In this document: one piece after another, positions 1 to 32,000 of the stretch
How the letters are laid out: each line of letters opens with the position of its first letter
Position numbering within the stretch: the stretch's first letter is position 1
DNA from: Candidatus Iainarchaeum sp.
Lineage (GTDB): Archaea > Iainarchaeota > Iainarchaeia > Iainarchaeales > 0-14-0-20-30-16
Assembly (NCBI GenBank): GCA_028710695.1
Contig: JAQTTP010000003.1
Location: 1 to 32,000, forward strand
Reading direction: 5' to 3'
DNA length: 32,000 nt
Notes under the pieces: model-generated
Seen by the model: only the letters and a program-made list of their open reading frames with translations
Databases searched by the model: none
What the model was told of the DNA's origin: nothing
Translations under genes and position numbers: made by a program

Positions 1-1
1 T

Positions 2-3000
2 AATACTGGATACAATAATGCGGGATATAACACGGGATATGGAAATAATTCAGCATATAACTATCAACCAGGATTAACAGAAGATTATTATTCAAACATG
101 GGCAATTATGTTAACCCTAATTCAAGCATCTACAACAGCCCATCTTATGGAAGTTATACTTCTGGCGGAAGTGCAATTAACTTTATGCCATCAACAATAC
201 AAGTTCTAGCTCCTGGACAGGCAACAATGCTTCAAGGATATATTAATACTCCATCAACATCAAAGCAAACAGAACAATATTATGGAATACAAGCAAGAGG
301 AACAATACAAGGAATTAACCAACAAATATCTGCAAATGGATACCTTGTGATACATGTTTCTCCAGATAAGTGTATTACTCTAAAACAGAAACAAGATAAG
401 TTGACTTACATAAGCGAAACTTTAGGAAAAGAAATTGCAAGATCTTTCACATTAGTGAATAATTGTGCAGAGGCAGTATCAATAACTGGGACAAGCGAAA
501 CAGAATTATTTGGAAACAAAGTAGTTTTATCTGCACCAAATGGAACTACAATTGAATTGGGACAAGAAAAAGAATTTATTTTAACAGTAACTGCAAGCAA
601 AGAAATTTCAAGAGACAACACAGTATTTGTTAAAGGTATTCTTGGTGTAAGCCAAAGCCCATTTAATATTTCATTATTAGTTAATTTGAGATTTGGTGGT
701 GGTGCATTAACTGGAACTGGTGAAGCAACAGTAACAGATCAGAAACAATTGAAAGATTGTGTTACTGGAAATGAAACATCAGTATTCTATCCAAGAATCA
801 CAACTGCTGATTGTTCTACAATGGGTTATTGTGACAGTGAATCAATGTCAAAATATTTGATTGCAAAAATAAAATATTATTTAGAAGTGTATAATAAAAA
901 ATTGACAACAATAAATAACAAATTACAAAATACAAATTGTGAAGTTGGGTCTACTTCCTGTTCATTTGAAGACTTTGGTTTAGAGCCATTAGAATTAGAA
1001 GTTTATTTTTCAAATGATAAATTAACACAAGCTCAGATGGATAACGACTTAAAGAAAATTAATATTGGTCTAATACAAACAGCAATAACTGATGGCGTAG
1101 AATTAACAGAAGTAACATCTACCTGGACGAAAAAATTGTATTTAGATAAGCAACTTGAGGGTTGTGGAAAATATAGTTTAAAAATTACTGGTGCTGTGCA
1201 AGTAATTAATAATGATATAATACAAAAAGACAGTTACAACATGTATGTTCAAGTTTTGAAAAAAGAAAAAACATCTCAATGTGAATTGAAAGTTCAAAAC
1301 GCTTTGAATTATTTGCCAAAAGATACACAAACAAAAAAAGACAATGCATTTGGTTTAAGGCCAGGATACATTGATTATGAAACAACAGATTTAGAGTCAA
1401 TTGGTCAAGAAGTTTCGAAGCATGTATTTAATCAAGATAGATTTTTGAAATCAAGACCTAATACATTATTCTTGAAAAGAGATTCTGTTGCGGAAGGAAA
1501 TTTAGTTGAATTTGAAATAGCACAAAAAGGAACTGATGTAATAACTACTGTAAAGATAAATAAAAATTTGGATATTGGAAATGAAGCCATAGAAAAAGAT
1601 GTTGTAAAAGCAATAACTGGTTTCTTAAATGGAAACTTTGATGGTTGTATTGTAAATACTGGTGAAGGAGTTCCAAACTCCGCAAAAGTAAAATCTGGGA
1701 CTGGCGGTTTAAGTGGAAAAACTAAAGTACCTGGCGAAAAAGAAATTTATGCCGGAGACATAAAATTAGGTGTTTGTAGTAAATTGCCTTTAGGAAAAGG
1801 AACCTGGAAATGTGATATTACAGTTGAATCACAATCTTTGGGAGAAGTAGATTTGTTCTTAACATATCCTGAAGACACTGGCTTGGAAGCATACTTTGAT
1901 TCTAAAGGCGAAAAAACAAAGACACTACAACTAACAAAAGAAGGAAATAAAAGTATTGGAAAAGCAAAAATAAATGTCGAAATTACTGACGCATTCAAAG
2001 TTAATTCTGGTGCAAACAGTGATAGTTCAGGATTATTTTATTATGCGGAAAGAGAAGGAATAAAGACAGAACCAATAAGAATTGCATTTGATGCAGAATG
2101 TGGAATAACTGCACAAACATTTGTGAATGCATTAATGGTTGATATTGGAAAAAATGAAAAAGATTTCAAAGAGTACGCCTTGATTTATGAAAAAGGTGTT
2201 GAGAGTAGAGATACCTGTGAAATCTTTACTGCCTTTGTAAAAGAGGGTTCTCAGTTAGGAGATAAAAGTATTTTTAATGTGGATTTTAAAGGATCAAAGA
2301 AATATGCGACTATAAACTATCCTGATTGTCCATTACAGCAAAAAAGTGTTGTTGCCGCATTGACAAGTAATGCAACAGACCCAACAAAGCTTGGGGCTGC
2401 AACTGCTGCAGGAATGACTGCTTGTATGGTTACAGAAAAATGGATACTGAAATTTTTAGGTCCAATTGGATGGGCTGGAGCAGCATTAGATTGTGGAATA
2501 TTTATGGGTATTAATGTTGGAACAGAATACTATAAAGCCCACAGAATAAATGCAGAAGCAGGAATATCTGAAAAGAATTGGACAGATTCAGTTCATGATG
2601 GATTAGCATCTGTGCCGATTTTGGGAACAATTTTGGGTCTAGAAGATTATTCTAATATAGATGATGAAATTGCACAGATGAAAGAAGAGCAATCATTTGT
2701 TGAAGCTGGAAAAGAAGGGGTATGGGACCAGAAAGAAGAGCAAGGATTGGCAGCAGTGTTGCTTTCATTGAGAAAAGCAAAATCAACTGTTAAACCCGAA
2801 GAAACAACAGTTCCAGAGCCAGAGACTCCAACTACTACTGAGCCTCCGACAACAACAGAACCTCCAACAACAGAGGAGCCACCTGTAGAACCAGAAGAGC
2901 CAGCACCAACAGAAGAACCTCCAAAGGCAACATTTGATCAAGCTAGTTTGGATCAAGCAAATGCGGATCTTGCTACTGCAAAAACAGAATTGGATTCTGC

Positions 3001-5923
3001 ACAAACTGTGGCAGCAGATGCAAAGAATAAAGTTGATTTGAAATCAGGAGAATTGGAGGCAGCAAATAAAAGCGTGGCTGATGCAGAAACAATATATTCT
3101 GATGCAAAAGATAAAACAAAGATAATACAAGCAGAATTGGATGATATTGAAAATGCTTTAAAAAATAATCCTGATTTAGTAAAGAAAAGAAACATTACTG
3201 AAATATTTGAAGAAAGTATGGGCAAGTCCGAGGTCTCTTTGCAAGGTGCAAAAGAAAGATTAGCTGTTACTGTTGCAGAAGAACAAGCAATGTTATCTAA
3301 AATTGATATTCTTGAAAAACAATTAGCGACCGTGACACAATTTGCTCCTGAAGAAATGATTAATGTACAGAATCAAATTGATTGGGCAAAAACACAACAA
3401 CAACTTATTGCAAATCTTAGAGAGACAAGAGAGGGCGTAGTAAAAACTATACAATCTAGTTACGATTCTGCAAAGATAAGTTACGAATCCGCACTAGCAG
3501 ACGAAAAAACCTTATTTGAGTCTTTGAAAAACACAGAAGGACAAAAAATAATTGATAAGCTAACAGTTGCACAAACTGCAGAAGCAGATGCCTTGAAAGT
3601 AGTTGAAACTGCCCAACAGGGTGTGGCTAATGCAGATGACAGTTTAAAAGCAGCAAAAACAGCTCAGAGTACTGCAGATAAAGCAGTAAAAGTTGCTGAA
3701 TCAAAAGTTAAAGTTGCTGAAACTAAAGTAAAGAATCTTGAAATGGCAAAGAACTTAATTGAACACCCAGGATTAACTAATGAAAGATTGAATACTTTAA
3801 CACAAGAGTTAGATGAAATGGATTCCCTTGCAAAAGAGGGAAGAAAGTATGCAAAGGGCACTGAACAAAGAGCAGCATATGCTGCAGAAATAGATGCAAA
3901 AGCCCAGAAGATACATACCTTGTATACTGAATTAGAACCTGAGCTTAAGAACCTTTCAAAGGCTGGTGGAAAGAAACAAGGAAAAGCAGTAATTGCAGCC
4001 TACAAAAAGTTGGGTTTAGAAGGAGCAGGTAAAGAATCTGGCCTAATATTTAAGAGTAGTTTTGGAGAAAAAATAATTGCAAATGAAAGTTTAACAAGTG
4101 AAATAGGAAATGTTAAAGCCGCAGTTAAAGCAAAAATCAGTCCAACACCAATAACTCCTGCGAAAGCAACAATAGATAAAGCAAAATTAGGACAAACTGG
4201 AAAAACAAATGTACCTGACAAGGTGAAAACTACTAAGCCTGCAAAAGCAAAAACACCTTCAAAGCTTAAAACAACTATAAAATCCGGTGCATCAAGAACA
4301 TGGAATTTTATGAAAGGTTTGGGTCAGAGCATTGGTGGTGGTGCAGCAGGAACATTTGCATTCTATGGGATGTTGGACTGGATGCTTGAAACTTCAAAGC
4401 TTCAGATGGTTGTAATAAATGTTGATGCTCCAAAGCAGTTGTATAACTCAACAGGATACACTGGTGCAGTAACCCCATATCTAAATGATGCAAGAACATT
4501 GAAAATATACGAAGGATCTGATGGAAATCAAATTGATAATTGTGGATCATATGGAATCCAAACTGGATTCAAAGAAGCATCAGGAAAGCTTGGCGAAGGA
4601 AGTAAAGAAGATACAAATGTTGGAAAAGGTACAACTGGCGGAGCAGGATTTAGTTCTGAACCAACAGATTATGATGCTTGGATTATAGAAGCAGCAAATA
4701 ATGCAAATAAGAAGGGCGGAATACCTTTAGAACCAGAATTCTTTAAAGCAATTTTAAAATACGAATCAGGATCTGAATTTAGCCCAAATGTAATTTCTAG
4801 TACTGGCTGTTCTGGACTTGGGCAGATTTGTATGAGTAGTGCAATTCAAGAATTTATAAAAGTGCAGTGTAAGCAAAATAAATCTGATGGTCCAAAGAAA
4901 TGTGATACTACTACTTGTAAGGATAGCGACGATTATATTTGGTGTGAGCCTTGTGCTGATGACGGACCAAATTGTGTTCAAGATGACAGATTTGATCCTT
5001 ATAAAAATTTGATGAGCTCAGCAATAACTGTAAAAGGAAAAATAGATTCTGTTGGAGATTGTGGAACTGATAGAATTATGGCTTGGGCAGCAGCATATAA
5101 TATGGGTCAGAAGTGGGTTAAATTAGCTATAGCAAAGAATGGCGGAAATTGTAATGATTGGCCAAATGAAACTTGGTTTAAATTAAAAGAAGTTTCTGAT
5201 GAAAGTAATGGTGAACTTACTGCAGCAAAAATTGCAAACAAAAAAGGAGACTTTACAAATACTTCCAGCGATTATGTTGCAAAAATTAATAATCAATATC
5301 TTGCTTACAAAGGAAGCGGAATAGGATCTGGAGATACCCAAACAGCAAATAATTCTGCAGAAAATAAACCAATAGAAACTTGTGATCAGATTATGTTAGT
5401 TGGAGATTCTTTAACTGAGGGTTATTCGGAAGAGTTTGAAGATAGTTGTCCCGGGGTAGAAGTCTGTGCGGAAAGTGGAAAAAGCACAACTTGGATGGCA
5501 GAGAATTGTTTTACTAACGAAAAATTAGCAAATAAAAAATATGTTGTAATTATGGGTGGAGTTAATAATATTGATACTCCTGATAAAGTTAAATCAGATT
5601 TAGCAAAAATGTATTCCATAGCAAACCAAAAAGGAATTAAAATTTTAGCATTGACAATAATGCCTTGGAAAGGATCAAGTGGCTGGACAGAAGCAGAACA
5701 ACAATATACAGAAAATGTAAATGAGTGGATAAAATCTGCACAGATAAATGGACAAGTTTTGGACACCTATGCTTTGTTTAATGATGGCTCTGATGAATTG
5801 AACGAAAATTACTCAACAAGCGGAAAATTACATTTAAATGAACAGGGGTATGCTGTGCTTTCATCTCAAGTAAGTGGTGCACTTGTTGGTCTTGGAGCTG
5901 AAGGGCAAACACAACCTGCATAA
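2..5923 (+). CDS. Giant multidomain surface/membrane protein, 5'-partial. Order: N/G/Y-rich low complexity, Cys-rich extracellular region, hydrophobic segments, PT linker, roughly 350-aa coiled coil, K/P/T-rich basic stretch, SLT lytic transglycosylase domain, SGNH/GDSL hydrolase domain
   Basis: The frame is open from nt 2 with no stop before the first ATG at 98, so the true start lies upstream of the window. NTGYNNAGYNTGYGNN repeats at nt 2-97. Hydrophobic segments LGAATAAGMTACMV...GWAGAALDCGIFMGINVG (about 2390-2525) and GGGAAGTFAFYGMLDWML (about 4317-4390). A/K/E/Q/L-rich heptad-like region about 2933-3960. SLT and SGNH motifs are listed as sub-features. Stop TAA at 5921-5923. Confidence 0.9.
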   Translation, partial: NTGYNNAGYNTGYGNNSAYNYQPGLTEDYYSNMGNYVNPNSSIYNSPSYGSYTSGGSAINFMPSTIQVLAPGQATMLQGYINTPSTSKQTEQYYGIQARGTIQGINQQISANGYLVIHVSPDKCITLKQKQDKLTYISETLGKEIARSFTLVNNCAEAVSITGTSETELFGNKVVLSAPNGTTIELGQEKEFILTVTASKEISRDNTVFVKGILGVSQSPFNISLLVNLRFGGGALTGTGEATVTDQKQLKDCVTGNETSVFYPRITTADCSTMGYCDSESMSKYLIAKIKYYLEVYNKKLTTINNKLQNTNCEVGSTSCSFEDFGLEPLELEVYFSNDKLTQAQMDNDLKKINIGLIQTAITDGVELTEVTSTWTKKLYLDKQLEGCGKYSLKITGAVQVINNDIIQKDSYNMYVQVLKKEKTSQCELKVQNALNYLPKDTQTKKDNAFGLRPGYIDYETTDLESIGQEVSKHVFNQDRFLKSRPNTLFLKRDSVAEGNLVEFEIAQKGTDVITTVKINKNLDIGNEAIEKDVVKAITGFLNGNFDGCIVNTGEGVPNSAKVKSGTGGLSGKTKVPGEKEIYAGDIKLGVCSKLPLGKGTWKCDITVESQSLGEVDLFLTYPEDTGLEAYFDSKGEKTKTLQLTKEGNKSIGKAKINVEITDAFKVNSGANSDSSGLFYYAEREGIKTEPIRIAFDAECGITAQTFVNALMVDIGKNEKDFKEYALIYEKGVESRDTCEIFTAFVKEGSQLGDKSIFNVDFKGSKKYATINYPDCPLQQKSVVAALTSNATDPTKLGAATAAGMTACMVTEKWILKFLGPIGWAGAALDCGIFMGINVGTEYYKAHRINAEAGISEKNWTDSVHDGLASVPILGTILGLEDYSNIDDEIAQMKEEQSFVEAGKEGVWDQKEEQGLAAVLLSLRKAKSTVKPEETTVPEPETPTTTEPPTTTEPPTTEEPPVEPEEPAPTEEPPKATFDQASLDQANADLATAKTELDSAQTVAADAKNKVDLKSGELEAANKSVADAETIYSDAKDKTKIIQAELDDIENALKNNPDLVKKRNITEIFEESMGKSEVSLQGAKERLAVTVAEEQAMLSKIDILEKQLATVTQFAPEEMINVQNQIDWAKTQQQLIANLRETREGVVKTIQSSYDSAKISYESALADEKTLFESLKNTEGQKIIDKLTVAQTAEADALKVVETAQQGVANADDSLKAAKTAQSTADKAVKVAESKVKVAETKVKNLEMAKNLIEHPGLTNERLNTLTQELDEMDSLAKEGRKYAKGTEQRAAYAAEIDAKAQKIHTLYTELEPELKNLSKAGGKKQGKAVIAAYKKLGLEGAGKESGLIFKSSFGEKIIANESLTSEIGNVKAAVKAKISPTPITPAKATIDKAKLGQTGKTNVPDKVKTTKPAKAKTPSKLKTTIKSGASRTWNFMKGLGQSIGGGAAGTFAFYGMLDWMLETSKLQMVVINVDAPKQLYNSTGYTGAVTPYLNDARTLKIYEGSDGNQIDNCGSYGIQTGFKEASGKLGEGSKEDTNVGKGTTGGAGFSSEPTDYDAWIIEAANNANKKGGIPLEPEFFKAILKYESGSEFSPNVISSTGCSGLGQICMSSAIQEFIKVQCKQNKSDGPKKCDTTTCKDSDDYIWCEPCADDGPNCVQDDRFDPYKNLMSSAITVKGKIDSVGDCGTDRIMAWAAAYNMGQKWVKLAIAKNGGNCNDWPNETWFKLKEVSDESNGELTAAKIANKKGDFTNTSSDYVAKINNQYLAYKGSGIGSGDTQTANNSAENKPIETCDQIMLVGDSLTEGYSEEFEDSCPGVEVCAESGKSTTWMAENCFTNEKLANKKYVVIMGGVNNIDTPDKVKSDLAKMYSIANQKGIKILALTIMPWKGSSGWTEAEQQYTENVNEWIKSAQINGQVLDTYALFNDGSDELNENYSTSGKLHLNEQGYAVLSSQVSGALVGLGAEGQTQPA
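2793..2932 (+). repeat. Pro/Thr/Glu-rich linker with imperfect tandem TTEPP-type repeats inside the giant CDS
   Basis: Translation is KPEETTVPEPETPTTTEPPTTTEPPTTEEPPVEPEEPAPTEEPPKA. The DNA shows reiterated ac(t/a)ac(t/a)gagcc(t/a)cc units around 2826-2885. Confidence 0.8.
4658..5140 (+). other. Domain: SLT (family-1 soluble lytic transglycosylase / goose-lysozyme-like) with a Cys-rich insertion
   Basis: The three SLT signature motifs occur in order: KYESGSEF (catalytic Glu codon 4763-4765), GLGQI (variant of GLMQ), and AAAYNMGQ (AYNxG, 5093-5107). A Cys-rich insert KVQCKQNKSDGPKKCDTTTCKDSDDYIWCEPCADDGPNC lies between motifs 2 and 3. Confidence 0.8.
5381..5870 (+). other. Domain: SGNH/GDSL hydrolase (esterase/deacetylase-type)
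   Basis: Block I is LVGDSLTEGY (GDS at 5402-5410, Ser 5408-5410). Block III-like is VVIMGGVNNI. Block V-like is GKLHLNEQGY (His codon 5831-5833). The usual Asp three residues before this His is not present. Confidence 0.75.
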
Positions 5924-5955
5924 AAGGTTTAAACAAATATTGTGAGGGGCATTAT

Positions 5956-6435
5956 ATGGGTTCATTTTTCAGAAGATCTAAACATATTCTATCTCCTCGT
6001 GAAAGAGTAAGAGTAATAGCGCAAAATCATTTTAGAGACCAAAACTATTTTCACCATTTGGCGGAAATTGCAAGAAGAAGACAATTAATAGACGAAAAAC
6101 ATACAAAAGCCATAGATGAATTACAAAGAACTGAAAAACCAGCAAATAGGGCAGAAATGTCTACAAAAATAAGGCAAATTTTAATTCTACAAAACGAAAA
6201 ACTAATTGAACTGGTCCTTAATATGGCGGGAATTAGCAGAAAAAGAGAAATAATAGAAACCTGGAAAGAACTTGGCAGAGATTATTCTCCGAGGCCGTTA
6301 CATGACGCAAAGATAAACTTATTAATAAAAAGATTGCAAGAAAAAAAATTATTAACAGAACAAGGTGGGCAAAGAATTCGTTTGGCTTTTGAAGATTTTA
6401 AAAAAGCCGAAAAGCTTTGGCAGATAACTTTTTAG
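5956..6435 (+). CDS. Hypothetical basic, helical protein (159 aa)
   Basis: ATG at 5956 preceded by gtgagggg (SD-like). R/K/E/Q-rich sequence with no motif I recognise. It sits tightly between the giant gene and the PLP enzyme gene. Confidence 0.6.
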   Translation: MGSFFRRSKHILSPRERVRVIAQNHFRDQNYFHHLAEIARRRQLIDEKHTKAIDELQRTEKPANRAEMSTKIRQILILQNEKLIELVLNMAGISRKREIIETWKELGRDYSPRPLHDAKINLLIKRLQEKKLLTEQGGQRIRLAFEDFKKAEKLWQITF

Positions 6436-6445
6436 AGTGATAATT

Positions 6446-7744
6446 ATGGCAGATAAAAGTGGAAACAAAATTACTTATTTTAAACCTATAAATGGAAAGC
6501 CAAGAACTGCTTTTGAGGATGGGTCTTGGAAAAATCCTAAACAAGAAGGGCCACTTGGAAAAATAAGGTGGAATAATTGGACACAAGGAACTATGGCAGT
6601 ACATGCTGGTGCTTTAAGGGGCGAAACAGGACCACATGTTTTTGTTCCAATGTATACTGGGACTACTTGTCCTGCGCTTACTTGTGGTGAACTTGCAAAA
6701 AGGTTTGCTAATGCTGGCGTAGACGGAAAAATGGGAAAAATTTATGCTAGATTTGGAACACAATCTGGTTTTGAATTAGAATGTATCTTGGCAGGAATGC
6801 ATGAATGTGGGGATGCCCTAGTTTTTGGAAGTGGGATGGCAGCAATAAGTCAGGTATTTTTATCTTTGGTGGCGGCAGGAGATAATGTTGTTGTGCATAG
6901 AACAATGTATGGTTGTACTGATGGATTGTGTAGCAAAATTTTGCCCGAACTTGGAATAGAAGTGAGATATGTTGATTTAAAAGATCCTAAAGTTCTTGGA
7001 GAAGCAATAGATGAAAGAACAAGAGCAGTTTTTTTTGAAACGCCTGCAAATCCTACATTAGATTTAATAGATATAAAGGCGGTTGTTAAAGAAGTTAAGA
7101 ATCGGTGCCCTGTTGTAGTAGATAACACTTTTGCATCACCCCTTGGTCAAAATCCTTTTGAGCAAGGCGCAAATGTTGTTGTGTACTCTATGACAAAATC
7201 TATAGGCGGACATAGCGATGCTTTGGGCGGAGCAATATTGGGCTCTGGGAAATTTATTGCAAATTTGTATCCCTTGAGAAATGATTTTGGGGGTGTTTTG
7301 CCAGCAAGAGAAGCAGCATCTTTTTTGGTTGGAATAAAAACACTGAAAATACGTTATGAAAAAATGCAAGAAAATGCAAGAGAGCTTGCAAAAATTCTAA
7401 AAAGTAACTCAAAAGTTGAAAAAGTATATTATCCTGAATTTGATAAATCTTATCCTTTGGATGGGCAGATGAAAGGCCCAGGGTATATGATTTCTTTTGT
7501 GCTAAAAGATGGCTTGGGAGCAGGAAAGAAATTTGTTGAGGGTCTTAGGTTAATAACTAATGCTGTAAGCTTGGGTGGAGTAGAATCTTTAGTTTGCCAT
7601 CCAGCAAGTACAACACATTCTGGAGTTAATGCTGAACAGAGAAAGGCCAAAGGTATTGTAGATGGGCTGATAAGATTCTCTGTTGGTTGTGAGGATTTGG
7701 GAGATCTAAAGAAAGACTTGCAAAAAGGGCTTGATTCTATTTGA
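6446..7744 (+). CDS. Cys/Met-metabolism PLP-dependent enzyme (cystathionine gamma-synthase / methionine gamma-lyase / O-acetylhomoserine sulfhydrylase family)
   Basis: PLP-lysine motif VVYSMTKSIGGHSDALGG, plus DNTFASP and GSGMAAI motifs. The ORF track starts at GTG 6437, but aGAGTGATaattATG places the SD at 6435-6441, so ATG 6446 is the likely start. The N-terminal extension of about 45 aa is atypical. Confidence 0.85.
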   Translation: MADKSGNKITYFKPINGKPRTAFEDGSWKNPKQEGPLGKIRWNNWTQGTMAVHAGALRGETGPHVFVPMYTGTTCPALTCGELAKRFANAGVDGKMGKIYARFGTQSGFELECILAGMHECGDALVFGSGMAAISQVFLSLVAAGDNVVVHRTMYGCTDGLCSKILPELGIEVRYVDLKDPKVLGEAIDERTRAVFFETPANPTLDLIDIKAVVKEVKNRCPVVVDNTFASPLGQNPFEQGANVVVYSMTKSIGGHSDALGGAILGSGKFIANLYPLRNDFGGVLPAREAASFLVGIKTLKIRYEKMQENARELAKILKSNSKVEKVYYPEFDKSYPLDGQMKGPGYMISFVLKDGLGAGKKFVEGLRLITNAVSLGGVESLVCHPASTTHSGVNAEQRKAKGIVDGLIRFSVGCEDLGDLKKDLQKGLDSI

Positions 7745-7756
7745 TGGCTAGCAGAG

Positions 7757-7786
7757 AAAAAAAAAGCCCTGTTTTTTTATTTTTTG
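7757..7786 (+). terminator. Oligo-T termination signal / A-run:T-run hairpin after the PLP enzyme gene
   Basis: agaAAAAAAAAAgccctgTTTTTTTaTTTTTT. The A9 and T7 runs can pair around a gccctg loop, and archaeal RNAP terminates on oligo-dT. Confidence 0.45.
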
Positions 7787-7893
7787 CTTACTTTTAGACC
7801 TCAAAATATATATACTTGAAAGGCCATAATTGTATGCCAGTCAACAGTTTCGAACAAAAGGCAAAAAATACTAACCTTTAAAATACTTTTGGG

Positions 7894-7950
7894 CTATTTT
7901 TATAACATAACAAATCTTTTCAATCATTTTTAAAAATTCCTGCCGGGGGT
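7894..7950 (+). promoter_or_regulatory. Candidate promoter and RBS region of the rpo operon
   Basis: Two A/T TATA-like boxes: ctatttttataac (7894-7906) and catttttaaaaatt (7926-7938). SD-like GGGGGT at 7945-7950, 6 nt before TTG 7957. Confidence 0.35.
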
Positions 7951-7956
7951 ATTTCA

Positions 7957-8190
7957 TTGTCAAATAAAGAAATTCTTAACCATAGCTTAGTGCCTAAATT
8001 TGAGATAATGTCTAAAGAAGATATAGAACTATTTCTAAAGGAAAAAGGATTAACAAAAAAAGAACTTCCTATTTTGAAAGAACTTGACCCTGTAGTTCCT
8101 CTCATAAATGCGAAGATAGGGGACGTAGTAAAAATAACTAGAAAGTCTGTATTTGTTGGGACTTATCTATATTATAGGGTTGTGGAGTGA
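7957..8190 (+). CDS. rpoH: DNA-directed RNA polymerase subunit H (Rpo5)
   Basis: HSLVPKFEIMSKEDIELFL...LPILKELDPVV...GDVVKITRKS...YYRVV matches the RpoH/Rpb5 C-terminal signature. TTG start at 7957. The internal ATG at 8008 would delete the conserved HxLVP motif. Confidence 0.9.
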   Translation: MSNKEILNHSLVPKFEIMSKEDIELFLKEKGLTKKELPILKELDPVVPLINAKIGDVVKITRKSVFVGTYLYYRVVE

Positions 8191-8195
8191 TTACA

Positions 8196-9668
8196 GTGAC
8201 ATATTGGCCTTTAGTTGAATCTTATTTTAAAAATACTGACTTAATTAAGCAAAATATTGAGTCTTATAACCTATTTGTAGAAAAAGAACTTCCGGAAATA
8301 ATAAAAGAAAATCAAAACATAGAATCAAAAGTTGGAAATGTAGAACTAGAATTAAGTAATTTACAGGTATTAAACCCACAAATTATTGAGGCAGACGGCT
8401 CAAGAAGAAACGATGTTTACCCTATGGAAATAAGATTGAGAGATAAGAGCTACACAGCTCCGATTTATGTTGATATAAGCCTTAAAAGAAAAGGTGTTGT
8501 TTACGACCATAAAAGAAGTTATATTGGTGATTTGCCAATAATGGTAAAATCAAATAAATGCTTATTAAATGGATTATCAAAAGAAGAATTAGTTGCTTTG
8601 GGAGAAGATGCAAGAGACCCGGGCGGATATTTTATAATAAATGGAAGCGAAAAAATAATTGTAAACCAAGAAATCCTGGCGGATAAAAGAATGTTAGTTT
8701 CCGATATGCAGAATGGAAAAGTTGCAGTTGATGTAATTTCAACAAAAGGGGCATTTAGGGGAAAGGTAAGAATTTTAAGAAACCCAAATGGTCTTTTAGA
8801 AGTTGCATTCCCCTCAAGTCCAAAGAAATTGAAATTATTTACCTTACTTAGGGCATTAGGATTGGAAACATTTGAAGAATTTTCAGCAGCTTTTTCTAAT
8901 AAATTAGAAGTAAAGAATGATGTTTTATTAAATTTTGAAAAAATGGGTGTTGAATCTGAAGAAGAAGCATTAGATAAAATAGGAAAATATGTTGCTCCTG
9001 GACAGATTGTAAGTTATAGATTAAGAAGAGCGCAAGAAGTAATTGACTCATTCTTATTGCCTCACATTGGTCAAGCACCACAGAAGAGATTAATGAAAGG
9101 ATATTATCTGGCAACAATGGCAGAAAGAGCAATTGAAAGAGCATATGGAAAAAGAACAGAAGATGATAAAGACAATTATATGAACAAAAAAATTGATATG
9201 AGTGGAAAACTTTTAGCTCAGCAATTTAGATATGCTTTCAAATTTTTTGTAAGTGATATAAAATTCCAGATTGACAGAAATATTGTAAGAAGAAGAAAAT
9301 TGAACATAAATACAGTAATAAGGCCAAGTGCTTTGACAGATAGACTTAATTTTGCAATGGCAACAGGAAGCTGGGCAGCAAGATTGCAAGGTGTTTCAAA
9401 GTATGTTGAAAAAATCAACTGGCTATCTAATTATATTGAATTAAGAAGAGTAAGATCAACTCTTGACAGAACTAGGGAAAACTATGAAGCAAGAGATGTT
9501 CATGGCTCAGCTTTGGGAAGAATTTGCCCAATACAAACTCCGGACGGACCTATGTGTGGTTTAGCAAAGAACTTAGCATTGATGTCAAAAGTTACAAATG
9601 AAATTGATTCTGATTCCGTTCAAGAAATTGTAACTAAATTAGGGGTTGTTGAAAGGAGCAAAAAGTAA
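8196..9668 (+). CDS. rpoB2: DNA-directed RNA polymerase subunit B'' (N-terminal half of split Rpo2)
   Basis: Rpb2 N-terminal lobe/protrusion/fork-like sequence (GGYFIINGSEKIIVNQE, ICPIQTPDGPMCGLAKNLA). The ORF track starts at GTG 8187, but GGAGTGATtacaGTG has the same SD-plus-4-nt geometry as other genes here, which favours GTG 8196. Confidence 0.93.
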   Translation: MTYWPLVESYFKNTDLIKQNIESYNLFVEKELPEIIKENQNIESKVGNVELELSNLQVLNPQIIEADGSRRNDVYPMEIRLRDKSYTAPIYVDISLKRKGVVYDHKRSYIGDLPIMVKSNKCLLNGLSKEELVALGEDARDPGGYFIINGSEKIIVNQEILADKRMLVSDMQNGKVAVDVISTKGAFRGKVRILRNPNGLLEVAFPSSPKKLKLFTLLRALGLETFEEFSAAFSNKLEVKNDVLLNFEKMGVESEEEALDKIGKYVAPGQIVSYRLRRAQEVIDSFLLPHIGQAPQKRLMKGYYLATMAERAIERAYGKRTEDDKDNYMNKKIDMSGKLLAQQFRYAFKFFVSDIKFQIDRNIVRRRKLNINTVIRPSALTDRLNFAMATGSWAARLQGVSKYVEKINWLSNYIELRRVRSTLDRTRENYEARDVHGSALGRICPIQTPDGPMCGLAKNLALMSKVTNEIDSDSVQEIVTKLGVVERSKK

Positions 9669-9679
9669 CTGGTGGTACT

Positions 9680-11485
9680 ATGGATCAAGCAAAAGTTTAT
9701 TTTGATGGAAGCTTACTTGGGTTTTACGAAGATCCTAAGAAATTAATGAAAGAAATAAAGAAACTTAGGCGAGAAAACAAGTTGAGTAGTAGTGTTAACA
9801 TAAGTTACATGGACAGCACAAATGAAGTTTATATTAATACAAGTGCAGGAAGAATACAAAGACCATTAATAGTTGTTGAAAATGGAAAACCAAAAGTTAC
9901 TCCTGAGCACATAGAAAAAGTAAAAAAAGGAACTTTGACATTTGAAGATTTAGTAAAAAATGGATTAGTTGAGTACCTGGATGCAGAGGAAGAAGATATT
10001 GCATTAGTTGCTATTTTTGAAAAAGATATAACAAAAGACCACACACACCTAGAATTAGACCCTGTTGTTTTATTTGGATTTGTAGTTGGAATGATTCCAT
10101 ATGTAAATCAGAATTCACCGGGTAAATCATTGCACGGAGCAAAGATGTTTAAACAGGCGGTAGGTTATTGTAGTCCAAACCAAGGATATAGAGTTGATAC
10201 TGATTCTTATGAATTATATTATCCACAAAAGCACTTAGTAAAAACAAAAGTAATGGACTTATTTAATTCTGATGAGAGGCCAGTAATTCAAAATTTTGTT
10301 GTTGCAATTATGCCTTATTATGGTTATAACATGCAAGATGCTGTAATACTAAATAAAGGTGCAATAGATAGAGGATTAGGGAGACTATCTTATTATAGAA
10401 CTTATACTTCTGAAGAAACAATTTATCCCGGTGGATTAAAAGATTCAATTTGCTATCCAGATGAAGATGTAGATGACTATTTGGGTCTAGAAGCATATTC
10501 TGTTTTGGGTTCAGATGGAATTGCAGAAGTAGAAACATTTGTTTCAAGAAAAAATGTGATTATTGGAAAAACAAGTCCACCAAAATATGTTGAAGAAATT
10601 TCAGAATTTGGTGTATTAAAAGAAAAAAGAATAGACAGTTCAATGGAAATAAGAAAAAATAAAGAAGGATATGTTGATAAAGTATTTTTGAACAGCGACG
10701 GAATTGCAAAAAGAATAAAAGTAAAAATAAGAACTCCAAAAATCCCGGAACTTGGAGATAAATTTGCTTCCAAGCATGGACAGAAAGGTGTTGTAGGTTA
10801 TGTTGCTAATGAGGAAGACATGCCTTTTAGTGTAAATGGCTTGAAGCCAGATTTGATACTGAACCCACACTCAATTCCATCAAGAATGACTGTTGGTCAC
10901 TTAGTTGAAATGCTTGCAGGAACTGCTGCTTGTGCGTCAGGAAAAGAAGTTGATGGAACAGTATATTCTGGTTCTAATGTTGAAGATTTGAAAAAGATAT
11001 TAGCGGATAATGGATTTTCTCCAACTGGAACAGAAACTTTTTATGACGGTTTAACAGGTAAAAAAGTTGTTGGAGAAGTATTTACTGGACAAATTTCTTA
11101 TAGAAGATTATACCACTTTGTTTCACATAAGATGCAGGCAAGATCAAGAGGTCCTGTGCAAATGTTAACAAGGCAACCTACTGAAGGAATGGAAAAAGAA
11201 GGTGGATTAAAATTCGGAGAGATGGAAACCGATTGTTTAATTGGTTATGGAGCAACAATGTTGTTGAATGAGAAATTATTGGACGACTCAGATAAAATTG
11301 TTGTGCCTGTTTGTAAAAGATGTGGTATTGTTGCTGTTAGCGATAATGTCCAGAAAAAAACTTATTGTAATATGTGTAATAAATCAGAAATCGTAAGGGT
11401 TGCAATGCCATATGCATTCAAAATCTTTATGGATGAACTGAGGGCTTTGATGATTTATCCGAGGCTTTCTGTTAAGGAGTTCTAA
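9680..11485 (+). CDS. rpoB1: DNA-directed RNA polymerase subunit B' (C-terminal half of split Rpo2)
   Basis: Motifs GDKFASKHGQKGV, PDLILNPHSIPSRMTVG, SRGPVQMLTRQPTEG, and a C-terminal Zn ribbon CKRCG...CNMC. SD GGTGGT lies 3 nt before the ATG. Confidence 0.96.
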   Translation: MDQAKVYFDGSLLGFYEDPKKLMKEIKKLRRENKLSSSVNISYMDSTNEVYINTSAGRIQRPLIVVENGKPKVTPEHIEKVKKGTLTFEDLVKNGLVEYLDAEEEDIALVAIFEKDITKDHTHLELDPVVLFGFVVGMIPYVNQNSPGKSLHGAKMFKQAVGYCSPNQGYRVDTDSYELYYPQKHLVKTKVMDLFNSDERPVIQNFVVAIMPYYGYNMQDAVILNKGAIDRGLGRLSYYRTYTSEETIYPGGLKDSICYPDEDVDDYLGLEAYSVLGSDGIAEVETFVSRKNVIIGKTSPPKYVEEISEFGVLKEKRIDSSMEIRKNKEGYVDKVFLNSDGIAKRIKVKIRTPKIPELGDKFASKHGQKGVVGYVANEEDMPFSVNGLKPDLILNPHSIPSRMTVGHLVEMLAGTAACASGKEVDGTVYSGSNVEDLKKILADNGFSPTGTETFYDGLTGKKVVGEVFTGQISYRRLYHFVSHKMQARSRGPVQMLTRQPTEGMEKEGGLKFGEMETDCLIGYGATMLLNEKLLDDSDKIVVPVCKRCGIVAVSDNVQKKTYCNMCNKSEIVRVAMPYAFKIFMDELRALMIYPRLSVKEF

Positions 11486-11494
11486 GGTGAGATT

Positions 11495-14101
11495 ATGTTA
11501 GCAAAAATAAACGGATTAAAATTTGGAATTTTGCCCCCAGACCAAGTAAGAAAAATGTCTGTGATAGAAGTAAAAACTCACGAACTCTATGATAAAGATG
11601 GCTATCCAATTGAGGGTGGAATAATGGACCCACATTTGGGAGTTGTTGAAAAAGGAAGAAAGTGTAAAACTTGTGGAAACGCAGTTGATAGATGTCACGG
11701 ACATTTTGGACATCTAGAGTTAGTTAGACCAGTTGTGCACGCAGGATATTATAGAAAAGTAGAACAATTAGTTTTTTCAACTTGTAAAGGTTGTGGAAGA
11801 GCATTATTAACTGCAGAAGAATTAACTGCAGCAAAAAAAATAAAAGAATTAGAAATAAGAATGAAATATATTTTAGCAAAATCTGCAACTAAAAAAACAT
11901 GTCCTTATTGTGGTGAAACAAAATTAGTTTACAGATTGGATCCTCCAACAAATTTTTCTATTGTAAATGAAAGTTCTGAAGAAGATATGAAAAGATTATA
12001 CCCAACAGAAATAAGAGAATGGTTTGAAAAATTGCAAGATGATGATTTAGCAATCTTTGGGTATAAAGATTTGAGACCAGAATGGTTTATACTTACTGTT
12101 TTGCCAATACCGCCAGTTTCATTGCATCCATCAATTGTTTTAGAAACTGGAACAAGATCAGAAGATGATCTAACATTCAAATTAGTTGATATAATACTAA
12201 ATAATAATAGATTAAGAGATAATATAAATGCTGGAGCACCACAATTAATGATAGAGGATTTGTGGAATCTTTTGCAACACAATATTACAACTTATTTTAA
12301 CAACAATACTCCTGCTGTGCCTCCATCTAAACATAGATCAGGAAGATTACTTAAGACATTAGTTCAAAGAATAAAAGGAAAAACTGGAATTATAAGACAG
12401 AACTTAATGGGAAAGAGAGTAAACTTTGCAGCAAGATCTACAATTACTCCAGATATTTTTATTAAGCCTGATGAAGTTGGAGTTCCTGTTGCTTTTGCAG
12501 AAGAACTAACTGTTGCAGAAAAAGTTACAGATTATAATGTTGAAGCAATGAGAGAACTAATAAAGAATACGGCATTGGTAAGATATGTAATAAAGAAAGT
12601 TGGTGGAAGAAAGAAAGTAATTGATATAGTAAAAGATAGTATCTCAACTGAACTTGAAGCAGGGGATATAATTGAAAGAGTTCTAAAAAACGGGGACGAA
12701 GTTTTATTTAATAGATATCCATCATTGCACAGAGTTTCTATAATGACACATAAGGTAAAAATAGTTGACGGAAAGGCAATTAGAATGCACCCAACAACTT
12801 GTAAGCCTTATAACGCAGACCACGATGGAGATGAAATGAACATCCACGTTCCACAAAGGGAAGAAGGAAAAACAGAAGCAATAGAACTTTTAAGTGTTGA
12901 AAAAAACATAATATCTCCAAGAGATGGATCAATAATTGTTATCCCAATTGAAGATATTGTTTCTGGTGCATTCATTTTAACATTGCCAACAACAAAAATT
13001 TCTAGAGAAGACGCAATGAACTATTTTAATATTGCAGGAATTGACAAGATTCCAAAACCAGATTTGGGAGATTACTATTCTGGAAAAGTAATATTTAGTT
13101 CATTACTTCCAAAAGGAATAAATCTAAGATATCTTTCAGATGTAAATAGATTTGTTGATGCGGAAAAGAAAACAAATAAACAAATAAAAGATGCAGTAGA
13201 AGTAATAATTGAAGATGGTGAATTAAAACAAGGAATGATTGATAAAAAAGGTTTAGCAAGTGGTTCTGCAAAAATAATATTTGCTATCCAAAGAAAGCAC
13301 GGAAATACAGCAGTAATTGACTTTTACAATAAACTTACAAGAGTTGCATTAGATGTTTGTACAAGATATGGATTAACAACAGCAATTGACGACAATGCAA
13401 TGCAAAAAGACTTCTATACTTGGAAAGAAAAAAAGATGGAAGAGCTTGTAGATGTTTCTTTAGATTTAGAAAAAAGATATAAGAATAGATCATTAGAAAA
13501 AATGCCTGGAAAGAACATACACAATTCATTTGAGGCATATATTATGAGAGAGGGATACTCAACAAAGAAAGAAATTGAGTCCAGAATTGTTGGAAAACTT
13601 ATTGACAATATTTTTGTTGATGAACCAAAGTTTAATTCTTTGATTATGATCCTAAGTGGAGCTAGAGGAAAGGTAGACAACTTAACAAACATGGGTGGAA
13701 CTGTTGGGCAGGCAGCTGTAAGAGAGAAGAGGCCATCAAGAGGATTCACAGATAGAGTTTTAAGTTACTACAAAAGAGATATGGACTCTGCACTACCAAG
13801 AGGATACATCACAAAATCATATTATGAGGGATTGCTTCCACACGAGTTATACTTTATGAGTATGGGTGCAAGACAGGGAGAAGTTGATACTGGTGTTTCA
13901 ACAAAAATCTCAGGATATTTGTATAGAAGAATATCACACGCAACAAGAGATTTATTCACTGCTGAAGACCTAAGTGTAAGAAACACAGACAACAAAATAA
14001 TACAATTTATGTACGGTGAAGATGGAATATATCCTCAGAATTTAGAGGGCCGTGATCTGGTTGGAGATAGTTTCTTTTCAGATTATATAAAGAAGAAGTG
14101 A
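11495..14101 (+). CDS. rpoA1: DNA-directed RNA polymerase subunit A' (Rpo1N)
   Basis: Zn motif CKTCGNAVDRCHGHFGH, RQNLMGKRVNFAARSTITPD, and the catalytic loop NADHDGDEMN (12812-12841; His replaces the canonical Phe). SD AAGGTGAGattATG. Confidence 0.96.
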   Translation: MLAKINGLKFGILPPDQVRKMSVIEVKTHELYDKDGYPIEGGIMDPHLGVVEKGRKCKTCGNAVDRCHGHFGHLELVRPVVHAGYYRKVEQLVFSTCKGCGRALLTAEELTAAKKIKELEIRMKYILAKSATKKTCPYCGETKLVYRLDPPTNFSIVNESSEEDMKRLYPTEIREWFEKLQDDDLAIFGYKDLRPEWFILTVLPIPPVSLHPSIVLETGTRSEDDLTFKLVDIILNNNRLRDNINAGAPQLMIEDLWNLLQHNITTYFNNNTPAVPPSKHRSGRLLKTLVQRIKGKTGIIRQNLMGKRVNFAARSTITPDIFIKPDEVGVPVAFAEELTVAEKVTDYNVEAMRELIKNTALVRYVIKKVGGRKKVIDIVKDSISTELEAGDIIERVLKNGDEVLFNRYPSLHRVSIMTHKVKIVDGKAIRMHPTTCKPYNADHDGDEMNIHVPQREEGKTEAIELLSVEKNIISPRDGSIIVIPIEDIVSGAFILTLPTTKISREDAMNYFNIAGIDKIPKPDLGDYYSGKVIFSSLLPKGINLRYLSDVNRFVDAEKKTNKQIKDAVEVIIEDGELKQGMIDKKGLASGSAKIIFAIQRKHGNTAVIDFYNKLTRVALDVCTRYGLTTAIDDNAMQKDFYTWKEKKMEELVDVSLDLEKRYKNRSLEKMPGKNIHNSFEAYIMREGYSTKKEIESRIVGKLIDNIFVDEPKFNSLIMILSGARGKVDNLTNMGGTVGQAAVREKRPSRGFTDRVLSYYKRDMDSALPRGYITKSYYEGLLPHELYFMSMGARQGEVDTGVSTKISGYLYRRISHATRDLFTAEDLSVRNTDNKIIQFMYGEDGIYPQNLEGRDLVGDSFFSDYIKKK

Positions 14102-14106
14102 TAATT

Positions 14107-15237
14107 ATGACTGGTTTGCCATTGAACGTTCAAAATAAGATAAGCAAATATGTTGAAAAACGTAAGCTAAGCAAGGACGACGAAAAAGAATTACATAAAA
14201 GAGCAAAAATTCTTTATGAAGATTCTAAAGTAACTCCTTATGACACAGTGGGTTTATTAGCAGCACACTCAATGGCAGAGCCTGCTACTCAGATGGTTTT
14301 AAGAACAAAGCACTTCGCAGGTGCTGCGGAAGTATCTGTTGGATCAGGAATAGAAATTCTATCATCTTTAGTTGATGCAAGAAGTAAGGTAAGGTATCCA
14401 ATAATGCACGTTCATCTAAAAGGGGAACTGGCAAAAGATGAGAAGAAAGCAAAAGAATGTATGAGCCACTTGGTTTATTCTGTGTTGGCTGATGTTACTG
14501 AAATAACTGAGGATTTGGAAACAAAGAAAATCACTGTAAAAATTGATAATAAAGCTCTTGCGGAAAGAGGTCTAGAAAAAACAGAAATATTTGAACTTTT
14601 GAAGAAACAATACAAGAAAAAAGCAACCGACGAAAAGGATACAGTAACAATATTATTTGATGATGTTAACCTGCAAACAATAAGAAAAAATTTCTTAAAG
14701 TTAAGGAAAATGAAGATCACTGGTCTTGAAGGGATTACCGAAGCAATACTTTTAAAAGATGATGGTGAATATTATATTACTACTGAGGGCAGCAATCTAA
14801 AGGGAGTCTTCGAGTTAGATTTTGTTGATACCGACAAAACATATACTAATGATGTAATGGAAACTGCCAAGGTTTTGGGCATAGAAGCCGCAAGGCAGTT
14901 GCTTGTTAATGAATTGGTAAAAGTTTACCAAGATAACAACATTAGTATTGACGCAAGACATCTGCTTTTATTGGCGGATGTAATGTGCTTCGAAGGAATT
15001 ATTAGAGGAACAGTAAGATCCGGAATAGTAAGCACTAAGGAAAGTCCACTTGCAAGAGCATCTTTTGAACAAACTGAAAAAGTTTTATTTGATGCGGCTT
15101 TTGCAGGGGAAAATGAGAAGTTTAAAGGTATTATTGAAAACATTTTGGCAGGTTTGCCAATTAATGTTGGTGTAGGAAGAATAGAATTAGTTATGGATAA
15201 TCTTGGGAAAAAAGAAAAAGTAAAAGGTGGTAAGTAA
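14107..15237 (+). CDS. rpoA2: DNA-directed RNA polymerase subunit A'' (Rpo1C)
   Basis: Trigger-loop region GLLAAHSMAEPATQMVLRTKHFAGAA and C-terminal PLARASFEQT. The ORF track starts at GTG 14098, which is the SD itself (AAGTGATaattATG), so ATG 14107 is likely. The stop overlaps the rpl30e start (TAATG). Confidence 0.95.
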   Translation: MTGLPLNVQNKISKYVEKRKLSKDDEKELHKRAKILYEDSKVTPYDTVGLLAAHSMAEPATQMVLRTKHFAGAAEVSVGSGIEILSSLVDARSKVRYPIMHVHLKGELAKDEKKAKECMSHLVYSVLADVTEITEDLETKKITVKIDNKALAERGLEKTEIFELLKKQYKKKATDEKDTVTILFDDVNLQTIRKNFLKLRKMKITGLEGITEAILLKDDGEYYITTEGSNLKGVFELDFVDTDKTYTNDVMETAKVLGIEAARQLLVNELVKVYQDNNISIDARHLLLLADVMCFEGIIRGTVRSGIVSTKESPLARASFEQTEKVLFDAAFAGENEKFKGIIENILAGLPINVGVGRIELVMDNLGKKEKVKGGK

Positions 15238-15542
15238 TGGCATTCATGGATCAATTAAGAAACGCAATAAGAAGTGGAAAATTTGCTTATGGGACAAGAC
15301 AAAGCGAAGAACAGATCTTGACTGGAAAAGCAAAGGCAATAATTCTATCAGAAAAAGCAGAAGAATTAATGGTTGAAAGAATAAAATATTTAGCAGAAGT
15401 TGGAAAGATTCCAATAAAAGTATTGAATTTGTCAACTAAAGAACTTGGTGAGACATTCACATTGGCTTACCCAGTATCAGTTGCAGTAGTTTTAGATGAA
15501 GGAGATTCAAAGATAATTTCAGAGATAAAGACTGAAAAATAA
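15237..15542 (+). CDS. rpl30e: 50S ribosomal protein L30e
   Basis: L30e-like sequence ([25 protein letters not shown]...[14 protein letters not shown]) in the canonical position after rpoA2. SD AGGTGG lies upstream within the rpoA2 3' end. Confidence 0.9.
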
Positions 15543-15564
15543 ATTTATTTTTAAAGTGATTTTT

Positions 15565-15996
15565 ATGGGTAGTGGAGAATACGCAGCAGGACAATTACAA
15601 AAGAAAAGAAAAAAATGGAGAAAGAAATCAAAGAAATACTTAAAACAAGCTGAAAGACGGCAAAACCAGTTCAAAGGTGCTCTTAAAGGCGCTCCAATGG
15701 GCAGTGGAATTGTTATTGGTAAGAAAGCTGTTGAAGCTAGGCAGCCAAACTCAGCTTTGAGAAAATGTGTTGTTGTTCAACTTAAGAAAAATGGAATAAA
15801 AGTTGCTGCATTTGCTCCAAGAGATAAAGCAATAACTTTTATTGATGAGCACGACGAAGTAGTAATTTCCGGAATTAACGGAAAGAAAGGTGGGCCTTAT
15901 GGAGATCTATGGGGTGTAAGATACAAGGTTGAAAAAGTAAACAACATTTCCCTAGAGATGCTAAGGACTAAGAGAAAAGAAAAAGTAAGAAGGTAA
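15565..15996 (+). CDS. rps12: 30S ribosomal protein S12 (uS12)
   Basis: [28 protein letters not shown]...[12 protein letters not shown]...[10 protein letters not shown]. The ORF track's GTG 15556 is the SD (AAGTGATttttATG), so ATG 15565 is likely. Confidence 0.95.
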
Positions 15997-16018
15997 AGGC
16001 TAAAAATTGGGTGAAAAT

Positions 16019-16621
16019 ATGCTTAAAATGTTTGATAAATGGGCTTGTAATGAAGTTAAGGTTGCTGATCCTGGGCTTGCAAAGTATTTAGGATTGGAAG
16101 ATATGTTAATCCCACATACTTTTGGTGCGGAATCTGGCAGGAAATATGTTAAAAAAAGTATAAATGTTGTTGAAAGACTTGTTAACAAGCTGATGAGAAC
16201 TGGCCAAGGAAAGAAAAAACTTGGTGGTAAATTTATAAGAGGTAGAGGCTACCCAGCAAACAAATTAAAAGTTATGAAAATTGTTGAAACTGCTTTTGCA
16301 ATTGTTGAAGAAAAAACAAAAAGCAACCCAATACAGCAATTGGCAATGGCTATTCAAAATAGTAGTCCAAGAGAAGATGTAACAAGATTAAAAAAAGGAG
16401 GAGTTGCATACTCTGAATCAGTAGATATTTCTCCAATAAGAAGATTAGATGAAGCAATAAAAAATATTGCACTTGCTGCTTTTGCAACATCATTTGACAA
16501 TAATAAAAGCGCAGCTGATGCTTTGGCAGAAGAAATATTGCTTGCTGCAAAGAATGATAATAAAAGTTATGCAGTAAGAAGAAAAGATGAAATGGAAAGA
16601 ATTGCAAAGTCTTCAAGATAA
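16019..16621 (+). CDS. rps7: 30S ribosomal protein S7 (uS7)
   Basis: uS7-like sequence (VERLVNKLMRTG...GKK, AIQNSSPREDVTRLKKGGVAY) in the canonical position. TTGGGTGAaaatATG makes ATG 16019 more likely than TTG 16007. Confidence 0.93.
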   Translation: MLKMFDKWACNEVKVADPGLAKYLGLEDMLIPHTFGAESGRKYVKKSINVVERLVNKLMRTGQGKKKLGGKFIRGRGYPANKLKVMKIVETAFAIVEEKTKSNPIQQLAMAIQNSSPREDVTRLKKGGVAYSESVDISPIRRLDEAIKNIALAAFATSFDNNKSAADALAEEILLAAKNDNKSYAVRRKDEMERIAKSSR

Positions 16622-16667
16622 TAGCTAATAATTATGTGAATGTTTTGAAATGTTTTAAGTGATTTTG

Positions 16668-18866
16668 ATGGTAAGAAAAGAAGATGTAGTAAAGATTGCA
16701 GGAAAATTGATGGACGATTCAAAGTTTGTAAGAAACATCGGAATTGTTGCACACATTGACCACGGTAAAACAACTTTATCAGACAATATGATTGCAGCAA
16801 ACGGATTAATTTCCCAAGAACTTTCCGGTAAACAATGTTTCATGGATTCCTACTCTTTAGAACAGGAGAGAGGAATCACAATTAACGCATCTAATATTTC
16901 ATTAATCTCAAAAATAGATGGTACAGATTATCTAATTAATTTAATTGACACCCCAGGTCACGTAGACTTTGGAGGAGATGTAATTAGAGCAATGAGAGCA
17001 GTTGATGGTGCTGTTGTTGTTATTGATATTGTTGAAGGTGTAATGCCTCAGACAGAAACAGTTTTAAAAGAAGCATTAAGAGAATATGTAAAGCCAATTT
17101 TATTCTTTAATAAAGTTGATAGATTAGTTAATGAATTAAAAATTGATTTTGATGAAATGCAAAGAAGATTTGTAAAAGTTATATCTGCAGTGAATCAAAT
17201 AATTCTAAAGAACGCACCAGAAGAATTTAGGGATAAATGGCAAGTTAAAGTTCAAGATGATAGTGTTGGATTTGGTTCAGCATATAACAATTGGGCAGTA
17301 ACTATGTCTTCAATGCAGAAAACAAAAATTGGATTTAAAGATGTTTATGAATTCTGTCAAAAAGGAGATCAAAAAACACTTGCACAAAAAAGCCCTTTAG
17401 CAGAAGTATTAATTGGAATGGTTGTTAAGCATATACCTAACCCAATACAAGCTCAGAAATACAGAGTTCCAAAAATTTGGAAAGGAGATTTAACTTCCGA
17501 AGAAGGAAAAGCAATGCTAAATTGTGATCCAAACGGCCCTTTTGCAATGATGGTAACAGATGTTGTTGTTGACCCTCACGCAGGAGATGTTGTAACTGGA
17601 AGAATATTTTCAGGACGAGTTAACAAGGGAGATGAACTTATATTAGTTGGCCAAAACAAGAAAGCAAAGATACAGCAAATGGCTTTATTTATGGGGCCTG
17701 ACAGAATTCCAATTGATGGATTATCTGCAGGAAACATAGGATCTATTCTTGGATTAAAAGAGGCATACGCAGGAAATGCAATTGCTTCAAAAGAGATACA
17801 AGAATTTGAGCAATTTATGACTAATGTTGAACCAGTTATTACAATGTCAGTAGAAGCAAAGGATCCAAAACAACTTCCTAAACTTATTGAAGCTGTAAAG
17901 CAAGTTGTGAAAGAAGATCCAAATGTAAGAGTAAACATAAACCCAGACACTGGAGAGCACTTGATTTCTGGAATGGGAGAATTGCACTTAGAAATTGTAA
18001 GATATAGATTAGAGCACGATATGAAAATACCTTTGGATGTAAGTCCACCAATTGTATTGTACAATGAAGCAATAACTAAACAATCACAATTGATTTGGGC
18101 AAAATCACCAAACAAGCACAACAAGTTTAAGATGATTATTCAGCCAGTTCCACCTGCAGTATTAGAAAAACTGAAGGAATTCAAGCTTAATGGAAAGATT
18201 AGAGAAAACAAAGATGAAGACAAGATCCAAAAGCTTATGGAAGCAGGAATTGAAAAAGAAGAAGCTAAGAAAACTTGGGCTTTGAATAATAATTCTTTAA
18301 TAATAAATAGAACTAGAGGTGTAATCCACATAGGTGAAGTTAAAGAACTTTTAGTTCAAGCATTTATGGAAGCCACAAATGAAGGCCCATTAGCTAAAGA
18401 AAAAGTATGTGGAATAATTATTTATATTGAGGATGCAATATTGCACGAGGATGCAATACACAGAGGCCCAGCACAGATAATCCCTTGTATGACAAGAGGA
18501 ATTTATGCCGGATTGATGACTGCAGATCCAATTATATTGGAGCCAAAGCAGAAATTGTTTATCACAATACCAAATGATTTCATGGGTTCAATGACAAAAG
18601 AACTACAATCAAGAAGAGTTCAGATGGAAGACATGAAGACAGAGGGTGATGACACAATTATAATTACTAAGGCACCAGTAAGAGAATTAATTGGGTTTAG
18701 TGCAGCAGCAAGAGCAGCATCCCAAGGAAGGGCAATCTGGACTGCAGAGTACTGGGGTTATGAACCATTACCTAAGGAATTGCAGAAGAAGGTTGTTGCT
18801 GAAATAAGAACAAGAAAAGGAATGGATCCTGAACCAAAGAGAGCAGAAGAATATATGGATGAGTAA
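16668..18866 (+). CDS. fusA: Translation elongation factor aEF-2
   Basis: G1 AHIDHGKTTLSD, G3 DTPGHVDF, G4 NKVD. Diphthamide-site motif HEDAIHRGPAQ is present. The ORF track's GTG 16659 is the SD (AAGTGATtttgATG), so ATG 16668 is likely. Confidence 0.96.
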   Translation: MVRKEDVVKIAGKLMDDSKFVRNIGIVAHIDHGKTTLSDNMIAANGLISQELSGKQCFMDSYSLEQERGITINASNISLISKIDGTDYLINLIDTPGHVDFGGDVIRAMRAVDGAVVVIDIVEGVMPQTETVLKEALREYVKPILFFNKVDRLVNELKIDFDEMQRRFVKVISAVNQIILKNAPEEFRDKWQVKVQDDSVGFGSAYNNWAVTMSSMQKTKIGFKDVYEFCQKGDQKTLAQKSPLAEVLIGMVVKHIPNPIQAQKYRVPKIWKGDLTSEEGKAMLNCDPNGPFAMMVTDVVVDPHAGDVVTGRIFSGRVNKGDELILVGQNKKAKIQQMALFMGPDRIPIDGLSAGNIGSILGLKEAYAGNAIASKEIQEFEQFMTNVEPVITMSVEAKDPKQLPKLIEAVKQVVKEDPNVRVNINPDTGEHLISGMGELHLEIVRYRLEHDMKIPLDVSPPIVLYNEAITKQSQLIWAKSPNKHNKFKMIIQPVPPAVLEKLKEFKLNGKIRENKDEDKIQKLMEAGIEKEEAKKTWALNNNSLIINRTRGVIHIGEVKELLVQAFMEATNEGPLAKEKVCGIIIYIEDAILHEDAIHRGPAQIIPCMTRGIYAGLMTADPIILEPKQKLFITIPNDFMGSMTKELQSRRVQMEDMKTEGDDTIIITKAPVRELIGFSAAARAASQGRAIWTAEYWGYEPLPKELQKKVVAEIRTRKGMDPEPKRAEEYMDE

Positions 18867-18954
18867 CCTAAAGAAAAAAGGTATTTGTTTTTATAGGTTT
18901 TGGACCAGAAAAATATGAGATATATTTAATGAGGAGTTATAAGGAGGAGTTAAT

Positions 18955-20253
18955 ATGGCTGCAGAAAAAAAGAAATATAACATAGTATTTATTGGGCACG
19001 TTGACCATGGAAAATCAACTCTTGTTGGTAGACTAATGTATGATTCAGGAAACGTACCTGAAACAGTTATGCAAAAGTTGAAGAAAGAAGCTGAAGAAAG
19101 AGGAAAAGGAACATTCTCATTGGCTTATTTCATGGACAATCTGAAAGAAGAAAGAGAAAGAGGAGTAACAATTGATGTAAACTATAAACAATTGGAAACC
19201 CCTAAGAAAAAAATAACTGTAATTGATGCACCAGGCCACCAGGACTTTATTAAGAACATGATAAAGGGAACTAGCCAGGCAGATGTTGCTGTTTTAGTTG
19301 TAGCATCAAAAGAAGGTGTAATGCCTCAGACTAAAGAGCACGCATTCATTGCACAAGTTATGGGTATAAAGCAAATAATTGTTGCTGTTAATAAGATGGA
19401 TGAAGTAAATTATGAGCAAGCAAAATATAACCAAGTTGCTGATGATGCAAAGAAATTGCTTGTAAGTACTGGGTTTAAAGCTGAAAACATTATAACAATC
19501 CCTTTATCAGCATGGATTGGAGACAACGTTGTTAAGAAATATGACAAAATGGCTTGGTATAATGGAAAGACTTTAATTGAATTATTGGATGAAATGGATC
19601 CACCAACATTGCCAACAGGAAAGCCATTAAGATTGCCAATTGAAGATGTTTATAACATTAAAGGAATTGGATTAGTGCCTGTAGGTAGAATTGAAACAGG
19701 TGTTTTAAAGCCTGGTGACAAAGTTATAGTTGAGCCTTCCCACAAAGTAGGAGAAGTTAAGACTGTAGAAGCTCACCACACATCAATACCTCAAGCAGAG
19801 CCTGGTGACAACATCGGATTCAGTGTAAGAGGATGGACTAAAGAAGATATTGGAAAGGGAGATGTAGTTGGATTAGAGAGTAACCCTCCAACAGTTGCAG
19901 TTGAGTTTACAGCACAAATAATTGTGTTGAACCACCCAACAGCTATGGCTGTAGGATATACTCCTGTATTCCACATGCACACTGCACAAGCATCCTGTAC
20001 TATTACAGAATTAGTGAAGAAGTTGGACCCTAAGACTGGTGCAACATTACAAGAGAACCCACAATTCTTGAAGACCGGAGATGCAGCAATAGTAAAAGTA
20101 AAACCATTGAAGCCAGTTGCAATGGAGAGTTATAAAGACTATCCACAGTTAGGAAGATTTGCAATTAGGGATATGGGAAGAACAGTTGCTGCTGGAATTG
20201 TAGTAAGTGTAGTTCCAAGAGGTAATGTTAAGGAAGCAGCACCAAAAAAGTAA
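18955..20253 (+). CDS. tuf: Translation elongation factor aEF-1alpha
   Basis: GHVDHGKST, DAPGHQDF and NKMD motifs. Full-consensus SD AAGGAGGAGttaatATG, with a second GAGGAGTTA copy 13 nt upstream. Confidence 0.97.
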   Translation: MAAEKKKYNIVFIGHVDHGKSTLVGRLMYDSGNVPETVMQKLKKEAEERGKGTFSLAYFMDNLKEERERGVTIDVNYKQLETPKKKITVIDAPGHQDFIKNMIKGTSQADVAVLVVASKEGVMPQTKEHAFIAQVMGIKQIIVAVNKMDEVNYEQAKYNQVADDAKKLLVSTGFKAENIITIPLSAWIGDNVVKKYDKMAWYNGKTLIELLDEMDPPTLPTGKPLRLPIEDVYNIKGIGLVPVGRIETGVLKPGDKVIVEPSHKVGEVKTVEAHHTSIPQAEPGDNIGFSVRGWTKEDIGKGDVVGLESNPPTVAVEFTAQIIVLNHPTAMAVGYTPVFHMHTAQASCTITELVKKLDPKTGATLQENPQFLKTGDAAIVKVKPLKPVAMESYKDYPQLGRFAIRDMGRTVAAGIVVSVVPRGNVKEAAPKK

Positions 20254-20261
20254 TATCCAAT

Positions 20262-20292
20262 AGGAAGTAACCCTTCCTTTTTTTATTTTTTT
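20262..20292 (+). terminator. Hairpin plus T-tract after tuf (attenuator/terminator-like)
   Basis: AGGAAG-taacc-CTTCCT is a 6-bp stem at 20262-20278. It is followed directly by TTTTTTTaTTTTTTT. Confidence 0.5.
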
Positions 20293-20317
20293 AATATGAA
20301 AAAGAAAAGTGATAATT

Positions 20318-20623
20318 ATGGCGATGGCAAGAATAAAATTAAGTAGCCCAAATATAGAGCTATTGAACAAGATCAGCAATACTGTTATTGACATGGCTCA
20401 GAAAACGGGTATAAAGCATTCAGGAGTAATACCATTGCCTACAAAGAAAATGGTTATCCCTGTAAGAAAATCACCTTGTGGTGGTGGAACAGAATCTTAT
20501 GAAAAGTGGCAAATGAGAGTTCATAAGAGAATAATAGACATTAACTCCGATGAGAGATTGCTGAAGAGATTAATGCATTTGGAATTACCAGATGATGTGT
20601 ATATAGAAATAGAAATGAAATAG
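20318..20623 (+). CDS. rps10: 30S ribosomal protein S10 (uS10)
   Basis: ARIKLSS...GVIPLPTKKMVIPVRKSP.G.G...WQMRVHKRIIDI matches uS10. The ORF track's GTG 20309 is the SD (AAGTGATaattATG). Confidence 0.93.
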   Translation: MAMARIKLSSPNIELLNKISNTVIDMAQKTGIKHSGVIPLPTKKMVIPVRKSPCGGGTESYEKWQMRVHKRIIDINSDERLLKRLMHLELPDDVYIEIEMK

Positions 20624-20635
20624 AACTAATTAACT

Positions 20636-20671
20636 TGCAGACGTAAAGTCTGCATAACTCCTCATTTTTTT
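20636..20671 (+). terminator. Perfect 7-bp hairpin plus T7 tract after rps10
   Basis: TGCAGAC-gtaaa-GTCTGCA at 20636-20654, then a T7 run at 20665-20671. The 11-mer GACGTAAAGTC recurs at 30107-30117. Confidence 0.55.
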
Positions 20672-20768
20672 ATACCTACACAACAACAATGAATTGACAA
20701 ATTTTCTTGAATGTGTTGGTATATTTTATTTCGATAAGTTTTAAAAAAGGTGATTTATTATTATTAAT

Positions 20769-21515
20769 ATGGTAGAATTTAGTGGAATTAGATCAAAAAT
20801 GTATAAGGCTTGTTTAAAAGAATTTCCTCACGCAAGAGAAGAAGATATTGAAATTATGGAAAAATATCTTGTACCTAAAAAAGATGAAACAATTTTAGAA
20901 GTTGGTGCAGGGAGTGGGATTTTTTCTAAACCTTTAGCTAATATTGTCAAAAAATTAATTGTGTCTGATCCATCTAAAGAACAATTAGATGAAATAAAAT
21001 TATTACAATTAAAAAATATTGAATTAATTGAACAAGGCGCAGATACTTTAACATTAAAATCTGAAACTGTCAATGCAATTTGGTCTTTTGGTGCAATGCA
21101 CCATTGCTTTAACAAAACTAAAGCCTTTCAAAATTTTGCAAAAGTTTTAAAGAAAAGTGGGCGATTAGTTTTGGCAGATGTGTGGTGTGGCTCAAAATTA
21201 GCTAAGCATTTTGATACTCAAGTTGCTAAGTTTTGTGTTACTGGACACGAAGTTGCATTTTGGACTGACGAATTTGCAGAAAGCCTTTGTTTTTTAACTG
21301 GATTTGAAAAACCAAAAATTCTAGATTTACAGATTCAATGGAAGTTTAAATCAAAAAAAGATATTGGAATATTTTTGTATAAAATTCACGCAATGACTAA
21401 AACAACTCCTGAAAACTGCCTAAAAGGTGCTGAAGAAATTCTTGGAATTGAAAAAAAGAAAGGATTATATTGTTTAAATTGGCCTATGAAGATAATAGTC
21501 TCTAAAAAAATTTAG
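20769..21515 (+). CDS. Class I SAM-dependent methyltransferase (248 aa)
   Basis: Motif I ILEVGAGSGIFSKPLA, an acidic residue at the end of strand 2 (LIVSDPS), and post-I/III elements (AIWSFGAMHH, GRLVLADV). Confidence 0.8.
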   Translation: MVEFSGIRSKMYKACLKEFPHAREEDIEIMEKYLVPKKDETILEVGAGSGIFSKPLANIVKKLIVSDPSKEQLDEIKLLQLKNIELIEQGADTLTLKSETVNAIWSFGAMHHCFNKTKAFQNFAKVLKKSGRLVLADVWCGSKLAKHFDTQVAKFCVTGHEVAFWTDEFAESLCFLTGFEKPKILDLQIQWKFKSKKDIGIFLYKIHAMTKTTPENCLKGAEEILGIEKKKGLYCLNWPMKIIVSKKI

Positions 21516-21529
21516 TTATTAGTGATTTT

Positions 21530-22201
21530 ATGAAAGACGGTCTTGCTTGGAATAAAAAACACTATAATGTTAGTAACTTTGAACAATATGATTTAACTCC
21601 GGCCCCATTTCTTGTAAGTAATTTGCATTACTTAAAAGAAAATAATTCTAAACTTATTTTAGATGCGGGTTGTGGACAAGGAAGAAATTTGCTTTTCTTG
21701 TTAGAAAATGGATTTGAAGTAATTGGTGTTGATGGTGCACCCAATGCATTACAAGTTGCAAGTGATCTTTTAAGATCAAAAAAAATGAAAAAATATACTT
21801 TAATTAATCAAGAATTACAAGATATTTCTAAATTAAAAAATGAAACTGTTGATGCAATTGTTAGCATAACAGTTTTAACACATATTTTTGATCCAGAAAA
21901 AGTAATTGGGGAATTTTCTAGAATATTAAAAAAAGACGGGCTACTTATTGTGGACTTTGCAACAATTAGAGATTCTACTTATGAATATATTTCTAAAGGA
22001 ACAAAATTAGGGCAAAATATGTTTTTAGAGCAAGGTACAAAAGTGAAATATATTGAAGATAAAAAAGAGATAATACCACTGTTTAAGGCCTTTGAAATAA
22101 TTTCTATTAACGAGGAATCTTTTATTGAACCAGGCCACCCTGGCTCAAGGCCTTTTGAACATGAACATAGTTCATATGTTGTTATAGCAAAAAAGAAGTG
22201 A
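21530..22201 (+). CDS. Class I SAM-dependent methyltransferase (223 aa)
   Basis: Motif I ILDAGCGQGRNLLFLLENGFEVIGVD, plus DAIVSITVLTHI and GLLIVDF. SD tAGTGATtttATG. Confidence 0.8.
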   Translation: MKDGLAWNKKHYNVSNFEQYDLTPAPFLVSNLHYLKENNSKLILDAGCGQGRNLLFLLENGFEVIGVDGAPNALQVASDLLRSKKMKKYTLINQELQDISKLKNETVDAIVSITVLTHIFDPEKVIGEFSRILKKDGLLIVDFATIRDSTYEYISKGTKLGQNMFLEQGTKVKYIEDKKEIIPLFKAFEIISINEESFIEPGHPGSRPFEHEHSSYVVIAKKK

Positions 22202-22206
22202 TTATT

Positions 22207-23187
22207 ATGCAACTAACTCCATCTCAGGAAAAAATGCTAAAAGGCAGGCAATATGGGCTTGTGGGAAAGCAAGGCGCTGTTCAGATATGTGAATGGACCA
22301 AGAAAAGCTTGCGAGATCAGGATGACTGCTACAAAAACAAGTTCTATGGTGTGAAAACCTATTCCTGTGCACAAATAACTCCTAATGTCTTGACTTGTGA
22401 CCAGAACTGTATATTCTGTTGGCGGCCGCTTGAGATGTATAATACTAAGAAAATATCCAAGAAAGAGGCAATAAAGCCAAAAGAGCTTGTAGACAAGCTT
22501 GTTAAAGAAAGAAGGCTGCTGTTGATTGGCTTTAAAGGCTATGAAAAGGTGAACAGGAAGAAACTAACTGCTTCTATTGAGGAATTCCCTAAGCACTGGG
22601 CAATCTCCCTTTCTGGAGAGCCTACTCTTTACCCTTATCTGCCGGAGTTGGTAAAAGAGCTCAAAAAGCACAAGGTGGAGAGCATATTTGTAGTTACAAA
22701 TGGCCAGAACCCAGAAATGCTAAAGAAACTAAAGGAAAAGAAGGCTTTGCCTTCACAATTATACCTCTCTTTGGTTGCCTATGATCCCAAATCCTATGCT
22801 CAGATAAACAAAGGAGTGAGTAGAGATGGCTTTAAAGCCCTAAAGAAGAGCCTAAATCTGCTGAAAACCCTAAAAGTAAGGTCTGTAATCAGGGTTACCC
22901 TAATCAAAGGCTATAACACTGAAAAGGAGCAATTAGAGAAACTTGCGGGACTTATCGAAGGTTCTGGGGCGGATTTTGTAGAAGTAAAGGCCTATATGTG
23001 GATAGGGGATTCTAGAAAGAAGCTCGGGCAGGAAAATATGCCTTTGTTTAGTGAAATCAAGGATTACACAAAGATCTTGCTAAAGTCTTTGAAAGATTAC
23101 AAAAAAGAAAACGAATGTGAAGCATCAAGGATCATTTTGCTAAAGAATAAGAAAAGTAAATATAATACAAAATTAATTGCCCGCTAG
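22207..23187 (+). CDS. taw1: tRNA 4-demethylwyosine (imG-14) synthase, radical SAM (Taw1/TYW1)
   Basis: Radical-SAM cluster CDQNCIFCWRP preceded by the N-terminal Cys set (VQICEW...CYKNKFYG...SCAQ) typical of Taw1. Also HWAISLSGEPTLYPYLPEL, QLYLSL.AYD and TLIKGYN. The ORF track's GTG 22198 is the SD (AAGTGATtattATG). Confidence 0.9.
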   Translation: MQLTPSQEKMLKGRQYGLVGKQGAVQICEWTKKSLRDQDDCYKNKFYGVKTYSCAQITPNVLTCDQNCIFCWRPLEMYNTKKISKKEAIKPKELVDKLVKERRLLLIGFKGYEKVNRKKLTASIEEFPKHWAISLSGEPTLYPYLPELVKELKKHKVESIFVVTNGQNPEMLKKLKEKKALPSQLYLSLVAYDPKSYAQINKGVSRDGFKALKKSLNLLKTLKVRSVIRVTLIKGYNTEKEQLEKLAGLIEGSGADFVEVKAYMWIGDSRKKLGQENMPLFSEIKDYTKILLKSLKDYKKENECEASRIILLKNKKSKYNTKLIAR

Positions 23188-23238
23188 TTTTTACACAATT
23201 CCCAAAGATAAATAAACCTAACTTGTGACTAGGATATA

Positions 23239-23835
23239 ATGGTTAAAAAACAGGCAGACAAAGAAACTGGATTTTTACAAGGTCTTTTGTATGGTCTAAT
23301 TCCACATGCGGGTTGTATTGCATTTGTATTGTTTTCAATATTTGGTGCTACTGCAGCAGCATCTATTTTTAGGCCATTATTATTGAAATCATATTTCTTT
23401 TATGGCCTTTTGGGCTTGTCTTTTTTATTTGCTACAATCTCAGCAATATTTTATCTTAGCAAACATAAAGCCTTATCTGCAGAAGGTGTGAAAAAAAGAT
23501 GGAAATATTTGTCAATTTTGTATGGCACAACAATTAGTATTAATTTGCTACTGTTTTTTGTAGTATTTCCTTATGCAGTAAATTTGTCTGCCCCAACAAT
23601 TCAAGTTGATAATGTTGATAATCTGAACACAGTTGTGCTTAATGTAGATATTCCTTGTTCAGGGCATGCTCCATTAATAACTACTGAACTTTATGGTTTA
23701 CAAGGCATAACTAAAGTAGATTACAGTATTCCTACTGAGTTTAAAGTGCAATTTGATTCTTCTAAAATTTCAAAAACAGAAATACTAAGTTTAGAAATAT
23801 TTAAAGAATTTAAAGCAACAGAAATAAGTTCTTGA
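23239..23835 (+). CDS. Membrane protein (about 3 TM helices) with a C-terminal soluble domain carrying a Cys-x-Gly-His motif; function unknown
   Basis: Hydrophobic helices GLLYGLIPHAGCIAFVLFSIFG, YFFYGLLGLSFLFATISAIFYL and ILYGTTISINLLLFFVVFPYAV. The C-terminal segment VVLNVDIPCSGHAPLITTELYGLQGITKVDY resembles a small metal-binding (HMA-like) alpha/beta domain. Confidence 0.6.
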   Translation: MVKKQADKETGFLQGLLYGLIPHAGCIAFVLFSIFGATAAASIFRPLLLKSYFFYGLLGLSFLFATISAIFYLSKHKALSAEGVKKRWKYLSILYGTTISINLLLFFVVFPYAVNLSAPTIQVDNVDNLNTVVLNVDIPCSGHAPLITTELYGLQGITKVDYSIPTEFKVQFDSSKISKTEILSLEIFKEFKATEISS

Positions 23836-23843
23836 ATAAAATA

Positions 23844-24740
23844 TTATTTTCCAAAAACTAAAGGAATTATTTTAGTATATCTTTTTTTGTCTATTCTATA
23901 TGCTAAATAATATGGGCTTAGGGAACGTATGAACAGTAAAAATTTGTTTTGAAAGTTTTTTTTGCTTTTCAAGCCATTTATTTTTTTTACTTTGTATTTG
24001 TCATTTCCGATCGGCTCTGACCAAAAATTGCAAAAATCTAATGCTCCACGCATATTATTAATACAATTTATTCTTAACCCACGTTCCCATCGTCTATTTT
24101 TAAATAACTTTTTCTGTCTTGTTTTTTCCATTTCTGTTTTTAATCTGTCGGCTATTTTTGTAGGCGTAACAATAATTTCATCTTGTTTTGTTTCATAAAA
24201 TATCATTTGTAAAATTGATCCCAAACATTCGATTACATCTACTTGTGCTAGTTGATACATTGAAGAGTTATAAGAAAAAATGTTTTTAGGTATGAACCCC
24301 CAACACTTTAATAATTTTTGGTCTAAAAAGCCATTTGAGGATGATGGGAATGGTTTGTATCTAAATCGGCCATGATAATGATCTATTCCATTGTTAATCC
24401 TAATAGTTACGGGTATTATGTCTTTGCCATTTTTTACTTTGAACGCATATTTTAAATCTTTTTTATTACGATTAAAGCCAATAAGATCTATGTCACTAGT
24501 ATCTGTGGCGCCGTTATAATCGACACTACCATATACAATTAAATCTTCGCAAATTTTTGGCTGTAAAAATAGTGTTCTTATTTCTTGAGAAATTGGCCCT
24601 AACGTTTCTTTTCTTGAACCATTAAAATTATATTTTAATATTTTGTTTGTGTAATAAAAGTCCCAAGTAAGGCCTCTGATCCTTTTGAAGCTATTTAAAA
24701 AATCTTGATGCTCATCTTGTATATTAACTATAAAAACACC
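23844..24740 (-). CDS. Pol-beta-superfamily nucleotidyltransferase-domain protein (up to 298 codons) with no ATG/GTG/TTG start upstream of the catalytic motif. Either a non-canonical start or a start-loss pseudogene
   Basis: My hand translation of the minus strand shows the frame of the 138-aa track ORF (23844-24260) staying open up to a TAG at 24741-24743. The upstream part encodes ...ICEDLIVYGSVDYNGATDTSDIDLIGF..., the hG[GS]x9-13D[h][DE] NTase signature. The only in-frame ATG is at 24260, downstream of that motif. GGGTG (SD-like) follows the TAG, then ATA at 24729-24731. Confidence 0.6.
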   Translation of the reverse strand, partial: GVFIVNIQDEHQDFLNSFKRIRGLTWDFYYTNKILKYNFNGSRKETLGPISQEIRTLFLQPKICEDLIVYGSVDYNGATDTSDIDLIGFNRNKKDLKYAFKVKNGKDIIPVTIRINNGIDHYHGRFRYKPFPSSSNGFLDQKLLKCWGFIPKNIFSYNSSMYQLAQVDVIECLGSILQMIFYETKQDEIIVTPTKIADRLKTEMEKTRQKKLFKNRRWERGLRINCINNMRGALDFCNFWSEPIGNDKYKVKKINGLKSKKNFQNKFLLFIRSLSPYYLAYRIDKKRYTKIIPLVFGK

Positions 24741-24757
24741 CTAATAAATATAAAGCT

Positions 24758-25291
24758 TTATTTTTTAGTTAGCCAACTTTTATGTAAGTTTTCGTACAAT
24801 ATTTTTATTTCTTTCCAGGGAGCCGTATTCTTGTCTTCCATAAACGTTATCATTAATTTATATGCCTCTTCTTTTAATAGTTCTCCATCAATCTTTGGCC
24901 AATTATTTTTATACCAATTTTTTAGGCTGTTTTGATTTATGTTCGTAGCGCCGCCATGTGGATCTGGACAGGCAAAAACAATTCTTGAAATTCTATGGAG
25001 TACTGCAGATCCAAGGCACATTAAACAAGGCTCCAAGGTTGTAAATAACTCAATGTTTGCATGATCAGTTTTTATGCTTTTTTTAATTGCTGCGGAACAT
25101 TTTGCCATTAGTTTTGCTTCAGCATGTGATGCCCAATCCATTTTTGTAAGAATAGAATTCCTTGTTTTACCCACCACCTTGTTATTTATTACTAAAACTG
25201 CACCTACTGGATAATCGCCCTTATTTAAGGCCTGCTTTGCTTCTTTTAGGGCAATCTTCATGAATTTTGTGTCGTTAGTTGAGAATGTCAT
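24758..25291 (-). CDS. CDA-fold zinc deaminase (TadA / guanine-cytosine nucleoside deaminase-like, COG0590-type)
   Basis: HAE (SHAEAKLM) and PCxxC (EPCLMCLGAV) zinc/catalytic motifs, plus IVFACPDPHGGA. There is a TATA-like box about 24 nt upstream of the ATG. Confidence 0.85.
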   Translation of the reverse strand: MTFSTNDTKFMKIALKEAKQALNKGDYPVGAVLVINNKVVGKTRNSILTKMDWASHAEAKLMAKCSAAIKKSIKTDHANIELFTTLEPCLMCLGSAVLHRISRIVFACPDPHGGATNINQNSLKNWYKNNWPKIDGELLKEEAYKLMITFMEDKNTAPWKEIKILYENLHKSWLTKK

Positions 25292-25307
25292 AACAAATAT
25301 GTCTTGG

Positions 25308-25322
25308 ATTTATATTATAAAA
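25308..25322 (-). promoter_or_regulatory. TATA-like box for the deaminase gene (leaderless geometry)
   Basis: The minus strand reads TTTTATAATATAAAT, centred about 24 nt upstream of ATG 25291. No SD lies in between. Confidence 0.35.
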
Positions 25323-25349
25323 CTAGCTTGTTAAATTGGTTCAAATAAT

Positions 25350-25378
25350 AAAAAAAGTATAATCTGCCCCGAAGGGCA
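25350..25378 (-). terminator. UUCG-tetraloop hairpin plus U7 tract after csp
   Basis: The minus strand reads TGCCC-TTCG-GGGCA (25378-25365), then 8 nt, then TTTTTTT (25356-25350). Confidence 0.55.
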
Positions 25379-25386
25379 AATTGATC

Positions 25387-25572
25387 TTAAGCTTTAGCAA
25401 CGTTTACTGCTTTAGGGCCTTTTTCTCCCTTTTCTACATCGAAAGTAACTGCTTCATCTTTGTTTATACTTTCCTTTAATCCAGTCTGATGAACAAAGTA
25501 ATCTTTGTTATCTTCTCCAGATATAAATCCGAAACCTTTAGTTTCATTGTAAAATTTTACTACGCCATTCAT
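25387..25572 (-). CDS. csp: Cold-shock domain protein (CspA family)
   Basis: RNP1 KGFGFI and RNP2-like DYFVH. Length 61 aa. Strong SD GGAGGAGaattaaATG. Confidence 0.92.
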   Translation of the reverse strand: MNGVVKFYNETKGFGFISGEDNKDYFVHQTGLKESINKDEAVTFDVEKGEKGPKAVNVAKA

Positions 25573-25685
25573 TTAATTCTCCTCCGAAAAACTTTAGAAA
25601 TAGATTAACTCAATTTGAACTATTAAAATACTTCTATGATTATTGGGCAACAGTGTGCTTTTAAATGCTTTGCTTTTGTTTGTGA

Positions 25686-26507
25686 TTAGATTAGCAGTTT
25701 AGGCCAGAATAATATGATAATCCCTAATACCACCATTATTAGCCCAGTAATTAGCTTTATCCACTGCATTTGCTTCTTTGAAATTGTTTTTTCTTTGAAA
25801 GAATAGATGAACCACCCAGAAATCGCAAGTAACGGGATTACATAAATTAGGCAATATAATAGTATGTAAAGATAATGTGAGAATCCCAAAGCATTTTGTG
25901 ATAAAATTGTTGTATAAATTAATGGTAGCCCAACAGTACAAGGAATCTCAATCATAGAGGTAAATAAAGCCAATAATACACTTGCACCAATTAAACTTAG
26001 GATCGTTCCGGAAGTTATTTTGTCTTTTAATGCTTGTATCTTCCCAGTTACTTTTGCTTTGTCTTTATCTTGTATCATCAAAGTTATGCCTTTTCTGAAC
26101 CAGATAAATTCTTTCCAGTTTATTAGTCCGGCAATTATTGCAATGATTCCCACAATAATTCTTAAAATATCTACAAATCCGATAACGCTCAGAACTGTAA
26201 GCCATGCAGACATGAAAAGGAAATAAATCACAAAAACAACAATGATGAATGATAATGCAACCGCAAGCATCTTTTTTCTTGAATCTGAAACCGAAACAAG
26301 TAAGCTTAGAATCAAACCAAATACAAAAAATGTGCAAGGATTAAAACCATCTAATAGACCAACAAGAATTGTTAAAATTGGCAACGGCAATGAACCAGCA
26401 AAATTCTTTATTGAATCTTGATTTATTAAACTTAAAACTATGAATATAAGTATTATTCCAACAAGTAGGCTTAAACTAATGATTAATCTTTTTTTGTTGG
26501 GAGTCAT
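25686..26507 (-). CDS. CcdA/DsbD-like polytopic membrane thiol-disulfide transporter
   Basis: About 6 hydrophobic helices, with two intramembrane Pro-Cys motifs (LLDGFNPCTFFVF and MIEIPCTVGLPL) as in CcdA/DsbD-type proteins. It lies 7 nt downstream of the thioredoxin-like gene. Confidence 0.6.
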   Translation of the reverse strand: MTPNKKRLIISLSLLVGIILIFIVLSLINQDSIKNFAGSLPLPILTILVGLLDGFNPCTFFVFGLILSLLVSVSDSRKKMLAVALSFIIVVFVIYFLFMSAWLTVLSVIGFVDILRIIVGIIAIIAGLINWKEFIWFRKGITLMIQDKDKAKVTGKIQALKDKITSGTILSLIGASVLLALFTSMIEIPCTVGLPLIYTTILSQNALGFSHYLYILLYCLIYVIPLLAISGWFIYSFKEKTISKKQMQWIKLITGLIMVVLGIIILFWPKLLI

Positions 26508-26514
26508 TAAATGA

Positions 26515-26976
26515 TCACTTTTGCTCTAATGCATATTTACTTAGTGTTTCTAGTAAAGTATTTTCATCCATAAATCCAATATAAGCATCCCCGCCAATTA
26601 TTGTTGTGGGTGTATATTGGAAATCAACCATTAATGTATCTTCAATATAACTTCTTTGTTCTGATTCTGAAACATCATATTTATGGAAAACATAATTTGT
26701 GTCTTGTTCTACTTTTTCAATTGTTTTTAAAAATTCTTTACATGCTCCACAATATTTTGACTCTATAACCACAATCTTGTCTTTTATGTTTCCTGCTTCA
26801 ACATTGGCAGCAGGAATTGGGCCGTCTTTGGCTATAAAAAAAGTCTTTAACACATTACTATCAGAATTTGTGTCATTGTTGCTATTATTTGAATTGCCTG
26901 AAAGTACCATCAAAACTACTATTACTATTACTAATAAAACAAGTACAATTGTGGAGTAAAGATTCTTTTTGTCCAT
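26515..26976 (-). CDS. Membrane-anchored thioredoxin-fold protein (CxxC)
   Basis: N-terminal anchor LYSTIVLVLLVIVIVVLMVL, an N/S-rich linker, then VVIESKYCGACKEF (CGAC active-site-like motif) followed by a Trx-like beta/alpha pattern. Confidence 0.7.
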   Translation of the reverse strand: MDKKNLYSTIVLVLLVIVIVVLMVLSGNSNNSNNDTNSDSNVLKTFFIAKDGPIPAANVEAGNIKDKIVVIESKYCGACKEFLKTIEKVEQDTNYVFHKYDVSESEQRSYIEDTLMVDFQYTPTTIIGGDAYIGFMDENTLLETLSKYALEQK

Positions 26977-26990
26977 AAAGATAACACCCT

Positions 26991-27044
26991 TTATTTATGG
27001 GCCTGAAACAATTTGCCTTTTTTGTAAATTGCTTTCTTGTCCAT
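26991..27044 (-). CDS. Candidate 17-codon upstream ORF (MDKKAIYKKGKLFQAHK) created by duplication of the trx-like gene's initiation region
   Basis: A 20-nt perfect direct repeat TTGTCCATAAAGATAACACC occurs at 26969-26988 and 27037-27056. On the minus strand it reads GGTGTTATCTTTATGGACAA, that is SD plus ATG plus the first codons. The uORF stop TAA (26991-26993) lies 14 nt before the main ATG. Confidence 0.3.
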   Translation of the reverse strand: MDKKAIYKKGKLFQAHK

Positions 27045-27121
27045 AAAGATAACACCTATGGTTTATTAAAAGCTCAACATGTTTAAAAATATATCTCTGT
27101 ACTGTGCAAATTAGGGGGGAA

Positions 27122-29161
27122 TTACTTTTTCTTTAATTCTAATTTTTCAATGGAGAGGTTATGGTTATATTCTCCTTCAGAATGTTTTGTTGATTTTACT
27201 ATTTCTACTTTCTTTTTGAAACTTGGAGAGTCTAAAACAAAGGATTCATACTCTCCGCCTTCTCCTGCAATATTGAAACCGAGCTTTTCGTTTATCTTTT
27301 TAAGTTTTTCCAACATTTTTTTGTCTATCTCTTTTCCAAGATCTTCTTGAGTTAGACCGTGGGCACAAATTTTTGTGATTATTGCTTTTATTCCTCTGCT
27401 TATTAGTTCATTAACTTCTTGTTCTTGGTTTTTGTGCCATAACGGCGCCAAGCATTTTAAACCTAATTTTTCAGTAATAATTTCAATTCTATCTCTTTGA
27501 TATTCTGAAAATATTGCTCCACTTGCAATTGAATTTATATTATATTTTTCTTTTGCAATCTTTATTGCTTTTTCTAATTCTTTTAACTCAAGTTCTTTTT
27601 CTCCTTTTGTTTTTAATACAATAATTGGAATCTCTAATGCCTTTGCCTGAAGTTTTGCTAAAGAAATGTTTGGTGTATGGTACATGTAAGAATCTTTATT
27701 TTTACTATCAATTGTAATTAAACATTTAATATCATAATTCATGCTTTTTAAAATTTCTAAAGTCAAAACAGAATCTTTTCCGCCTGTAAAAAGAATTCCA
27801 ACATTATCATTATTTTTTGAAATATATTTTTTGTAGTATTCTCCTTTTTGTTTTAACTCGCCCTTTGCAAGTTTTGTTATTGCTTTATCAAATCCGCTGC
27901 TAAATTGTGCTGCCTTTCTTGCTCTAAATGCAATTTCTTTTGGGAGATAATCTGATGCAATTTCTCTCAAAATATATTTCTTTATTTTATCCTTTATTTT
28001 GTGCTTTATATCAATATTTATTGCATACTTTACTAGTTCTTTGTCCAGGAGCGGTACTCTAAGCTCAATAGAATTATTCATACAAATTAAATCGTCTCTA
28101 TAAAGGTCTCTGTGGAAAATATTCTTTAAACCATAAAGCCCGTCTTTGTTTGAAGTGTATCTGTCGTATCCAATAAACACATCTTCACTGCCTAATCCAC
28201 TTAGCATAACTTTGATTCCGTCTTTCTTTGCTTCTTTTGTGCAAAAGTAGAATGGTAATGCAACTCCAATTTTTACAGGATCCGATGTTTCTAATATTTT
28301 TATAATTTCTGGCAGTGCTTTAAGAATTTCTTTTTCTGTTGCAATAATTTTTTTTAGTTTTAATCCTAAATGTTTTGCAACAATTTCCGCGTATTTTTCG
28401 TCTTCGCTTTTTGTTATCGCAGACGCAACATAGCAAGTAATATTTTTGTTGTACTTCTTGGCGATTGCTGTTATAATACTTGAATCTACTCCGCCAGAAA
28501 GAAGTATTCCTATTTTCTTGTTTGTGTTTACTCTTTTTTTAACTGCCTGTTCAAGTAGGGCCTTAATGTCCTGTTTTTCTTTGCCTAAGTTTACTTTGCA
28601 GGTTAGTTCTTTGTAAAAATCAATAAAATGAGTATTTGTTTTTTTTGTTTTTAAATTATATTCTAAAATATTTCTTGGGTGTAAATCTTGTGCAGTTTCT
28701 TGTGCGAACTTTGGTAATGCCTTTTTTTCAGATGCAAAATAAAATCCTTTTTTTGTGTTTGAATACCAAATTGGTTTTAACCCAAAAAAATCTCTTGCAA
28801 GTAGGGCAATATTTTTATCAGCATATACAAAAGCGTAATCACCGTCTAATTCTTTAATGGCATCTATATTTTTTTTCTTTAATAATTTAAATAAAAGTTC
28901 AGCATCATTTTTTGCACCAAGTTTGTATTTTTTGTTTAGTTCTTCCCAATTATAAATTTCACAATTAGCAGCTAATATTGCCTCTTTGTCAGATATTGGC
29001 TGTGGAATGTTTTCAACAATAGCAAGTAGGTTTTGTCCAAAGGTAGAATTATTCCAAGAAACGACTTTTGAAGAGTCTGGGCCCCTGTGTTTTAGCACAA
29101 GAAGCATTTCTTTCACAGTTTTCTCATCCTTCTTGTTGATTATTCCTGCTATTCCGCACAT
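27122..29161 (-). CDS. Tripartite fusion: class-II glutamine amidotransferase, asparagine-synthase PP-loop domain, and Dph6-like (diphthine-ammonia ligase / MJ0570-type) PP-loop ATPase domain
   Basis: N-terminus MCGIAGI (Cys2 nucleophile), HRGPD, NCEIYN. AsnB synthetase motif SGGVDS at 28481-28498, with ELRVPLLD and KYILRE downstream. The C-terminal roughly 227 aa carry TGGKDS (27770-27787) and GEGGEYESFVLDSPSF, the hallmarks of the Dph6/ATP-binding-domain-4 family. Confidence 0.85.
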   Translation of the reverse strand: MCGIAGIINKKDEKTVKEMLLVLKHRGPDSSKVVSWNNSTFGQNLLAIVENIPQPISDKEAILAANCEIYNWEELNKKYKLGAKNDAELLFKLLKKKNIDAIKELDGDYAFVYADKNIALLARDFFGLKPIWYSNTKKGFYFASEKKALPKFAQETAQDLHPRNILEYNLKTKKTNTHFIDFYKELTCKVNLGKEKQDIKALLEQAVKKRVNTNKKIGILLSGGVDSSIITAIAKKYNKNITCYVASAITKSEDEKYAEIVAKHLGLKLKKIIATEKEILKALPEIIKILETSDPVKIGVALPFYFCTKEAKKDGIKVMLSGLGSEDVFIGYDRYTSNKDGLYGLKNIFHRDLYRDDLICMNNSIELRVPLLDKELVKYAINIDIKHKIKDKIKKYILREIASDYLPKEIAFRARKAAQFSSGFDKAITKLAKGELKQKGEYYKKYISKNNDNVGILFTGGKDSVLTLEILKSMNYDIKCLITIDSKNKDSYMYHTPNISLAKLQAKALEIPIIVLKTKGEKELELKELEKAIKIAKEKYNINSIASGAIFSEYQRDRIEIITEKLGLKCLAPLWHKNQEQEVNELISRGIKAIITKICAHGLTQEDLGKEIDKKMLEKLKKINEKLGFNIAGEGGEYESFVLDSPSFKKKVEIVKSTKHSEGEYNHNLSIEKLELKKK

Positions 29162-29180
29162 AATGTAAATCAGGTAGGAA

Positions 29181-29191
29181 TTAATTTATAA
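29181..29191 (-). promoter_or_regulatory. TATA-like box for the asnB::dph6-like gene (leaderless geometry)
   Basis: The minus strand reads TTATAAATTAA, centred about 25 nt upstream of ATG 29161. No SD-like purine run lies in between. Confidence 0.35.
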
Positions 29192-29270
29192 GTTTGTTTC
29201 TCTTTTGTCACAAAGGTTTAAATAATTTATGTGTATTACATATATTATGTATGTGCTGGGGGTTGAGATT

Positions 29271-29489
29271 ATGCCTGCGATAACTTTATCAGTTCCACAA
29301 GATTTAAAGTCTGAGATGGATAAATCTAAGTTTATAAACTGGTCCGAAGTTGCTAGAGAAGCGATAAAGGAAAAAGTGGTTCAACTTAGAATTCTTGATG
29401 ATATTGCAAAAAAATCAAAATTGACTGAAAAAGATGCAATAGACATTAGCAAAAAAATAAACCAGGGAATGAGCAAAAGATATAAGTGA
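29271..29489 (+). CDS. vapB: Ribbon-helix-helix (CopG-like) antitoxin
   Basis: MPAITLSVPQDLKSEMDK...NWSEVAREAI shows the beta-strand/helix/helix pattern of RHH proteins. GGGGTTGAGattATG favours ATG 29271 over the track's 29229. The stop lies 4 nt before the PIN gene. Confidence 0.7.
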   Translation: MPAITLSVPQDLKSEMDKSKFINWSEVAREAIKEKVVQLRILDDIAKKSKLTEKDAIDISKKINQGMSKRYK

Positions 29490-29493
29490 TTTT

Positions 29494-29904
29494 ATGGATC
29501 TAGTTATAGATACAAACATACTAATATCTGCTTTAATAAGTAGTAATGGAAAAATAAGAGAACTAATCTTTTCAGATAAATTTAAACTTTTTGCCCCAGA
29601 ATATGTGTTTTTGGAAATCTATGAACATAAACAAGAAATAATCAAAAAAGCAGAACTTTCTGAATCAGAGTTTGAGTTAGCACTTTCTGTATTATTTACG
29701 AAGATTATTATAACTCCTTCTGAAGAAATCAAAGTTTTTTCTGAAAAAGCAAAACAAGTTTGCCCTGATTTTGACGACTGGCCTTTTTTTGCACTGGCTA
29801 TATTGAAGAATATTCCTCTTTGGAGTGATGACAAGGATTTAAAACAACAAGACGTGATAAAAGTGATGTCTACTAAAGAAATAATTGCCCTATTTTTGTC
29901 CTAA
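29494..29904 (+). CDS. vapC: PIN-domain ribonuclease toxin
   Basis: MDLVIDTNILISAL (first acidic residue in the DTN context), plus LEIYEH, PDFDDWPF and WSDDKDL acidic motifs. Length 136 aa. SD AAGTGATtttATG. Confidence 0.8.
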   Translation: MDLVIDTNILISALISSNGKIRELIFSDKFKLFAPEYVFLEIYEHKQEIIKKAELSESEFELALSVLFTKIIITPSEEIKVFSEKAKQVCPDFDDWPFFALAILKNIPLWSDDKDLKQQDVIKVMSTKEIIALFLS

Positions 29905-29948
29905 TACCTAATAATTTCTTTTTAATCTTTCCGCTACATAAAGATATT

Positions 29949-30010
29949 GGAACGATGATGATGTTAACCCCTGCTGAATATGGTGATGATTGATTGGCGG
30001 GCTGAGTTCC
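29949..30010 (+). ncRNA. Archaeal C/D-box sRNA (2'-O-methylation guide), 62 nt
   Basis: 5'-GGAAC g AUGAUGA(C) UGUUAACCCCUG CUGA(D') AUAUG GUGAUGA(C') UUGAUUGGCGGG CUGA(D) GUUCC-3'. Consensus C, D', C' and D boxes, two 12-nt guides, and a perfect 5-bp terminal stem GGAAC/GUUCC. No ORF. Located 44 nt after the PIN gene. Confidence 0.9.
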
Positions 30011-30012
30011 TA

Positions 30013-30046
30013 AGCTTTTTCTTTCTTAAAAAGAAAGGAAAAAGCT
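30013..30046 (+). terminator. Long A/T-rich hairpin immediately 3' of the C/D sRNA
   Basis: AGCTTTTTCTTTCTT-aaa-AAGAAAGGAAAAAGCT forms a 15-bp stem with one bulged G (30037). Confidence 0.45.
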
Positions 30047-30069
30047 ACAGTCTTGCAAAAAGAAAGAAT

Positions 30070-30088
30070 GCAGACCACAAGGGTCTGT
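30070..30088. terminator. Hairpin CAGACC-acaag-GGTCTG in a convergent intergenic region
   Basis: 6-bp stem 30071-30076 / 30082-30087, plus a flanking G-U pair. Its arms share TGCAGAC/GTCTG with the rps10 terminator hairpin. Confidence 0.4.
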
Positions 30089-30096
30089 TTATAAAG

Positions 30097-30120
30097 AAAA
30101 AAAGTGGACGTAAAGTCCAT
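30097..30120 (-). terminator. Hairpin plus U7 tract after the 358-aa minus-strand gene
   Basis: The minus strand reads aTGGAC-TTTAC-GTCCAc (30119-30105), followed directly by TTTTTTT (30103-30097). It starts 19 nt after the stop at 30139. Confidence 0.55.
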
Positions 30121-30138
30121 GTGAACTTTAAAAAATTT

Positions 30139-31215
30139 TTATCTCATTAAATCTTCTTCGTCCATTTCTGATGCAAATTTGTCTAGTTCTTTTGGACCTG
30201 TTCTTACGGCCACATTTAAAATTGCAGTAACATAATTGAACAAAGCTCTTTCAGGAACATTATTTTTTGATCCCCAAGCCACAATTTCTGCTAATTTACT
30301 AAATAAGTAAGTATCACTTATTTGTGCCCCGTATTTTCTTTTATACATTTCTTCTGCAGTTAATAAAGATTCAAAACATTCCAATCTTTTTTCTGGATCT
30401 CTTATTGCAGATAATATTCTGCTTGTTCTATGAAATTCAGGATCTGTTGCCCCGTCATAAAAAGAAAGATTACTTCCTCTTTCTATTGCCTCAAAACTTT
30501 TAGCTACCATTTTTTTCATTGTTTCAATTGGCATGCCTTCACAATATCTTGTAATCTGAGATATTGCATAAAGTACGTTAGAATACCTTCCTTTTAAAAG
30601 TCTGCTATTTTTTGGATAATTATTGCCAATATTATTTAGCCAAAAATAAAACTTTTCTCTTTCTCTTGGGCTTAAATTTGTTCTTGATTCAATTTCTCCA
30701 TGAAAATATTCGCTTAATATGCTAGTAATCCAAGGATCGCGGGAACGTTTTTTTTCGTCATATCTACTAAGTTCTGCTCTTTTTTCTATTGCTGATCTCT
30801 CAAGTTCTCTTAATTTTGCGGCCCTTTCTTGTCTTTTTTTACGTTCCCAAAATTTAAATGTTTTTGCTTCTAACTCTTTTGCTCTTCTACCTTGCTCAGC
30901 AATAACAAAATTCCGTCTTGCATTTTCATCAGTAATTAGTTTATCATAAACTTGTTTTGAAGCATATTGTTCTTTACTTAAAGGTGATGAAATTCTATTT
31001 AATCTATGATTTAACATTTCTAAAATTCGTAATCCTTGTGGTCTGTTTACTCTTCCTACTTCTATTCCTTTTGTTACTGCTTGTATCTGTCTTTGTATTT
31101 GTGATACAACTTTACGTCTTTGAGTTTCTAGTTGAACTGGTCGTAGTTTGTGTATTTCAAATATTTTTTCTTTGGGCAATTCTCGTCTTTCTAGTTCTCT
31201 TACTCTGACAGCCAT
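30139..31215 (-). CDS. Hypothetical protein (358 aa): R/K/E/Q-rich coiled-coil-like N-terminal half, globular helical C-terminal half, acidic tail
   Basis: Long ORF with a terminator-like hairpin downstream and a TATA-like box (minus-strand TATTTATTAG, 31238-31247) about 27 nt upstream of the ATG. I recognise no motif. Confidence 0.7.
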   Translation of the reverse strand: MAVRVRELERRELPKEKIFEIHKLRPVQLETQRRKVVSQIQRQIQAVTKGIEVGRVNRPQGLRILEMLNHRLNRISSPLSKEQYASKQVYDKLITDENARRNFVIAEQGRRAKELEAKTFKFWERKKRQERAAKLRELERSAIEKRAELSRYDEKKRSRDPWITSILSEYFHGEIESRTNLSPREREKFYFWLNNIGNNYPKNSRLLKGRYSNVLYAISQITRYCEGMPIETMKKMVAKSFEAIERGSNLSFYDGATDPEFHRTSRILSAIRDPEKRLECFESLLTAEEMYKRKYGAQISDTYLFSKLAEIVAWGSKNNVPERALFNYVTAILNVAVRTGPKELDKFASEMDEEDLMR

Positions 31216-31284
31216 AATTAATATAGTTTTGAAAACTAATAAATACTTATTGTGTCATATAATGTCTTTGAATGGGGTAAAAAT

Positions 31285-31899
31285 ATGGATATTAGAAATT
31301 TATATTTGCTTGTTCATCCATTATTTGGCTTGTATATTGGTAAACTTGAAAGTCAAAAAATAATTACACGTTATGAACTTGATGGTTATAATAAAAAACA
31401 AACAGTGAGACATTTATTGAGTTAATATTTGGATGCTGCCAATTTGGTGAAAAAAGATGCTAATGCTGCGTTAGTAGTGGTATATTATCCAGATACAACT
31501 TTTACTAATTCTTGTGAAAGGGACTTGAAATTTGTAGATAAAACAACTTGGACAGATCAAGAGAAAGAACAAGCAAAAAGATTAGTAATTGCACATTATG
31601 AAAAATTAAAAAAAGTACAAGCATTACTTATGGGTGCATTAAGAAAAAAACTTGGACCCAAATTATTTGTTTCAGAAAATTGGATATCTGCAGAAGCAAT
31701 TTCTGAGTTAAGAGCGCAAGGGATTGGAAAGCACACAAAACTAATTGCTTTTGGAGAACAAGAAGATGTGTGTGTTAGAGAGAATGCAAAACAGATAGAA
31801 TTTGATTTGGGCCTTAGAAATAGAAATGTACATTATGATCGACAAAGAACAAATAAGGGAATACCCGATGTCTGTAAAGCCCATATTAGACGGATTTGA
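31285..31899 (+). pseudogene. ORF of about 204 codons interrupted by a single in-frame TAA (31423-31425). The track ORF 31429-31899 (TTG start) is the downstream part
   Basis: ATG 31285, preceded by GGGGTaaaaat, opens MDIRNLYLLVHPLFGLYIGKLESQKIITRYELDGYNKKQTVRHLLS, then TAA. The same frame continues Y-L-DAANLVKKDANAALVVVYYPD... No SD precedes TTG 31429. Confidence 0.5.
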
Positions 31900-31909
31900 A
31901 TAATGTGTG

Positions 31910-32000
31910 TTATTTAATTTGCACAAATTCTCCATTCTGTATTTGTTTAATTATTATTTCTGTTTTCACATCTCCATTTTTGTCAAAATAGTTTGAAAGA
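31910..32000 (-). CDS. Possible 3' end of a minus-strand gene entering from the right window edge
   Basis: The minus frame beginning at 31999 reads LSNYFDKNGDVKTEIIIKQIQNGEFVQIK, then TAA (31910-31912). Only 29 codons are visible. Confidence 0.3.
   Translation of the reverse strand, partial: LSNYFDKNGDVKTEIIIKQIQNGEFVQIK

Follow-up and report, generated by a model that had tools for sequence, protein, structure and literature searches.

A predicted lytic-transglycosylase and SGNH-hydrolase module at the C-terminus of a giant, fast-evolving archaeal protein

The window analyzed here, a stretch of DNA of 32,000 nucleotides, carries both an archaeal RNA-polymerase and ribosomal-protein cluster and a reading frame with the motifs of a lytic transglycosylase and an SGNH hydrolase, which raises the question of what a murein-type enzyme pair would do in an archaeon. 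The host is probably a small uncultivated member of DPANN, most likely of Woesearchaeota, Pacearchaeota, or Nanoarchaeia type. A first-pass annotation had read the pair as a self-contained tool against O-acetylated bacterial walls. With moderate confidence, we regard the segment as a muralytic module at the C-terminus of a giant, fast-evolving archaeal surface protein, in which the SLT domain would cut murein and the SGNH domain would remove acyl groups.

The SLT and SGNH pair is not a whole protein but the tip of a much larger one (Table 1). It forms the C-terminal 421 residues (4658-5920) of an ORF of 1,941 amino acids counted from its first in-frame ATG (98..5923), and no separate gene. Since the frame stays open to window position 2, the gene is truncated by the window edge, with its N-terminus beyond the window and a length of at least 1,973 residues. 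The Pfam search returned no match for residues 1-760, and no homologs of the N-terminal 930 residues were found in a search of 5.8 billion proteins. The long stretch of helix-favouring residues further along is, judging from its composition, probably a coiled-coil stalk; a SEC10/PgrA match in the ORF (24 bits, cutoff 70) was rejected as coiled-coil noise. The Gly/Ala-rich segments between these regions may associate with a membrane but fall short of confident transmembrane helices, the Kyte-Doolittle 19-residue mean peaking at 1.35 (residues 787-805). Neither a signal peptide nor a confident transmembrane helix is visible in the part of the ORF inside the window, because the N-terminus lies outside it and the hydrophobic segments are weak.

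Table 1. Features of the giant gene and its surroundings (window coordinates; ORF residues are counted from the ATG at 98, fragment residues from 4658).
Feature	Coordinates	Strand	Basis or remark
Giant ORF, at least 1,973 codons	2..5923	+	First in-frame ATG at 98
Lineage-specific N-terminal region, ORF residues 1-760	98..2377	+	Cys residues present; ~70% identity to ortholog
Gly/Ala-rich weakly hydrophobic segments, residues ~765-848	2390..2641	+	Kept in ortholog
Pro/Thr/Glu-rich linker, residues ~899-943	2792..2926	+	Sequence and composition
Long stretch of helix-favouring residues, ~939-1322	2912..4063	+	Composition scan; ~25% identity to ortholog
Second Gly-rich weakly hydrophobic segment, residues ~1403-1432	4304..4393	+	Directly before enzymatic module; kept in L001
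SLT/GH23 lytic-transglycosylase domain, residues 1521-1745	4658..5332	+	Pfam, family alignment, PDB profile, AlphaFold2, Foldseek
Predicted catalytic Glu, E1556 of ORF (E36 of fragment)	4763..4765	+	Invariant in 33 sequences
Cys-rich beta-hairpin insert within SLT domain, fragment residues ~68-110	4859..4987	+	Subfamily-defining
SGNH hydrolase domain, Pfam Lipase_GDSL_2, residues ~1764-1930	5387..5887	+	Pfam, PDB matches
Predicted nucleophile Ser, S1771, block I GDS	5408..5410	+	Invariant
Block III GGVNN, oxyanion-hole Gly and Asn, N1823	5555..5569	+	G301, N303 invariant
Block V GKLH, His1912 present; canonical Asp at His-3 is Gly	5822..5833	+	H392 invariant
Two genes before rpoH: 159-aa hypothetical and Cys/Met-metabolism PLP enzyme	5956..7744	+	
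rpoH-rpoB''-rpoB'-rpoA'-rpoA''-L30e-S12-S7-EF2-EF1alpha-S10 archaeal cluster	7957..20623	+	Pfam

The first part of the module is, by its motifs and predicted fold, a GH23/SLT family-1 lytic-transglycosylase domain with the putative catalytic Glu in place and a Cys-rich insert of its own subfamily. As the first-pass annotation had it, six SLT and SGNH motifs follow each other in order in one frame of one polypeptide (YES 4760-4768, GLGQ 4814-4825, AYNMG 5093-5107, GDSL 5402-5413, GGVNN 5555-5569, and LHLNEQGY 5828-5851), and the residues encoded by 4658-5920 exceed the Pfam cutoffs for both SLT (PF01464; E 2.7e-7, 30.6 bits against 21.3) and Lipase_GDSL_2 (PF13472; E 3.2e-14, 54.2 bits against 32.9). 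The SLT match is limited to HMM positions 12-62 because the insert, of ~45 residues, interrupts the domain. Fragment residues E36, S39, G53, Q56, Y147, N148, and G150 are invariant in the alignment of 33 family sequences, whose profile matches MltC in the PDB at E values of 4e-18 to 5e-20, as well as MltE, MltF, Slt70, and goose lysozyme, and extends to a phage tape-measure protein and T7 gp16. The Glu earlier proposed as catalytic aligns with the active-site position of MltC (4c5f, 4cfo); the residue in this column is Gln in chain 4cfo, which otherwise equals 4c5f and is presumably an active-site Glu-to-Gln mutant. In the AlphaFold2 model of the domain (pLDDT 92.3), this Glu stands at the C-terminal end of helix 26-36, and the top Foldseek PDB matches of the model are all lytic transglycosylases (MltE, MltC, MltF, and Slt; probability 1.0).

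The domain thus resembles the family-1 enzymes (MltC, MltE/EmtA, and Slt70 of E. coli; MltF and Slt of P. aeruginosa) in its ES, GLxQ, and AYNxG motifs, its lysozyme-like fold, and the position of the Glu at a helix end, although the TM-scores of the model against them are only 0.41-0.52. Unlike these periplasmic housekeeping enzymes, it is placed at the tip of a giant archaeal protein and contains ten cysteines in total, with the Cys-rich hairpin inserted after the GLxQ motif and before the following helix. This insert follows a conserved pattern (VQCxQ..GPxxC..WCxxC..C..DDRFDPxKNI), and its strands are modeled at residues 81-89, 94-98, and 106-108. The presence of Cys in the SLT domain covaries pairwise (51/58, 71/82, 87/96, and 99/106), a pattern that would fit disulfides and an extracytoplasmic location.

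A flexible Gly/Ser linker joins the SLT domain to the SGNH domain, in the family alignment of which G249/D250/S251, G301/N303, and H392 (fragment numbering) are invariant. The Ser that had been named as the nucleophile is well placed, since S251 aligns with a position that is Ser in chain 9kr0 and Ala in 9kqz. At block V, the Gly of SGKLH aligns with the Asp of GDYLH in 7tog; the ortholog described below (L001) also reads SGKLH, a near-identical fragment (P0001) reads DGKLH, and, in a rough regex census, 64 of 104 scored homologs had Asp here. As the triad Asp is absent while Ser, Gly, Asn, and His are in place, the domain is likely a GDSL_2-type esterase that works by a Ser-His dyad.

The substrate of this esterase is not readable from family membership, because GDSL_2 is very broad, with 38,435 members (PMC9487903). 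The SGNH profile matches 3p94 at 3e-30, and the top matches among those listed from the PDB are uncharacterized GDSL proteins, 7tog (an entry from work on acetyl-xylan esterase), a sialate O-acetylesterase, and PAF acetylhydrolases; a further PDB comparison matched 7tog and 9kr0. The best solved relatives among these matches are 7tog, the sialate O-acetylesterase 6njc, and 3p94, 4ppy, and 4hf7, acylhydrolases of unknown function; where the entry names an activity, solved relatives are mostly acetyl-specific esterases. Blocks I, II, and III and the block V His are common to the window domain and to carbohydrate acetylesterases such as 7tog and 6njc, whereas the latter are stand-alone or CBM-linked, come from polysaccharide degraders, and mostly keep the Asp of DxxH. 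The designation 'Ape type' is not supported: Ape1 of Neisseria and Campylobacter does belong to the same Pfam family (PMC9487903), but neither family profile has an Ape1 entry among its 60 listed PDB matches, the SGNH domain has no inserted CBM, and Gly replaces the triad Asp.

It is possible, if rather doubtful, that the SLT domain cuts peptidoglycan while its partner acts elsewhere, either as a lipase or phospholipase on the membrane or lipoproteins of the target cell or as a de-acylase of another envelope polymer (teichoic acids, capsular or secondary wall polysaccharides, or sialic-acid-like sugars). The breadth of GDSL_2 and the missing Ape1 entries would allow this, TesA/lysophospholipase L1 appears at ~1e-9 among the PDB matches beside the acetylesterases, and PHROGs names the matching viral family 'lipase'. 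However, the strongest characterized relatives are acetyl-specific, the pairing of a lytic transglycosylase with a de-O-acetylase has biochemical precedent (PMC7083599), and the fusion partners of the relatives are peptidoglycan enzymes rather than membrane toxins. Woesearchaeota proteins and a bacterial type IV secretion locus combine SLT with SGNH, the order of the two varying, and peptidoglycan amidase, peptidase, or deacetylase domains often adjoin them. Among hits picked with a query of two domains, a choice that favours fusions, GDSL_2 is present in 8 of 43 SLT-subfamily representatives, others carrying Amidase_2, Peptidase_M15, M23, M74, or Polysacc_deac_1, while the multidomain SGNH-subfamily representatives include SLT (10/65), M23 (3/65), and, in others, Amidase_2, Amidase_3, or NlpC/P60. 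Individual cases are a Nanoarchaeia MAG (L003) that encodes SLT with Amidase_2 and a protein (P0003, named Candidatus Woesearchaeota archaeon at NCBI) that combines Polysacc_deac_1, GDSL_2, and SLT. These associations point to peptidoglycan as the substrate.

A substrate other than bacterial murein, either another beta-1,4-linked amino-sugar polymer (chitin or chitooligosaccharides, for example) or an envelope glycan of an archaeal host, cut by the GH23 domain and deacetylated by the SGNH domain, appears improbable. Although GH23 also holds hydrolytic lysozymes and at least one chitinase, the best profile matches of the SLT domain are the murein transglycosylases MltC, MltE, MltF, and Slt70 (5e-20 to 1e-9), its relatives are fused to the peptide-stem-specific domains listed above (Amidase_2/3, M23, M15, M74, and NlpC/P60), and pseudomurein, built with beta-1,3 links and N-acetyltalosaminuronic acid, is a poor fit for an SLT enzyme. 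In favour of such a substrate, CE4 and SGNH partner domains are also found in chitin and xylan deacetylases, one cluster member is named 'peptidoglycan/xylan/chitin deacetylase', and, in a passage of PMC8204110, an archaeal host is given for every cultured DPANN archaeon.

The archaeal setting described earlier was borne out. The giant gene is followed by the rpo/ribosomal cluster, with split rpoB and rpoA, and Pfam also places a wyosine-formation radical-SAM enzyme and a diphthamide synthase domain downstream. In a second archaeal assembly, an ortholog with 51% identity and the same SLT-then-SGNH order lies just upstream of rpoH-rpoB, without the two genes found between them in the window; window residue 9 aligns to its residue 431. 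Three records (L001, L011, and L012) each have giant gene, rpoH, and rpoB'' in this order on one contig. Identity to the ortholog reaches 54-70% in the enzymatic domains and ~25% in the stalk, compared with 87-92% in RpoB. Position and identities speak for a genuine archaeal gene under selection that is rapidly evolving.

Whether it could instead be a mobile-element or secretion accessory of bacterial origin, VirB1-like or tape-measure-like, rather than a dedicated host-interaction protein, was also considered, and we judge this very unlikely. Apart from P0001, the closest SGNH relative (P0011, E 4.9e-26) combines GDSL, T4SS_pilin, and SLT, and its bacterial neighbourhood, with PrgI, TraC-like, and VirB4-like genes, is a type IV secretion locus, a setting in which a wall-cutting VirB1-type enzyme is presumably to be expected. 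T4SS_pilin occurs in 6 of 65 SGNH relatives from the fusion-enriched query, and the helix-rich stalk, Gly-rich hydrophobic segments, and terminal lysin give a tape-measure-like layout, alongside the PDB profile's contact with tape-measure protein and T7 gp16. Nevertheless, Pfam finds neither type IV secretion nor phage or integrase genes in the 32-kb window, the position beside the rpo operon is kept in a genome with RpoB only 87-92% identical, an IMG/VR search found no relatives, and a viral structure library gave generic lysins only. Wall hydrolases of type IV secretion systems (VirB1-type, PrgK, TraG of pIP501; Patescibacteria loci, PMC12102498), which breach peptidoglycan locally, also pair SLT with a second wall-active domain, but the window gene is far larger, has no secretion genes nearby, and conserves its rpo-adjacent position.

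A misjoin of a bacterial fragment bearing the giant gene to an archaeal contig is scarcely credible. The warning of the first-pass annotation about an assembly break is partly borne out by an independent Logan assembly of SRR22315508, which splits at 6435-6453, between giant gene and rpo operon and between the 159-aa and PLP genes. Its two contigs (window 7-6453, L006, and 6435-17995), however, agree with the window at 100% identity and share a 19-nt overlap, and no break is seen in GC content or strand skew. A chimera is unlikely because the ortholog locus has the same gene order and tetranucleotide composition is continuous (1-6435 against the rest, r = 0.96, inside the within-window range of 0.87-0.97).

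An archaeon aiming at bacterial murein is a reasonable idea but one already in print. Reports of large murein-type transglycosylase proteins in Woese- and Pacearchaeota have appeared repeatedly from 2013 on (Rinke 2013 and Castelle 2015, cited in PMC8204110), and these proteins are seen as tools against bacterial walls in DPANN (PMC8204110, PMC9723730, PMC10936187). Set side by side by description, the window protein resembles fam00969 (Castelle et al. 2021, PMC8204110), a very large archaeal SLT/GH23 protein; GH23 genes of the Woesearchaeota/Pacearchaeota kind were described by Vigneron et al. 2022 (PMC9723730). Like fam00969-type proteins, it can be read as an extracellular tool to bind or degrade bacterial walls. 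Unlike them, it adds an SGNH/GDSL partner domain, and the text of PMC8204110 and PMC12352652 mentions neither GDSL nor SGNH. The giant proteins of three Woesearchaeota-type loci (L002, L008, and L010) have no BLAST similarity to it outside the SLT/SGNH module.

In the muralytic reading that we favour, the giant protein would reside on the archaeal cell surface, where a stalk composed of the lineage-specific N-terminal region, the Pro/Thr linker, and ~400 helix-rich residues would hold both enzymes outside the cell. The SLT domain would cut MurNAc-beta-1,4-GlcNAc bonds in bacterial peptidoglycan, and the tethered SGNH domain would take off a small acyl group, most economically the 6-O-acetyl of MurNAc, which blocks transglycosylases; peptidoglycan de-O-acetylation would be a coherent role for this domain. 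A precedent for such pairing is the complex of the transglycosylase LtgA with the de-O-acetylase Ape1, each of which stimulates the other (PMC7083599). De-O-acetylation at MurNAc C6 frees the transglycosylase there, and the window protein would follow the same logic with two predicted activities that, unlike those of the complex, are covalently linked. The archaeal murein-cutting tool is an already known idea, and its SGNH partner is possibly the novel part. Since the archaeon itself has no murein, the wall under attack would belong to a bacterium, be it host, prey, or competitor.

The tandem of an SLT lytic transglycosylase and an SGNH esterase that the first-pass annotation had treated as a stand-alone unit corresponds to the last 421 codons of a much larger open reading frame, which encodes 1,941 amino acids from its first ATG. 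No stop codon interrupts this frame as far back as window position 2, so that the window edge cuts off the N-terminus of the giant protein, which comprises at least 1,973 residues. The SLT and SGNH motifs named for the tandem are all found, in order and in one frame, at the positions collected in the table. Within window positions 1–100, the ORF opens in an Asn/Gly/Tyr-rich low-complexity stretch (NTGYNNAGYNTGYGNNSAYNY...), and one of the contigs in Logan, an independent assembly of run SRR22315508, terminates at window position 7; assemblies seem to break near the window start, possibly because of a repeat.

Features of the giant ORF (module residues are counted from nt 4658, ORF residues from the ATG at 98)
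Feature	Window position (nt)	Strand	Residues	Description
Giant ORF	98–5923	+		open back to position 2
Cys-containing region			ORF 1–760	without Pfam match
Gly-rich segments			ORF 765–848 and 1403–1432	weakly hydrophobic; Kyte-Doolittle mean, maximum 1.35
Linker			ORF 899–943	Pro/Thr/Glu
Stalk	2912–4063		ORF ~939–1322	helix-favoring residues abundant
SLT–SGNH module	4658–5923	+		SLT, then SGNH (GDSL_2)
YES	4760–4768	+		SLT motif, in frame
Predicted catalytic Glu	4763–4765	+	E36 (ORF E1556)	end of predicted helix 26–36
GLGQ	4814–4825	+		SLT motif, in frame
AYNMG	5093–5107	+		SLT motif, in frame
GDSL	5402–5413	+		SGNH motif, in frame
Predicted nucleophile Ser	5408–5410	+	S251 (ORF S1771)	invariant
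ESGKST	5471–5488	+		fits consensus AxxGxxT
GGVNN	5555–5569	+		SGNH motif, in frame
LHLNEQGY	5828–5851	+		SGNH motif, in frame

Upstream of the enzymatic module, the composition of the stalk suggests that this part of the protein probably forms a coiled coil. The Gly-rich segments cannot be considered confident transmembrane helices because of their low hydropathy maximum, and the idea that they resemble pilins of type IV secretion systems was rejected, the giant protein having no such Pfam match. NCBIfam matches to SEC10/PgrA surface exclusion proteins and to a flagellar transglycosylase were likewise dismissed, as their scores fall far under the cutoffs. A word-indexed protein search, a method nearly blind to the family of the module, detected no homologs of the N-terminal 930 residues; it returned one match for the SLT–SGNH module, and a profile query gave mostly generic SLT proteins.

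The first domain of the module exceeds the Pfam cutoff for SLT (PF01464; E 2.7e-7, 30.6 bits against 21.3), and the match is limited to HMM positions 12–62, since the domain is interrupted by a Cys-rich insert some 45 residues long. When 1.84 billion representatives were searched exhaustively with phmmer, 922 relatives were obtained at E ≤0.001, and among the best 150 of them about 40 have this insert, whose pattern is VQCxQ..GPxxC..WCxxC..C..DDRFDPxKNI. Residues E36, S39, G53, Q56, Y147, N148, and G150 are invariant in a 33-sequence SLT alignment, whose profile matches MltC in the PDB at E-values of 5e-20 to 9e-17, MltE at approximately 1e-11, MltF at 1e-10, Slt70 at 1e-9, and goose-type lysozymes at 1e-8. 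The column of the Glu in the ES pair aligns with the position at which the MltC chains 4c5f and 4cfo, otherwise matching, differ: 4cfo has Gln there and is presumably a catalytic Glu-to-Gln mutant. The invariance of E36 and its pairing with this position support the placement of the catalytic Glu that had been proposed earlier.

The structural comparison leads to the same family. AlphaFold2 run on the SLT domain with the family alignment gave a model with a mean pLDDT of 92.3 and a pTM of 0.87; the usable model covers this domain only, as the single-sequence prediction of the 421-residue module (pLDDT 40.6) was unusable. In a Foldseek search against the PDB, the top 19 matches were all lytic transglycosylases (MltE, MltC, MltF, and Slt), the first 13 with probability 1.0, in agreement with the original domain call. 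TM-scores against these enzymes reach only 0.41–0.52, which is attributed to the beta-hairpin insert. On the basis of the model and the alignment, the domain combines the features of SLT/GH23 family-1 lytic transglycosylases, namely the E-S Glu, GLxQ, AYNxG, and a lysozyme-like helical fold. Moreover, the ten Cys residues of the SLT domain come and go pairwise among family members: 51/58 (r = 1.0), 87/96 (r = 0.94), 71/82 (r = 0.80), and 99/106 (r = 0.56), with Cys135 pairing with either 142 or 165. Such paired gain and loss leads us to expect disulfides and, thus, points to an extracytoplasmic enzyme.

The second domain was also correctly recognized, matching Lipase_GDSL_2 (PF13472; E 3.2e-14, 54.2 bits against a cutoff of 32.9) over Pfam positions 2–178 of 178 in one contiguous piece of about 170 residues. 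G249/D250/S251, G301/N303, and H392 are invariant in the SGNH alignment, and S251 pairs with a Ser of 9kr0 that reads Ala in 9kqz, so that the Ser initially assigned as the nucleophile retains this assignment. In block V (DxxH), His392 is kept and Asp is replaced by Gly (SGKLH), as in the archaeal ortholog (L001); a near-identical fragment (P0001, 86% identical) reads DGKLH, and of 104 homologs scored in a rough census, 64 have Asp here. As Ser-His dyads lacking the block V Asp are documented in CE2 esterases (PMC9487903), activity of the SGNH domain without the triad Asp is plausible by analogy but not certain.

Among solved structures, the best SGNH relatives in the family-profile comparisons are 9kr0 and 3p94, which are uncharacterized GDSL proteins (E-values down to 2e-37), followed by 7tog, used in work on acetyl-xylan esterases (PMC9105624), 4ppy, 4hf7, 4iyj, the sialate O-acetylesterase 6njc, and PAF acetylhydrolases, with TesA weaker. 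The 60 PDB matches listed per SGNH family profile include no Ape1 entry; at their top stand 9kr0, 3p94, 7tog, 4ppy, and 6njc. Ape1, itself a member of the broad Lipase_GDSL_2 family, carries a CBM inserted within its SGNH domain (PMC9487903), whereas the window domain lacks this insert and has Gly in place of the Asp of the Ape1 Ser-His-Asp triad. Therefore, the assignment to the Ape type could not be maintained as a family assignment and persists as a functional hypothesis; from the alignments, the domain is best described as an acetylesterase-like GDSL_2 enzyme.

The partners of both domains in other proteins bear on the probable substrate. In a sample drawn with a two-domain query, and hence enriched in fusions, 43 SLT-subfamily representatives carry GDSL_2 in 8 cases, Metallophos in 7, and DUF218 in 5, others having Amidase_2, Peptidase_M15, M23, M74, or Polysacc_deac_1; the 65 multidomain SGNH-subfamily representatives carry SLT in 10 cases, T4SS_pilin in 6, and M23 in 3, and others Amidase_2, Amidase_3, or NlpC/P60. 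The SGNH domain precedes SLT, the reverse of the window order, in 5 representatives. Relatives annotated as archaeal include a 779-aa protein with Polysacc_deac_1, GDSL_2, and SLT (P0003, MBI4980284.1, 'Candidatus Woesearchaeota archaeon' in NCBI), an SLT + Amidase_2 protein in a Nanoarchaeia MAG, and a 1,155-aa SLT protein in a Woesearchaeota MAG. Given these partner domains, peptidoglycan is favored as the substrate of the cassette. The alternatives are a non-murein glycan as the target of the GH23 domain, and lipids or a different acylated component of the envelope as that of the SGNH domain. A viral origin was discarded, since a search of IMG/VR gave no relatives and the matches in the viral structure library and PHROGs are generic lysins only.

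The closest SGNH relative outside P0001 is P0011 (locus L013, 8001–9644, 547 aa), which combines GDSL_2, T4SS_pilin, and SLT and whose SGNH domain is 44% identical to that of the window. Its locus encodes bacterial type IV secretion components (PrgI, TraC-like, and VirB4-like) beside MurT and RecG, where a wall hydrolase of the VirB1 type would be expected. A VirB1-like transglycosylase of such systems would be encoded within their gene cluster, whereas no type IV secretion genes were found in the 32 kb of the window. A second arrangement is observed at three other loci (L002, 92–7872; L008, 1752–15380; L010, 1–7660, a Woesearchaeota MAG), with a giant protein of 1,151–1,882 aa, a protein of about 200 aa, a multidomain SLT enzyme, and enolase, the latter followed by RelA/SpoT in L008 and L010. 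The giant and ~200-aa proteins are 43–53% identical between these loci, and no BLAST similarity was found between their giant proteins and that of the window.

Lytic transglycosylases form a 1,6-anhydro product through the C6-OH of MurNAc, a reaction blocked by 6-O-acetylation, and Ape1 removes this acetyl group. In Neisseria, Ape1 associates with the transglycosylase LtgA in a complex in which each enzyme stimulates the other (PMC7083599). By analogy, the covalent SLT–SGNH tandem could plausibly represent a fused version of this pair, in which the SLT domain would act as a transglycosylase releasing 1,6-anhydro-MurNAc products and the SGNH domain would release acetate from 6-O-acetyl-MurNAc.

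The archaeal setting of the gene is confirmed by its surroundings. The giant gene is followed by a 159-aa hypothetical gene and a Cys/Met PLP enzyme, and then by rpoH, split rpoB''/rpoB', split rpoA'/rpoA'', L30e, S12, S7, EF-2, EF-1alpha, S10, a radical-SAM enzyme of wyosine formation, and a diphthamide synthase domain. The archaeal origin of the DNA is clear, and the relatives in Nanoarchaeia/Woesearchaeota MAGs, the low G+C, and the compact genes point to a probable DPANN affiliation. A one-genome-per-species scan recovered an ortholog, L001, from a MAG recorded as 'uncultured archaeon'. Its length is at least 2,573 residues, and its alignment with the window protein spans about 2,040 positions at 51% identity. 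SLT precedes GDSL_2 as in the window, and the gene lies directly upstream of rpoH and rpoB''; two JGI metagenome contigs (L011 and L012) carry this locus as well. Within the cluster, S12 directly follows L30e at 15237–15996. In many archaea, nusA sits between these genes. The diphthamide synthase domain (Diphthami_syn_2) forms part of a 679-aa ORF at 27122–29161 (−) that also contains a glutamine amidotransferase/Asn-synthase module and looks like an unusual fusion.

The remaining concern is that the giant gene was wrongly joined to archaeal rpo DNA. The refuting observation named in the first-pass annotation, an assembly break separating the two, is present in part, since the Logan assembly splits at 6435–6453, after the giant gene and before the rpo operon, into contigs covering 7–6453 and 6435–17995. 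Nevertheless, each of these contigs matches the window at 100% identity, their ends share 19 nt, and synteny is conserved at L001, L011, and L012; moreover, the tetranucleotide correlation between window 1–6435 and the rest is 0.96, in keeping with a continuous composition, and neither GC nor skew shows a step. A chimera is, thus, very unlikely. The split, which may stem from a strain variant, low coverage, or a repeat, falls downstream of the 159-aa ORF and ahead of the PLP enzyme gene. These two genes (5956–7744) are missing between the giant gene and rpoH in L001 (7722–8234), which indicates an insertion or deletion in one lineage. Exact-sequence look-ups returned no match for the PLP enzyme, with either of two start choices, or for RpoB''.

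Conservation differs widely along the locus. Identity to L001 is 92% for RpoB'', 87% for RpoB', and 51% for the giant protein, within which it amounts to approximately 70% in the N-terminal part, 25% in the stalk, 54–74% in the flanks of the stalk, 62–70% in SLT, and 54% in SGNH. Judged by these alignments, the stalk is evolving very fast, and this profile, with the enzymatic and N-terminal parts constrained and the spacer free to change, is as expected of a surface or interaction protein. At L001 7200–7722, the ortholog has about 150 additional C-terminal residues past SGNH, comprising a Pro-rich linker and a small Cys-containing domain, an extension that the window protein lacks.

Large murein-like transglycosylase proteins of up to ~3,000 aa have been described in Woese- and Pacearchaeota and read as extracellular enzymes against bacterial walls by Castelle et al. 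2021, citing Rinke 2013 and Castelle 2015 (PMC8204110); they also appear in Vigneron et al. 2022 (PMC9723730), in a 2024 study of oxygen-deficient zones (PMC10936187), and in a 2025 publication about peptidoglycan hydrolases of archaea (PMC12352652). Like fam00969 of Castelle et al. 2021, the window protein is very large (≥1,973 residues; ≥2,573 in the ortholog) and contains SLT. Bacterial murein is a plausible target, as had been suggested, and the central idea was already known. The terms GDSL and SGNH are absent from PMC8204110 and PMC12352652, and no description of a fusion of a lytic transglycosylase with SGNH was found in the literature; the coupling to SGNH and the SLT subfamily with the Cys-rich insert add to it incrementally.

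In a more speculative vein, the giant protein might be the wall-breaching arm of DPANN attachment to, or predation on, bacteria, its fused de-O-acetylase and transglycosylase defeating O-acetylated, lysozyme-resistant peptidoglycan; the cassette of Cys-insert SLT and SGNH, spread horizontally, would then serve DPANN archaea and T4SS bacteria alike for entering their hosts. This combined scenario is possible, but we hold it to be rather doubtful. The ecological question at stake is whether some DPANN archaea exploit bacteria. Every DPANN archaeon brought into culture depends on an archaeal host (PMC8204110). Murein-cutting enzymes in DPANN genomes constitute the main genomic argument for the exploitation of bacteria. 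The locus leaves the existing picture of these proteins unchanged and adds to it an enzyme module that terminates a rapidly evolving giant protein encoded at a conserved chromosomal position. It further adds the recurrent linkage of the transglycosylase with an SGNH esterase, and in relatives with amidases, peptidases, and a CE4 deacetylase, as would suit an enzyme directed at bacterial walls that carry chemical modifications, as well as a compact 421-residue construct with named predicted catalytic residues.

Follow-up and report, generated by a model that had tools for sequence, protein, structure and literature searches.

Why should the last enzyme of diphthamide synthesis be joined, within one archaeal polypeptide, to what looks like an asparagine synthetase? 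The question is raised by a reading frame in a stretch of Candidatus Iainarchaeum DNA (contig JAQTTP010000003.1, positions 1 to 32,000; all 32,000 nt are referred to here as the window). Diphthamide, a modification of EF-2 conserved in most archaea and eukaryotes, although its pathway is absent in some lineages, helps to maintain translational fidelity (Narrowe et al. 2018) and is what diphtheria toxin attacks (Uthman et al. 2013). Dph6 completes its synthesis, but from which source the enzyme draws its nitrogen in the cell has yet to be established, and characterisation of an archaeal Dph6 is still lacking (PMC8305020).

The frame runs from ATG to TAA without interruption in the ORF list, and the first-pass annotation, made from the sequence alone, was accurate both in reading it as one ORF of 679 aa and in placing its motifs. 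On translation, MCGIAG lies at aa 1–6, HRGPD at aa 25–29, NCEIYN at aa 66–71, a first PP-loop (SGGVDS) at aa 222–227 (nt 28481–28498), a second (TGGKDS) at aa 459–464 (nt 27770–27787), and GEGGEYESFVLDSP at aa 633–646. Profile searches resolve a class-II glutaminase, then an AsnB-like PP-loop domain and lastly Dph6, three domains in all (Table 1), with Pfam matches to GATase_7 (52–149, E 1e-19), Asn_synthase (E 2e-60) and Diphthami_syn_2 (454–674, E 1e-59; PF01902 score 202 bits against a cut-off of 23.2), and NCBIfam matches to TIGR01536 (330 bits, cut-off 267) and TIGR03679 Dph6_archaeal (258.8 bits, cut-off 197.3). An error of assembly or sequencing that joined two neighbouring genes at ~27805–27830, where the annotation had allowed for a frameshift or stop, has a negligible chance of accounting for this arrangement: the frame is continuous across the junction and the residues of the junction are conserved. 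The artefact is ruled out by the same single frame in a genome of the same genus from another assembly (91% identity) and in ~50 other genomes of the phylum, the identical junction recurring in hundreds of others. Upstream of the ATG, the octamer TTATAAAT is tentatively proposed as a promoter element, in which case the mRNA would be leaderless or nearly so.

Table 1. Features of the fusion gene and of its presumed substrate, in window coordinates.
Feature	Position (nt)	Strand	Basis
Whole ORF, AsnB-like amidotransferase fused to Dph6, 679 aa + TAA stop	27122..29161	-	ORF list, domain scans, same-frame orthologues
Class-II (Ntn) glutaminase domain, aa 1–190	28592..29161	-	Pfam GATase_7/GATase_6, alignment to 1CT9
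AsnB-like PP-loop ATP-pyrophosphatase domain, aa 191–423	27893..28591	-	Pfam Asn_synthase, alignments, Foldseek
Structured junction, aa 424–452, two predicted helices (424–433, 439–446)	27806..27892	-	AF2 secondary structure, alignment conservation
Dph6 (diphthine--ammonia ligase) domain, aa 453–679	27125..27805	-	TIGR03679, PH1257/PF0828 matches, Foldseek, signature residues
TATA-box-like octamer, 23–30 nt upstream of the fusion ATG	29184..29191	-	Read from sequence
Presumed substrate site HEDAIHRG in aEF-2 (ORF 16659–18866), aa 596–603	18444..18467	+	Translation, motif search

Identification of the C-terminal domain as Dph6 holds up. Beyond its TIGR03679 score, it matches PH1257 (E 2e-51) and PF0828 (E 5e-46) in sequence and, by Foldseek, in fold (TM 0.95, rmsd 1.2–1.4 Å). 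These stand-alone proteins (PF0828, structures 3RJZ/3RK0/3RK1; PH1257, 2D13) correspond to the C-terminal 227 residues, sharing the PP-loop, EGGE[FY]E and nine signature residues, and, unlike the window fusion, have no N-terminal extension. The nine residues, specific to Dph6 orthologs and listed in PF0828 as S44, Y45, E78, Y103, Q104, A149, E183, E186 and E188 (PMC3541065), are all present in the fusion (S491, Y492, E525, Y554, Q555, A600, E634, E637 and E639) and are near-invariant in the family, seven of them being invariant across 118 sequences. The Glu and Gly residues of EGGEYE (aa 634–639, nt 27245–27262) are invariant in the family, while the PP-loop opens with Thr, as here, in 5/118 members and with Ser in the others.

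The first-pass annotation had left it to be checked whether the genome holds a separate dph6, and whether it holds dph2 and dph5. A profile search of the genome found no second dph6, the fusion being the sole PF01902 locus, and recovered both dph2 (182.7 bits) and dph5 (202.1 bits); two TAA triplets flagged inside dph5 proved to be a boundary effect and its frame is intact. The EF-2 encoded in the window retains the histidine context that had been pointed out, the second His of the motif (aa 601) being the residue that bears diphthamide in characterised EF-2s. On the strength of its homology, the fusion's C-terminal domain is predicted to be the cell's only diphthine--ammonia ligase.

The N-terminal half, taken at first for an asparagine synthase with a complete class-II glutaminase, is less orthodox. 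It has the same two-domain fold as AsnB and human ASNS (1CT9, 6GQ3; TM 0.77–0.80, and 0.79–0.80 between the AsnB-like domain and 1CT9 by Foldseek), and shares with AsnB (E. coli numbering) the N-terminal Cys, Asn74, Glu76, Asp98, SGGxDS, Asp384, Arg387 and Lys429. Alignment to 1CT9 shows that the glutaminase keeps the Cys2 nucleophile (nt 29156–29158), Asn66, Glu68 and Asp86; Cys2, Asn66 and Asp86 are each present in 119/119 close relatives. The motifs and the nucleophile are thus as described, but completeness does not extend to the glutamine-binding arginine, E. coli Arg49, which is replaced by Leu45 (nt 29027–29029) and is Leu in 118/118 aligned sequences (119 sequences, one gapped). Its human counterpart, Arg-48 of ASNS, is a member of the glutamine-recognition network (PMC6748925). 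Cys67 similarly takes the place of E. coli Gly75 (Cys in 116/119 family sequences). From the residues retained, the glutaminase of the window protein looks competent to free NH3 from an amide donor.

The AsnB-like domain departs from AsnB as well. In SGLGSED (nt 28181–28201), Leu323 (nt 28193–28195) replaces E. coli Glu348, a position never occupied by Glu in 119 aligned family sequences (Leu 102, Asn 11, others 6) and at which the human substitutions E364A and E364Q leave ASNS inactive even with NH4+ (PMC6748925). The Glu348 equivalent is absent in all >150 family members examined; it and the Arg49 equivalent are likewise missing in Methanosarcinaceae, Nanohaloarchaea and ANME-1 members. The domain ends at E. 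coli position ~456 of 553, as do its stand-alone relatives, and so lacks the final ~95 residues of AsnB. Of the residues at the ATP and aspartate sites, most are kept (Asp384, Arg387, Lys429 and Lys/Arg449); Asp351 is replaced by Glu, an acidic residue at 351/352 being conserved in the AsnB-like family, and Arg415 aligns with the essential Lys449 (Lys in 110/119 members), with Lys416 adjacent. The domain looks, from sequence, competent to bind and cleave ATP. Of the AsnB equivalog cut-offs, that of TIGR01536 is exceeded by the window protein and that of NF006949 is not (303 against 499 bits), while other members of the family fall below the former (263, 214, 194 and 128 bits), and models of lasso-peptide cyclase and of further amidotransferases are matched more weakly.

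With Arg49 replaced by Leu in 118/118 sequences and Glu348 never Glu, the AsnB-like half is, as judged by alignment, not a canonical asparagine synthetase. Since the residues that AsnB uses for the glutamine carboxylate (Arg49) and for beta-aspartyl-AMP (Glu348) are both Leu, the two N-terminal domains are probably a non-canonical AsnB-family amidotransferase rather than a housekeeping asparagine synthetase. Such departures have parallels in the AsnB family. CarA (1Q15) and beta-lactam synthetase (1JGT) keep the PP-loop with the Glu348 equivalent replaced (by Tyr in CarA) and with the N-terminal domain non-functional or repurposed; they catalyse intramolecular amide formation in antibiotic pathways, carry no Dph6 domain, and are much more weakly similar to the whole window protein (E 7e-14 and 1e-12, respectively).

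The fusion, of which the first-pass annotation knew no description, is in fact already described, and it is neither rare nor unannotated. AsnB(COG0367)-DUF71 fusions were published in 2012 from Methanohalophilus mahii, Methanosalsum zhilinae and Ca. Nanosalinarum (de Crécy-Lagard et al. 2012, Biol Direct 7:32, PMC3541065), when glutamine-derived ammonia for Dph6 was already proposed; relatives are encoded in at least 587 species genomes, and source annotations name such fusions ‘diphthine--ammonia ligase’ or ‘asparagine synthase’. The 2012 proteins have the same order of GAT-II, Asn_synthase PP-loop and DUF71/Dph6 in one polypeptide, and full-length homology connects the window protein with the fusions of Methanolobus, Methanohalophilus and Nanosalina (best-segment identity 40–41%), grouping with those of Methanosarcinaceae and Nanohaloarchaea in the trees of both domains. 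Its host differs only in being a DPANN archaeon (~0.9 Mb), and the protein in small details (TGGKDS for SGGKDS, Gln43 for His, Arg415 for Lys). The fusion is therefore real but common and already known, and the window supplies one more member. Fusion of the Dph6 catalytic domain is not confined to archaea: yeast Dph6 (YLR143W) carries C-terminal RidA/YjgF-like domains, suggested as possible deliverers of ammonia (PMC3541065), although these are unrelated to the AsnB-like half and bring no second PP-loop.

Across the family, the glutaminase has been repeatedly lost (short forms of ~500 aa) or inactivated (an ANME-1 clade), while the ATP-pyrophosphatase core and Dph6 are conserved. No glutaminase ORF split off upstream of the short forms was found, and an AsnB-type glutaminase was absent anywhere in the genome in 3/5 short-form genomes tested. 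Decay of the PP-loop domain into a scaffold once the glutaminase had gone was considered and rejected, since 12/12 short and 8/8 dead-glutaminase forms retain its core motifs, and it evolves only ~10% faster relative to Dph6 (divergence ratios of 1.14 in full, 1.19 in dead and 1.26–1.28 in short forms). What this comparison adds to the published description is that, on the evidence of these sequences, the AsnB-like half is non-canonical family-wide, the glutaminase is optional, and the two PP-loop domains are the constant pair.

Several features suggest that the fusion behaves as a unit. The AF2 model of the whole fusion is compact and confident (pLDDT 93, pTM 0.90), block-mean pLDDT in the junction is 85–92, and junction residues K430, Y442, L443 and N451 are nearly invariant in the family alignment. 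Trees of the synthetase and Dph6 domains are congruent, and the fusion has persisted, and apparently moved between phyla, as a unit. Across 80 loci the most frequent neighbour recurs in only 9, and neither dph2 nor dph5 nor EF-2 is conserved beside the fusion; a functional link through an operon or through the nearby EF-2 gene was rejected, proximity to EF-2 not being kept in other genomes.

Our reading, held with somewhat more belief than doubt, is that the window protein is the described archaeal AsnB-like-Dph6 enzyme, in which a non-canonical AsnB module works with Dph6 in diphthamide synthesis. The Dph6 domain would adenylate the diphthine carboxylate on aEF-2, ammonia then displacing AMP to give diphthamide, and the AsnB-like module would most likely act with it within one compact protein, an intact glutaminase, as here, providing a built-in nitrogen supply, and the AsnB-like PP-loop domain keeping its own ATP-dependent role even where the glutaminase is lost. 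As the glutaminase looks active, a glutamine-dependent, ammonia-channelling role is possible for the window protein; it does not account for the fusion family-wide, since in many lineages the glutaminase has been lost or inactivated and the AsnB-like PP-loop domain nevertheless stays joined to Dph6. Some observations count against this reading. In other archaea Dph6 works with no AsnB-like partner: control searches of Sulfolobus acidocaldarius gave PF01902 but no PF00733, and the most reduced family of relatives has Dph6 alone. In related genomes the genes for the AsnB-like protein and for Dph6 are separate and unlinked, and stand-alone AsnB-like proteins unlinked to Dph6 include PP-loop-only ones of 263–277 aa; these are not unfused copies nested in the fused clade, as had been considered, but form a separate clade in the tree, and their equivalence to the fused proteins is accordingly unproven. 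The window protein, moreover, exceeds the TIGR01536 cut-off and keeps most of the AsnB residues that bind ATP and aspartate, and its genome has AsnRS (465 bits) and, in a profile search, no other AsnB, and must therefore need free asparagine from some source.

That last observation would be met if the protein were plainly bifunctional, a divergent but working asparagine synthetase feeding AsnRS beside an independent Dph6, with co-expression or inheritance as the only reason for the fusion. The TIGR01536 score of the window protein fits this, as do the conserved PP-loop, Lys429, Lys/Arg449, Asp384, Arg387 and acidic 351/352, and the separate genes of sister families. E. coli AsnB is able to use NH3 too, so that without the glutaminase an enzyme dependent on NH3 would remain. 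We nonetheless think it unlikely. Even when supplied with NH4+, ASNS needs Glu348 for activity (PMC6748925), and this residue is missing in all >150 members examined; Arg49 is absent, as is the C-terminal stretch of ~95 AsnB residues, and most other members fall below the TIGR01536 cut-off. One genome (G137) keeps a canonical AsnB (Arg49, Gly75, Glu348) beside its fusion (Leu, Cys, Leu). Methanolobus bombayensis, in which the fusion is the only Dph6, has a non-discriminating AspRS (636 bits) and GatB (569 bits) but no AsnRS, a 287-bit Methanolobus ‘AsnRS’ match having been identified as the non-discriminating AspRS; it makes Asn-tRNA by that enzyme and GatCAB, so that translation there does not need free Asn, and yet it retains the fusion. 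Distinctly less probable again is that the AsnB-like module adenylates and amidates a third carboxylate substrate unrelated to EF-2, for instance a metabolite or another protein, the two being fused as small housekeeping PP-loop enzymes. AsnB-family enzymes without Glu348 do perform other chemistries, as with Tyr in CarA and the weaker matches of lasso-peptide cyclase type, the ATP-pyrophosphatase core is constrained independently of the glutaminase, and the unlinked stand-alone proteins would be accommodated; but the congruent trees, the conserved junction and the compact model all argue against it, and gene neighbourhoods yield no candidate substrate. A bolder form of the diphthamide reading, itself rather doubtful, is that the protein is in effect a diphthamide synthetase with two PP-loops. 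The AsnB-like domain, which has lost the Glu of asparagine synthetase, would alongside Dph6 carry out or control another ATP-dependent step acting on EF-2 or diphthine, the glutaminase being an optional addition for nitrogen supply, lost or inactivated several times.

Of the natural clues to the nitrogen source of Dph6 the fusion is the best, though it dates from 2012, and comparison across the family narrows the question to what the second PP-loop domain does. Three natural variants, with glutaminase active, dead or absent, all have an intact AsnB-like ATP site, which on the alignments cannot belong to a normal asparagine synthetase, and together they form a clean set for deciding its role. 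Were that role a second ATP-dependent step in diphthamide synthesis, the AsnB-like paralogues that archaea have even in genomes without AsnRS would be provided with a function.

The fusion gene is a single ATG-to-TAA frame of three domains by Pfam and NCBIfam, uninterrupted as the first-pass annotation had claimed, and on re-reading the sequence every motif attributed to it lay at the coordinates assigned; the claimed diphthamide histidine context of EF-2 was likewise present (see table). In NCBIfam, the protein scored 330 bits against a cut-off of 267 for TIGR01536 (asn_synth_AEB), 259 against 197 for TIGR03679 (Dph6_archaeal), and 303, below the cut-off of 499, for NF006949 (AsnB). The chance that the frame is an artefact is negligible, given that it recurs over essentially the whole query in about 50 of the 215 genomes of the phylum, including a 91%-identical genome of the same genus.

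Features of the fusion protein and of the window
Feature	Position	Strand	Basis
Fusion ORF, 679 aa, ATG to TAA	27122-29161	-	ORF list
GATase_7 in fusion	residues 52-149		Pfam
Asn_synthase in fusion	two stretches		Pfam, E 2e-60
Diphthami_syn_2 in fusion	residues 454-674		Pfam, E 1e-59
EF-2	16659-18866		HEDAIHRG at aa 596-603 (motif search)
86-aa ORF without Pfam match; 4 nt later, 136-aa PIN_2 protein	29229-29904	+	PIN_2 E 2e-27
177-aa cytidine/deoxycytidylate-deaminase fold	24758-25291	-	MafB19-deam E 2e-19; dCMP_cyt_deam_1 E 3e-17
138-aa ORF adjoining deaminase-fold gene	23844-24260		no Pfam match
153-aa thioredoxin-like protein beside 273-aa apparent membrane protein	25686-26976	-	weak match, below cut-off; no Pfam match
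358-aa ORF, many charged residues	30139-31215	-	no Pfam match
1941-aa ORF at window start, upstream of RNA polymerase/ribosomal protein/EF-2 block	98-5923	+

No conserved neighbour of the fusion gene was found (the commonest occurred in at most 9/80 loci), and the presence of the EF-2 gene in the window, at a distance of 8 kb, is for that reason coincidental. The 86-aa/PIN_2 pair adjoining the fusion gene looks, by its layout, like a VapBC-type toxin-antitoxin system.

The architecture, which the first-pass annotation did not know to be described, was published in 2012 by De Crécy-Lagard et al. (PMC3541065) as COG0367/AsnB (GAT-II plus Asn_Synthase PP-loop) N-terminal to DUF71, with examples from Methanohalophilus mahii, Methanosalsum zhilinae and ‘Ca. 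Nanosalinarum’. NH3 for both PP-loop domains was proposed to come from the GAT-II domain; the reaction of the AsnB-like PP-loop domain was raised by a reviewer and not answered there (PMC3541065). No other paper tying a diphthine-ammonia ligase to a glutamine amidotransferase was found in the literature searched, and a 2021 review describes archaeal Dph6 as still awaiting experimental confirmation (PMC8305020).

The fusion is also widespread and already annotated. Searching 5.8 billion proteins gave 1753 matches; among the best 120, which were inspected, 119 were of 640–709 aa with the same three domains (45–90% identity), derived from Woesearchaeota, Nanoarchaeota and Diapherotrites and named ‘diphthine--ammonia ligase’, ‘asparagine synthase’ or ‘ATP-binding protein’ in their sources. 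The Pfam family PF28410.1 was present on every full-length fusion among these 120 and missing from the one match without the Dph6 part. Matches occurred in 204/215 genomes of the window's phylum, and at least 587 relatives were confirmed when prokaryotes were scanned with one genome for each species. Those among the matches listed include the cultured Methanolobus bombayensis DSM 7082 and Methanohalophilus sp. RSK, as well as Methanomethylovorans, ANME-3, ANME-1/Methanophagales, Syntrophoarchaeum, Iainarchaeia, Micrarchaeota and Nanohaloarchaea (including a complete Nanosalina genome). Fusion genes on contigs that bear the label Acidobacteriota bacterium, Thaumarchaeota or Methanosarcinales (loci L055 and L091, and many ‘uncultured Methanosarcinales archaeon’ records) cluster tightly with Woesearchaeota/Iainarchaeia sequences; these are probably MAG contigs that were binned or labelled wrongly. 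The window protein adds one more example to a known enzyme type of predicted function.

Assignment of the C-terminal domain to the Dph6 family held: it matched PH1257 and PF0828 (E 2e-51 and 5e-46), superposed on them with TM 0.95 (rmsd 1.2–1.4 Å), and all nine Dph6-specific residues of the 2012 list (PMC3541065) are kept. The window genome (0.9 Mb, 86% complete) holds no second PF01902 locus, that is, no separate dph6, and has dph2 and an intact dph5; in M. bombayensis, too, no Dph6 was found besides the fusion. Because it is the sole Dph6 in the genome, the fusion's domain must carry out the amidation if diphthamide is made, and we infer that it amidates diphthine.

The AsnB-like half was aligned to E. 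coli AsnB (1CT9; numbering used here), with 119 close fusion proteins and then representatives of all lineages. Cys1, Asn74, Glu76, Asp98, the PP-loop, Asp384, Arg387, Lys429 and Lys449 are kept. Arg49 is replaced by Leu in 118/118 aligned fusion sequences and Gly75 by Cys in 116/119 close fusion proteins, none of which has Glu at position 348 (Leu 102, Asn 11, others 6); more distant members also show Ser, Met, Cys, Ala, Ile, Phe, Thr or Gln there. The domain ends at about residue 456, with some 95 C-terminal residues absent. In human ASNS, Arg-48 is part of the glutamine-recognition network and Glu-364, equivalent to Glu348, is ‘required for catalytic activity’; the variants E364A and E364Q both lack activity even when NH4+ is the nitrogen source (PMC6748925). 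In carbapenam synthetase, an AsnB-family enzyme with another chemistry, the equivalent residue is Tyr. On sequence grounds, then, the AsnB-like half does not qualify as a canonical asparagine synthetase, and two genomes agree. Genome G137 (loci L016 and L020) encodes both a canonical 498-aa AsnB (Arg49, Gly75, Glu348, SGEGADE; TIGR01536 325 bits) and a fusion (Leu, Cys, Leu), a natural control which shows that neither makes the other redundant. In M. bombayensis a non-discriminating AspRS (636 bits) occurs with GatB (569 bits; background on the pathway in PMC2330236), with no AsnRS and no AsnB homologue except the fusion, and its translation so does not need free asparagine.

The glutaminase was missing or inactivated in many relatives. 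A short form (~495–530 aa), starting about 30 residues before SGGxDS and running through Dph6, occurred in at least 22 genomes in the phylum scan as complete ORFs internal to contigs; no glutaminase ORF lay upstream, and 3/5 short-form genomes tested had no AsnB-type glutaminase anywhere. Inactivated glutaminases (Cys1 to Thr/Tyr/Ser; Asn74 to Asp; Asp98 to Ser or a gap) were found in ANME-1/Methanophagales, Methanospirareceae, Syntrophoarchaeum and some ‘Halobacteria’-labelled MAGs. Synthetase-domain and Dph6-domain trees were congruent, and in both the fused forms grouped together, separate from stand-alone proteins. Short forms were polyphyletic (at least three changes forced by well-supported branches, six most parsimonious), indicating repeated loss. 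The ANME-1/Methanospirareceae inactivated clade (support 100/100) was nested among DPANN-type sequences, with Syntrophoarchaeum outside it and Methanosarcinaceae in a separate clade, a pattern which suggests transfer of the whole fusion gene between lineages.

Constraint was assessed over the 26 PP-loop-domain columns whose conservation in full forms reached 95% or more. Among these, the ATP-pyrophosphatase core (SGGxDS, D254, G322, G324, G331, P370, R399, A417-x-QYG) was retained in 12/12 short and 8/8 inactivated forms, and K395 in 12/12 and 7/8; losses in short forms were mainly of R210, Y354 and R368. Divergence relative to Dph6 was little raised (full 1.14, inactivated 1.19, short 1.26–1.28). 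This constraint throughout rules out a passive scaffold or mere conduit. The constant pair is the two PP-loop domains; the glutaminase is optional, lost or decayed repeatedly.

The AsnB-like partner is not obligatory for Dph6. Sister families have stand-alone Dph6 (~230 aa) and, besides it, either an unlinked AsnB-like protein (466–489 aa; Leu49, Gln348) or one that consists of the PP-loop domain only (263–277 aa), both ending, like the fused module, just past the QYGSG motif. The latter (L124–L126, in G053, G184 and G182), with neither glutaminase nor Dph6 and unlinked to the stand-alone Dph6, represent the minimal form of the domain and could serve assays. The most reduced relatives (family f34, 0.5–0.7 Mb) have Dph6 alone, and the control genome of Sulfolobus acidocaldarius has Dph6, Dph2 and Dph5 with no Asn_synthase domain. 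One genome of an otherwise fused family (G128) carries a 478-aa AsnB-like frame and a 245-aa Dph6 frame on different contigs, which could be gene fission or an assembly break.

The AlphaFold2 model (118 sequences; mean pLDDT 93.2, pTM 0.90) has a structured domain junction (predicted helices 424–433 and 439–446) whose residues are conserved. This agrees with three domains fixed in one body, and less with independent enzymes on a tether. Among solved structures, none spans all three domains (best query-normalised TM 0.59).

That the AsnB-like half is an independent, if unorthodox, asparagine synthetase draws on the window genome itself, in which an AsnRS (465 bits) and only a GatE-type amidotransferase mean that free asparagine must be obtained somehow; that Arg49 and Glu348 are missing throughout the family speaks against it, and we regard it as unlikely. 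Action of the module on an unrelated third substrate appears quite improbable. On balance we lean towards a joint role, in which Dph6 amidates diphthine, the intact glutaminase of the window protein would supply NH3, and the AsnB-like ATP site may have a role of its own tied to Dph6 rather than to asparagine synthesis.
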